Assembly: GCA_964247055.1 (NCBI GenBank) | Contig: OZ176054.1 | Span: 1,612,001 to 1,676,000, forward strand | DNA: 64,000 nucleotides | From: Paragordius varius | Taxonomy: Eukaryota > Animalia > Nematomorpha | Direction: 5' to 3' | Shown: in pieces, positions 1 through 64,000 of the stretch | How positions within the stretch are numbered: the stretch's first letter is position 1 | How the letters are laid out: every line of letters begins with the position of its first letter | Translations under genes and position numbers: made by a program | The notes under the pieces: model-generated | What the model was told of the DNA's origin: nothing | The model's input: the letters and a program-made list of their open reading frames with translations, nothing else | Database searches by the model: none

Positions 1-108
1 TAACGTCCTCTCATCCCCACCGTTCTTTCCAATCACTCCTTCGGCCTCCCCTTCAACTCGACTACTCCCACAACTACAACATAACGTTAAAAATGTTTTA
101 AAGTTCAT
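1..108 (-). CDS. Partial exon 1 of a second copy of the poly-Cys PAK/STE20-like kinase (runs off the left edge of the window)
   Basis: ATG at 108 reads MNFKTFLTLCCSCGSSRVEGEAEGVIGKNGGDERTL; 34 of 36 residues match exon 1 of the gene starting at 25256. Confidence 0.8.
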   Translation of the reverse strand, partial: MNFKTFLTLCCSCGSSRVEGEAEGVIGKNGGDERTL

Positions 109-450
109 AATATTAAAACACTTTTATGATTCAACAATCAAAGCAAGGTTTTATATAGGCTTTAATCGTTAGATATATTATGATGTCATTTAGATAAACA
201 AAGTCACACATAAGAATAACCCTAATTAAAACAACTTGTTAGTATTTAGGGAAAAAAGTTGTAAAATATTATAAATATGTGTGTCATATCATGCATTTAT
301 TATGTTGATTATTAGGCTGATTTATACTAAATGCAGTTCTAACTGTATGAAATATTATATCCAATTTACAATGGTTTATAATTTAAGAGGTGGGTATTGC
401 ATTTTAGACGTATGAAGTAATGTCTTAAACTAAAATGTATTTGGCTACAA

Positions 451-1547
451 GTTGTTGTTGTTGTTGAGCTTGTAATCGGTTATCGACCATTAGCGATTTT
501 GTAGGAAAACTTCCTCCATTCGGTTCTGTCGTGAGCTTTTTGAGATAGTTTTTGCAGTGACAATTTGGAAAGAAGATTCTTCTACCCAGCGAATACGTCT
601 GCGTCCTCTTCCTCTCTTACCATTAACTTTTCCTAACCTAATATCCTTTTCCAAATTGCCCCGAATAATGTGTCCAAAGTAACCGAATTTTCGTTTTATT
701 ATTTTACCCCGAAGCGTTGTTTGTGCATTAATTTTATTTACAATGTCGATGTTCTTTATTTTGTCCTTCCATGTTATACCAAGTATTTTTCTCCAGCAAA
801 ACATTTCAAAAGCGTTTATTTTTTTTCGTCTTCAATTTTGATAGTCCAGCTTCATCCGTATAACATGATAGGAAATATTAATGCGTTTATTAGGCGGATT
901 TTTTTAAGGGTTATGTCATGAGATTTCCATATCTTGTAGTGTGAGGCTAGAGCGCATTTGGCGATAGCTAGTCTTCTTATTTCTTGGGAACTGGAGCTTG
1001 AGTTGTTGATGATGCTTCCAAGGTATGTGTATTCGTTGACTACTTGAATTGTTTCGTTAATAATCCGAAGCGAGTCATAGGAATGAGGGGAGTTTATATG
1101 CAATATTTTAGTTTTGTTGAGGTATAATGTAAGATTGTATTTTTTGCACACATTTATGAAAGTTTGGAGACTGTTTTCGAGGTTTGTTTGTGAATTTGCT
1201 AAGATAACCGTGTCGTCTCCGTAGTGGAGAGTCGTCAGAGGACCCCCTACTTTTATTCCTGGCAGATTTAGATCCCTCATGATACATTCCAAATATATGT
1301 TGAACAACATGGGGGATAAAATGCAGCCTTTACGCAGACCTATGTTCATTGGACTCCAAGAGGTCGGGCCATGCGGGGTGTTAAGTGATAGTAGGAGTTG
1401 GAGTATATGGATTTAATTAGTTTGATTAAGTGATCGGAACTATTTGTTTATGGGCCTTCCAGAGAATGTCATGTTGAACGGTACCGATAGGCCACATATA
1501 GATACGACATCGAACAATTTTCACTGGATACAATCAGCCTTTTAGAA
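451..1547 (-). mobile_element. 5'-truncated, frameshifted RTE-clade non-LTR retrotransposon (RT C-terminal half)
   Basis: GLRKGCILSPMLFN, HYGDD, YTYLGS and RKILGITWKD...YFGHIIRG...GKRGRGRRRIRW motifs in ORFs 852-1349 and 490-804; (CAA)n 3' tail at 451-466. Confidence 0.9.
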
Positions 1548-3875
1548 TCTGTATATTTATCAAAATGGAAAGTGGTGGCTTTGTTATCTTTCCGAAACCG
1601 GTAGACCCATTTAAATCCAAATGTCGAAAAAATATGACATTAATAAATGCCCCGACATATGCTTTGCGTTTTTTTGAATTAGCCCCCAGTTTGGGCCCAC
1701 CCCGTGTAAAAACGGTTTTTTGAAAACAAAAGTCTACAAAAATAGTGTCTTTGAGACAATTTTCCGGAAAACATGTTGGACCATTCGATTTCAAATATAA
1801 TTTTTTTTCATTTTTGCGATTGGGCCGAACATGGTCAGCTCGACCTTTAATTTTAGGCCCTCTTTTCACCCGCTCCACCCGTATAATGCCACTTTTTCAA
1901 GTCCACAAAAAAAATTTTTTAACCTATTTTTCGCCTAAGTTATGAGACCGTAAAAATTCAATGTTCCAGGTATTCCCTGTTAAATGTCAAAAATTTAAGT
2001 CGTGCGTTTTTTTATATTGGCTGCTGGGTAAACAGATACCCGCTAAAAACTGCCCGTCATATCGATATAGCGTGCCTTTGGGGCTGAATTTCAGACCTAT
2101 TAATATGAGTGCAATAGGTTCTTGAAATATTACCCGTAACAAGGAAAAAATTTAGGTCGAACGGTTTTTTAAAATTAGCCGTTAATTAGGCCTTTCATGC
2201 CCAGAAAAATGCGCTACCATAGTAAGATTTTTTATTTTGAGACAATTTTTCCCACAACTAATAAGAGCATATGGAATCAATCATGATCCCAGAGTCAATA
2301 TTTTAATCAAGCTTTTATTGTATCAGCCTCTGGCAAGAAAGCTACCCGCCTAAAACTGCGCCTCTATATCGCAATTGCGTTGTTTAGAAGTTGATTTTCA
2401 GAATACTTATCAGGCCACATAAGTTTTATAAAGGCCTGAAATTTTTTCTCTAAAAAGGCAAAATTTAAGTCGAGCGGTTTTTTAAAATTAGCGCTTAAAT
2501 AGGCCCTTTACGCCCTAAAAAATGCGCTATCATTGAACCAATATTTAGTTTTGAAGCCTATCTTCCAAAAACTATTAAACACATAGCGAATGAATGATGA
2601 TTCCACGTATTCCGTATAAAGACAAAATTATTATCGAACTACATTTTATATTGGGCTCAACCATTTCGATACAGCTTGGCTTTGGAACCAAATTTCAGAA
2701 AACCTATGAGACTATGTAAGTTAAATAAGGGCCTAAAATTATTACCCCTTAAAAAACAAATATTTTAGTAGAGTGGTGTTATTTTAAATAGGCCCTGGCC
2801 CTGGAAAATGCGCCACCATAGAATGACTTTTTGGTTTTGATCAATTTTCCGAAAATCCCATGAGAGCATATGAAATCAATAATGATTCTAGGTATTACCC
2901 GAATTAAGGCAAAAATTTTAATCGAGCGTTTTTGTTTCGCCCTGGTTAGGGGGATACCTGCGTAAAACCGCGTCATCATATACAGCAGCCTTTGGAGCCA
3001 TTTTTCAGAAAAAGAGACTAATAAAAACATATGTACCCATGATAATTCCAGATGTTCCCCATATAAAGGCAAAAATTTTGCCCAACGCTTTTTTTATACC
3101 TACCTCTGGTAGCTGCGCGACTATATAGAAATACATTGTTTTCGAGCTATTTTATAGAAAATTTAAGAAGTCAGATGAACTCATTAAAAGCTAAAAATAT
3201 TAACCGTAACCTGATAAAAATTAAGATTGAGCTCATTAGCCGTTAATTTGGGGCCTTTATGCTCTTAAACATACGCCATCAAAAAGATTATTTAGTGTTG
3301 AGGTATTTTTTCGAATAACCCATGAGACGATGGTATCAAAGATGATTCCAAATATTTGCCCTATAAAGGCAAATAATTTAACTCAGCGCTTTTTCCATAT
3401 GAGTCTATAGGAGACTCCGGTTTAGAACTGAGACGCCATACAAAAATGGCTTGGTTTTGGAGCTAATTTTTAAAAACCTAAGAAGCAATACAAGTTCAGT
3501 TAAACACATTTATCGGGAGTTCGTATAATATCATTCTTTCCTTTAAAAGGGATCACAAATGATTTACTTTCATATCCCTTGATCCCAGTTATGTGAAAAC
3601 TTTCAAAATAAAACTTTTAACCATGATTTCGTAAAAGGAAAATCTTAAAATAAACCAATGATAGTTGAATATTAACATTAAGTGACAGTTTAAATATGGT
3701 CAATTCAGTAAACAATATTTGAGCCTATGCAAAAACCCTAAAAGAATAATTAAAGACATACTTTTTATTAAATATGTTTTTTATTATTTTTTTATATTTC
3801 CTCAATTTATTGCAAATTATTAAGAATAATTATCCGTGAGACTATATCACAGCGAAGCGTAGCAAGGCCCGCTAG
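1548..3875 (+). mobile_element. Non-autonomous Helitron-like element, copy 1
   Basis: Starts A|TC (1548), ends CTAG|T (3875), GCGAAGC mini-hairpin near the 3' end, no TSD; homologous copies at 26722-28999 and 53442-56072. Confidence 0.8.
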
Positions 3876-4012
3876 TAAAAAATAAAATATTGAATAACAC
3901 AGAAAGCAACCGTAAATATAAAAAAATTGACCAATATAAATAATAAAATTCTCCCAAATATCAGTCTATTTAATCAATTATTATGTATGGAAATCAAAGC
4001 ATTGATCCATTA

Positions 4013-5147
4013 CACTAGTCGACAAAATTGGGCATTTTTAAGCACCACCACTCAAACTTTTTAAATTATGACTAATTTCAGTGTTTTAAAATCGAATGTG
4101 AAAAAAAATTTGATCCCGCCAATCAGAATTTTTAAATTTTATAGGTTTTTCAATTTTTCAAAAACAAGAGAAAATCGAGAGAAAATTAAATATAACTTTA
4201 TAATAAAATGTTATTATATTATAAACTTAATATCATTTAATAAAGCGTTTTAAACTCTATCTTTTGAATATAAATATGTCATTTAAATATCAGAGAGAAA
4301 AAAATAGTACGGACTTAAACGTCAAAATTTAGTCTTTTTTTCAAGTGAATTTTTAACACATATAAAAATTTTTTTAAAAAAATACTAAAAAGGCATTCTA
4401 TGGTTTAAACCTTCGGCTTTCAGATAGGCTATATTTTTTTTGTTAGATTTCGTTCTTTCGAGTACTTATTAGGCTTTTTCTCTTGGTTGGTTTTTATAAA
4501 ACTTTATTTATACCTAGTGGATATACCTTAATCTTTTAAAATTATTGGTTGTTTTGTATTTTGAATTTCAGATGGATATTGTGTAGCCACTTTTAGTAGA
4601 ATTTACTGTTATGGGGTTGGACCATTTGTATTTACCTAATTTATATTCAATTTAATTCTAGAATTTATCTAACTTTATTCTGTAAATTAGTTAATTTGAC
4701 ATGTTAATTTGCCACGATTTTGCTTGCAAGTCTCTCTTATCGGACTTTACGATTACTTATTGTTATCTTTGTCATATCTGGCATAATTATAGGATCGCTG
4801 GGGGGATATGCAGAGCTTGTGCAGCCGCCCATATCTATCACACTATACATAAGCCCCTTTTAGATTTTTAATACTTTGGCTCTTAGCTTGTTTAGTATCT
4901 TATTTAATGTCTAGAATTTGTTATCCATGCATGGAATATTACTTGTATCGACTTGCTTGTTTGAATATTTAAACATATGTACACAAGGAATGATTGTTAT
5001 TTTTGAATTAAATACAAATTTAAAAATTAAATTTTGGAAAAATCCTATTGGTGGCCTCAATTTTCTTTTTTGTTTTGGCCTTTCCATGCAATTAGGTATC
5101 AGAAAATGCAAAAATAATGGGGTGGTGCAAAACCTTGTTGAGCAGTG
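4013..5147. mobile_element. Non-autonomous CACTA/CMC-type DNA transposon (1135 bp)
   Basis: Imperfect TIRs CACTAGTCGACAAAATT / AACCTTGTTGAGCAGTG; TTA TSD at 4010-4012 and 5148-5150; empty site with a single TTA at 29133-29135 in the duplicate. Confidence 0.85.
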
Positions 5148-7847
5148 TTATCATATTAATGGGCATATAGGATTATCGATTGATAAAACTTTGGGGATCC
5201 GAGAGCTAAAAATGTTGACTGGGTCAGGTAAAATTTCCTTGTAGTTTTAAAATAAAGATATAAATGGTTGTGAGATATTTGACACATGCCGAAAATTATT
5301 CATACTTTGTGATTCCCCAATCTAAGCCAATTTAAGTATTCGATTTATGGCTATACGGAGGACCATTCTTTTCCATCCAACACGGTTTATTAATAGTTAA
5401 ATTGAATATTCTATTCATTTAATTTATCGTTAGTTAGGCATGAATAGGAGCTTTGAGAGTTTGATATGTATCCATATTGACAAAATATTCTAACTTCATA
5501 CCGTTGTTATGGCACGCATGTGTTTAAAGTTGATGCATATTATCTTTCTAGTTAATGCCTAAAATCATAAGCCAACCAACCCCAGATTTGATAAGTTTTC
5601 ATAAGTGTCCATGCTTCGCAGCTTAAAGAACGTAAAGAAACATTTACAAAATTGAATGGTTATTCCATATTTAATCGAGGTTGAAAGCTCAGATTTTTGG
5701 ACATTCGTATTGTAGCTTTATGGGTTTAAATGCTTTTTCTATTTTTTATTTTTTTTGTACAAGAAAATAATAGGCCAACTTATCTTGATTCTATAGGGCC
5801 ATCATGGGTATCTGATATTCCCATGCAAAATTTAATAATCAACATCAATAGTTTAATATCCTTTAATGCATTAGATGGAATCCACGGATTCTTGCCAAGA
5901 ATTGGAGTCAATTCTTAAAAGTCTTGAATTACCTTCATTAAGTGTAGTCAGTAAAATTATCATATTGTTACTCATTATTATTGGTTGACAAAATAGTACC
6001 TAGCGAATCTTATGCAGTTAATTAAACCATTTTTATACTATTTTATTTTGGGAATTTAACATTCTTCCGATGTTTACCCAAAAGATTGTAAGGTTAGAGT
6101 CTTGTACAATAAATTACCCAATCTGATCGAACAGATATGTTCAGAGGCATAAGAATGACAGAAGAGGTGTTTTTATAATATTTAATGTTTTTGCTATATT
6201 TACATTTACTTTAAAATATAATGAAATACAGGTCAAAAATTTAATCAAAACAGAATTTAATATAGATTGTTTTGTCTTTTAAAAGATTAAAATTTATCTT
6301 GAGCTAACAACCAAATTTTTAATTTTAATCTTTTACCTTGGTCCTATGAGTAATTGCCATAGAATATGTATTTTAAATGGCTTGTATGATAACGAAATCA
6401 CAGAAAATATGTACACACAGTGCGTACAAAAATATCCATTCTAAAAATATATTAGGGTATTCATAATGATTTTTGGGCGAGTTTCAAGAAAGTTATTTCC
6501 ACTTTTGTGGAAATTGCGTCATATAGGTGGGAATAGCGCCTAAAATCATATAATTTTTGGTAAAAGTTTAAGTTTATAAAAATAGTTTGTTATTAATTAC
6601 AAAATTTATTAATTTAGCACTTAATTACATTTTTACGTACATCATATTTTGAGGCACCAGCTCTTATTGTAAATATCTTAAAAATTATCAACTATTGTTC
6701 TTTTATTTTTAATACCATGCTTGAAATTACCAAATTTCGCTTCAACAATATTTTTCTAATAAATTAATTTTTTTAACAAAATATATATAATTTTACTGGC
6801 CCGTTTTAAAGGGGTCAAAAAACTTAAAATTTCAGAGCCCAAATAAAAAAAATTAAAATTAAAATATATAGCCTCAAATATAGTGTATGTATGATATATG
6901 TTTTTGGAATGATGCAAAATTTATATAGCATATGATGAGTTATTTTTGCGATTTTTATCATATGGAACATTTAGGACAAAAAGTGTGAATATTATTCCTG
7001 AACTATAGCCTAAAGCTAAACCATAAGCACCATGAGATACCTATTTGGCAGAATATAATTAAGGATATTATTTGTTGCATTGCACTGATACTAATTAAAT
7101 TATTAATAAGAAAAGCGGAAATCATAGATAAGTCAAATTATACTCAATTTATATACGAGGAGATTATATTTTGTATTTGTCTGTATTTGATTTTGAATAA
7201 TCAATTATATTTATAAATATAATTGCATGACTTCAAATTTACCTGTAGATATCGCTTAAAATTTATTTATTTTATACATAATATATCTTAAGAAGATTTT
7301 TTTCTTCAGTTTCTATGGTACATTTCGACAGTTGTATGAAATCAATTATGACTTTATAATAATTTTGCGGTGCACATAACATCTTCATGGGAGTCTATAA
7401 TATATAATAAATAAACAGAATCATTATCAAATAAAATATTTTATTTAGACAGTGTATTAAATAAATATTATTGTCCATAGTTTAATGACTAAATAACACC
7501 AGGTTTCAGTAATATACTGATAATAAGTTCAATACAAATCAAGATATTTGATTACTAAAAAGACTACGAAAGTCAAATTTATCTTTTTAAACTAAATTTT
7601 ATATTTCAGTTAGTGAAGCCAACATTAATAGTAGTTATCAATGGATTCACTTTGTTCTAAGTAATATTTTTTAAAAATTGTCTATATGATATATTTAAAA
7701 CTAAAATACAAACATATAAATACAAGATAATATAATATTGTATAATATTGTTTTGGACAATTAGTTCTATTTACATATATGAAACAATTTAATAGCAAAG
7801 CTAATTATAAAGTTAATTAATAGATATGAAATTTGGCAGAAACTAAA

Positions 7848-8095
7848 TTATTTGTGAGGTCCAATTCTATGAATGTTGGACAATTTTATTATGGCATCTA
7901 CGGTGAGGAAGGGCTTTACAACACACAACAAATGTTTGTTTTAATAATAGAATTTTTGATTTACATATTTTTATGAATTTGGATACTTAGGGACGGCTTT
8001 GAGCGTCCCCCAAATACAGATTGATGAAACGTATAAAACTTTGACTGCAAGTAGGGATTTTCGGCTTGGCCCGGGTCATTATCTCTTAGATAATC
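7848..8095 (-). pseudogene. Degraded paralog of kinase exons 11-12
   Basis: After ttttag reads II*EIMTRAKPKIPYLQSKFYTF...RP (compare IKQTMIAQGKPWIPPTSQVFYEF...KRP). 7913-7848 reads PFLTVDAIIKLSNIHRIGPHK* (HPFL-like, similar length to exon 12). Confidence 0.55.
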
Positions 8096-8601
8096 TAAAA
8101 AATAATTTTTTTAATATTTAGCATAAAAGCAAAAAATACATCAATAAACTCTATAGAAAATTTAACTGATTTTGTCAGATGAGGTAATCATCGATTAGCT
8201 TTCCATTCACCATCACAATAAGTTTGTGGGAAAGTACACTGAAGTTCCGAAAATTATGTTGGAAAATAGGATAGCGCATGATGATAAGCATAAGCTAAGA
8301 TGCTGTTTATTAACCTCCATATATGAGAGGAGAGAGGTTTTTTAAGAAGTTCTACTTAATATTTTTTGTTATTAATTAATTCAGTCCATAATTGTATGAT
8401 AAATAATTTTTGTTGAAACAAATTCCCAAGATATCAATTGAGGCACATTGATTTCATTTAATATGGTTCACAATGAGATGGTTAAATAAGAGTATACCTT
8501 CTGACTATTCCGTCTCACCCAAGTCATAAAAATTCTTTTCTTCCACTTGGCACAGCAGCCCTTACGATTCCTTTCAGAACCGCCTGACGTCCCCTCATCA
8601 C

Positions 8602-8946
8602 TTTTAACACTGTGTTGTTGTTGTGGTAGTTGTCGTGTGGAAGGAGAAGCGGAAAGAGTGATTGGGAGGAATAATGGTGAGGAGAGGACGTCAGGGGATT
8701 CTGGAAGGAATCACAAGGGCTGCTGTGCCAAGTGGAAGAAAAGGTTGAATTTCTCCCAAAAGAAGCAAGCGGGTGTTCCGTTGAGTAAGACTTTTTAAAT
8801 TTCTTGTTTGCTTTTAATGCAAGTTTAATTCATCTTAATGCTGATTAATTAATGTTTAGATGGCGATGAGAGTGAGGGTGAGCGTCGGAGTAACTGGTTG
8901 GAAAGCTTGAGGAAAACGTTCCGTAAATTAACGGAATTAAACTGAG
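8602..8946 (+). pseudogene. Kinase paralog type Q, exons 1-2, ATG deleted (repeated at 10197-10539)
   Basis: LTLCCCCGSCRVEGEAE...KGCCAKWKKRLNFSQKKQAGVPL, GT-AG intron 8785-8859, exon 2 (N)GDESEGERRSNWLESLRKTFRKLTELN* with the same 87-nt length as exon 2 of the main gene. Confidence 0.8.
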
Positions 8947-9091
8947 GTGAAGTTATGCTAACCGATTTCTTGTTTACTATTACATAAAGGTTAAAATTAA
9001 TATACTCTAAAATTCAAGGTTTATTTAAATTTAATTGTTTAGATGTATAAAATAATTGCCAAACAAAAATATCACAATATAATTATAATCT

Positions 9092-10196
9092 ACTTTTGCG
9101 GGCTCAAAAAAATCACCAGCGCCCTCCTCTTGCGGACATAAAGTACTGTGGCTAACTAAAAAAGATAATAATTTTTTAAAATCTTACAAGGAAATGGTGA
9201 AAATAGTGTGGCAAAATTTATTTAATTCAAACCTTTTTAAACATGATGGGGGAATTTATTACATTAATATATTTAGTTAAGTTAAAAAATATCCATCAAT
9301 AAAAAACACCCCTGTTTGTTATATATTTTGTTATTAATAAATTTTTTTGCATAATTACCTGATTCATCTATAAGTTGTTCTTGCTTTGCATGTGTACGTA
9401 ACGTAAATATCATGTAATAAAACATCAATGACAGGTAATATTTTTTTTATAAATACTATTTAAAACTATCTTAACGCTAATTTAACAGATACGTTGGGAT
9501 GAATAAAGCAAAAAATGAGATTAATGATTTATTTGGTATTATAATCTTGTAGGTACAAAAACCGCCGTTGTTTTCTACCTATATGAATGAAAAACATTAA
9601 AATCTAATTTAATCTCTAAGTTTAGACTTTTGAGAAATGATAAACCATTTATCAACAAGTTTTCTTGATTTTTTAAGAATATTTCTTAGCGTTCTATTTA
9701 TTAGTTGGTAAGGTAACTTTTTACAAGCATATTAAGTTAAATTAAATTATGGTTATGATGCAAATCTAAATCAAAAATAAAATTTTTAAAAGCAATATTT
9801 TGTAAAAAGGGGTTTTTCTTTTGGCATATTACCCATGTTTACTAGACTAATTTTTATGTTTGAACAGTAAAATTTACCAATACCGTAACAGAAAATGTTT
9901 AAAAAATTTTATAGGTTTATTACTTAGACCGGGATGCCGCTTCTTACTAAACACCTTCCTTAATCTTCCCGACCAACTGCGCCGACCCTCACCATCACTC
10001 TCAGCCTCGCCATCTAAACATTAATTAATCAGCATTAGGATGAATTAAACTTGCATTAAAAGCAAGCAAGAAATTTAAAAAGTCTTACCCTGCGGAACAC
10101 CCAATTGCTTTTTTCGGAAGAAATTCAACCTTTTCTTCCACTTGGCACAGCAGCCCTTACGATTCCTTCCAGAATCCCCTGACGTCCTCTCATCAC
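9092..10196 (-). pseudogene. Kinase paralog type R, exons 1 (partial)-4, copy 1
   Basis: DERTSGDSGRNRKGCCAKWKKRLNFFRKKQLGVPQ / DGEAESDGEGRRSWSGRLRKVFSKKRHPGL / DAKQEQLIDES (acceptor lost) / SHSTLCPQEEGAGDFFEPAK at homologous intron positions. Confidence 0.8.
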
Positions 10197-10683
10197 ATTA
10201 ACGCTGTGTTGTTGTTGTGGTAGTTTTCGTGTTGAAGGAAAAGCGGAAATAGTGATTGGGAGGAATTATGGTGAGGAGAGGACGTCCGGAGATTCTGGAA
10301 GGAATCACAAGGGCTGCTGTGCCAAGTGGAAGAAAAGGTTGAATTTCTCCCAAAAGAAGCAAGCGGGTGTTCCGTTGAGTAAGACTTTTTAAATTTCTTG
10401 TTTGCTTTTAATGCAAGTTTAATTCATCTTAATGCTGATTAATTAATGTTTAGATGGCGATGAGAGTGAGGGTGAGCGTCGGAGTAACTGGTTGGAAAGC
10501 TTGAGGAAACGTTCCGTAAATTAACGGAATTAAACTGAGGTGAAGTTATGCTAACCGATTTCTTGTTTACTATTACATAAAGGTTAAAATTAATATACTC
10601 TAAAATTCAAGGTTTATTTAAATTTAATTGTTTAGATGTATAAAATAATTGCCAAACAAAAATATCACAATATAATTATAATC

Positions 10684-11781
10684 TACTTTTGCGGGCTCAA
10701 AAAAATCACCAGCGCCCTCCTCTTGCGGACATAAAGTACTGTGGCTAACTAAAAAAGATAATAATTTTTTAAAATCTTACAAGGAAATGGTGAAAATAGT
10801 GTGGCAAAATTTATTTAATTCAAACCTTTTTAAACATGATGGGGGAATTTATTACATTAATATATTTAGTTAAGTTAAAAAATATCCATCAATAAAAAAC
10901 ACCCCTGTTTGTTATATATTTTGTTATTAATAAATTTTTTTGCATAATTACCTGATTCATCTATAAGTTGTTCTTGCTTTGCATGTGTACGTAACGTAAA
11001 TATCATGTAATAAAACATCAATGACAGGTAATATTTTTTTTATAAATACTATTTAAAACTATCTTAACGCTAATTTAACAGATACGTTGGGATGAATAAA
11101 GCAAAAAATGAGATTAATGATTTATTTGGTATTATAATCTTGTAGGTACAAAAACCGCCGTTGTTTTCTACCTATATGAATGAAAAACATTAAAATCTAA
11201 TTTAATCTCTAAGTTTAGACTTTTGAGAAATGATAAACCATTTATCAACTTGATTTTTTAAGAATATTTCTTAGCGTTCTATTTATTAGTTGGTAAGGTA
11301 ACTTTTTACAAGCATATTAAGTTAAATTAAATTATGGTTATGATGCAAATCTAAATCAAAAATAAAATTTTTAAAAGCAATATTTTGTAAAAAGGGGTTT
11401 TTCTTTTGGCATATTACCCATGTTTACTAGACTAATTTTTATGTTTGAACAGTAAAATTTACCAATACCGTAACAGAAAATGTTTAAAAAATTTTATAGG
11501 TTTATTACTTAGACCGGGATGCCGCTTCTTACTAAACACCTTCCTTAATCTTCCCGACCAACTGCGCCGACCCTCACCATCACTCTCAGCCTCGCCATCT
11601 AAACATTAATTAATCAGCATTAGGATGAATTAAACTTGCATTAAAAGCAAGCAAGAAATTTAAAAAGTCTTACCCTGCGGAACACCCAATTGCTTTTTTC
11701 GGAAGAAATTCAACCTTTTCTTCCACTTGGCACAGCAGCCCTTACGATTCCTTCCAGAATCCCCTGACGTCCTCTCATCAC
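10684..11781 (-). pseudogene. Kinase paralog type R, exons 1 (partial)-4, copy 2
   Basis: Near-identical tandem copy of 9092-10196; forms the left arm of an imperfect palindrome with 11853-12935. Confidence 0.8.
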
Positions 11782-11782
11782 A

Positions 11783-13002
11783 TTAACGCTGTGTTGTTGT
11801 TGTGGTAGTTTTCGTGTTGAAGGAAAAGCGGAAATAGTGATTGGGAGGAATTATGGTGAGGAGAGGACGTCCGGAGATTCGGGAAGGAATCGAAAAGGTT
11901 GTTGTGACAAGTGGAGGAAAAGATGGAATATCTTCCGAAAAAAGAAAATGGGTGTTCCGCCGGGTATGATTTATATTTATTACATATTTACTTAAACTTA
12001 ACCGCGAATACATTAAAATATGATTAATGTTTAGATGGCGAGGCTGAAAGTGATGGTGAGGATCGGCGCAGCTGGGCGGGAAGCCTGAAGAAGGTGTTTA
12101 GTAAGAAGCAGCATCCCGGTTTAGGTAATAAACCTATAATATTAATTAAAAAAATTTATGTTACGGTATTGGTAAATTTTACTGTTAAAAACGTGTAAAT
12201 TAGTCTCGTAAACATGGGTAATATGCCAAAAGAAAAACCCTTTTTACAAAACATCGCTTTTAAAAATTTTATTTTTGATTTAGATTTGCATCATAACCAT
12301 AATTGTTTAATTGTGTTTAATATGCTTGAACAAAGTTACACACAACTTATATAAAGAAAAATTCTTAAAAATCAAGAAAATTTTATAATAAATGGTATAT
12401 CGTTTCTCAAAAGTCCTAACTTAGAGATTAAATTAGTATAGGTTTTTCACTCATATAGAAAGACAATGGCGGTTTTTGTGCCTACAAAATATTTACCCAA
12501 TACCAAATACATAATTTAAATCGCATTTTTTATTTTATTCATCCTAAAGTATCTGTGAAAATATTTATTATAGTTTAGCCAAATAGTTTTAAAAAAAATG
12601 ATGTTTATTACATGTTATTTACGTTACGCATTTCAGATGCAAAGCAAGAACAACCCATAAGATGAATTAGGTAATTAAAAAATATATTAATAAAATATAA
12701 AACAAACTGGGGTGTTTTTATTAATAATATTTACTCAACTAAATATATTAATTTAAATAATTCGATATTTTCCATTTCACTATTATAGTTTCAAAGTTTG
12801 ATATTAAATAAATTAAGCGACACTATAAATCTCTAAATTGTAGATTATAGAAAATAATTTTTTTTATATGTAGTTTACCACAGTACTTTGTATCCGCAAG
12901 AGGGCGCTGGTGATTATTTTGAGCCTGCAAAAAGATGTACCCTGCGTATCATTTGCATTGAGATGGTTGATGGAGAACCATCCTACACTACTATCCACCC
13001 AG
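11783..13002 (+). pseudogene. Kinase paralog type S: exons 1-4 fused to a fragment of kinase exon 10
   Basis: Exons 11783-11963, 12035-12124, 12637-12670 (34 nt, frameshift) and 12874-12936, followed directly by LRIICIEMVDGEPSY (compare LGIICIEMVCGEPPY). ATG is missing. Confidence 0.85.
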
Positions 13003-13534
13003 GTATAATCAATTTTGTTGCGAAATTTTTAATTTTTATCATTGAAATTATAAAAGATTGGAATTAGCTTAAATATACATAAATAACAATAAACTAATAA
13101 TCCACAGATTATATTTATTATTTGGGCATATATAAAATGAGCTGAAAAGCGTTGATGCAATAATTATTCAAAAAGGTACGTCTAACATCCTTTTATAAAT
13201 CTAATGAACTCGCCAAATTAAAAAATCGTTACAATAAATTCCCTAAGATATGATATGTTTAGAATCCGTTTTACCAGGCCATTGCTTCATGATTTTTTGA
13301 GGTCAATTATAATTTAATTTAGGTTTTTCAATAAAAATATAATTATTTTACGGATATAGAATAAAATTTCATTAATGAATTTCATTTTTATTTATTGATA
13401 TATTTATTTACCTATTTTATTTTGGTTAAATTTTTTGGTTCCATTTAAATATTAGTCAGTATATATTTGTGTTTATTTTATCTATTTTTATTATTTTATT
13501 AATTGTATTTTTGTTTTTTATGGGAGTTTTTTGT

Positions 13535-16282
13535 AAGGCGTCCAGGCCAGACCTGTGCACCCAGGTAGGGGCCAATATGGATAAGGAATGTTGTAGAGTG
13601 TGTTTTGCCAGTATAAATGTTGTTTCGTTAAAAAGTTAGTTATATAATTTAATCTATGAGGGTAAAAAAGGTAATTTTTTGTGCATTCATGAGAGATACA
13701 GTGGAAAGGGCACTAAGACGTTAGAGGGTAACTATAAAATGTTTTATTCAGGTTTTACGGATGGTTACAGTGGGGTCGCCATAATATGTCCAAGATTTGC
13801 CAATTAAATAATTGAGTTAGACGAGCTGACAGTAGAATTTTAAGTGTCGATCTATTGTTAAATAATAGGGTTTTTACCAAGCGTTTATGCTCCCAGATAG
13901 GGTTGACTAAACCGGAAAAAGATAAATTTTGTGATTTGTTAGACCCAGAAAGACTGTATTAACGAAAGACAGAGAAATAATATCTTGTGGTGATTTCAAT
14001 GGAAGGCTACGGGGTTACAAATGAAAAAGGGGCTAGTTTATTAAGATTTGCCCAATCTTATAACTTTGCTATAACAAATACCTTTTTTACTAAAAGGGAT
14101 AGCCATTTAATTACCTAAGAAAGTGGAAATAAGAAGCCACATCTCGATTATATTCTGGTACCGCGAGAGTCTTTAAGTTTGTTGTGGACTGCAAAGTCAC
14201 ACCTAACTTGCAGATTAGCACACAACATAATTTAATTATGTGTAAATATATGACAGATAAGAAATGCTAAAAAACATAAGCTTATAGCGCCGAGGGTAAT
14301 TAAATGGGATTCCTTAAGAAACAGTAAATAAAGATGTAGAAACGGTAGGCATACTAGACAGGAACAGCGAGCCAGAAAGTGTTTGGTCTAGTGGCAATAG
14401 AGAGGCGGGAGTTAAGGTGAATGAAAGGTGGTAGAAATCAGGATAGAGAGGCATCTGAAAGACGAAAAAATAATTCTGACGCGAGAAAAAAAGCTTTTAA
14501 AATGTGGAGGTTAACCCATTATGCAGAAGACAAAGAAAAATATAAAAGGATTAATAAGAAACTTAAAAGGCTTGTAAGATTGGTTAAAAAAGAAAAGACG
14601 CCATCATTATATGAGGAGAAACAAAGTTTTTAAAATTGCTCGATAAAGACACAGAAGAAAGCTGGACTTGCCTCCTTACGCGACCGCTTTTAAAGACAAA
14701 AACGGCAAAATACTCGTTGAGGAAGGGAAAATTTTTGAAGAGGTGGAAAGAATATTTCCAGGACCTTGAATTGGGCGTCAGTGAAACAAATTTACCCGGA
14801 ACACCAGTTTATATATCTGCGCATATAAAGTATAACAAAAGACGAAGTCTAGGTTGGTTTCGAAGAGATGCCTATAAATAAGGCTGCAGGTCCAGACGAT
14901 ATTAACATAAACTGTTGTAAAATAATGTCAGAGAAAGGTATTGAATTTGTGATGGATATTTTTAATAATGTAGTTACTACAGGTGTGATACCAAGTGAAT
15001 GGAAGGAGAGTTTCACTGTTCCCATTTTCAAGGGTAAAGGAGATAATAATGATTTTAATAATTACAGAGGGTTAAGATTGATGTCGCATACAATCAAGTT
15101 ATTTGCGAAATACTAGAGAAATGAATGAGAAAAATGGTTGTTGTAGACGGTAAGCATTTAGGTTTAATTCCAGGAAAGTCCTCCATCGATCCGATTCACG
15201 CAGTAAGAAGGCTAATGGAGAAGAATATAGAAAAGAAAGAGGAGTTGCAGGTATTTCAATCGAAATTGAAAACGCTTTTGATAGAATACCACGGAATACA
15301 ATATGGTCGAGCTTAAGACGAAAAAACGTTCCTGAAAGTTACATGAAAACTTTAAAAAGCATGTACGAGTCACACCATACCAAAATTAAAACACAGTGTC
15401 AGATCATATTGAAATAAAGCAAGGCGCCTATCAGGGGTCAGAAATCAGTCCGTTCTTATAATATGCATGGAGTAAATTTCAAAAGAAGTGGGGACTGGTA
15501 TTTTTTATGCAAACGACCTAATAGTGCTGTCAGACGAGTTGCATGAATTGAAAGGATTGGTGGGTAAATGGATGGATGTGTTACGACGATGCGGTTTAAA
15601 AGACAATAAAAAAACGGAACTCATAAATTTGGGTGGAAAAAAACGAGAAATGGATTTAGAAAAGGGTGTGTATTAAAAAGTCAGGAGGAATGCAATTAAG
15701 AGCGATTTTAGCAACAGATGGTTCTTTAACGCATGATATAAATCTAAGAATTCGAAATAGTTGGGCAAATTATAAAAAGTTCTCAAATGTACTGTGAGAT
15801 AAAAATATTGACCTAAAAGTCACGGGTAAGATTTACAGTGCTGTTGTATAGCCAACAATGATGTACAACTCACAGACATAGGCAATAAGGAAATCAGAAC
15901 AAAGGCACTTTGAGGCTACTTAAATGAGAATGCTTAGATTAATGTGCGGTGTAACGAGGAATGACGAGGTGAGAAATGTCTAAATAATAGGAGGCACGAA
16001 AATTAAACGGGTAACGCAAAAGATGATGGTAAATCGTCTAAGATGGTTTGGCATGTAGAAAGAAGAGATAATAACTACATTGGTAAAAAGATTGATGATT
16101 ATATTGTGAAAGGTAAGAGGGGAAGAGGGCGACCTAAAACGCGATGTATAGAAACAAGTAAGAGGGACATGGCAAAACTGAACCTAAAACACGATTACGC
16201 CATAGACAGGGTTCTATGGCGGAATAGCTTACGTATGACTGCTCGAAAGAGTTATATCATATAATGTAATTATTATTATTAT
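13535..16282 (+). mobile_element. Near full-length but heavily degraded RTE-clade LINE (AP endonuclease + RT)
   Basis: Broken frames give APE-like WSGKGTKTLEGNYKMFYSG and HLDYILV, KAAGPDDI, NYRGLRL, YANDL and WHVERRD...KGKRGRGRPK; AT-rich (TAA)n-like tail at 16267-16282. The 5' boundary is approximate. Confidence 0.88.
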
Positions 16283-19200
16283 CCCCATAATCGAGTATTT
16301 AAGAAGTTAGACTAAACTATAAATTATTCCCAAAATTAGCTAATAAAATTTGGAAAGAGCGAAATCATTAATACTAAATTATTAGCGCTGTCAATAGGGT
16401 AACTGATTTTATCATGTAATAAAGATATCGCTTTTAGCGCATAAAAACATTAAAATGAACAATAATATTATTTAATTATATGAACTAACCAACCATGACG
16501 ATTCTCTTTAAATTTCCAGCATAACTGAATATCAGTCTTCCGACTCAAATTGGGTCTTTGGATCCCACTGTTTGAATATTTCTAAGAATATGGCACAAAT
16601 CGAAACCATAGGAAAAGTTTGTACTAGTATAACTGCACAAAATTATAAAAAAATTTAGAAAATACTGGATATTACTCATTTTGTAGAACTGCATAACAAT
16701 TTAGCCAATACATGTCCATTAACTAAATAAAGTAATGAAAAAACTATTTTTTCTGTTTTGATCAATGTTTGTGAATCTAAAAACATAGATTTATTTTAAA
16801 ATCAAATATACACGATATTTACTATGATGTTCTAAAATAAATATGAAACTTATTTTAAATCTAAACTTTATGATTTTGGCTTATTTATATAAAATTTTAA
16901 ATAGAATAGAAGCTTAAATGTAAATTGAACAGTTTTAGTTTATCAATTTAAATTTTGTCTGGGATCTCTAGATGCCCCGATTCAAATTCAAAGTTCAAAT
17001 AAGAATTAGCAATAGTTCCACCACCATTCTGTACATTTAGTTTTAATAAGGGTCTCAATATATTAGTTCTTACCAATAACCACTGTTTGACTATATATAT
17101 TTTAAGTGGCTCATATCACTATCTTGATAATTTACTCTGACAGATTAGTTCTTATATAAAATAATTTAATATTAACTTGATTATTTTCAAAAATTAATAA
17201 TATAGTTATTACTTGAGCTGGTTGTGGATTTACACTTTACTGAATACAATATTTGTTAATATTATCGGGTTTTGATATTTACAGTATTTTGAGAAACAAA
17301 CTATTATTTTAAAGTTACATTACTTGCGCCATGAATTTGAACGATGATCAAAAGTGTTGCATTTGCACCTGAGGTGTTTGACAATCACATATAGCCAGAT
17401 ACCTTTTTAAGACACATATTTATGGGCGTCGGTATAATATTTATATAATTTTACGACAATATCAGATCAGTTGTCATTCCAAAATTGAAATTAACATTAC
17501 TTGGTCAAAATTGTAAAATGATGGTATAGAATCAAATATTCTATTTATTTTCAAACAACAAGTTGTAACACTAATAAAATAAGTGGCCAGTTCTATAAAT
17601 ATAGACAATAACTTTGATTTTAAGTGCCATATGGTCTAATACCTAAAATCTTTTTTAGTGTTTAACGAAATTTTTTGGCCCAAATTCAACTTTAAACTCG
17701 TAATTTTTTAGCGCAAAAGAAGAAATTTTTCGAATGTTAGTTAGTCATTTAAATCAAGATGTAAAAGTTATTTGGCTCTATATAGTCAGAATTTTCAACT
17801 CATAAAGATTTACAAACAAACTAATTTAAAAATAATACAAATTATTTTAATATAATTATGAATTTTAAATAAAAAAATAAATTCAAAAGCTTTTGGTTTA
17901 AAAAAACATTTTTGTTTTATCTTTTTTTAACATTCATTGTACACAAAGTTTGAGTTATTTACATCGATTAGTTAAATATAATTATTGACGATCAGGCTTT
18001 CGAATCATGGGTTTACTTCCTATCCAATGTTATAATTATTGATGTAAAACATATTAGCATGCATTTTCACTATTCTTTTAAATGATATATCACGAATCGG
18101 CATTTGCTGTATATTTAAAAAAAACATTTTTGAATAAGATAAAGAGGACGCCAAAATTAAAAAAATAAAGCACAATTGAAAAATATATTTTATGTGATTT
18201 CCTAAAATTTCTTAAGGGTGAATCGTGTTCGTGGAAATTTCAAAAAATTTCAAGAATGAGTTTAGCTTGTAGGTGGTTAATTCATTGTTTTATTTTTAAA
18301 CATTGACTTAGTCAACTTATTTATTTAGAATTTTAAAACTCGTTTAAATAGAATATCATGGGGGTAATTTTACCTGAGCGGAAAAAACTTGGCGAGTTTA
18401 AAAATATTGTTTAAATTATAGTTGACTGAAAACCATTTAGAGTTACACCCTTATTAAAAATATCATCGCAGAGCGTGTTTTCTTTGCTTGGTTTGGTTCC
18501 ACATTAATATACGGGAGTAGTCGTGCATAAGCTCTTAAATTTTAGTAAAATTATTTGGCCATTATATAATAAAACTATTCAATTAATGTCACGTTTACCA
18601 ATATTAACAATTTTTTTAGAAACGTATTATCTGTTATTATGAAATATGTTGGAAACGGGGTAAAACAGTTTGTGAAAACTTTTTCCATAAAATTTACGAG
18701 GTATTTTACATCGATCTATTGATTAAGTTTTTAGTCTTTATTAAGGTTATTTTATGGTTGTCATGTAAAAAAATATCATCAAATATAAATCTAATAGAAT
18801 GCTAAGAATCCTGGATTATAGTAAAACGATTATTAAAAGCGATAAAATACAATATTTTGTTAATTAACTTCCTTTTTTATTTGGCTTATATTATTAAACA
18901 TGGCGATAACAAGTGTAGAAAATTCCAAAAATTTAGAACTTTTCACAAATAAAAATATAAAATTCATTAGACAAGCTAGCTTTTTAATTGCTACATATGT
19001 TATTGATAGTTTTTAAGAATGAAGCACGTTTTTTAAACATATGATGCTTTATTGTAAGGCTAAATGACGGATTACGTAAAATAAAGATAAACGATTTACA
19101 ATTTTTTGATATGGTGAAATTATCACAAAATTTTTTTTTCTTAAATTACTTATATGCCTCTTACTAAGAGCACTTTAAATAATGTAACAATATATATATA

Positions 19201-20528
19201 TTTTATCAGGATTTTCTTTTATACCTTGAGTTTAAAATAGGGTAACGAAAATTTAAGATCATTTAATCAAAAATAAAGTTGGAAAAATTATATTTTATTT
19301 GGAAAATGATTAAGATAAATCCAAAAAGGGAAATAGCTTTGGACATTTAATTAAAGATCAACTATTTATTTTAGTGCATTATGTATCGGAACCTACATAT
19401 TTGGCTCCTTCTCTGGTAAAAGATGAATGCCGTGTGAGAACGAACACTATATTTACTGTTATGTCTTCTGGCCGTCCCGGCTTTTTTGATTGATTGGTAT
19501 AAATTGATAATTTTAAATAGCGTTATCTGGTGTTTTATGCCACAATCCTTCCCATGAAATCATATATTTCAATATTCTGAATCCTTGTTTGATTAATCGT
19601 TCAGACACAAAATTCAATATAATAATTGATGACCAAAGAAAAGAGGCTAGTTTTGTCGAAATCAGCCAGGTGTATTTGTCGTTTGATCAATAAAATGGGG
19701 TCATCAAATTAATCGACGCCTTTTTAGTTGTCTTTTAGCTAAACCGGCCCTAACTAATGATTACAGCTGGTACTTAAATTTTTTGATGATAGTTAAGTTT
19801 CTTCATTTCCATAACCGTTAAGCTTTTAGATTGTAAGGTTCTTTTATAATTTTATTGTAATTGTTTGTTTCTGTCATAACATGTAGTGAGTTTCCCGATT
19901 TATTGTTTCTAATATATGAAACATTCGTGATCAGAGAATTTAAGTTTTCTTACAAGATTAGTTCATATACCATTTTTTAAAGATTATCTATGAACACTTT
20001 AAATGGTCCTTAAACTTTTCAAGTCGGTCCTCACACATAATGGTATTGTTGAGTTTGCTTATGACCGTAGTTTTTACTATTTTTATATTTTAGTACTCCT
20101 TATATAATAGTATTTTTCTTACTTTATTGTCTCAATTTTTTTTCAAAAACAAATCCGACAATAAAATATGAAAATGTTGTAAACATAAGCTCTATAGCCT
20201 CTATATTATGGAAATTTAATTTCGTTTATTATAAATAGCAATGGTGTTTTTTTTTAAAATTCATATTTTATAAAAAGATGCGTAAATCTCGTAAGCGAAT
20301 ACGGAAATGGAATATTTGGAAAGATTAGTTCCATATATTTTACATTGCAATACAGCCAATTTAAGAATAATAACATAATGGATCTATGCTTACAAATTAA
20401 GGTGAAAATTATTTGCGAAGTTTTATCGTTATTTGCTTCTCTTTTTACTTGACAAATATAATTTTAAAAAGGAGGCATATTTTAAGTATATTTGTAAAAA
20501 TGACAATTCATTTTAATTGTTACAGTAA

Positions 20529-23500
20529 TCATACTTTATATGTTGCCACAGTGTTAGCAAGCCATACTGTTGGGGCGGCTATTTCAAGATAAGGATGCTA
20601 AAACACATTGCAAAAATGATGAATGAGTTTAATTTCAACAGCATTGTAATAAATTTACATACCCCCAGTAGTTTAGAGGCGGACGGTCGTTTCGCGACAT
20701 TCTCCAAGCAAGAAGCTATGAATTCGTAGAAAACCTGGCTAGTGGGCGGAATCCATGGCTTGCCCTGGGCTATCATTGTTTGCTTGATCTAAGAATTATA
20801 ATTATATATATTATTAATTAGCATATAATTAAAAATATTTTAATTACCAATGATCAAACGTTATGCTTCTAAAATCCATTATTTGTGCGGTAACGACGAA
20901 GGTGTATACAAATATAAATAAATTTATTGAAATCTCAAATTTACACACAAAGTTATCGCCAGGAAGGATGTTAAAAAATTAACTTAAAACACAGTAAAAC
21001 AAAATACACATGTGAACAAATCAATAATATTAATAACACCTGGCTGGGATCGAGATACTTATAAGGGGGTTCTCCGCAGACCATTTCAATACAAATGATG
21101 CCCAGGGCCCATATATCAGCTTTATTGGAGATCAGTCCTGAAAAATACATTTCCTCGGCCAGATAACAGGCAGTGCCTGCCACCCTGACAGAGGTATTGT
21201 TGTCATAGATGGATACACCAAAATCAACTATTATGATATATATATATAGATACATGTTTGTGATTAATTTTTCTATGAAAGATAATGTGATGGGAACAAC
21301 AGAAAATTCAATTTTTTATTAATAATACATTTATGGCTAAATAATACAGATTATTCAATTTAAGGCTTGAATCAATATTTTTTCCTATAAATTGAATAAC
21401 TTTGATAATATTTTGGGTTATGAAATTTAAATATATTACTCAGTTTGACTGTGCCATTGGTATCAATCATGATATTGGTAGATTTGATATCCCTGTGAAT
21501 AACACTTCTGGAATGAATGAACGATAACGCTTTCAAGATCTATAAACAACAGGGTTGACAAAAAAATATTGAAAAAACTGTAATAATTTACATTAACACT
21601 TTCAAATATATTATAACGCTGTTTAAAATTGAATATAGAGTAAAACAGACACAGTTACGGGAAAAATTAAATAATTAGAATATTTTTATAGTAATATGTA
21701 TTAATTTCCTCATGGTTTGAATTGTATTACCCATAAAAAATTATACCAAAAGTTCTTCGTTCCATAAAAAATTAATGAAAGTTATCTCAACTTAAAAAGC
21801 TAAATAATAACTATAATATATATCAATATTTATAGTCCACTCCGAAATTCTCACATTTTTGGTTGCGGAAAAAATCTTTTACCTTTTGTGATAATTTTAA
21901 CAACTAAATTATAATACTAAAAAATTTAAAAGCATATTTTGCTTCCAAATATTGTAATATTTTTGAAACATATATGGTATTGATGGAAACGGTATAATCA
22001 ACATTAATTTTATAAGAAAGATAATATATATTTAACTTTAATTTGAAGGTGAACAAATCTAATTAAAATTTCAGAGGACAGATTTTTCTGCTGCATCAAT
22101 TATGTAGAAGAGGTGTTTTTACATCATATATAAAGGCTTTTGAATGAGTCATGCTTTAATAAACCATTAAATGCGTTTACATATGATTAAAAATTTAAAT
22201 TGCAAAGGGTCAAAATGAAAGAATTACGCATTATGAAATTGAACAGTGCTTTTTAAAATAATTTTTAATCTTTAATCAGCTATTTAAAATTTTTATAGTG
22301 CATGATACTAAAAATGCTTTGGGACGTTAACAAAATTCAATCATTTGTATCAAAAATAATTCATAAGTGAACATATTAAGTTGAATTATATGGTCCAAAT
22401 AAAAAGCACCATGAGATCCCTGATACATCTTTCTACCAGAAATAATATTTTTAAGCAGAATATTCTTGTTTCCACTGTGTATGAATACTTTTACATCAAT
22501 GTTAAAGTGCAGCATACATCATATTTAATTCAAATAAACATGTAAAAAGCTCTACATTAATGTGAAAAATAAAGATCATTTAGAATCTGATTGCTTAATG
22601 TAAGGATTTAAAAAACCTGATGACAGATTTGGGCTATTAAAGATTCCCAAAGCTTCCGACGAGCCAAATCCCACAAAGTAACCCCATCGATGTTCTCCAT
22701 AATGATCTGTACAAAATCAAAGAAGCAAAGTACTAAAGAGAGAAAGACACATATTTCAAATTTTGATTCAGGAAAAAAAATAACTGCTTACCCATAAACT
22801 GTCACCCGAAAAACTGGAGCTAATATATTCGACAATGTTGGGATGTTTTAGATTCTAAAGTATAAATATTTCATTGATCGTATCGTCATCAAGTTGTTTG
22901 TCCTTAAGTTTAATCTTTTTTAATGCTACCGTAGATTTATGATATTTGGCTAGGAACACAGATCCATATGCCCTAAATAATAAATATATAGTTTAGTAAT
23001 ACTATGCTTTTCTAACAGTATTTATAAAAAATTAATACCCTTCTCCAAGTTTTTCGCAAACATTAAATTTGGACGGGATGTCTTTGGTAATCTTAATTAT
23101 GCCAAAATAATATATGAAAATTGTTAAATGGTTTTCTAAAAATAAAATTCAAAAATCGAATTAATTCAAATCTATTAAAGTTTATCATATAATTCATACC
23201 CACCTCTTTTTGTTGTGGATCGACTGCATCATGATTAGGAACTAAAATATTGATATTAATAAATTGTGAGAAATATTCATGTAATAATTATATATGATAC
23301 ATGAGTTTTCAGGGCAATAACTTTTAGAGAAGCCAAAGCTAAGAATAGCTTTTGCTTTTCCAATAGAGAACTATTTACAAACTGCTTGAATTATAAGATA
23401 AATTCCAAACAAATTCAAAACTAAACCATTATAATTATTATAATATACTTCGAAAATTTTAACTTGCCTTACTTTTTATATTAAATAACTTTTTAATAAT

Positions 23501-25256
23501 AAAAAATGTACAGTTTCCGAACTCAAAATGGAGTTAAGTCTTCAATAAAAAATTAAAATTAAGTAATTCAAAAATTATGTGTACATATGCGATAATTGAG
23601 TGACATAGTTTAAAGCGTATTCAGCAATAGATTATCCAGATTAACTCAATGTTATTTTTAAGAATAGATTTCTTTCTTGTTATATATCCTTCTGACCTAA
23701 ATAATTCCCGGCCGAATTTTGTCTTTTTTATTTTTATTAAAAATAATATTTAGCTTTTTACCGGACAGAACCTGTTTTAAAAATAAATTCATTTGATGAT
23801 TTTGATTTTACTATTATATTTGGAAATCAATCATCGTAGTGCAAGTAATTTTAATCGAGGGGATGGCTTTTAACCCACTTTGAAAAGGGTGTTTTAAATA
23901 GATTTTACTTGCAAATTAGCATAGACCCATCGACACACTAATTATATAATTTTATATTTTTTGTTAAATCTCTCTGAGTTCCGACACTAGTACATTATCC
24001 TATTATATTATGTTTTGCTTTAAAAATTATCGTAAATATATACTTGTTTTTGGAGGCTCAACAAAATCACCAGCGTCTGGCGGAGACAAGATACTGTGGA
24101 CTATATAAAAAGAAAATGTGTTTGTATAATTATCTTACAATTAGGTGACAAAATAGTCCCCCATTATTTGTTTATAATCAAACTTTTTAACCTTAATGGC
24201 GAAATGGAACATAACCAAAATATTTTAATTATTTTATTGATCATATAATATGTAAAATTTAAATATGCTTTAAAAAATATAAATTATTTGTCACCTGATT
24301 CATCTTCGGACTTTTCTTGCTTCGCATCTAAAAATAACGCAAATTACCATCTTAAAAAACATCATATGTGTAAAGATATCATGTTTCAGCCAAAAGAAAC
24401 ATTTTTTCCAGCAAACACAACATTTTTCTGTCTACACGCAACATTTTTTTAGTTGTCTTTGATTGAAAAATGGTATATTTGCTTGAAAACATGTTGCGTT
24501 TAGAATGTTTGTTGCGTTTGGTCGAAACAAATTATGACTGAAAAATGGTTTATTATCTAAAAAGAGTTGAGTGAAAGTTTTTAAATGTATGCAAATTTTA
24601 AAACATATCGAAAGTTAACACTTAATTGAGAGGTGAAAAAACATATGCATTAAATCGTCTTTCTTGATTAGGCGTTTTTATTTTAAATATATATTACTCA
24701 ACATAAGTTATCTAAAGTAACTTAAAACATCCATGTGCAAATATTATCCTAAGTTATGGATTTAAGATTCGTTTCTTTGGTGAAAACAAAAATCGAAGCG
24801 CCCAAATAGTTATAACTAATAAAGGTGTCTTAAACTATATTTGAATATATTAATTTTAAAAATGATTTGGTAAAAAACGGTTAAAAATGTTTTATTCAAA
24901 TTATCACCTGTACCGCGATGCCGCTTCTTTCTAAACACCGCCTTCAGGCTTTTCACCCAGCTGCGCCTATGCTCGCCAGAACTTTCAGCACCATCTAAAC
25001 ATTAATCATGTTTTAATGTATTTGTGGTTAGGTTTAGGTAAATATGTTATAAATATTTAAAATTACCCGGCGGAACGTCCCCTTTCTTCTTTGGGAAGAA
25101 ACTAAGCCTTTTCTTCCCTTTGGGACAACCGCCCTTGGTCCTTCCCGCTAACGTCCTCTCATCCCCATCGTTCTTTCCAATCACTCCTTCGGCCTCCCCT
25201 TCAACTCGACTACTCCCACAACAACAACATAACGTTAAAAATGTTTTAAAGTTCAT
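20529..25256 (-). CDS. PAK/STE20-like Ser/Thr kinase, 12 exons, 403 codons, with one in-frame TAG (young pseudogene, null allele or base error)
   Basis: Exons 25256-25067, 24994-24908, 24327-24295, 24100-24044, 23241-23204, 23091-23039, 22972-22792, 22706-22617, 21539-21440, 21227-21040, 20788-20663, 20597-20529, all GT-AG and phase-compatible. Motifs: GEGAYGSV, VALKK, INEI, HPNIV, HRDIKSTN, DFG, DIWALG, GEPPY, KRPSA, HPYL. TAG at 22855-22857. Confidence 0.88.
24385..24550. repeat. Degenerate miniature relic of the 21-bp foldback family in kinase intron 2
   Basis: ACATTTTTTCCAGCAAACACAACATTTTT... followed by inverted GAAAAATGGTATATTTGCTTGAAAACATGTTGCGTTT, resembling the 54073-55451 arrays. 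Confidence 0.55.
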
Positions 25257-25607
25257 AATATTAAAACACTTTTATGATTCAACAATCAAAGCAAGGTTTT
25301 ATATAAGCTTTTGATCGCATATATATATTATGATGTCATTTAGAATAACAATGTCACATATACGAAGAATAACCCTAATTAAACAACTAGTCTTGCTGGT
25401 ATTTAGGGAAAAAAGTTGTAAAATATTATAAATATGTGTGTCATATCATGCATTTATTATGTTGATTATTAGGCTGATTTATACTAAATGCAGTTCTAAC
25501 TGTATGAAATAATATATCCAATTTACAATGGTTTATAATTTAAGAGGTGGGTATTGCATTTTAGACGTATGAAGTAATGTCTTAAACTAAAATGTATTTG
25601 GCTACAA

Positions 25608-26721
25608 GTTGTTGTTGTTGTTTTTGAGCTTGTAGTCGATTATCGACCATTAGCGATTTTGTAGGAAAACTTCCTCCATTCGGTTCTGTCGTGAGCTTTT
25701 TGAGATGGTTTTTGCAGTGATAATTTGGAAAGTGATAAGATTTCGTCTACCCAGCGAATACGTCTGCGTCCTCTTCCTCTCTTACCATTAACTTTTCCTA
25801 ACCTAATATCCTTTTCCAAAGAATTGCCCCGAATAATATGTCCAAAGTAACCGAATTTTCGTTTTATTATTTTACCCCGAAGAGTTGTTTGTGCGTTAAT
25901 TTTATTTACAATATAGATGTTCTTTATTTTGTCCTTCCGTGTTATACCAAGTATTTTTCTCCAGCAAAACATTTCAAAAGCGTTTATTTTTTTTTCGTCT
26001 TCAATTTTGATAGTCCAGCTTCATCCATATAACATGATAGGAAATATTAATGCGTTTATTAGGCGGATTTTTGTTTTAAGGGTTATGTCATGAGATTTCC
26101 ATATCTTGTAGTGTGAGGCTAGAGCGCATTTGTAGCTAGTCTTCTTATTTCTTGGGAACTGGAGCTTGAGTTGTTGATGATGCTTCCAAGGTATGTGTAT
26201 TCGTTGACTACTTGAATTGTTTCGTTATTAATCCGAAGCGAGTCATAGGAATGAGGGGAGTTTATATGCAATATTTTAGTTTGTTGAGGTTTAATGTAAG
26301 ATTGTATTTTTTGCACACATTTATAAAAGTTTGGAGACTGTTTTCGAGGTTTGTTTGTGAATTTGCTAAGATAACCGTGTCGTCTGCGTAGTGGAGAGTC
26401 GTCAGAGTGTGACCCCCTATTTTTATTCCTGGCAGATTTAGATCCCTCATGATACATTCCAAATATATGTTGAACAACATGGGGGATAAAATGCAGCCTT
26501 GACGCAGACCCATGTTCACTGGACTCCAAGAGGTCGGGCCATGCGGGGTGTTAAGTGATTGTAGGAGTTGGAGTATATGGATTTAATTAGTTTAATTAAG
26601 GGATCGGAAACTCCTATTTGTTTAGGGGCCTTCCAGAGAATGTCATGTTGAACGGTATCGATAGGCCATACATAGATACGACATCGAACCATTTTTACTG
26701 GATACAATCAGCATTTTAGAA
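25608..26721 (-). mobile_element. RTE LINE fragment (duplicate of 451-1547)
   Basis: GLRQGCILSPMLFN, HYADD and YFGHIIRG motifs; (CAA)n tail from 25608. Confidence 0.9.
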
Positions 26722-28999
26722 TCTATATATTTATCAAAATGGAAAGTGGTGGCTTTGTTAACATCCGGAACCGGTAGACCCATTTAAATCCAAATGTCGA
26801 AAAAATATAATCATTAAAAAATGCCCCATATGCTTTGTTTTTGTGAATTAGACCCCCAGTTTGGGCCCACCCCGTGTAAAAACGGTTTTTTTGAAAACAA
26901 AAGTCTACAAAAATCGTGTCTTTAAGACAATTTTCCGGAAAACATGTTGGACCATTCGATTTCAAATATGTTTTTTTTCTTTTTTACGATTGGGCCGAAC
27001 ATAGTCAGCTCGACTTTTAATTTTAGGCCCTCTTTTTACCCGCTCCACCCGTATAATGCCGTTTTTAAAGTCTACAAAAAAATTTTTTAATCTATTTTTG
27101 GCCTAAGGTATGAGACCGTAAAAATTCAATGTTCCAAGTATTCCCTGTTAAATGGCAAAAATTTAAGTTGTGCGTTTTTTATATTGCCTGCTGGGAAAAC
27201 AAATACTCGCTAAAAACTGCCCCGTCATATCGATATAGCGTGCCTTTAGGGCTGAATTACAGAAAACCTATCAGGCAATATGAGTGCAATAGGTTCTTCA
27301 AATATTACCCGTAACAAGGAAAAAATTTAGGTCGTACGGTTTTTTAAAATTAGCCGTTAATTAGGCCTTTCATGCCCAGAAAAATGCGCTACTATAGTAT
27401 GATTTTTTATTATGAGACAATTGTTCCAACAACTAATAAGAGCATATGGAATCAATCATGATCCCAGAGTCAATATTTTAATCAAGCTTTTATTGTATCA
27501 GCCTCTGGCAAGAAAGCTACCCGCCTAAAACTGCGCCTCTATATAGCAATTGCGTTGTTTAGAAGTAGATTTTAAGAATACTTATCAGGCCACATAAGTT
27601 TAATAAGGGCCGAAATTTTTCCCTAAAAAGGCAAAATTTAAGTCGAGCGGTTTTTTTAAATTAGCGCTTAAATAGGCCCTTTACGCCCTTAAAAATGCGC
27701 TATCATTGAACTAATATTTAGTTTAAGCCTATCTTCCAAAAACTATTAAGAACATATTGAATAAATGATGATTCCACGCGTATAAAGGCAAAATTATTAT
27801 CGAAGTACATTTTATATTGGCCTCAACCATATCGATACAGCGTGACTTTGGAGCCAAATTTCAGAAAACCTATGAGACTATGTAAGTTCAATAAGGGCCT
27901 AAAATATTTTACCCCTTAAAAAACAAATATTTTAGTAGAGTGGTGTTATTTTAAATAGGCCCTTTCCCTGGAAAATGCGCCACCATAGAATGACTTTTTG
28001 GTTTTGATCAATTTTCCGAAAATCCCATGAGAGCATACGAAATCGATAATGATTCTAGGTATTACCCCAAGGCAAAAATTTTAATCGAGCGTTTTTGTTT
28101 CGCCTCTGGTTGGGGGGATATCCGCGTAAAACTGCGTCATACAGCAGCCTTTGGAGCCATTTTTCAGAAAACTTAAGAGACTAATAAAAACATATGTATC
28201 CATGATAATTCCAGATATTCCCCATATAAAGGCAAAAATTTTGCCCAATGCTTTTTTTAGAACTGCCTTTGGTAGCTGCGCGACTATATAGAAAAACATT
28301 GTTTTGGAGCTATTTTACAGAAAATTTAAGAAGTCAGATGAACTCATTAAAAGCTTAAAATATTACCCGTTACTAGATAAAAATTAAGATTGAGCTTATT
28401 AGCCGTTAATTTGGGGCCTTTATGCTCGTAAACACACGCCATCATATAAAGATTATTTAGTGTTGAGGTATTTTTTCGAATAGCCCATGGTATCAAAGAT
28501 GATTCAAATATTTGCCCTAAGGAAAACAATTTAACTCAGCCATATAAGTGTATAGGGGACTACCGGTTTAGAACTGAGCCACCATATAAAAATGGCGTGG
28601 ATTTGGAGCTAATTTTTAAAAACCTAATCAGTTAAACACATTTCTGGGGAATTTGTATAATATCATTCTTTCCTTTAAAAAGGGATCACAAATGATTTAC
28701 TTTTATATCCCTTGATCCCAGCTATGTGAAAAGTTTCAAAATAAAACTTTTAACCATGATTTCGTAAAAGGAAAATCTCAAAATAAACCAATGATAGTTG
28801 AATATTAACATTAAATAACAGTTTAAATATGGTCAATTTCAGTAACCAATATATCCTATGCAAAAACCCTAAAAGAATAATTAAAGACATACTTTTAATG
28901 TTTTTTATTATTTTTTTATATTTCCTCAATTTATAGCAAATTATTAATAATAATTATCCGTGAGACCATGTCACAGCGAAGCGTATCAGGGCCCGCTAG
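26722..28999 (+). mobile_element. Non-autonomous Helitron-like element, copy 2
   Basis: A|TCTATATATTTATC start, GCGAAGC hairpin, CCCGCTAG|T end. Confidence 0.8.
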
Positions 29000-31900
29000 T
29001 AAAAAATAAAATATTGAATAACACAGAAAGCAACACTAAATATAAAATCAAAATTGACCAATATAAATAAAATTCTCCCAAATATCAGTATATTTAATCA
29101 ATTATTATGTATGGAACTAAAGCATTGATCCATTATCATATTAATGGGCATATAGGATAATCGATTGATATTGGGGATCCGAGTAATATAAATGTTGACT
29201 GGTTCAAGTAAAATTTCCTTGTAGTTTTAGAATAAAGATATAAATGGTTTTGACATATTTGACACATGCCGAAAATTATTCATACTTTGTGATTCCACAA
29301 TCTAAGCCGATTTAAGTAAAATTCGAGCTATGGCTATACGGAGTACCATTCTTTTCCATCCAACACGGTTTATTAATGGTTAAATTGAATACTCTATTCA
29401 TTTAATTTATCGTTAGTTAGGCATGAATGGGAACTTTGAGAGTTTGATGTGCATCCATATTGACAAAATATTCTAACTTCATACCGTTAATTTTGTTATG
29501 GCACCCATGTGTTTAAAGTTGATGCATATTATCTTTCTAGTTAATGCCTAAAATCATACGCCAACCAACCCCAGATTTAATAAGTTTTAATATAAGTGTC
29601 CATGCTTCGCAGCTTAAAGAACGTAAGGAAACATTTACAAAATTGAATGGTTATTCCATATTTAATCGAGATTGAGAGCTCCGATTTTTGGACATTAGTA
29701 TTGTAACTTTATGGGCTTTAATGCTTTTTCTATTTTTTACCTTTTTTTGTATACAAGAAAATAATGGGCCAACTTATCTTGATTCTATAGGGCCATCATG
29801 GGTATATGATATTCCCATGGTAAAGACTTAATCTTTTTATAATCAACATCAATAGTTTAATATCCTTTAATGCATTAGATGCAATCCACGGATTCTTGCC
29901 AAGAATTGGAGTCAATTCTTAAAAGTCTTGAATTACCTTCATTAAGTGTAGTCAGTAAAATGATCATATCGTTACTCATTATTATTTGACAAAATAGTAC
30001 CTAGCGAATCTTATGCAGTTAATTAAACCATTTTTATACTATTTTATTTTGGGAATTTAACATTCTTCCGATGTTTCCGCATAAGATTGTAAGGTTATAG
30101 TCTTGTACAATAAATTACCCAATCTGCTCGAACAGATATGTTCAGAGGCATAAGAATGACAGAAGAGGTGTTTTTATAATATTTAATGTTTTTTGCTATA
30201 TTTACATTTACTTTAAAATATAATGAAATACAGTTCAAAAATTTAATCAAAACAGAATTTAATAAAGATTGTTTTGTCTTTTAAAAGATTAAAATTTATC
30301 TTGAGCTAACAACCAAATTTTTAATTTTAATCTTTTACCTTGGTCATATGAGTAATTGCCATAGAATAAGTATTTTAAAATGGCTTGTGAGATAACGAAA
30401 TCACAGAAAATAAGTATATATAGTGCGCACAAAAAGTACCTATTCGAGAAAATGTATTAGGATTCTCAATTTTTGGTTTTAGAAGATGCATTTAAGGAAG
30501 TTGTTTCTTTTTTTGTGGCAAATGCTTCATATAAGTCGGAATAGCGCACAAAATTTATATAATTATTAGTAAAAGTTTAAATTTATAAAAATAGTTCGTT
30601 ATTAATTATAAAAATTATTAAATAATAGCACTTAATTACTATTTTCGTACATTATATTTTGGGGTATCAGATCTTATACTTGTAAATACACACTTCAAAA
30701 AGTTTTAAGTTAATACTTTATTATCAACTATTGTTCTCTTATATTTAATAAAAAACTTATATTTTTTACAGTTTATTAACTTAAAGTCAAAAAATTGGAA
30801 GAGCCTAAAAACTTGAATATAACAGCAGATTTAAATCGATAGATATCAAATGTTTGCTAGTTAGATAAACTGAAAACTTTGCAAAGAAAATTATTTTTTT
30901 GAACGCATTATTTACCCTGTTGTATTAGCGTTTTATAAATTTGGAGATAAAAATGGCGGCAGTTTGAAATGAATATTTTTCACAAATTTAAATTCATAAA
31001 AAATTGAATCACGCGCCCAAAAAGATATCAATAATGCTCTTAACCATTATCTTTGATATTTACACCTCCGAATGAAGAGATCATACCACCCCTCAGCTTT
31101 ATATATAAAAAATGCGAAAATTTAAGGATGGTGTCTAAAAGTAAAAGCGCGGAGGACTATTGTCCTCTAAGAAATGAAGCGGGTAAAATGCTTAGGACCA
31201 GCGTTAACTAAAAAAATCCGCGGATAATAACACACAAAGTAAAATTTTAATTTCCGCCTTCGAAAACATATCTGGAACGAGCAAAAATCAATTATAGTAA
31301 AGAATACCATAACACATCGCACATCGGAGCTAATAGATCCGGTAAAATATATTTAATTATTAAAATTCGTATTACGTCGTGAATAATGAAGGAAATAAAA
31401 ATAAATTTATTAAAGACTCAAATTTTCGCCCAATGACATCATTAGGGGTTGTTAAAAGAAAAAACTCAAAATAAAGGACAACAAAGAAATAAATAGAATG
31501 AAATTAAATGTGTGACAAATCAATAATTATAAATTGATATAATAGACAAAGGAAAGTAATACTAAAGACCGTTATATAACATATAATAAAAATAATATTT
31601 TTTAATGATATAAATGATGTGCTGTTACAGTTTGGACCCGTCAAAAATGGGCAATTTCTCTAAAAATAAGGCTGAGATTGATAATTTTATCAAAAGTATT
31701 TTTCCGAAAAAATATTAATTCACTTATAATTGTAATAGCCTAATTATTGAGCATTTGGTACTAAGGTTTTCTCGTTATTAAGCGTTTAATGCTATTTCCC
31801 TAAAGTTTAATTGTTAAAGGATAAAAATTATATTAGGTTACCAGCTATCAATTTGTTAACAATATTTGATTAAAATTTTGCATTTTCATTAACTTCTCTT

Positions 31901-32556
31901 TAAATCATACATCAACATGGGTATATTATATTCTTGATTTAAGTATTTAACATTACAATATGACTTTAATGCCAAAGAAATTATAGGTATGGTTTCCCTC
32001 TTTGTTCGCTTTATATGGTATAAGGGGAATCTGATTTATTAAAAAGTGTGACTTAATGAATTGTGATGCGTGTGCTCTATAAAATCACCTCTAAATTAGA
32101 TTTCGATCCTATTTGACCATCAGTAAGAGAACTTTTATTATTCCTCCTTTAGCGTTTAAATATTCTTTAACCAATTTCCTATTTTTTGGAGATACTATTG
32201 TATATATCTATGAAAAGTTATTTACAAAATTTCAAGTATTCCCACATTTATTTGTTACAAGGCCTAACTTCACAAACTTGATTTTTTGTGGACTAAAAAA
32301 GCGTTATTATCGCCACTCTAATATAATTATTATATTTATCTATGCCACCATTTTCTGAAAATTTAAGCATAGGCTCTCCTCATGTATACCTAATTTATCT
32401 GATGTCAAAAAACTAACGTTATTATTGGCATCCTTTTTAATATATCTATTTTAGGAAAGGCTCCTACATCAGACTATCAATCATTTGATCAATCTACTGA
32501 TACACTAACTTTTTTAATATAAATTGCAAAAATAATATACTTTAAAAGGAGAGAAT

Positions 32557-35500
32557 TTATTTGGAGGGCACATTAAATAAATATGGAATTATATAGTCAC
32601 AATCATGTATTTTCAAATAATTAACAAATTTACTCATATCCGCGTGAAAATGATTGTGCTTATTTATAACATTAGTCGATGATTTATTTATTTTATCATT
32701 ATTTTGTTCTAGCTTTTCGTCATCAATATGATTGAAATTGAGATCAACAAATTCACAAAATTTGTCATATTTATCCCTATTGTTAGCGGGGGAAAAATCT
32801 TCTCGATGTTTAATGCCAATTTTTTGCCATGTCATCCCTTTGATAAGATTCCAAAATGAATCACAATCCGTTTGATTACCTTCGACACAGATAAATCCAG
32901 GCTTTCCAGGCACTACAAAACCATTTAATTTGAGTCGCTTAGCTTCACACAAAATGGTTTTTCGTTTGTTAGGGTTATATATGTGATGAGATACAATCCA
33001 TATACGAGAAAAATTATCCGAAAATATCTCTTTCTTTGTAGAGTTTGATTTAGTATTGGGGTTGTTATTATCTAATGGTAAAATAAATAGAAGGTTTAAA
33101 ATTTGGCATTATTAAACAAAAAAAATTGTTTAGAGGCGTCGTGCTAGCGTTCATGGGACCTTCTTAAGTGTGAAGTAAATATAATTATTAATAAATTTTG
33201 ACACTAGATATCAAGAGTTTTATTAAATAATATATCATATATTAACGCAATCAAATCCTTTAGTGTATTAAAAAGAGTGTAGTAGACCCCCGTGGATACT
33301 GTCAATAGAATACATACCCTGTTGCACTTTCATACACCAATGAATAATGTGTCAGTGATATCCGCCTAGTCGCGTTGGGGGTTGGGTTTACGTCTAGGGA
33401 TATAATATTACGTTGTGCAAGACATGTATTATCATTGTTTACGATTGTAAAGAGGAAATAATTGGGTAACAGTAAGTTAGTTAACTGTCCCAGGTAATAT
33501 GTTAGCCAACACAAGAGATATGTAGAGTTAGCCTATTGTATATGCTATGCCCCATTATGTATACAATACCTGTGAATGATGGCAATTAGTTATTCATTCT
33601 ACAAATAGACATGAGTGATTATTCATCCTGTTAGCGAACTGGCAAGCTATCGATATTCGTGATCATAGGGGGTTGTCCTGATTCTTTGCTGGCCGCCCTC
33701 TTCTGGCTTAACGTCTTGGCGGGAAAGTCCGCGCTCCAAGCGACGGAGGCGCTTTCACTCTTTTTGCCTTTATAGATCACGATTTCCTTTTCAATAGTTT
33801 CTTTCGCGATATTTTACCACGGCTCGGGCATTTCCAGGCCCCACACTTACAACTGCGTAAATGAATATATCATCAATATTAGTCCCATGCGATTCATAAA
33901 CAACAGAATTCTCCTATACCATGAGAGCGTTTGTATTTCCAGTGTGCATTGCCCAACTTCCATTCTAGTGCTTTACGCAGTCGTCTCCTGCAGCTATGAT
34001 GGAGTTGATGTGTCATTATGGCCAGCTAGAAGGATGTCCACAAGAATCAAGGCTTTTTATGGAGGTAGAAGGTGGGTGGGCAGTTGTGAGTTCTTTGGAG
34101 GCGTTAAGATATCGCAAGTAATGCATTATTGGCATTTACATAAGAAAACACCTGGTTTGTATTTTGTGTGTATTGCGCCGTACCGAGACTATCCGTGTGT
34201 ATGCTGGGACAGTGCAACTTTATTGGATTGCCAGAGGCCTTCAGCTCTGTAAAAGATTAGGTTGACCATGCCTAATCTATTAGCGCAACATTCAACAAAA
34301 CCGTGATTGTCAATATAGATACCGAGACATCGGCAGTTACTAATACATCGATGTTGCTATTATTTAGGGATAATTTTAGTCTGCTGTACCCATCACGGGC
34401 CATGGTATTTTATTGATAGGTTGATTTTAAATAGTTCCTAGTGTAAAGTGTTTAGCGCTGATAGTTATGATTCCTCTGCAATTTCTGTTAGCTATATAAT
34501 AAAATTTTTGAATTTCTCATCAATATTTAACGTGTGTAATATGATCTCTGTTTATCAGATCGAAGTTTTTGATTGCGTAAAGATCATCCGCATAACATTG
34601 GATGTAGGAGAAACTTAACAAAAAATGTGTATACCATGTTCATTATTTTATTCATTCCCATGTTAAACAATTTAGAGGACAGCGGGCATCCCTGCTTAAG
34701 GCTGCTCTTGGATTGGATATAGCCGGATTTAGCGTTTTCTAATCTAATGAGTCGCGCGCGTAATACATTAAAAAAGTAGGAGCATATCTTCGTCGATATC
34801 AAAAAGACTTTTAACATGATAAACAGAGATCATATAGTAAGCCTGCTAAACACGTTAAATATAAATGAGAACTTCAATTATGTAAAAATAAACCTAATTG
34901 TATAGAAATCATAACTATCAGCGCTAAACACTTTACACTACTTAAAATTAATCTATCAATAAACTTCACCAAAACGCAATGGTTACGGAAGACTACACCA
35001 GATCAAAATTCCACATAATAATGTCGGGGCATCGCGAATGATAATGAGGGTTGTGTCGTGTTGTCGAAATTCCATATAATCAATGTTTACTATAGTTGTT
35101 TAGAAATAAACTGATCTATAACTGTTCGTATCGATTTTAATAATTATACTTTGCATAAATGTTGAAAAATAATTGGTAATATATTTGATGTGTCCTGTTA
35201 CATTTAATTTTGATTTTTCATAAAAATGGTAAAGCAGTTTTATAACTTTTCTTGATAGCTTAAATTTTTCTCTTGTTTATTTACATTTATATATTGAATA
35301 TTTTAGCTAAATATATATCTTTTTATATAAATGATATTATTATGTAAAATCTACCTATAAAACCTTATATAGTCGCTCGTATCCATTCAACTATTTCAAT
35401 AATATTAAATGTCTCTTCATTGTAATCAAGTAGTTTGTCAGCAATACTTTTGTTAAATTCAGCGATATTGCTTTTTGATAAATCGGAAGAAATTATAACT

Positions 35501-35699
35501 ACCTTTGGGCGACATTCTGTCAAAGTATGTTTGATTATTATTTCAAATGCAACCTAAGATATTAATATATTAGTTACATTATCATCAAACTTAAGACTAT
35601 ATTCCAAAGGATAATTTTCGTAGATAGTTATATTCTCTGGATAAATTATACTAATTAATTCCGATTGATTTTGCTGATAAGTTCATTTTCATCTTCCAT
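32557..35699 (-). CDS. RWDD2: RWD domain-containing protein 2-like (RWD + DUF1115-type C-terminal region); the 5' exons carry frame problems
   Basis: Last exon 33071-32557 has FSRIWIVSHHIYN...PGKPGFICVEG...FW...WQKI, typical of RWDD2A/B. RWD-like segments at 35673-35578 (QSELISIIYP) and 35553-35355 (IIEIVEWI). There is an in-frame TAA at 35365-35367, and the ATG at 35699 is 1 nt out of frame. Confidence 0.75.
34409..34964. mobile_element. ~150-bp inverted repeats enclosing a reverse-transcriptase fragment (non-LTR relic or MITE-like capture)
   Basis: Arms ~34409-34558 and ~34818-34964 share TAGTGTAAAGTGTTTAGCGCTGATAGTTATGATT and ATATGATCTCTGTTTATCA. Minus strand 34641-34778 encodes SGYIQSKSSLKQGCPLSSKLFNMGM (RT QGCPLSP-like motif). 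No TSD found. Confidence 0.55.
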
Positions 35700-35768
35700 A
35701 AAATTTACATTTCTCGATACTTACGTTGTAGCGAATGAACACGATTTACCTTGATTAAAGGTGTTAAA

Positions 35769-38663
35769 ATGTTGAAACAGGCATGGTTTTTATCATTGTT
35801 ATTTTTATATATGGAAGGATCACATAAGGGTATAATATTAATAAAAGCATAGTTATCGCCTTAAAGTGCTATCAATGTTCTTCCAAAGATTCTCCATATG
35901 CCTTGACCTTAGATGATAAATGTGGCGCTACCCAAAAAATGGATAGAAATGTCCCACTTATAGATTGCAACAGTAACGATGCTGGATCTCCTGGCCAATT
36001 TTGTTATTTTAAAAAGACATCGGCACCTGGAAGTTATTAGCATTTGTTTATTAATTTATATATATATACGATACGGTTTAAGACATTATATATTGCTAAA
36101 TTTTATTTATAATGCCAGATAAAACAACTTTATTGGAAAAAAATACACATTATATGCAAAAATCATATTTTTTTATACTAAATGCTATCTGGTAGAGTAA
36201 TAATGTTATATATATATATATATTCACACTGTAAATATGTCAAACATAATAATTTGGATTTTTATCTCACAACACTTCATAATTATCCGATACAATCTAT
36301 TACCACTTCAGAAAAATTTTGATAAAGATTGTGTGAAAAAAATAGACATTTTTAAGATGGAAGAGGATTTATCCACATATAAAATTATATTCGAATTATC
36401 ATGAGAGAGCGGTGTGGTCATAAGTTCTGTATTTTAGTACAAAAAATTGATTTACTTAATAATATTTTCAAAATATCGTCCATTGTCTTTCACACATTTA
36501 GCCCATCTCTCATGTAATATATCAACATGCAAAAATTGATTCTCTTTTCGACAAACTAATCGTTCAAGCTATAACGTCTTCGAAATTATTTGAGTGTTGC
36601 TTGATGCGCAAAGGTAATAGTATGGCGCTAGGTCCCGAATGTACAACGGATGCAGAAGAATTCCATGAAACGATTTAAGCTGCCTTTCACTGGATTTGCT
36701 CTCTAATACGAAACATTGATGTAGCAAAAATCATTTTACCATGTTTTCTGGTTCATTCCGGCTGTTTTTTGATTAATACATGCATGGTTTTCGTTAGATA
36801 TTTGTTAGCAAACGTGTTGTCGTCTATTAACAAATTGACGGCACTTTAAAAGTTTATTTTCTACGGCCAAAGTGATTTGGCTTTATTGTGAATGGAAGGG
36901 CTTCCCAAGATGCAAGTCACTATTTTTCCGCTTTGGATTCACAAAATAGAGCCATTAATTATTTGTCCCAATTCGATGCACGGATAATTTCTTTTTGTGA
37001 CATTGAGACTGGATTTCACAAGTTATTTTTCGATTTTTAATTTGACGTTCAATCAAATTTTGTCGGACTCACTCAATATATAGTTTATTGGGTTTTCCCA
37101 TTGTTCATAGACGTTCGGCTAATTATTTTTTGTGATACATTTGCTGCCAATACCTGACTGATTTTAATTTGGGCCATTATTCAATAACTCTTGATCGTAT
37201 TCGCAGTTATGTGGTGTATTAGAGCTCTATCACCCTTTCATATTGAAATCACAAGTGAATGTTCGTGTATCACACAATTCAATCCATAGAGCACGTTTGC
37301 CATATGTTTCTACCAGCATACCAAACGATGACTTTTAACAACCTTTTTCTTCTGATGATATATAAAAGCAATGCGTGCAGCTAATTTTCCTTTTTAGGCA
37401 CAAAATTCGACGTGAATACTATTTGGCTGGGATGTTCGTAGCTTAATATCAAATGAATCAAATGGAGTCTTTATCAAAATTTTCTTTTAGCTCGCTCGTT
37501 TTTTGAAATATTGGGAAAGAGCAAAAATTAATGAACAATAAAAAAACAAATTTTTAGATATTTACTCTTGATGAATGACTTGGAAAGGCATCAGTTTATA
37601 TAGTTTATTAATAATGAAATAACCGCAAAATCAATTGATAATAAAACCTATTTAATATAATCTAGTATACTTTTACTAATAATCTAACTCTTTGAACACA
37701 AATATGGAAAGACCAGTAAGCTATAATTATTTTTATATTTTGAAATATATTATGTTGCCATATGAAATATATTTATTTTTTGTTTGTCAATCTGATGACA
37801 TTTTATCGGTGTTTTTATTAGTATTGACATTTAAATAGTTTGATTATCACTAAAAACCTAAATATAAAACCATTCTTTTTGCGGCAATGCTCCTAATTAG
37901 AAGCTATTTTGTGAATGTTATAACTTATATTTCATGCTAAAGTTAGTTTTAAAAAAAGTGCCATATTTGTGATATTTCTTTGATGATGCAATCATTAATT
38001 TAAGGGGAGGATAGTATACCATTTACAGTTCAAATTCACCCTTGAACAATTCAAAATTACCCTTAAACAATCTAAATTCACCCTTGAACAATTCAAATTC
38101 ATCTTTGAACAATTCAAATCGCTAAAAATAAATTATGTATTTTTGAACTAATATAACTCATTATAATATGAAATATATGTTTATGTTATAGTTTATTATT
38201 TTTTCAGTATTATTTTAATTTAAAACAAAATTTTTATTTTTAAAAAATATATAAAAATATTGGTAATTTTTAATCTTAAAAAAACATATATTTTATTTGA
38301 GGGTGAATTTGAATTGTTCGAGGGTGAATTTGAATTGTTCAAAGGTGAATTTGAATTGTTTAAGGGTGAAACTGAATTGTAAATGGTATATATATAAAGA
38401 TTATTATTTTTATGAATTTTTTTTATCTTTTTTTAGTTGATGGATGGAAAGCGATTGAACGCGGGTGCCGATCTATTCCGGAATATGGTCCCAACACGTG
38501 TCGAACCGAATTAACTGCCGAGGGAACCCAAATCGAATTTTGTTCATGTATGAGTGATGCCTGCAATTTCGCGACAAAATCATTCAAAACATTATCACAC
38601 AATCATTGTTACCTAATTTTATTTTTCATTGTAATTTATGGTTTAGCCTTAATATTGGCATAA
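35769..38663 (+). CDS. Ly6/uPAR three-finger, quiver/sleepless-like GPI-anchored protein (~155 aa)
   Basis: Exons 35769-35829 (signal peptide; needs a 23-nt intron), 35853-36032 and 38437-38663. Ten Cys from LKCYQC to CSCMSDACN, followed by a hydrophobic GPI-type tail. The exon 2 donor (GTTATT) is weak. Confidence 0.8.
38017..38388. mobile_element. TA-flanked MITE with TACCATTT termini and 21-bp subterminal arrays
   Basis: TA|TACCATTTACAGTTC ... GAATTGTAAATGGTA|TA; about 4 units of AATTCAAATTCACCCTTGAAC per arm in inverted orientation. Confidence 0.85.
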
Positions 38664-40077
38664 TCAACTTACGATAACAAGTCTGGGGAGAGAATATCAT
38701 TTATTTTCCGAGATTTGCTTACCTAACATTGTAATTACCGTTATAAAATAGGCATTTGGAAATACATTAAATAATTAATTATATTTCTCAACATTAACCA
38801 ACAAATTTTAAAGCGTTTCAAACTTACAAAACGGTTTAGTTATTATTTTGATATATTGAAATATCGAATTGAAATTAATGTAATTATTATTTTATGTTTT
38901 ATTCATTTTTTCAGAAATTACATCATTAACCCATATATTTTTATGATATGTCATTTCTCATGTGATAAAATCATTTTATGAATCTGCATTTTCAAATTTT
39001 TATACATTTACTCAGTCATATTTTTAATCGAATCTTACAAACAAATTTTTTAGAATAAATTATTTTTTTTCTAATATCATTTAATCTATAAATATTTATT
39101 TTATTTATTTTTACATCTTAGGATTGTTTATCTCTTTAATAAAAATTGAAGTGAAATTTTTTTTCAACCAAAAATACTTTTATTTTTTAGGGCCTAATAC
39201 CTTTTATTTTTTTAGATTTCAAGAAGATTTATCTTTAATTACACTAGACAACAAATTTTGACTTCTATAACTGCCATGTAAATTTAAAATTTATTACATT
39301 AGAATACATAAATAGTATATCTGAAAAGAAAATTGGTCTAATACCTAAGAATTTTTTTATATTAGAGTTTATCGATAATTTTTGGCCTCGATTTAACAAT
39401 AAACTCGAAATTTTCAAAATAAAAAGTTTTAAATATGAAACCATGTATTTTATATCGTTCGAAAGAGCGCAAAAAACTGAATCTTTCAAATGGTAGTAAG
39501 TCATTTAAATCAATTGGATATATAAGTTATTTGGGTTTATATGGTTAAATTTTAAATCCTTAAATAAGTCAAAAATTTTCACAGTCAAACTAATTTGAAA
39601 ATCATATAAATTATTTCAATATAATTGATAGGGTTATATTAGTATTTAATTTTAAAAAAATCTTTGAAAGCTTTTGGTATGCTTTTTTAATAAAAATTAT
39701 TATTATCATAATTATTTAACCTAGTGGTAACTAAAATGATAACTGTAAATTTATTACATGGCTAAATAATCAAATATACCTTAAACTTTGTTTTTGTCTT
39801 TAATAATTTAAAATTATTAAGGCTTGTAAAGAAAATAAAATTATTATTGATGAGGTAATTTTTTAAAAAACAAAAAACTTAAAAATGCTATTTTGAGTGA
39901 CATAAGAGCAATAAAAAGTTTAAATCAATAAAACTTTCTTGTGTTATGGTAAATAACGGATTGGTTATGTTTTGTAATAACAGTTTTGTTTGTTTAGAAA
40001 ATTTAAAGCACTAACGGCGCCTAAAATAATTTTAGTATTTTAAATATCGAACAGTTTTTAAATGTACTATTCTCTGC

Positions 40078-40080
<3 letters not shown>

Positions 40081-40126
<46 letters not shown>
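40081..40126. repeat. (TA)n microsatellite
   Basis: Uninterrupted AT dinucleotide run. Confidence 0.95.
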
Positions 40127-40133
<7 letters not shown>

Positions 40134-42677
40134 GGGTCAAATTTTATTGATATTTTGCAAATACCAAATTAAATTTGTTACAACAATTATTTTTTAATTA
40201 TTCAAAGTAGGGGTATTTAATATGTGGCCTTCCGCGACTTATTGCATGGCCCGCCGAAAACCACTGTAAATATTTTTGCAGCAAATCTCTTTTTTTCGAC
40301 TAACCGTAAATTTTTATAGGAATTTTTTATGTTAGGTGGATTTAATTTATATTTAGACGTTTATAACAACTTAAAATGGGCAAGCACCATATCTCAGGAT
40401 TCTGTTAAATTGCTTTCATTGCATATCTTATATATATTATCATATATTTATTTTTATACGCCATCACCTCCAAAGTTGTATTGCTAAAATATTTTTATTT
40501 CAAAGCTAAAAAAATAAATAATAATTAATTTTTATGGCATCCGTTTGTCTTTAACATTGATTAAAGGGCTTCGTGAATAAAAGTTGATTTATCTATTAAT
40601 CACTTAAACAAAGTTTGCTTTGAATATTGGCATATGGCTTAACTTATTTTGTATATTATAACCCAGTAACGGTTAATGACATTTTTTGGTAGTTTTCTTC
40701 CGCAGAGCTTAAAGTATTAAATAAAATTTATTTATCCAGCCCATCCCTCCTGTATTAGACAAAAAACTTATAATATTCACAGTTTATTTACTTCTATAGT
40801 CCCGAATTCGGATAACAAGATTGAAGCTAACAGATGATTTTAAAATTTATATTAAGATTTTGATGGTAAAAATTTTGAAAGCTTTCCAAGGTTACTTCTT
40901 TTTATCCTTATATACATTATTTGCTTGTCGTTTTAACCGTTTAAAATCCAAAAAATATGCATTTTTTTGAAAAAATTGTATCATGGGCCTGAAAGACTAA
41001 AGAAAGGTTATTTTTAAATTTGGCACAAAGCCAAAAATATTCAAGATATTTAAATTAATAAGTTCCTGGGTATATAGTTACCCCAAAATGTCATAAAGTG
41101 ATATATTAATTATTATTTATCACAAATACAAGAATGCTAGAAAGTATAACATTTATTTTAATAGCAGTGATATGAAAAAAAAAAGATTTCTTAAGCCAAA
41201 GAGAGTATTATATTGTATTACAGTAACTTGGTGGGCCTCATTTTTTACAATCACTCTATCAATCATATGTCAGAATATATGTATCTAATATCAATTTTCA
41301 AGTGAAATCGCATGAAATCGCATTGCAAACTTTCCACTTGTATAAAAATTTAAAACAAATATATTTAGTATATCTCTTAAAGTAAACTGCAAATAAGATG
41401 AAACAAAATCGAAAACTTCTTTTTTTAATACATTCTAAGTATATACTCAAATATCTTCAATATCAAAAGATTGTTAATTCGAAAAGCGCATACACATACA
41501 TACCCCTTAAGAAAAAGATTTTGTTACAATGGTAATTAAAAAATTTATTAATATTACACAAAAAAATTAATTGCTCTTGAAATTTAACAATATATACAAA
41601 TAAAAAGATATAAGCGGCTTATCTAAAGACAAAACAAATATACCTACTAGCATATTAATTTACGATCAAAGATTAGATGTTTTAATTTTATCACTTTAAA
41701 CAATAAAAATTTGGTTATCGGATTTGTGATTCTAAATTTGTAAAAAAAAACATCCAATTTAAAATCTCTTAAAATTAAAAAATTTGGAAGGCAAGGCAGA
41801 TATTTTTAAGTTATTAAATAACATATTAAATATCGACACCTATTTTAATTTGTAAAATATATTGGAGTTAATCTGGCTTTAAGCCAGGATTTTGCTATAT
41901 ATATAGTAGATTCTTCATCTTATATTTAAGGAATTTAGGTTATACATATTCTGTTGTGTGCCAAGAATATAGAAATTTAATACGGTGAAACAGAGAGGAC
42001 AATCAGTCTATTAAGACTTATATTATTATATTTTGTTAAAACATTGATATTTTTTTTTATATTATCTTGCTATAAAATAGCAAGCAAGTATTAATTCCAA
42101 ATCAAAAATAAAAATTAGATATATATAAATATGAGCCTTTCTGTATTAAAATTAGTAAGCTTGTTCTGATTTGTAAAAACGTGTTCATTCTAACATTATT
42201 ATATACATTGTTGCATAGTGGTGCACTCCAATAGTAATGTCCATTATATACTGTATTTTTGCTGTTTTTTTTCACAAAAATGAAACATTAATTAATTTTA
42301 ATTAGTTTTATATTTTAAAAAGGTCATTTTTTATAAATCACTGGTCGAGATTTATCCATTGATATAATTAATTTTTTGCAATTAGTTTTTATGAATAGCA
42401 ACAACCTTATAATTTATAAAATTAAAAAAATTCATTATATATATTTTATAAAATAAAATATTTTTGTCATTAGTAAAATTTATAAGCATGGATATAAATT
42501 AAAATAATTACATAATATACTATGAATATTAAAATGGCTTCGCTTGCTTTTTAAGCAGGACAACTACTATATACATATATATACAAAGTCCCCTTATCTA
42601 TTAGGCAAAGGCAAATGAATATATATATTTGTTTATACCTTTTTTCATCCTAAATCACAATATAAAAAAATGATGGC

Positions 42678-42714
<37 letters not shown>

Positions 42715-43346
42715 AAATGTGTCACAACAGTTTAGAAACATTGTACAAATGGATGTGTTTGATTGCAATTGATTTTATATTCCATGAATTATTGTTAAGC
42801 GTCACTAAAACAGAAAGGATGCACAACGATTTTTCTATTACTAGTCCTATTATAATGGGTTATGTGGTCTTAATATATATATTCTTTGCAAAAAGCATCA
42901 TAAAATGTAAAAATTATGGCGATTTATTGATTAAAAATAATAATTCTTTTTTTCTGCAAAAATATATTTTTTTAAGATCAAAAATTAAGGTGCTAACATT
43001 TAGAGAGGGTAAGATTAGACTTTTGTCTTCCTAAAAACTAACTATCATTTTATTACTACCTTTTTTTTCTTCCTTATATCTCCATTAAACTAATAATGAT
43101 TGATAATTTTTTTATTGAGTATTATAAAAATTAAAAATTAATATATCTTCAACAATATCGGATTACCTAATATATGTATACCTGTATCTATCTTCATTCT
43201 TTACCACAAATTGATGACAACATAGATAGACATTCTGTGACATTTTTTTGTACGCGCACACATATAATATATATTTATCAAACTAATATTTTATCAATTT
43301 TTTGAAAAAAAAAATTCCTTTACATACACAAATTATTTGTTAACAA

Positions 43347-44438
43347 ATGCATTCCAACCAAAGTACGTATATGGAATCAAATTATTCGACATATTCCCCC
43401 GTTATGTTATCAAACTATTCCCAAGTTGATCAAATGAGTTATACCCATTACGATTCATCCATCAATACAGTACCTCGTGATAACAACTTTTATACTTCAT
43501 ATCAAAACGAACATTTTACTCATCAAAATGGTACAATTATTATGCCTTTACATACAAACACATTTTTGGATTGCTCAAATTTGGAAGAGGCAAGGATACA
43601 AGAAACCGATTGTAAAATAAATATGGTTGGTGAATCTCAACAAAACTACAAAGCCACCAGATATCGATCTACCTGCCTCAAAACAACAACAAAAACAGCT
43701 ACGTCAACAGTTAAAAGCAGAGTAAAAAACCCTGAATTGTTACAGAAAATAAAACGTGTTCGACGCAAAAAAGCAAACGATCGAGAAAGAAATCGAATGC
43801 ATGGCCTTAATAACGCTATGGAGGCGTTGAGAAATGCTTTACCACAAGAATTAGTTAGATTGGCCACGGCCAATACTACGAATTGCGTTTCAACCAATTG
43901 CGATGAACATATCGTATGTCCAGAGACTTGTAGATATAATAACAATCAGAATTACCATAATCCAAATGGTGGTTTATCCTCTCAAACTATGCAGGATACA
44001 GACTTAAATCATCCACCCTCTCAACCAAAACAACAACTAAGTCCGTTAGAGCGTTTAACACAATGTATTATAACGGAAATCAATTCAAAGCAAATACACT
44101 CACCCTTGTCCAGCAACACATATTACGCATCAGATGCCGAAAATTACTCAAACCACATAAATGGTAATGACACAACTTTCCAACAGAATATCCAAACCAA
44201 AACCAATAACGGTTTAATAACCAGTTTACCACCTTATCATCCTACATGTAACAAATCTCCCGCCAATTCCGTATCATATGATTCAACTTCCTCGTGTTCA
44301 GGGGGTCAATATGGCGAAAATTCTAGCAAACCTGAAGATGCATTTATGCACGGCCCCAAATTAACTAAAATTGAAACTTTACGCTTAGCTTATAATTATA
44401 TTAAAACATTAACCGATATATTACGCAAAAATAGCTAA
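43347..44438 (+). CDS. ngn: Neurogenin/tap-like atonal-superfamily bHLH transcription factor, single exon, 363 aa
   Basis: RRKKANDRERNRMHGLNNAMEALRNALP (basic region + helix 1) and PEDA...KLTKIETLRLAYNYIKTLTDIL (helix 2), in a 1092-nt open frame within very AT-rich DNA. Confidence 0.9.
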   Translation: MHSNQSTYMESNYSTYSPVMLSNYSQVDQMSYTHYDSSINTVPRDNNFYTSYQNEHFTHQNGTIIMPLHTNTFLDCSNLEEARIQETDCKINMVGESQQNYKATRYRSTCLKTTTKTATSTVKSRVKNPELLQKIKRVRRKKANDRERNRMHGLNNAMEALRNALPQELVRLATANTTNCVSTNCDEHIVCPETCRYNNNQNYHNPNGGLSSQTMQDTDLNHPPSQPKQQLSPLERLTQCIITEINSKQIHSPLSSNTYYASDAENYSNHINGNDTTFQQNIQTKTNNGLITSLPPYHPTCNKSPANSVSYDSTSSCSGGQYGENSSKPEDAFMHGPKLTKIETLRLAYNYIKTLTDILRKNS

Positions 44439-46164
44439 ATTATATAATCTAATGTTTATATTTTTAGGTCTACTTATTTTTGTGATTACTTAGTAAAATA
44501 TTTGAATTTATACAATGTGTATTTAATTTATTTATTAAATAAATTTAGCTAAATCTGACCAATTTAATTTCATACTTATATTTTGTCATAAGTTTGACAA
44601 GCTTTTCAGCAATATTTTTCGTGTTAATGAAAAAAAAAGATGTTACAAGGTAAAATCACTCAATAAGATTAAAGTTAAGTACCTAGACTTTAAGGATCCA
44701 AAAATAGGAAAAATAACTTTCGAATTATATAACAATAATATTGTTGAATGGTTGACACTTTAAAAGACACTTGAAATATACTATCAATACTATACTTGTC
44801 AATATTTTACATTTTTTTGCTAAATATTAATCGTATATAACATTTTTTAAGCATTATTCTAGATTAATATAAATTATTGTGCTTAAAAATATGTTGTACT
44901 ATATATAAAGTTTCACTATAAAAAATCTTTTTTATTTAGTGCAAATCGGAAAACGTAAAAGTATTCAATTGGATTTATTTGACTAACTCTTAATATTACT
45001 ACATTAAAATAATGAATAATTCGATTTCTAATTATGTAATCATCCCTTATAAACAATTATAACTATTTAATTTTCGGCTAATGAGTTAAAGTCAAAAGCT
45101 TAATTGTGTGTTTTTAAACGTAATAAATTAATCAGACTTTATGGTATATATATTTTATTTTATTATTAAAGAAAGGTTTACATATAAAAAATAATTAAGA
45201 AGCTTAAATATATAGATGTAATCATCATTATTTTTCGATTTTCATAATTTGCTGATTATGCGCTTACCAGTCAAAAGTTAAAAATAAAATTAATGCAAAT
45301 ATCGATATTTACGTATTTTATTTAAGAAGATTTGTCCAGTTTTCAATTGTTTAAAGTGAAATTTATCAAATCTATATAGGCGAAGTGTGACATTTATGCC
45401 GCCCTGATGTATCTTTTGTTATCTGAAACTTACATCTGTATTTATACGTAATAATTATATTTTATCAAAAAACAACTTTTTTAACAAGAGTAGATTAGAT
45501 TACATAAAAGAGATATATATGTCATACTTTACAATTAGTAATTGACAAGGTGTCAATAGATAAAAAAGATAATTAGTAGTAGCATTGTATTAAATTGGTG
45601 CAAAATTCGAAAAAAATTGAGAATTAAAATTATTAATCCAATTAAAAAATTTGCGCCTTATTTTTCTGCTGATTAAGAATATCATTTAAACGAAATTCAA
45701 CCTTGTGCATTCTAAATTTAACAATGATTAAAAAAAATTCATTCAAAAAACTTAATATTACTCATTTTATGATAAACCTTAATGTAAAAATTTAGTCATT
45801 ATGAAGTTATTAGCTAAATATAAAAATAATGCAAAATAAACCACTCTTTCTGTTTATATCAGAGTTAAAAATGATATAGATATAAAATTAGCTTAAATTT
45901 TAGGTTAGAATCAAATAAACACAATATTTTGCAAAAATATTGTAAAATAAAAATGGCGTCGAAGTAGATTGATATAGTTTTTTTTTAAACTAAATTAAAA
46001 TTTAGCTTTTTAAATAATTTTCATTAGGATAAAAGTATATTAAGAGAAACCGCCCCTTTCTGTTTTTTAAAAATATCAATTTGCACATGGTCTGGATCAC
46101 TAGCTAACCCAATTTAAATAGAAGTGTTAACAATAAACTGTATTCTAAATATAATATATTTTTA

Positions 46165-46250
46165 GGGTGAATTGAATTGTTCGAAGGTGGTTTGAAATGT
46201 TTAAAGGTTAGTTTAAAGTTTTTAAGAGTGTATTAGACCACGAAATGGCA
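46165..46250. repeat. Solo degenerate arm of the 21-bp-array MITE family
   Basis: AGGGTGAATTGAATTGTTCGAAGGTGG... ending AAATGGCATA, resembling the right arm of 38017-38388. Confidence 0.5.
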
Positions 46251-49200
46251 TATTTTGTTTAAAATATAAAAAAAGGCTCTATGTTATCTACAACCACTTT
46301 ATATGTTAATTCAAATATAAGACATTCTTCTAAATTTAAACAATTTTCAGTTATATAAAACGGTTCCGATTTACATACCCTATGGAAAAAATTTAAATTA
46401 GTAAATTTGGTTGTTTTTATCGGCTTGAATAATCGATCGTCGGAATTAATTATCCTTTTACCATGAACCTATCATTATGTAATGTGTTGATACAATGATT
46501 ATTATTATAAAAAATATTGTTGAATACCAAAACCTTTGATTTTTTTCAGATATTATTGTATCCGTTTTACAAATTAAATTAAATATAATTTTTCCGGACA
46601 ATGTAAGACTAAAAATATTAAATACATATAATTTACAATATTAGTGAATATTATAAATTTACCTAAAACAGCTCTTTATGAATAAAGTGTCAAAACATTC
46701 TTTTACACATTAAAAATATTGTCGCAACCAAATTTTGAAGAATTAAACATCAATTTGCAGCATACAAAAACATTTTTATATCATCTCAGATTAAAAACAT
46801 ATACCTTTGTAACAATAAACTTCGAATTTATAAATTCACAAGTCGTAAATAATCAGATTTGAAATAAAATTAAAACTATTTCAAAGAAATTATTTGTATA
46901 TGATTATTTTTTTCTAAAAACTCTTAGTTTTGCACATTATCACCAAACTTCGTTTTCATATATGATATAAAGCTTTTTTATAATTAGTATTTTGCTAAAT
47001 TTTTTATGACGCTTATTACCGAATTGTTTAATAACTTTTTTTTACAAAAATTTAGGAAGCCAGTGTGCAATAGCTAACCGTTTTGTGACAAAAATGCTTT
47101 AGGTAGAGTTTTTACATTTTTAAACCCAGGGCACAAATTCTTATAAAATTATATATTTATAAATAGATTCAATTATAATTGCATTATAAACGCTTTACTT
47201 TATAAATGTCCAAAGTTATCAAAACAAAAGCTTATAAATTGTTTTTGCAATTATGTAGTGCTTTGATTTTAGCCATTTTGATTTAAAGTGTTGCTCAAAA
47301 TCAATTCTAAGTTTATTTTTCTTATGCGCTTCAAAAAATATTTTTATTTAGCTTTTCACAATTTTAAACTGCAAATTTAATTGTTACTTAATAATTCATC
47401 CATAAAACCATATATCAAGAACTGTGCGCTCCTCCGAAGGAAAAACAATGATTTGTGAAACAGGTTTTTAAATTTAGTGGTTTCAATAGGATTGGATCAT
47501 CTATGAAGGAAATGTAACTTGATTAGATTCTGATGGGAGGCATATTGTTTCAAAGTCAAGCTAGAAGATTTTATTACAACAAAGACAAATGTAAAAAGGG
47601 GGGTTACACCTTTATCAGAGAATTTCACCAATGACTATTGTTAAATCATTACCATGGGTTTTAGGAAAAAGTGTTAAAATAAATATTTATCAGCAGAGGT
47701 TAATTTATCACGAAGAGATTGGAACACAGTACAATTAAACTGGCTCGATAGGCGCTTTATAATGTATGAATAGGCCAACCCGTTTCCCGAAAAAAATGAT
47801 TTAAACTTACAATTTAAGACTTGGTTTTGAAAAAAAACATTATTTTACATGGGATTGTTGACGGCATTAAAAATGTAAAACACGTTTTACTACTACGACG
47901 ACAAATAGGTATTAGATCAATTATGTTATCTTTGTCAAAATTGCTAACTGAGTTATTATTCCCTGCATATTTTATTGATGGTTAATATACTATCTCCGGC
48001 CCAATCCATTGCGTAAAAAGTATAAACTCTACATTTGTTTTCCAGATTAGTTAAAATAAAGATGCTATAGATTTCACGAACCCAAATGTGGATTTATTTG
48101 TTAAGAGTTTCTTAAGTTTCCGCTCCTCTTTCATGACTAAAAAAATAAAAAATACTTGAATTGTGTTTGGTAGTAGAGTTCATCCAAAAATGGCACATGT
48201 ATTCGTAAAAAAATAAATTGTATTAATCAAATACCTGCCTGTCTTTTTACACTGTATAATAATTGAATATGATTAATCCTAAATATATGAAAAAGAGCAA
48301 AATTATTGCTACATACAAATGAGATGTGATTTACTCTAATTATTTATAATATGATATATATCCATTATTACATTCACAGAATATTAATTTATGGTTGGCC
48401 ACAATATTTTGAAACGTATAATAGCAAAACAAAAATATTTGTTGAACTTAACTGTTGCGTTTTAACAAAAACTTAATATTAATAATCAAAACAATATGGA
48501 TTTAAAATGATGTATTTGAATTGTGTGCCTCTGATGGTTAATTTTTGATTTAGATTTTATCCCGTTTTGTCAAAGCTCACGGACAAAATCATCTCTTAGA
48601 ATTATATTTGAATGATTAAACATTCAACCACAACCATAACCATATATTATTTATTAAGAATTAGTGGAAATGAAAAAAAAATGGATAATACTATCTGATC
48701 ACTCATCTATCATTAGGTTTTAACCAAAGGGAGGGAAATCATTTAATTGAATTGATTAAAAAATAAAAATCATAAGTCTAAAATCAAAACCAACACTTTT
48801 AAGGAATAGGGATTTACCATAAAAATGTTAGTGGAGATAATCCTACAGATTATTAATAAAATGTTACGTTTGTGAAATTGTATGGTATATTAAATCCAAG
48901 TAAATATATATTCTTACTATTATACTTTGTTTTCTAAATTTCAATACATGTTTTTTAATTTTTTACTTAAACCAATATTTTCAATACATATATTATTAAT
49001 TGGATTAGCAGATTAAGAATTCTTCCTACTATTAGCAAAAGTTGATTGTCCAAATCTATAAAGCAATGAAGTTTGATGGTTTTAAAACTATCTAATCAAT
49101 GAATCCAATATTTTTTAGAAAAGGCCGGGATCCATTTTTTTAAGTTATTGGTATATGACATTTATTATAATTATTTAAAGATAGTGTGATAATAATTGTT

Positions 49201-49335
49201 AATTAAAACATAATTAATGTATTAACATGCTTAAAAATTATAATTATTAATATATGTATGCTAGAAAAATGTAATACCGATTGCGGTAAAGTTATCACTT
49301 TCAATTATTTTTTTATTTTTTTGTTGGTAAATTTT

Positions 49336-52300
49336 TTATGTTTTTCTTCTATTTATTGAGCTTTTAACACTGTTTAAGCCATTGATGAAAGGCTTGAGTT
49401 TGGACCAAATTACATTGAGCATTTCCTTGAAACTAGATCTGAATTGTTCGCTCATAGTACAATAAACTATGAAGTTAATAGAGCTATTTATAAGTGCCAT
49501 AGTGTCCATTAAATCACCTAAAGGACTGTAAACCATGTTAAAAAAGGGTTGTCCCAACAAATCCTTGATACACAGTAAGGCAAGGAGCCCACTAGGAAAT
49601 TCAGTTACCAGGAAACACAATAAAACAGTGAGCAAAAGTTGGGATGTTTTATCGCCTCGGTATCTACGCCTCGGGACTCTCCGCGAAAGATTAAGGTTAA
49701 GATTTTGTATGGCAACATTTGGGTTATTAGTTAAAGGAACAGCTCCTTCTTCGTTTCTTGATGCGAGTGAACCTGTGATACCTTTGTCGTGATGGCTATT
49801 GATTGCGTTTGTGTTTTGTAAAAGTAAAGTGCTTACTTTATTACGGGCTCGCTGATAAATTGAACGGTCAATCCTAACAGGGGGTATCGAAGGATGATCA
49901 TAAGAGACTGTTTTGATCATATTTGGAATATTTGACTGTTGATTTATAAAAATTGTTTTAGCAGCTGTTTTGCTGCCAATATCAATATTTTGTAGTTCTT
50001 CATGTTTTTCCCCATCTTCAACCTCATTGGGTGAAGAAGAAAGAAGTTGGGCTGTATTTAATACAAGAGATGATTTTCGTTTATAGTTGTGTGCCTTGTC
50101 TGCTATTGCTTTTGAGGAAGAGTATCTTACCTTTGGATAACCTGCTAATACAAAAGAAGTATGGTGATTTTTAGCCGTAGACATTCGTCTTTCATTTTTA
50201 TGGTTTGGACTTTTGACTAGAAATATCCGTTTGAACCAATTGTTGCCACCATTTAAATTGGTTGAAATAATTTTATTGTTCGGTTCAGCTAGGGAGGATG
50301 ATCGTTTTATCCATCCATTTATGACTACCTTATTATCCAGAGCGTTACTATAATCATTGTTCAAAAACATGAGTGAATTTTTATCACGTGAAACCTCCTC
50401 ATTAGATTTATTAAATTGTTCTTCTGCTATTTCTTTGGTATCATCATCAATGTCATCTGCCTCGGGTATGATTTGATAATAGCTCGAAGGATCCGGTGGT
50501 ATATATTTGGCTTGTTTAAAATTGGTGTATGGTACATACTCGTTCACGATATCATTACCACTGTCCCTGTACAAATTTTGGAAACCTTTGAATAGGGATG
50601 TCGCCTTATTCTTATTCCTAAGGCTGATAGATGATTTTTTATGTCCAATCTTGTATGTTCCATGATTACCCCTCCCCCAATCACCAAATATCTGCAGGGG
50701 GAACTTATAATGTGTCCTTTCACCATATTTTTTACGTTTCCTTTGTGCAGGACAATTCTCTTCTATCGTCGTTAACAATTCGGCTTCGTCAATTGTGTTT
50801 AGGGTTTCTCGCCCACTGTAAAAGGTGGCGGCTGTACTTCTCTTTTTATCCAAGCTATTTGTTGGACCTAACATCATTAGAGAAGAAGAATTCGGTGGAC
50901 CCATTTGTGGTCTGCTTGTGCCAATGTTAGCTCCTCCAATTTTTAATTTTTGATGGCGATAATTTGCACGGCAAATCACGTAGATGAGAAAGGCTGACAT
51001 AATGGTTAACATTAGACATGGTAGGAGTTTACCAATTACACTAATCATATATAATACAAAATAAATGTAAGGTAAAAATTTTTTGGCATGTATTATATAG
51101 TTTTAAATTTTGCAAAACTTAAAACTTTTTATTTTTAGCTCATCGAATTTTCGATCTTCAACACTGTCTCATTTAACCTTTTTCATTTGACAAGAATTAT
51201 TATTCAACATCAGTTGTAAAAGCATATCACATCCTTCCACCCCAATGTATGTTCTTAGGAAAATATGCTCTTACATTTTTAAAAAATACTTATATGCCGT
51301 TGATAAAATAATTTCTTCCAACTTATTATAAAATTTGTTTTCCTCTAATAATTGAGAAATCATTTTATGTAGGTTTGATTAATCTGACATTTAAAGCTAA
51401 TCTGTAATTTTAACCGAAATTGAACGCAAAAGTAATAAGCTTAATTAAAATTGAACTATAATAAAAACCGTAAAATACATGCTAATTCGATAATATACAA
51501 TTTGAGTAAGTACACATTGCAAATTTTTGATTAAATATTGTCCAGATAGTATATACACCACACGCATTAATATTGGCTACAATAGTAAAGAGTGAGGAAA
51601 TAAACTTTAAGCCAATAACATTACCCTTTTCTGAATATGCTATCCGGCACTAATAAATGCGAAAAAAATAGCAATGCAAACTTATTCAAAATGTATTTTG
51701 CCAAAATGACATTAACACTACGATTCAAATTGGGGTATCTAAATACCCCAGACTAAATTTAAATTAAAATTTTTAAAAAACTACTGAAGGAAACGGTCCC
51801 AATTTAAATTTATGCTTCTATCCTGATAAATATTAGATGAATATGCCAAAATATATTGATTAAATTTTGTTTTGAAAAAAAAGTTCCAACTCAAACTACT
51901 TCAACGCCATTTATATTTTGCAAAAATTTTGCAAAATATCGTTTTCATTTAATTTTAAGGGTAAACTAAAGCTTATTTTTTATATAAATTACATCAAACA
52001 TTGATAGAAATAGAAATAGCGGTATATTTTGTATTATTTTTAATTTTACAATTTGACATATGTCACGTTGACTAAATTTTTACCTTTCAGTTTTAGTTCA
52101 AAATAAGTAATTTCAAGTATTTTTGAATAAAATTTTTTATATATTTCTGTTTATTAATGTTATATAAGTGCAAAATTTTGCCATGGTTTTGATTGCTTCC
52201 ATACTTTTTAAAGTATTTGATTTTAAACAGGCCTGGGGTATCCAACTACCCCAATTTGAATCGAAGGACTAAAATGAGTGTGTTGCATCCAAGTGTTAAC

Positions 52301-55300
52301 CGTAAAGAAAAAGAATGCGCAAATATTTCATACATATGTACACTCTTTACTGTAAATGCTATCCGACATTAATTAGTGCGAAAAATTAGCATTGTATTTT
52401 TAATTACAATGCTGTAAAAAATATATTTTGATATACCTGTACATGATGAAATTCATTTGGTGGAGATTTGCATGTTTTGCATTTGTAGAAGTGATATATA
52501 AAATAGAAGGTTTAGGAATCATTCGTAATTCCCTAAGCATGGTTGTTGTTTGTATGGGAAAACTACTATTAGTTTCATTATTGTATATGATTTTAGTTTC
52601 TACCTGATCCTTAATTAAACTATGGACAGTGCTTGTTCTTCCTACTGTTTGCGTGTCAAGTCCCGTTAAATCAAATACTGATCGAGAATTTTTCATTTTA
52701 ATTGAAGCATTTTGATAAAAACTAATATTCTTGTATGCGGTTAACCTACTTGTCCATTGTGTTTTATTTAGATTGAATTTAAAACCGTTGGTAGTATTAT
52801 CATTAGCAAAGGTTTGATAAAATTTGTTGGCATTTTTTAAGAGTGTTTTTGGACCAGGATCGTAGGGTATGATGGTGTAACTCAGGTAATAGGGTAAACA
52901 ACACAAACTCACACAAACGTATATAGTGACTAAGCAAAGTGCAGTTGTACGATTGTCAAAATAACGTTTTCGGAGTGTCGGTTGAGACAAGGACAAACAT
53001 CGAAAGGCGGCCAGAAACACGGTTACCCAAGTTGAAATGGTGTGAGCCAACATGGTTAGATTGAAATGAAAGAGGATGAAATAGGCCCAAGCATGGGAAT
53101 GTAGGTTTCCCTTGACCATGGGTATGTACATGTAGGAAGCAAAAATTAAATAACTCATCATAACAAGTATGTCGGCAACCGCAATACCTAAATATCAATG
53201 ATATAATTGATTTAATTGTGTAATTATATGATCAAATTCTACATATATAATAAATTATATAGTTATTATTTATCTGGAACAGGGCTTCCTTAACTATGGG
53301 TCGCGACCCCATTTGGGGTCGCCTAGCAAAATTATGGAAAATGTTTTTTAACTTGTAAAATTATTGTTATAAAGAAAAATAACAATAATCGTAGATAAAT
53401 ATATTCTGAAAAAGTATTTATATTAGATCCGATCATTATAATCTATATATTTATAAAAATGGAAAATGCTGGCTTTGTGATCTGTTTCCGGAAAACCGGT
53501 AGACCCATTCAAATCCCAAATGTCAAATAAATATTATCATTAATGAATGCCCCGACAATAGCCCTTTTTTTGAATTAGGCTCCCAGTTCGGGCCCACCCC
53601 GTGTAAAAACGGTTTTTTTTGAAAACAGAAGTCCAGAAAAATCTTGTCTTTGAGACAATTTTACGGTAAACGTGTTGTACCTTTCGATTTTAAATGTGAT
53701 TATTTTACTTTTTTTCGATTACGCCGAACCTAGTCGGCTCTTTTTTAATTTAGGCTCTCTCTTTACCCGTTTCCCCGTAAAATCTCATTTTTTTAAAAAA
53801 AAACTAAATAATTTTTTCCCCAGGGTATGAGACCGTTAAAATTCACTGAGGATTCGAGTTATTTTCTGTTAAAAGGCAAAATTTTAGTCTAGCGTTTTTT
53901 TAATAATGGTCGTTAGGTAAATAGATAGCCGCTAAAACTGCGCCACTATATAAAAATTGCGTTGTTTTGGAGCCAATTTACAGAAATTTATGAAGCCATA
54001 TGAGCTTATTAAAAGCTCGAAATATTACCCGTAACTAGGTAAAAATTAAGGTCGGTTTTTTATTAGCCGTTATACCATTTTTCATGCAAAAACATCATTT
54101 TTTCAAGCAAACGCACCATTTTTTCAAGCAAAGGCAACAATTTTTCAAGCAAAGGCAACAATTTTTCAAGCAAATGCAACATTTTTTCAAGCAAAGACAA
54201 CATTTTTTCAAGCAAACGCAACATTTTTTCAACCAAACGCAACATTTTTTCAACCAAATACAACATTTTTTCATCCAAACGCAACATTTTTTCAACCAAA
54301 GACAACATTTTTTCAAGCAAAAACAACACTTTTTTTAATATTACAAAGAATTATTATTTATTGTTAATTATAAATTATTTATTAAATTTTAAGTAAATGT
54401 AATTTATTTTTAGCGTTGAATTATGATTTTTATCGTTTTATCATCAATATTGGATGGTAAAATTGATTTTCAAACATTTTGAATTTGCCCATAAATTGCC
54501 TTATTTATTTATATTAATTATATTTATCTTTTACAATTTTGGTTTCGCCTAATCAAATTATTTATTTTGCACTTCAACAGTGTCCTTGAACACTTCAAGT
54601 TGGTCCTTGAACATTTCCAGTTGGTCCTTGAACTCTTTAAATGGTCCTTAAAATATATAATTTTTGTTTTACCCTAATTTTTGCAAATGAAAATTTTTTA
54701 ATAACCCAGAAAACTCATATATTTTTTTCGTGTTATAAATATCTAAAATTATTTTAAGAAATTAATATACGGTTTGTCAAAGATTAAAAGATGATATCGA
54801 TTTAAAATTAATGTTAAATAATAGAAAATAGGTTAAAAACAATAAATTAGATAAATTATTTTCGATTTAATTAATAAAAGTTAAAAACAAAAAAGTCAAA
54901 GGACCAACTTGAAGTGAAGGACAACTTTAAACTTTTAAAGACACTGTTGAAGTGCAAATTAAATAATTTGATTAGGCGAAACCAAAATTGTAAAAGAAAA
55001 ATATAATTAATATAAATAAATAAGGCAATTTATGGGCAAATTCAAAATGTTTGAAAATCAATTTTACCATCAAATATTGATGATAAAACGATAAAAATCA
55101 TAATTCAACGCTAAAAATAAATTACATTTACTTAAAATTTAATAAATAATTTATAGTTAACAATAAATAATAATTCTTTGTAATATTAAAAAAAGTGTTG
55201 TTTTTACTTGAAAAAATGTTGTCTTTGGTTGAAAAAATGTTGCGTTTGGATGAAAAAATGTTGTATTTGGTTGAAAAAATGTTGCGTTTGCTTGAAAAAA

Positions 55301-57841
55301 TGTTGCGTTTGCTTGAAAAAATGTTGTCTTTGCTTGAAAAAATGTTGCATTTGCTTGAAAAATTGTTGCCTTTGCTTGAAAAAATGTTGCGTTTGCTTGA
55401 AAAAATGGTGCGTTTGCTTGAAAAAATGATGTTTTTGCATGAAAAATGGTATAATTTGGGGCCTTTATGCCATAAAACGCCATCATATACCGATTATTTA
55501 GTGTTGAGGAATTTTTTCGAATAAGACGATGGTATCAAAGATGATTCCAAATATTTGCCCTATAAAGGCAAAGAATTTAACTCAGCGCTTTTTCCATATA
55601 GGTCTATGGGTATGGGTCTACCAGCTTAAAACGGAGACGCCATACAAAATAGGCGTAATTTTGAAGCTAATTCTCAAAAAACCTATGAAGGAATACGAGT
55701 TCAGTTAAACACATTTCTGAGGAATTCGTAAATATCATTCTTTCCTTTCCACAAATGATTTACTTTTTATATCCCTTGATCCCAGCTGTATGAACGAAAT
55801 TTCAAATTAAAACTTTTAACCATGATTTCGTAAAACGAAAATTTTAAAATAAATCCAAATAGTTGAATATTACCTTCAATAAGGGACATATTAAATATGG
55901 TCATTTCGAGTGAACAATATTTTAGCCTTTGCAAAAATCCGTAAAAGAATAATTTAAGACATTCTTTTTAATGTTTATTATTATTTTTATCTCCAACAAC
56001 TCTATTTATTGCAAATTACTAGGAATATTTATCGGTGAAACTACGCCATATCGAGTGTGACAGGGCCTGCTGTATCTTGTATAATAATTTACTATGAATC
56101 AGAAAATGTTATAGAAATTTATAAAAAATGGAGATTTATTTTTGTCAATCTCTCAAAACCGAAATAATCCTGATAAATATTATCAACAAAATTTCTGTTA
56201 TTTCGAAGAAACTATTATTTTTCTTTTATATTTGTTGGGGTCGTTAAGAAATTCGCAATCATAAATGGGGTAACAAAAGTTTAAGAAGCCCTGATCTGGT
56301 AAATCTAAAAAGGCCAGTTATTGACAATATAAGAGCTTAACGTCTCCGAACAATATAAATTTTTTGTCAATCATTCATGAACAAAGATTATTTTTAAAAA
56401 CATAATTTGTTTAAAGACGAGAATATCTTAGTAGCAAAATTCTAGGTATTGGACAATAAATATAAATTATTATATATTATTTATGCTTAATATTAATTTA
56501 TGTAGCGTGCATCTCACAAGATTATTTGACAAAATATTATCAAAAATTGGTCCTTTTAGACATTTTGATAAGAATGTGAATAACTGTTTCTTTTACAAAA
56601 TTTGAGAGTAAATGTTAATAACCTTTGTTTTTTGTAACACAATAATAACTAATGAATTTTAGGGAAGAGACACAATTGCATTTATAATATTGATAATATG
56701 ACAGAAATATATATCCTCAATTAGTGGTATAAGGCAGCTATAACATATTTAATTTAATTCAATTATTATCGCTCAGTTAAAAATCTTGTATGCTGTTGGG
56801 ATCTTATTGGTTCTCAGGATATATATCATAAAATGGCACATTTTTTGAGCTATAATTTATACTTTATATAAATTCTGCAACTTCTAGGATTGTAAATAAA
56901 TATTTTAACATAACAATATCATTTATTAGTATTTTTTTAACAAATTGATTTTTTTATTCTTATTCAGAAACTTTTCCAATTGATCAAAATATGATTGATA
57001 TTTTTATGGATTACTGCTAACTAGCATTTACTAACAATTTTTCATTATACCAAAAAAACATTTATATCAACTTATTGCGAATTTATAAAAATTGATTTTG
57101 ATAAAATAATAATTGTGATACTACGTAATTATCCTATATATAAATTGAAAAAAGTGATTTATCTATAACTTATATTTGTAATACTCTTAATACACTATCA
57201 AAACTAAAATATCAAACAATATCTCAATCAGGTCGCATGGGAATATGAATTGTTATAAATCTGATGACAAAGTTTTGTATTGGTGTTTTAAATGAATTAA
57301 AATTTAAAATTTTCTTATGTTGATATAAAACATTAGTGAAAACATCGATATTTCAAACTTTAATATAGTTTTTTTTAAAGATCATATATGAATGAGTGTA
57401 AAGCGTAAATTGAGTCTCAAAATTCTTACGATTTTTACATTTTTGGCTGAAATAAATCAAGACCAGTTAGCTAGACGAGAAGATACCGCTGTAATCGAAA
57501 AAAAACGGTCATAATATATTTTCATAAAAAATTGTGTCTAAACGCATGATTATGTGCTAAATAGACCTTGCGGGGGGGGACTCAGTTTTCTGATTCTAAC
57601 TAAATTTCGAAATTTGGCAATCCATTTTTTAAGAGTAAAAAAGAAAATTAAATTATTTGTCTTTCGTAAAATTATTTGTAGCCAAGAAGTTTCCAATTAA
57701 AAATGATGCACACTGTGTTAATTGCCAACAAAATAATGCAAATTGACCTAATGATCGATAAAATAACTGAAAAACTAACGAGTTGTAAAGAAAAGTGAAG
57801 AGGACAATGATTTTTTTGAATGAAGACAATACCAATCATTG

Positions 57842-57886
<45 letters not shown>

Positions 57887-58911
57887 GCGAAGATATCCGA
57901 CCCGAAGACGAAATATTAATTAATAAAAGCACCAATTATTGCACAAAAAATATTGCAACTGTGTTCCAGCTCTTTCTATTTTTACCTCAAACCTAATTGA
58001 TAATATGGAGCATAGCAATTAACCTAGCAGAATAGAAAAGGTGATAACTCTAAAAAACCTTGAATTCTCAGATGATTCGACTTCAAATCGAGAAAATGAC
58101 TTCATATTAGGTGTTTATAAAACGGTTATGATAATTGTTTGACAAAAAATCCATTTCAACAAGGAAAATTTTGCGAAATACGTACCGCGTAAGGAAATAG
58201 TTAATTAATTAACATAGTCCATACGTACGATTCAAAATGTAGGTTTTTATAAGCTTCATCACAACCTCAAATTATTGCCGAATATTATACCTGTTAATTT
58301 TTTTATACAAATTTAAATTTTATTTAATAGGTAGGAAAAAACCATTTTACTCTTGATAAAATAAAAAATTAAGCGTATATATATAATTGTAATATACCAA
58401 TCAGTATGATGTTTGTTGGGTTCAACATTTTACGGTTTGATAGAACTGCGACATTAAGCATATTGGTGACAAGTCCAAAGATACATATAAGTAAACTCAA
58501 ATAGCCATGTATGTTTCCATAGATATTATTGAATGCCCGTAATTTTTGGTAAACATTTTGATAACGAACAACAGGTTCCCTGGAAATAGGGTGAGGTTTT
58601 GCTTTATAAACTGAATTGACATCATATCTTTTGGAATTATTCGGTAGAAATCGATAGTGTTTTGATTCTTGCCCAAACGGTTGGTTATAGTAAAAATTTT
58701 TAGTGTTGTTAACCATATTTTTACTACTATTAGAAAAGTTGAATTTTTCACCATTATTTTTGGAGACGTTAAGGCTGAAGTTGTTATGAAACTTGGATAA
58801 ATTTTGACGTTGAGCCGTCTTTGAATAGGTTTGTAAGGTGGTTGCTATGACAACGGTAGAAAACAAAAGCCCATAAACAACTACCGTGAAAAGATATGAC
58901 AGATATTTCAT
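49336..58911 (-). CDS. MsR: Class A peptide GPCR, myosuppressin receptor (DmsR/dmsr)-like, 3 coding exons, ~989 aa
   Basis: Exons 58911-58398, 53187-52437 and 51040-49336, phase-compatible. Motifs: HGYLSLLICIFG..NMLNVAVL, NPTNIILIGIAVAD, HTISTWVTVFLAAFRC, YSVIGKLLPC, DKTSQLLLTVLLCFLVTEFP, MALINSSINFIVYCTMSEQFR. Confidence 0.92.
51716..52268. mobile_element. Degenerate piggyBac-like MITE in GPCR intron 2
   Basis: Inverted CGATTCAAATTGGGGTA.....TACCCCAG termini extending ~80 bp; flanked by TTAA on the left and CTAA on the right. Confidence 0.55.
53442..56072 (+). mobile_element. Helitron-like element, copy 3 (more diverged, fewer internal subunits)
   Basis: A|TCTATATATTTATAAAAATGG start; colinear with copies 1 and 2; degenerate end CAGGGCCTGCTG|T. 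Confidence 0.78.
54073..55451. mobile_element. Foldback-like element (1379 bp) with ~550-bp inverted arms, 21-bp tandem arrays and a TA TSD
   Basis: TA|TACCATTTTTCATGC ... GCATGAAAAATGGTA|TA; about 12 units of AACATTTTTTCAAGCAAACGC per arm. The empty site AGCCGTTAATTTGGGG is visible in Helitron copies 1 and 2. Confidence 0.92.
57847..57883. repeat. (TA)n microsatellite
   Basis: AT dinucleotide run. Confidence 0.95.
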
Positions 58912-59076
58912 TTCAACTATATTATTGTTGTTCTCTCCTGTTTGTGAATAGTTTTTTGACAAAGTAACTTGTAGTTACGATATTTGGCAAAAAATAATTA
59001 TTACTTCATAAACATGGTTGATGATTTGTTCAGTTATTTTCATCATAATCCGAGATTACATTGTTAAAAATATACG

Positions 59077-59156
59077 CTGCAAAAAAGCGGGGGAAGGAAT
59101 TAAGGTAAAACTTCTCTCAAATCTGTTTTAAATTAATCATTATAGAAGAATCTTAC
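59077..59156 (-). other. Candidate 80-nt 5'UTR intron of the GPCR gene
   Basis: Strong donor GAAG|GTAAGA at 59156 and acceptor TTTTTGCAG| at 59077, about 165 nt upstream of the ATG at 58911. Confidence 0.4.
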
Positions 59157-60666
59157 CTTCATTTTGAGAGTGATGTGTTGAAATTAAAAGTAAAAAAATG
59201 AAAACAATGTTCTGGTTTAACTTTTAGTCAGCTATATTCACATGTTTTTATACTTTAATTTAGATACTTTGGGATGAACTTATTTGTTTGATATCAATCA
59301 TTAATTATTAAACACATTATTTATTTATCATCAATTGTGCTGCCAACACAATGTTTTTCCTCATTAATTATTTATTGTAGGGCATTTGGCATGATGGAAT
59401 CAAGCATAATAATTAGCAAAATAAAATTTGAGAATTGATAAGGTAGAATAGATAGAGATATAACTTAATCATAACAACTATATATTTTGTGTACTATTTC
59501 GAAACTATGGATAGTGTTTGGTAAATAGGTAAAAAAATTTTGTTTTGCAAATAATTTTTAATTTCAAAATCTGAATTGCAATCCAAACATTCTCAAGTTT
59601 TTTTCATAACTACAAAATAACATATAATATAAAATTAAATTAATCATAATAATAATTTTGAAATTATATATGTTATCTATAAATCAAATATTTGACCGCT
59701 CAAATTTACCCGTCAAAAAAATTTTCTAACATCAATTAGTAGCCAAACAATATATATAAAACTAAGATTTGGGGAATTTTTATTTTAATTTTACATAAAC
59801 AGGAGAATTTAAAATATGGAACATAAGAAAAATATAGAAAAATTAAAAAATTTAAAATTGTTGTTAATGGTTGTCAAAATTTAATATCAGCAGTTTAATA
59901 AAAAAAGTTTTAGTATCCCTCAATAAAATAATAATTGTTGAGGTTTGCAGGCTTTTCGACTTCAAAATCAAATTCAAAAATATTTTAATTAAAAACTGTA
60001 AAATTCCCCATCATTTTTTTTCATTTTATGAAAGAAACCATTTATTATTCAATTGCAACCATACATATATGAGTGTTACACAGCTTTTCTTATATTTAAT
60101 TAAGACTAATTAAATTGAGATGTTATATATATATTACTTTAAATTAAATAATTTTTTTGACCTAAGCTAAATTTATTCTTTTAATGACAAATTATAGACA
60201 AAATCTTTTATGGTAGTAAAAGTTACTTAGATTTTGTACAAGGAGAGAACGTTTTAAAATTTTTGGTTCGTCTAAATTTTAATTTAATTTTCTTTGAATT
60301 AGGTAGGGACCAATGAAACATATTACCAAATTAAGGCAAAAAGGGGAATTGTTTGCTGCTTTTCTAAGTAAGTAAAAAAATCAAAAATTAATATTTTTTT
60401 ATTAAAAATAAATGAAAAAAAAAACGACACAAAAAACTTTTTACATCATCCAATTAGATTTGGTAGCAAGGCATAAACTTTGACTTTGTTCGTAATTTAA
60501 TAAAACAGCCAAAAAATTATTATTATAGGTTAAAAAGAAGGAAAATTCTAAAACGACATTTAAACACTATAAACAAAACGTTATTTAAATATGGCCACCC
60601 TTAACTTCAAGCAGACCTTAAAAACTTATTATGAGTGTATTTTATATTCAAAAGTCCTCCATCTCT

Positions 60667-60890
60667 GGTAAATTTTTATCAAGTCGAGTGAGGATTAATT
60701 TAGCCTAATGTATTTGAGTTACTCCATCATATATAATTTTTAGATCGTTTTTAAATTTACACACAGACGACGGTAAATTTTTATCAATTAAATCGAGTGA
60801 GGATTAATTTAGCCTAATGTATTTGAGTTATTCACATCATATATAAATTTTAGTTCGTTTTTGAATTTTAGAAAACATTAAAGACGACGT
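60667..60890. repeat. Two-copy ~105-bp tandem duplication
   Basis: GGTAAATTTTTATCAA...TCGAGTGAGGATTAATTTAGCCTAATGTATTTGAGTTA starts at 60667 and again at 60772. Confidence 0.9.
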
Positions 60891-61827
60891 CCCAAACATT
60901 TTTGTATTATTCAAAAAAGTATACCTACCTGTTTAGAATTATCAGGATTTAAAAATATGAAGATTATTTAAATACATTCAAAAAAAGATTGGTATATACG
61001 CGTTCATTAAAATCAATTATAGGATATGTGATTTAGCAAATTTGAATATAATTTATTTTATGAAAAAAATAATTAAAAGATTTTAGGTATCTAGCTAGCT
61101 CTCCAAAATAGAGATAGGAAGCCGTACCGTAAAATTTTCAGGATTTAATTACTTTTTTTGGTTCATCCTAAAATTAATGCCATATATTTATTTATAAGGC
61201 AAAAATATTTTGCGCCGTTTTTTTTGGTTTATAAAATAATATATATAATCTAACCATATATATATATATAATTAGGGATATATTAAAGCTTAATATATCC
61301 TGTATAAAATAAACCATATTTTTACCATAGATACACCTAACCATATAATATATTCAGGCGCGCACACAAAAACACACAAAATTAATTAAATATTAATGAA
61401 ATGATGATATATAATCCCCTCCCCTTACTCCCTACACTGCGCTTTGCCTTTATGGTGTCTCATCTCTATATCATAAATATATTTTGTACTCTAATTTATT
61501 ATATAAGTAAATAAATTTGACTAAAAAGGTAAAAGACATACATAGTATGTGGGTAAATGATCAATTCAAAAAAGTTTCACCCCAATTTTCATGCCAAAAA
61601 ATATGTACATATCTTTGAAAAGGCATAATTCAAAGTGTGCTAAAGAGTTTGATAGGGAAAGAAGGCGTTTTAGGGCTAATTAGATGTCTCTTATATCATA
61701 ACAGGAGTAGAGATAGTTAATTTACTTAGTTGCAGATTTGATATATTAGTATATCCTAGGTAGCAAGAGAGACCATAGGAACCCAAATTTTGTTTAGAGT
61801 GTTTATCATGCGGGTACATAGTTCAAG

Positions 61828-61830
<3 letters not shown>

Positions 61831-61868
<38 letters not shown>
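61831..61868. repeat. (TA)n microsatellite
   Basis: AT dinucleotide run. Confidence 0.95.
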
Positions 61869-61871
<3 letters not shown>

Positions 61872-64000
61872 AGTTTTGGATTTAATCACGAAAAAAAATT
61901 TATTTTTATTTTTAATTTTTTATAATTTAGAATAATGGAACCCACCTCTAAAATAATTAGGCCCTAAAATAAGAGGTGTTTTAACAAAAATGAATTAAAT
62001 GTACCTGGGTTTTGAGCCTATTACAATAATAAAATGCCTTAATTTTTGTTTACATTATTTGATTTTTTGGACGATCTCAATAATTTTCAAGAAACAATGA
62101 TTGAATAGAGAAAAATGTGTAATGATGCAAATAAGCTCAAAATTGTAACAAATTATTAAAGTTGGAGTTTTGCACACCTCAAGATTATTTTTTTCTTTTT
62201 TTTGAAAGTTTAAAATCTATTTTCATTGGAGAATTACACATTACAAAGTAATGCTTGATTTAGATTAACGATTAAATTACAATTTTTGATATCTAATCAG
62301 ACGATGGGTAAATAAAAAATTATATAAAGTAATTATATTGTTGCCAAAATGGTAAATAATAAACTTTTTTCCGCCTAATCACTTATCAGAAGTTTGGCGA
62401 ACAAACAATTGAGTTATACATTTCAAATTAATTTTTGTATACAGTAATTAGCTAGCAAGTATAGATTTATAAATAATTCAGGAGAATTGGATTTATATTA
62501 CAATGTTTACTAAATCGTTGAAAAAAGAAGAACGCTAAAAATCAAACAAGATAATTTGGTCGTAATGTTTGAGAGTGTTTGTAGGAAGAAAATAATTTCT
62601 ACCAAAGCAAAATTACAGGAATTTTATTTAGACAATGAGTCACGTAATTGGTTCTTAAAATTGTCCAGCTACTAAGATTGTAACGATAAAAAAAATAAGG
62701 CAATATTTTAAAAATATAATCAAAGTAGCCCAGAAATCCTAGAACATATATATCACAGTACACCAAACTGGAGACACAAATATTAAGCTTGATCTAACAT
62801 AATATATGATGTTAGAAAAATCTACCACTTTTGGATATACAAATAGATAAAATCGAAAAGTTCCAAATTTAGCGCATATTATGCGAAATTATTTTTTTAT
62901 TTTTATATTCTCGTTACATCTGCCTATTTAATCTACAGGACTGAGTGAGATTGTGTGATGTTTAAATGAATGTATGATAAATAATTAACTTCGAACTGCT
63001 TTGTTTTTAGATTTAACATAATATTTTGAAATATCCTACTACCGGTATTAAAATACCATAAAATGTATAATATTTAATGAATAGAAACGAATTTAGCATT
63101 AATAATTATATATTTTTTACTAATACATGCTCAAGAAAGAGCAAATTCATTATAAAAATAATTGATTTTAATATTAAAACATTAGCGATCAATTCTTTTT
63201 TGGGTTTGTTTAAAGAAAACTAGTCCATTTTAGCTGATTTAATCAGCTATTTAAATAATAAATATTGATTGGATTAACCCGATTTTAAACCAATACCTAT
63301 AAAAATGATAATTTATATATTACGTTTCAATATTTTATACATCTTAAAAGATACAAAAATATATTTTTCTTATAATTCCAAAAAATAAAATATATATTAA
63401 TAATATTTATAATAACACAACTTTTATAAGAGTTTCGTAAATTAAATGTCAATCTAAATTTATGTGGATAAATTGGATCCTCCATAATTCAAATAAAAAA
63501 TAACCAAAGAAAATATTTTATCGTGAACAATCTAATATTCAAACTCCCAAAAAACTATTAAATTCGATTGTCTACTGGGAAATCAATGTAGTAATTTTAC
63601 AATTACTTTATATAAATCAATTTTTAAATATATATATATATATATATATATATAATTGCTTTTATATCTATCGGAAATATAAAACGTTATCATTAAATAT
63701 CTAATTTAAAATATAAAAAAATTAACAAGATATCCAAGATGCAGTCCCTGAGCAACTCACTTTGGCGGGCAAAATTCAAAAAATATATTTTTAAAATGAT
63801 CTTTGACTGTTCATTTTATTTTATTTTGATGTATATATATATATAACCTAACTTTAATAAATATTTAAAATATTTTATATACCAGTGAAAAACGATTGAT
63901 CGCGAGTATGAGAGTTATGTGAATAAATTGCTTTAATATTATAAGCATAACAGTTATTTTAAACAAAAGCATGAAAGATATCATCATATAAAAAACTTTT

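What the first reader, a model, noticed from the sequence alone, without database searches (positions are those of the whole stretch)
20529..25256. Expanded PAK-like kinase family with a poly-Cys/polybasic N-terminus instead of CRIB
Seen: four small 5' exons missed by the ORF track splice in frame onto the kinase domain. They give MNFKTFLTLCCCCGS... followed by basic, amphipathic segments (KGKKRLSFFPKKK; SWVKSLKAVFRKKRHR), and paralogs add a second GCC motif. The kinase domain is PAK-like (HRDIKS, IEMVxGEPPY). Established: PAKs are regulated through an N-terminal CRIB/autoinhibitory domain, which is not recognisable here, and Cys clusters beside basic runs are typical S-acylation and membrane anchors. 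Inference: a lineage-specific, lipid-anchored, GTPase-independent STE20 kinase family with at least four sequence types in this window.
Basis: partly seen in the sequence, partly recalled or inferred. Interest (0 to 1): 0.7.

Follow-up and report, generated by a model that had tools for sequence, protein, structure and literature searches.

The report
CRIB-less, poly-cysteine PAK-derived kinase family
This AT-rich worm genome holds about a dozen copies of a signalling kinase that descends from the PAK family but has swapped PAK's GTPase-binding front end for a cluster of cysteines beside basic residues, probably a fatty-acid membrane anchor; the copy in this window carries a premature stop codon.

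Summary
The gene is real. A 12-exon minus-strand model (25256-20529), GT-AG at all 11 introns, encodes the quoted N-terminus plus a kinase domain with all catalytic residues.

- This copy has an in-frame TAG (22857-22855). All eight paralogues have a sense codon there, and contigs of three other samples read AAG.
- Five, not four, short 5' exons precede the kinase.
- The window holds one complete gene; the other "types" are truncated exon 1-2 fragments.

Genome-wide there are nine full-length copies (eight on contig C5, one on C3). Six look fully intact. All keep the exon layout, the reading frame and dN/dS below 1, also in the N-terminal exons.

No CRIB is detectable, although the genome's three canonical PAKs were found with it.

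PAK descent is supported by six intron positions and phases shared with the genome's own group-I PAK, a PAK-type C-terminal tail and the tree; grouping with MST/YSK is rejected.

A sister group on C8 (about 43% identical) starts with MKFIKFFKKSCCCCCC, so the cysteine start is old.

S-acylation, membrane anchoring, GTPase independence and splicing remain inference: no RNA data were found. The scan noted the same kind of gene on other DNA of this genome (s1-267140). New variant of a known kind.

The parts
25067..25256 (-). Exon 1 (190 nt, ends in phase 1). ATG at 25256 with an in-frame TAA 15 nt upstream. Encodes MNFKTFLTLCCCCGSS..., an acidic stretch, then GGCPKGKKRLSFFPKKK.
   Evidence: 23 matches in the genome. 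The start is conserved in all nine full-length copies.
24908..24994 (-). Exon 2 (87 nt, phase 1-1): basic amphipathic segment ...RRSWVKSLKAVFRKKRHRGT.
   Evidence: Present and open in all nine copies, with conserved ttag|at acceptor and cag|gt donor.
24295..24327 (-). Exon 3 (33 nt, phase 1-1): acidic DAKQEKSEDES.
   Evidence: 33 nt in all nine copies.
24044..24100 (-). Exon 4 (57 nt, phase 1-1): VHSILSPPDAGDFVEPPKT.
   Evidence: 57-63 nt in the paralogues, always frame-preserving.
23204..23241 (-). Exon 5 (38 nt): IPNHDAVDPQQKE, the last exon before the kinase domain.
23039..23091 (-). Exon 6 (53 nt, ends in phase 2 inside the second Gly codon of the glycine loop): ITKDIPSKFNVCEKLGE(G).
   Evidence: The intron position and phase match the genome's own group-I PAK.
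22792..22972 (-). Exon 7 (181 nt): glycine loop, the VALKK lysine and the alpha-C glutamate. It contains the in-frame TAG.
22855..22857 (-). Premature stop codon TAG, codon 192. Copies B and C have AAG (Lys) there; copies D-I have ATG (Met).
   Evidence: Contigs of runs X1, X3 and X5 all read T at 22857 on the + strand, which gives AAG.
22617..22706 (-). Exon 8 (90 nt): IIMENIDGVTLWDLARRKLWESLIAQICHQ.
21440..21539 (-). Exon 9 (100 nt): catalytic loop, ILKALSFIHSRSVIHRDIKSTNIMIDTNGTVKL.
   Evidence: Pfam Pkinase E = 3.9e-11
21040..21227 (-). Exon 10 (188 nt): DFG, a short activation loop without the usual phospho-acceptor Thr, GTACYLAEE, IEMVCGEPPY.
   Evidence: Pfam Pkinase E = 2.9e-10
20663..20788 (-). 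Exon 11 (126 nt): IKQTMIAQGKPW...AKRPSASKLLG.
20529..20597 (-). Exon 12 (69 nt including the TGA stop): PAK-type C-terminal tail HPYLEIAAPTVWLANTVATYKV.
   Evidence: The genome's group-I PAK has an exon that starts at the same point, HPFLNIAKPLISLKPLIIAAKEANNKH.
1..108 (-). First 36 codons of exon 1 of the neighbouring intact copy B. The rest of that gene lies left of the window.
8537..12132 (.). Head-to-head array of truncated exon 1(+exon 2) fragments (LTLCCCCGS...KGCCAKWKK...). No start codon and no kinase exons.

Best explanation
The region holds one copy (A) of a lineage-restricted family of protein kinases that arose by DNA-level duplication of a group-I-type PAK gene and then diverged quickly.

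The family kept the PAK kinase exons and C-terminal tail. PAK's regulatory half (CRIB and autoinhibitory region) is replaced by about 135 residues encoded by five short exons:
- a start of the form M-x-F-x-x-F followed by 3-6 cysteines;
- acidic spacers;
- a second Cys or Cys-Cys next to a Lys/Arg/Phe-rich run;
- a basic amphipathic segment.

Most likely mechanism (inferred, not shown): the hydrophobic and basic residues give weak membrane affinity. The cysteines are then S-acylated. The kinase is thereby held at a membrane without needing Cdc42 or Rac, so recruitment by a GTPase has been replaced by a built-in anchor.

Catalytic residues are intact (Lys, alpha-C Glu, HRD, Asn, DFG). The activation loop is shortened and lacks the usual phospho-acceptor Thr, so control of activity must differ from PAK.

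The family grew by tandem and segmental duplication. Copy A, as assembled, has a nonsense codon and is either a very young pseudogene or null allele, or an assembly error.
For: Gene model and family
- 12 exons, all GT-AG.
- Nine full-length loci have exon 1 lying 3.4-4.2 kb upstream of the kinase exon on the same strand in 9 of 9 cases.
- Exon gaps are multiples of three in 23 of 24 cases, against about a third of intron gaps.
- dN/dS is 0.07-0.37 for the kinase part between subtypes and among A/B/C (0.58-1.63 among the near-identical F/G/H), and 0.28-0.51 (0.75 in the F-H pair) for the N-terminal exons.

No CRIB
- PF00786 found three canonical PAK loci in this genome but no family locus at E <= 1.
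- Exon 1 has no Pfam hit.
- A PBD profile built here scores -1.7 to 0.7 bits on the family, against 96-134 bits for controls and a shuffle 95th percentile of 1.4.

PAK descent
- Six intron positions with the same phases as the genome's group-I PAK, L012.
- Its group-II PAK lacks at least three of them.
- Shared exon-12 start and tail motif.
- In the tree the family plus the C8 group is one clade (100/98) on the PAK side (79/95).
- AU tests: held together with PAKs p = 0.24; with MST/YSK p = 0.017.

Age of the Cys start
- The C8 sister genes begin MKFIKFFKKSCCCCCCP, followed by a GTGAGA donor, 4.3-4.7 kb upstream of their kinase exons.

The stop is private to copy A
-.

Lineage restriction
- The exon-1 word search found nothing.
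- Exon-10 phmmer against 1.84 billion cluster representatives gave at most 53% identity over that exon, and at most 38% over the whole domain.
Against: - No RNA evidence: no listed run is RNA with coverage, and the laid contigs are DNA-like. Splicing and expression are therefore inferred.
- No acylation predictor or signal-peptide predictor was available. In the C5-type copies the start (MNFK + TFLTLC(F)C..G) also has the outline of a signal peptide.
- The activation loop lacks the Thr found in all canonical STE20 rows (Arg/Lys instead), and APE is AEE. The proteins could therefore have weak or altered activity.
- Tree support for the PAK side is only 79/95. A clade with the genome's own group-I PAKs is borderline (AU p = 0.054).
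- Three of the nine copies are damaged: A has the TAG, I has a roughly 14-nt deletion that removes the glycine loop and the donor, and D has GEG changed to GER.
- dN/dS among the youngest copies F/G/H is 0.6-1.6, based on few changes.
Confidence: 0.55

Rival explanations
1. The N-terminus is a cleavable signal peptide (n-region MNFK, h-region TFLTLCCCC or TFLTLCFCGSCCVGG, small residues before a cleavage site). On this reading the kinases enter the secretory pathway and might be secreted, conceivably towards the host of this parasite.
For: By reading only: the C5-type starts have one Lys followed by 9-15 uncharged, mostly hydrophobic residues and then Gly/Ser. The family is expanded and evolves fast, as secreted parasite families often do.
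Against: - The sister group's start, MKFIKFFKKSCCCCCCPVTDE, has four lysines spread through the would-be hydrophobic core. What the two groups share is the Cys cluster with aromatic and basic residues, not a hydrophobic core.
- The rest of the protein is an ordinary cytosolic-type kinase with scattered cysteines.
- No predictor was run.
Confidence: 0.13
2. The family is mostly evolutionary debris: recently duplicated, repeat-associated copies of a decaying PAK duplicate that are not expressed. The Cys cluster then has no function.
For: - Copy A has a stop, copy I a deletion and copy D a glycine-loop change.
- Many truncated fragments of exon 1-2 and of exon 10 are scattered or arrayed.
- The copies lie in segmental duplications that include LINE pieces.
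- There is no RNA support.
Against: - Six copies keep open frames across 12 exons with all splice sites.
- Exon gaps preserve the frame.
- dN/dS is well below 1 between subtypes whose dS is 0.7-1.0, in the kinase and in the N-terminal exons.
- All catalytic residues are kept.
- The Cys start is kept across the C5/C8 split.
Confidence: 0.12
3. The Cys clusters and basic runs serve another purpose than lipid anchoring, for example metal or redox sensing, or nuclear import through the KKR...KKK and RKKR runs.
For: Runs of 4-6 Cys plus a further CC could bind metal. The basic runs resemble nuclear import signals. Both points are by reading.
Against: - The position at the extreme N-terminus next to hydrophobic and basic residues is the usual context of S-acylated anchors such as GAP-43 (established knowledge, recalled).
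- The number and spacing of the cysteines vary between copies (CCCC, CFC, CCC, CCCCCC). That fits acylation better than a fixed metal site.
Confidence: 0.1

Closest known systems
Group-I p21-activated kinases (PAK1-3; the genome's own copy at G000:C2:1.4643-1.4712 Mb)
   Same: - STE20 kinase domain with HRDIKSxN and IEMxxGEPPY.
- Six intron positions and phases in the kinase half.
- A last exon that starts at HP[FY]L and a tail of the form HP[FY]L.IA.P...L...A..K.
- Basic runs N-terminal of the kinase. PAK1 and yeast Ste20 use polybasic motifs to bind membrane lipids (recalled knowledge, not tested here).
   Different: - No CRIB/PBD.
- Only 36-39% identity in the kinase domain, whereas this genome's PAK is 58% identical to insect PAKs.
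- The activation loop is 6-7 residues shorter, with no phospho-acceptor Thr.
- GTPYWMAPE has become GTACYLAEE.
- Poly-Cys N-terminus.
C8 sister group of the same genome (L009, L010; HRDLKC, MKFIKFFKKSCCCCCC start)
   Same: Same kinase exon borders, a poly-Cys first exon several kb upstream, and one clade with the family (100/98).
   Different: 42-44% identity. Six consecutive Cys after a Lys-rich start. APE is AYD. Exon 1 ends in phase 0, not phase 1. The exons between exon 1 and the kinase were not modelled.
N-terminally S-acylated proteins (GAP-43, PSD-95) and lipid-anchored Ser/Thr kinases such as CaMKI-gamma/CLICK-III (PMC10435254)
   Same: The Cys cluster lies next to hydrophobic and basic residues at a protein end. 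A kinase whose site of action is set by lipidation.
   Different: There is no sequence homology. CaMKI-gamma is lipidated at its C-terminus (prenyl plus palmitoyl). Acylation of the present family is not shown.
Tandemly expanded 'PAK 3-like' genes of manakin birds (XP_039238671, P0003)
   Same: This is the best full-domain database hit (38%), and it is also a lineage-specific, multi-copy PAK derivative. It sits next to the family in the tree, with weak support (84/32).
   Different: No poly-Cys N-terminus was seen in the retrieved sequences. The grouping may be long-branch attraction.

Membership tests
p21-activated kinase (PAK) | CRIB/PBD domain (Pfam PF00786) N-terminal of the kinase | tested here: not met
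   The six-frame PF00786 search of the genome hits three canonical PAK loci and no family locus at E <= 1. A PBD HMM built here scores -1.7 to 0.7 bits on the joined N-termini, which is the shuffle level; controls score 96-134 bits.
p21-activated kinase (PAK) | Kinase domain groups with PAKs within the STE20 group | tested here: inconclusive
   The family lies on the PAK side of the tree (79/95) but outside the canonical PAK clade (99/97). AU tests: held with PAKs p = 0.24, with the genome's own group-I PAKs p = 0.054, with MST/YSK p = 0.017.
p21-activated kinase (PAK) | PAK catalytic-loop signature HRDIKSxN and the GEPPY motif | tested here: met
   HRDIKS[TN]N and IEMV.GE.PY are present in all nine copies.
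p21-activated kinase (PAK) | Gene structure and C-terminal tail of group-I PAK | tested here: met
   Six intron positions and phases are identical to L012. The exon-12 start and tail motif are shared. Exon ends of two MST-like genes of this genome, taken from match ends, fit at most three of the six positions.
p21-activated kinase (PAK) | Activation-loop phospho-acceptor Thr (Thr423 in PAK1) | tested here: not met
   Arg/Lys at that column in the family, Asp or Val in the C8 pair, Thr/Ser in all canonical rows.
p21-activated kinase (PAK) | Autoinhibitory segment that overlaps the CRIB | not tested
   No profile for it was available, and the joined N-terminus could not be handed to the search tools.
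N-terminally S-acylated membrane proteins | Cys cluster within the first ~20 residues, flanked by hydrophobic and basic residues, with no transmembrane helix | tested here: met
   By reading: MNFKTFLT[LM]C(C/F)C(C)GS in nine copies, MKFIKFFKKSCCCCCC in the C8 pair.
N-terminally S-acylated membrane proteins | Thioester-linked fatty acid on the cysteines; membrane localisation lost on Cys-to-Ser change | not testable with these tools
   Needs acyl-RAC or acyl-biotin exchange, and imaging.
Secreted proteins with a signal peptide | n-h-c tripartite N-terminus with a cleavage site | tested here: inconclusive
   The C5-type starts fit loosely by eye. The C8-type starts do not, because lysines lie inside the core. 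No predictor was available.

The most novel reading that the evidence does not exclude
The family could be a parasite-specific set of kinases whose Cys-rich start directs them into the secretory route or onto secreted vesicles. They would then act outside the worm's own cells, for instance in the insect host whose behaviour horsehair worms alter. This would be analogous to the expanded exported kinase families of apicomplexan parasites.
Probability: 0.06. Interest if true: 0.85.

Novelty: new variant of a known kind. Interest (0 to 1): 0.45.

Why it matters
PAKs are defined by recruitment and release from autoinhibition through Cdc42 or Rac.

This would be a natural case in which a PAK duplicate dropped that switch and, if the inference holds, replaced it with a built-in lipid anchor. 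Cell biologists have done the same experiment artificially with membrane-targeted PAK1 (recalled knowledge).

The anchor-like start has been kept across two subfamilies that are only about 43% identical. The canonical activation-loop Thr has been lost. Together these make the family a test case for how a kinase scaffold is rewired after duplication.

It is also one of the few expanded, fast-evolving signalling families seen so far in this poorly studied parasite genome. Its value is limited by the lack of any expression or biochemical data, and by the fact that the copy in this window is broken.

Tried and rejected
- **Decayed CRIB in exons 4-5.** By eye, 'SILSPPDAGDF...HDAV' recalls 'ISLPSDFEHTIHVGFDAV'. 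A PBD profile scored it at shuffle level, and the exon borders do not match the CRIB exon of the genome's own PAK. Rejected.
- **RNA evidence.** The run search found no RNA holder. The one possible RNA run laid (X11) gave only a spurious contig, and the other three runs are DNA-like contigs that span introns. Splicing could not be tested.
- **Relatives of exon 1.** The word search found no candidate and the ESM Atlas feature search gave no usable hit.
- **Classification by single exons against PDB.** The result was ambiguous: Aurora A, DLK, PAK6, MST3 and PAK1 all scored 31-37 bits.
- **TAG as a reassigned codon or a small intron.** Rejected. The paralogues have AAG or ATG at that codon, and the only upstream GT would delete the VALKK lysine.
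- **More full genes in the C8:6.2-6.3 Mb cluster.** Those hits are isolated exon-10 fragments.
- **Literature.** Four searches found no described PAK-type kinase with a palmitoylated or poly-Cys N-terminus, and no study of hairworm kinases.
- The joined (spliced) protein has no reference. It was therefore not sent to any database search, Pfam scan, structure prediction or fold search. Those tools were run exon by exon, by reference. Joined models were built only inside scripts, from the stored files, for local alignment, dN/dS, profile scoring and the tree.
Full report
**What is in the sequence**

The window is AT-rich animal DNA (22-36% G+C). It is G000:C5:1612001-1676000 of a 110.6-Mb assembly in 44 contigs. 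Earlier agents of this scan took the genome for a horsehair worm's (s1-316091); I did not test that.

Reading the minus strand from 25256 gives a 12-exon model with canonical GT-AG at all 11 introns. The exons are:
- 25256-25067
- 24994-24908
- 24327-24295
- 24100-24044
- 23241-23204
- 23091-23039
- 22972-22792
- 22706-22617
- 21539-21440
- 21227-21040
- 20788-20663
- 20597-20529

An in-frame TAA lies 15 nt upstream of the ATG. Exons 9 and 10 match Pfam Pkinase (E = 3.9e-11 and 2.9e-10). Five short exons, not four, precede the exon that opens the kinase domain.

Exon 7 reads EIFIL*NLKHPNIV, with TAG at 22857-22855. The eight paralogues have AAG (copies B and C) or ATG (copies D-I) at that codon.

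I laid contigs of three other samples under two organism labels (X1, X3, X5). All read T at 22857 on the + strand, which gives AAG. None shows the TAG.

The best contig differs from copy A by two letters and from copy C by one. It therefore cannot be assigned to copy A with certainty.

As assembled, copy A is a null allele or very young pseudogene, or the base is an assembly error. A-B and A-C comparisons show no excess of amino-acid changes (4 non-synonymous against 12-15 synonymous in the kinase part). If the stop is real, it is recent.

**The family**

The exon-1 peptide has 23 matches in the genome, almost all between 1.12 and 1.64 Mb of contig C5, plus one on C3. Exon 10 has nine close matches (55-100% identity). 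Each lies 3.4-4.2 kb downstream of an exon-1 match on the same strand.

I fetched all nine loci and modelled them. All have the same 12 exons and GT-AG sites; the exception is copy I, whose exon-6 donor was deleted.
- Copies B, C, E, F, G and H are fully open (403-428 aa).
- Copy D has the second glycine of the glycine loop changed to Arg.
- Copy I lost about 14 nt, including the loop and the donor.
- Copy A has the TAG.

Copies A and B lie in a tandem duplication that also copies at least 5 kb upstream, including a LINE-like piece. They are 91% identical including introns.

The window itself holds only one set of kinase exons. The other 'types' are the start of copy B at 1-108, and truncated head-to-head exon 1-2 fragments at 8537-12132 that lack a start codon.

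**Are the 5' exons really part of the gene?**

No RNA data could be found, so the evidence is evolutionary.
- The exon-1-to-kinase linkage holds at 9 of 9 loci.
- Exons 2-5 are open, with conserved splice sites, in every copy.
- Exon lengths differ between copies only by multiples of three. In four pairwise comparisons, 23 of 24 exon gaps are multiples of three. The exception lies in the variable 3' end. Among 225 intron gaps the share is 28-38%.
- Nei-Gojobori dN/dS for the N-terminal exons is 0.28-0.51 in all but the near-identical F-H pair (0.75), including pairs with dS of 0.7-1.0. For the kinase part it is 0.07-0.37 among A/B/C and between subtypes. Only the near-identical F/G/H trio gives 0.6-1.6, on few changes.

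**No CRIB**

A six-frame search of the whole genome with Pfam PBD (PF00786) finds three canonical PAK loci (C1:11.75 Mb, C2:1.464 Mb, C3:7.257 Mb), each with PAK kinase exons nearby. It finds nothing at any family locus at E <= 1.

A PBD profile that I built from 76 PAKs and this genome's own CRIBs scores the joined N-termini at -1.7 to 0.7 bits. The shuffle 95th percentile is 1.4 and positive controls score 96-134. A resemblance I saw by eye between exons 4-5 and a CRIB is therefore not supported.

**Is it PAK-like?**

By identity alone the answer is unclear.
- Best full-domain database hits are 37-38%: a bird 'PAK 3-like' expansion and an amoebal MST-like kinase.
- Identity to this genome's own PAKs is 34-39%.
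- Single exons against PDB were ambiguous.

Three other lines point to PAK.
- All six introns of the kinase half have the same position and phase as in the genome's group-I PAK gene, L012. They lie in the glycine-loop codon (phase 2), after ...LW, after CRE/CHQ, one base after VKL (phase 1), after PLR/PSQ, and before HP[FY]L. The group-II PAK lacks at least three of them. Exon ends of two MST-like genes fit at most three (these come from match ends, so are approximate).
- The last exon encodes a PAK-type tail: HPYLEIAAPTVWLANTVATYKV, against HPFLNIAKPLISLKPLIIAAKEANNKH in L012.
- In a maximum-likelihood tree of 38 kinase domains the family sits on the PAK side of the STE20 group (79/95), outside the canonical PAK clade (99/97). 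The AU test does not reject a clade with PAKs (p = 0.24). It is borderline for the genome's own group-I PAKs (p = 0.054). It rejects a clade with MST/YSK (p = 0.017).

I read this as a PAK duplicate that evolved fast. Because the defining CRIB was tested and not met, I do not file it as a PAK.

**An older poly-Cys start**

The nearest kinases in the genome are three loci on contig C8 (42-44% identical, HRDLKC) with the same exon borders. They form one clade with the family (100/98).

Two of them have a first exon 4.3-4.7 kb upstream on the same strand. It encodes MKFIKFFKKSCCCCCCPVTDE...NPQPI and is followed by a GTGAGA donor. The exons between it and the kinase were not modelled, so the link is inferred from position.

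What the two subtypes share is M-x-F-x-x-F, lysines and a run of cysteines. This argues that the Cys start is functional and predates the split. It also argues against a classical signal peptide, because lysines sit inside the would-be hydrophobic core of the C8 form.

**Kinase competence**

The lysine of VALKK, the alpha-C Glu, HRD, the catalytic Asn, DFG and the subdomain-XI Arg are kept in all copies.

The activation loop is 6-7 residues shorter than in PAK, MST or TAO. The column that holds the phospho-acceptor Thr/Ser in every canonical row holds Arg/Lys in the family, and Asp or Val in the C8 pair. APE is AEE. Activity is plausible, but its control must differ from PAK.

**Mechanism**

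Shown:
- gene structure, family size, purifying selection;
- lack of CRIB, PAK-type gene structure;
- conservation of the Cys start.

Inferred:
- S-acylation of the cysteines, helped by the neighbouring hydrophobic and basic residues;
- constitutive membrane tethering;
- independence from Cdc42 and Rac.

The inference rests on established knowledge that Cys clusters beside hydrophobic or basic residues at protein ends are typical S-acylation sites. It also rests on PAK1 and Ste20 using polybasic lipid-binding motifs, and on artificial membrane targeting activating PAK1 (recalled, not checked here). A lipid-anchored Ser/Thr kinase is known in CaMKI-gamma (PMC10435254).

**Novelty**

The word search with exon 1 found nothing. 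Exon-10 phmmer against 1.84 billion cluster representatives found no protein above 53% identity, and none of the retrieved proteins has such an N-terminus. That library evidently lacks this species, so absence in other hairworms is not shown.

Four literature searches found no described counterpart. A first-stage note (s1-267140) records the same idea on another piece of this genome, and s1-316135 covers the fragment array.

**Limits**

The joined spliced protein has no reference. It was therefore never sent to a database search, Pfam scan, structure prediction or fold search; those steps were left out, and the tools were used exon by exon. Joined models were built only inside scripts from stored files.

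Noticed in passing
G000:C8:6235000-6330000 and C8:5953000-5954200 (L015-L017): About twenty isolated copies of the exon-10-like kinase piece of the C8 subtype lie here on both strands, many with stops and with no other kinase exons nearby. They are amplified single-exon fragments, perhaps carried by a repeat.
   Followed up: partly
window 8537-12132: A head-to-head (palindromic) array of truncated exon 1 plus exon 2 copies. All begin at 'LTLCCCCGS' and so all lack the first 5-6 codons. It is the same kind of fragment amplification as on C8.
   Followed up: partly
L009:2496-2597 (G000:C8:432495-432596) and L010 (G000:C8:359397-359498, minus): First exon MKFIKFFKKSCCCCCCPVTDE... of the sister kinases. 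The 39 nt upstream of the ATG are identical in the two loci, although the loci are only about 77% identical overall.
   Followed up: partly
window 490-1349 and 25640-26529: Reverse-transcriptase-like LINE fragments lie just upstream of exon 1 of copies B and A. They are part of the same tandem duplication (92.6% identity over about 4 kb).
   Followed up: partly
window 24379-24530, 54063-54338, 55157-55524: A short tandem repeat that is open in several frames (FFKQ / LEKML / CLKKCC) sits in intron 2 of the kinase gene, and twice, inverted, near 54-55 kb. Contigs of other samples break there (loose ends at 24470).
   Followed up: no
window 21040-21227 and the paralogues' exon 10: The activation-loop phospho-acceptor Thr of PAK, MST and TAO is replaced by Arg/Lys in all nine copies, by Asp in one C8 gene and by Val in the other.
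   Followed up: partly
window 49336-51048, 52400-53161, 58369-58962: Long single-exon ORFs; the first two have weak Srw-type GPCR matches (Pfam PF10324), the third was not scanned. One includes a very long third-loop-like insert. Unrelated to the kinase.
   Followed up: no
G000:C6:9466298-9468604 and C6:9478932-9481611: A tandem pair of MST-like kinase genes. Several of their exon matches are flagged with an in-frame TAG.
   Followed up: no

Follow-up and report, generated by a model that had tools for sequence, protein, structure and literature searches.

Basic helix-loop-helix (bHLH) domains comprise about 60 residues and have a loop of variable length (PMC1828162), and a loop of 15 residues has already been termed 'extended' in Mlx (PMC3177325). 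What is to be made of a hairworm ORF that exhibits both halves of such a domain with 171 residues between them? Is it a transcription factor with a giant loop, a gene carrying an intron in frame, a decaying copy, or the product of a rearrangement in which the helices have changed their places? The question is raised by positions 43347-44438 (+) of the window (the whole stretch of 64,000 nucleotides of Paragordius varius DNA that was analysed), which an earlier note had read as a neurogenin-like bHLH gene split by a loop of about 171 residues.

Family assignment

The locus consists of an uninterrupted ORF of 363 codons plus a stop codon, in a single exon. Only five other ORFs reach 110 aa between the 30 and 60 kb marks of the window, and its GC content (0.30-0.39) stands out from both flanks, which are very AT-rich (0.20-0.24). 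The Pfam search with the ORF confidently identified the HLH family (PF00010; E=3.6e-13, 49.5 bits at a curated cut-off of 20.7), with the match divided into two stretches, the best of which relates aa 139-166 to profile positions 1-28 of 53; this result refutes the suggestion that profile searches may miss a bHLH domain split in this manner. The basic region and helix 1 occupy aa 139-166 and helix 2 occupies aa 338-361, and owing to the 171 residues between them the domain spans 223 residues, compared to the usual size of about 60. The same two-piece arrangement was obtained in the alignment with the only solved structure found by sequence, NeuroD1 from the E47/NeuroD1-DNA crystal (PDB 2QL2 chain B, E=1.8e-9): residues 139-166 correspond to residues 2-29 of the chain and residues 336-361 to residues 34-59, the helices align residue for residue, and the aligned pieces are separated by about 4-6 residues in NeuroD1, in contrast to 171 in the window protein. 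NeuroD1 differs also in the sequences ANARER and KLSK, which are replaced by ANDRER and KLTK in the window protein. Thus, the ORF, the two-stretch Pfam match and the two-piece NeuroD1 alignment bear out the description of a neurogenin-like bHLH domain split by a loop of about 171 residues.

Conservation is concentrated in two segments. The former (aa 122-166; 43710-43844) comprises a conserved N-flank (VKSRVKNPELLQKIK) followed by the basic region and helix 1, with the invariant columns between R139 and P166, while the latter is the helix 2 segment (aa 338-363, KLTKIETLRLAYNYIKTLTDILRKNS; 44358-44435), with the invariant columns between K338 and L359. All 37 residues that are invariant in the six-sequence alignment, distributed over the basic region, helix 1 and helix 2, are kept in the window protein. 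The E-box-contacting pattern RxxxNxRERxR with its central Glu is present, and R139, R140, K142, A143, N144, D145, R146, E147, R148, N149 and R150 are identical in five relatives and aligned to NeuroD1 (2QL2_B). The N-terminal region (aa 1-121; 43347-43709) is polar and of low complexity, and is predicted to be disordered.

The word-index search, restricted to proteins of 200-635 aa, revealed 410 matches, the named ones being almost all neurogenin-1/-2/-3, tap and NEUROG1. The window protein carries the family signature KANDRERNRMH...KLTKIETLR, and the ANDRE signature is common to it and to 244 of the 261 retrieved relatives. With neurogenin-1/-3 and tap as the best named matches, the neurogenin-type identity proposed from reading the DNA is well founded. 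The exact-protein look-up found no database record identical to the window protein, and the phmmer search against a library of 1.84 billion cluster representatives gave no matches at E<=1e-30, i.e. no near-identical protein or fragment. We regard it as likely that the gene is a single-exon orthologue of neurogenin/tap (group A bHLH, Atonal superfamily), whose HLH loop has grown to 171 translated residues. Judging from its sequence, the gene is real and probably functional, and we rate it as an architectural variant, specific to its lineage, within a known type of factor, and not as a factor of a new kind.

Content and coding character of the loop

The expanded loop (aa 167-337; 43845-44357) is rich in N/S/T/Q/P, with 73 of its 171 residues being N, S, T or Q. 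The canonical short loop LPTFPxDxKLTK, a family-typical trait rather than a formal defining feature, is absent from the window protein, in which only the LP and a displaced PEDA are left of it. The PEDA (aa 329-332; 44331-44342) is located five residues ahead of KLTK and corresponds to a remnant of the canonical loop (LPTFPEDAKLTK) seen in relatives. The four cysteines C180, C185, C191 and C195 form a C-x4-C-x5-C-x3-C cluster (aa 180-195; 43884-43931). Sequence reading therefore confirmed the Cys cluster, the N/S/T/Q richness and the PEDA remnant before helix 2, all of which had been pointed out previously. A zinc-binding module was considered for the cysteines and rejected: the cluster is unconserved in the protein from Gordionus described below and falls into a region of low AlphaFold2 confidence (pLDDT <50), hence it is probably incidental. 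TRF detected no tandem repeat in the ORF, the Pfam search with the loop alone returned no match, and the ESM Atlas feature search with the loop gave values of 0.80-0.81, below the meaningful level.

The loop looks like coding sequence, and not like an intron or a product of decay, because its composition, its open frame, its polymorphism and the probable orthologue in Gordionus agree. Its GC content (0.37-0.39) is similar to that of the rest of the ORF, compared to about 0.22 for the non-coding DNA in this region (introns and intergenic sequences). There are no in-frame stops in the loop, versus 8-16 stops in each of the other five frames, and 171 stop-free codons would arise with a probability of about 3.5e-5 given the base composition of the loop itself, and of 2.7e-8 given that of the intergenic DNA. 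The composition at the individual codon positions mirrors that of the N-terminal coding part, e.g. with C at 0.31 in position 2 and G at 0.09-0.11 in position 3. Among the 13 differences listed between the haplotypes in the loop, seven are synonymous (expected: 21-28%, p = 0.009-0.04), and the differences listed for the two halves of the bHLH domain comprise one synonymous change in helix 1 with its flank and none in helix 2. On the basis of the GC content, the open frame, the codon-position composition and the excess of synonymous changes, we conclude that the giant loop is very probably translated.

A probable orthologue in Gordionus

The best database relative by far is the 'uncharacterized protein LOC135927072' (P0001, 410 aa) from Gordionus sp. 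m RMFG-2023. It exhibits 70% identity to the window protein over aa 122-178 (the N-flank, the basic region, helix 1 and the beginning of the loop) and an identical KLTKIETLRLAYNYI in helix 2, and like the window protein it is encoded by one ORF (L001:4001-5233), flanked by AT-rich DNA, in which the long loop occupies the same place. No second neurogenin of Gordionus was found among the best 120 matches, and this protein is a probable orthologue of the window gene. A comparison with orthologues from related taxa had been suggested as a check on the giant loop, and the Gordionus protein also possesses one, 121 residues long and in the same place. Its 121 codons are free of stops (P ~1e-3 at their own composition) and their GC content is exon-like (0.45-0.48, versus about 0.19 in the flanks).

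The two loops differ in length (121 versus 171 residues) and exhibit no significant sequence similarity: the loop-to-loop alignment was not significant when compared to shuffled sequences (local z=-1.0, global z=1.9), and neither was the alignment of the two N-termini. The Gordionus protein differs also in that it has no Cys cluster (its single loop Cys is located near the C-terminal end of the loop) and no PEDA remnant, and in that its N-terminus is longer. We read the window species and Gordionus as two deeply diverged nematomorphs, and the long loop as a trait that is common to their lineage and evolves fast.

Loop length among relatives

As a proxy of the loop length, the number of residues between RERNRM and KLTK (the spacing) was used. 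It equals 186 in the window protein and 136 in Gordionus; of the 119 other word-search matches, 118 have a spacing of 20-22. The phmmer search against the 1.84 billion cluster representatives yielded 599 matches, and 137 further proteins were measured among the matches listed. A spacing of 20-22 was found in 128 of them, and one more (P0243) also has the canonical loop, which had been overlooked by the pattern; seven exhibit spacings of 24, 27, 34, 36, 44, 47 and 62, and one match is a compositional artefact. Taken over about 255 other best relatives, the canonical loop is present in about 97%, and in the remainder the loop is at most about 41 residues longer. Modest growth of the loop is thus sporadic, and the hairworm loops exceed all others that were retrieved three-fold. 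The statement that this loop is extreme for its family holds with respect to the spacing (186 versus 20-22), with the amendment that moderate lengthening, by 3 to about 41 extra residues, occurs sporadically among the relatives. Literature searches on long bHLH loops and on hairworm neurogenin yielded no description of such a case.

Predicted structure

The AlphaFold2 run carried out for the monomer with the six-sequence alignment predicted two confident helices, aa 129-164 (pLDDT 86-94) and aa 341-361 (pLDDT about 91), which cover most of the two halves of the bHLH domain. The regions with pLDDT below 50 comprise aa 1-117, 179-224 and 251-327, including 123 of the 171 loop residues; hence, the idea that the loop could be a disordered module agrees with the model, in which it is mostly predicted to be disordered. 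Within the loop, a putative amphipathic helix (aa 233-251, LSPLERLTQCIITEINSKQ; 44043-44099) was predicted weakly (pLDDT 63-70), and the model of the Gordionus protein, which is similar overall, exhibits a helix in the middle of its loop as well, at residues 306-343 (pLDDT 48-62), but the two models share the alignment and are not independent. Helix 1 was not seen packed on helix 2 in the monomer models. A Foldseek search against the PDB gave no match for the model, and the wide VIA-align search matched only single long helices (Z <=4.9).

A 44-sequence alignment made by MAFFT placed the canonical helix 2 (LTKIETLRFAHNY) on the loop segment IVCPETCRYNNNQ (aa 189-203; 43911-43955), with the match running through ET.R. 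This resemblance is weak and probably due to chance, and the misaligned alignment was left out of the folding.

The missing C-terminal tail

Both hairworm proteins terminate almost directly after helix 2, with 2 residues left in the window protein and 10 in Gordionus. The 119 other word-search matches possess 61-328 residues in this region (median 74), in a comparison set whose length filter (200-635 aa) biases it against short-tailed proteins. Sixteen neurogenin-like relatives (within P0005-P0240) end in the motif SP.E[FYH]SDTS[DE]G[YF].[YF]E[MI][FIY]P, in short SDTS[DE]GY.YE, which is absent from both hairworm proteins. A looser form of this C-terminal motif was observed in the sea spider Pycnogonum. 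The C-terminal tail of vertebrate neurogenin serves as an activation and phospho-regulated region (PMC4422318).

Sequencing runs, haplotypes and genomic neighborhood

Among five sequencing runs that contain the locus, four were examined; their coverage is as even over the intergenic DNA as over the gene, and they are therefore DNA runs. In five presumed RNA runs with the same species label none of the gene's words were found. The DNA runs revealed two haplotypes over 41500-46500, with one sample heterozygous and another homozygous for the alternative haplotype; the divergence between the two is about 2.5% in the loop and larger in the intergenic DNA. The alternative haplotype was seen also, at low depth, in a run labelled as a different organism. 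This pattern may mean that the species is very polymorphic or that some runs are mislabelled. In the N-terminal region (43330-43592), the alternative-haplotype contig from run X3 has 251 letters for 263 positions, i.e. a net shortening by 12 nt (4 codons); part of it is recorded as a gap of 1 nt at 43528, and the net change preserves the frame.

Two other features of the neighborhood were recorded. An extremely high-copy element is located 1.3 kb downstream of the gene (45675-46342, with the peak at 45842-46008), with a summed contig depth in the DNA runs of about 0.9-1.4 million versus 300-700 nearby and with numerous variant joints and loose ends; probably, it represents a satellite or an abundant short interspersed repeat of this genome. 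Farther away, two ORFs on the minus strand match the Pfam family 7TM_GPCR_Srw, one at 49336-51048 (E=4.9e-11, profile positions 236-317) and the other at 52400-53161 (E=2.8e-4, profile positions 70-152), and they are probably exons of one gene for an Srw-like chemoreceptor or peptide receptor.

Alternative explanations

Could most or all of the insert be removed as a spliced in-frame intron or an 'exitron', leaving a much shorter loop in the mature protein? The claim that no phase-compatible GT-AG pair would remove the insert turned out to be wrong, as 18 in-frame GT/GC-AG pairs within the loop would excise 300-453 nt (e.g. from GT 43854 to AG 44186). In-frame GT-AG pairs of many sizes, including those of 18-36 nt, are present in the ORF, so partial in-frame removal is possible. 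However, 18 is the number of pairs expected by chance from the 42 donor and 22 acceptor dinucleotides, none of them gives back the canonical short loop, and the best ones leave from 20 to about 60 foreign residues and depend on weak GC or poor GT donors. The exon-like GC content argues against an intron as well, the long open frame and the excess of synonymous changes would be unexpected of one, and the Gordionus orthologue keeps an independent open frame of 121 codons at the same place; we therefore consider splicing of the insert very unlikely. A decaying or non-functional copy (a pseudogene or an unconstrained paralogue), in which the loop would be tolerated junk, could account for a loop and an N-terminus that are unalignable with Gordionus, for the absence of the C-terminal tail and for the lack of the gene's words in the five presumed RNA runs. 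Such a copy would hardly be expected to have all 37 invariant residues intact, the DNA-contacting basic region included, nor to keep its full ORF open in two deeply diverged species; moreover, the best 120 matches include no second Gordionus neurogenin, and few of the listed haplotype differences fall into the two halves of the bHLH domain, which makes decay highly improbable.

A further possibility is that the loop consists of the old helix 2 and the old tail, a segment of loop and helix 2 having been copied to the C-terminus by duplication and the first helix 2 having decayed. Such a duplication would account at once for the giant loop and for the lack of a tail. It is in line with the lack of a tail in both hairworm proteins (2 and 10 aa, versus at least 61 aa in the others), with the length of the loops (121-171 aa), which is close to that of helix 2 plus a typical tail, with the placement of the canonical helix 2 on loop residues 189-202 by MAFFT via ET.R, and with the position of PEDA directly before the working helix 2. 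On the other hand, the best of the loop-restricted phmmer domains (E=0.13) falls on an N-terminal region, with no significant match to a tail or to helix 2, an HMM of the SDTS[DE]GY.YE motif built from the 16 relatives matches neither hairworm loop, and the tail comparison carries the bias of its 200-635 aa filter. We give this rearrangement only a slight chance, about the same as that of the intron.

Proposed explanation and significance

We favor the reading in which the insert is a translated loop of a functional neurogenin, and it is best understood as a polar stretch, for the most part disordered and under weak constraint, such as accumulates in AT-rich genomes. A single expansion in the hairworm lineage, located between the conserved LP and the remnant PEDA, would have given rise to the loop, which would afterwards have drifted, weakly constrained, in much the same way as the N-terminal region. 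By analogy to the solved bHLH complexes, and given the residues that are conserved, the window protein would still be able to pair with an E-protein (of the Daughterless/HLH-2 type) and to bind E-boxes. The loop would lie outside the parallel four-helix bundle and would need only to span the distance from where helix 1 ends to where helix 2 begins, acting mostly as a disordered polar tether; according to a rough polymer estimate, closing about 170 residues may cost a few kcal/mol of folding stability. The Thr residue of KLTK, which is a phospho-switch site of proneural factors, is kept in the window protein.

The C-terminal tail of vertebrate neurogenins is a region of activation and phospho-regulation. 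As the hairworm proteins lack this tail, short elements for docking or activation that normally reside in it may be carried by the loop, and the predicted mid-loop amphipathic helix is a speculative candidate for them. Or perhaps the tail of the hairworm neurogenin has been functionally replaced by a module within the loop (the disordered tether plus the amphipathic helix), with cofactor docking or phospho-regulation exerted from inside the dimerisation domain, possibly as a result of the relocation of helix 2 to the C-terminus? We find this replacement unlikely, although it deserves somewhat more credit than the duplication or the intron; if true, its architecture would be one that no bHLH factor has been described to have.

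The loop of a bHLH domain is commonly regarded as a short linker, and a loop of 121-171 residues in a protein with no tail represents a natural experiment on how much length the HLH fold tolerates, with all DNA-contact and dimer-core residues kept. It raises the question whether regulatory regions can sit inside a dimerisation domain. For the Nematomorpha, a phylum that has received little study, it provides a marker in the form of a shared derived gene architecture. It is also a warning for annotation: gene finders may wrongly remove such an insert as an intron, and aligners misplace helix 2. If the loop is only a neutral, AT-driven expansion, it is a curiosity of limited reach.

Comparison with known systems

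The closest known system is the neurogenin family itself (NEUROG1-3, Drosophila tap and C. elegans ngn-1), with which the window protein shares the sequence RRxKANDRERNRMHxLNxAxxxLRxxLP ... KLTKIETLRxAxNYI as well as the conserved N-flank KNPxLLxKxKR, and from which it differs in a loop of 171 residues versus about 8. Moderately lengthened loops are found in the proteins of Paragonimus kellicotti (KAF6778497.1, spacing 47) and Tyrophagus putrescentiae (KAH9389791.1, spacing 34); these two and the unnamed Logan/ENA proteins of the Atonal superfamily resemble the hairworm proteins in having extra polar residues between LP and K[LM][ST]K, but their spacings (24-62, i.e. from 3 to about 41 extra residues) contrast with 136 and 186 in the hairworms.

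A parallel outside the family is provided by the Asn/Ser-rich low-complexity inserts found inside conserved domains in very AT-rich genomes, such as those of Plasmodium and Dictyostelium. The genomic setting is alike (the flanks of the window gene have about 22% GC), and so is the type of insert: an N/S/T/Q-rich, fast-evolving, predicted-disordered and length-tolerant surface loop. The hairworm insert differs from them in that it is neither a homopolymer nor a tandem repeat, and in that its position is conserved across two hairworm lineages.
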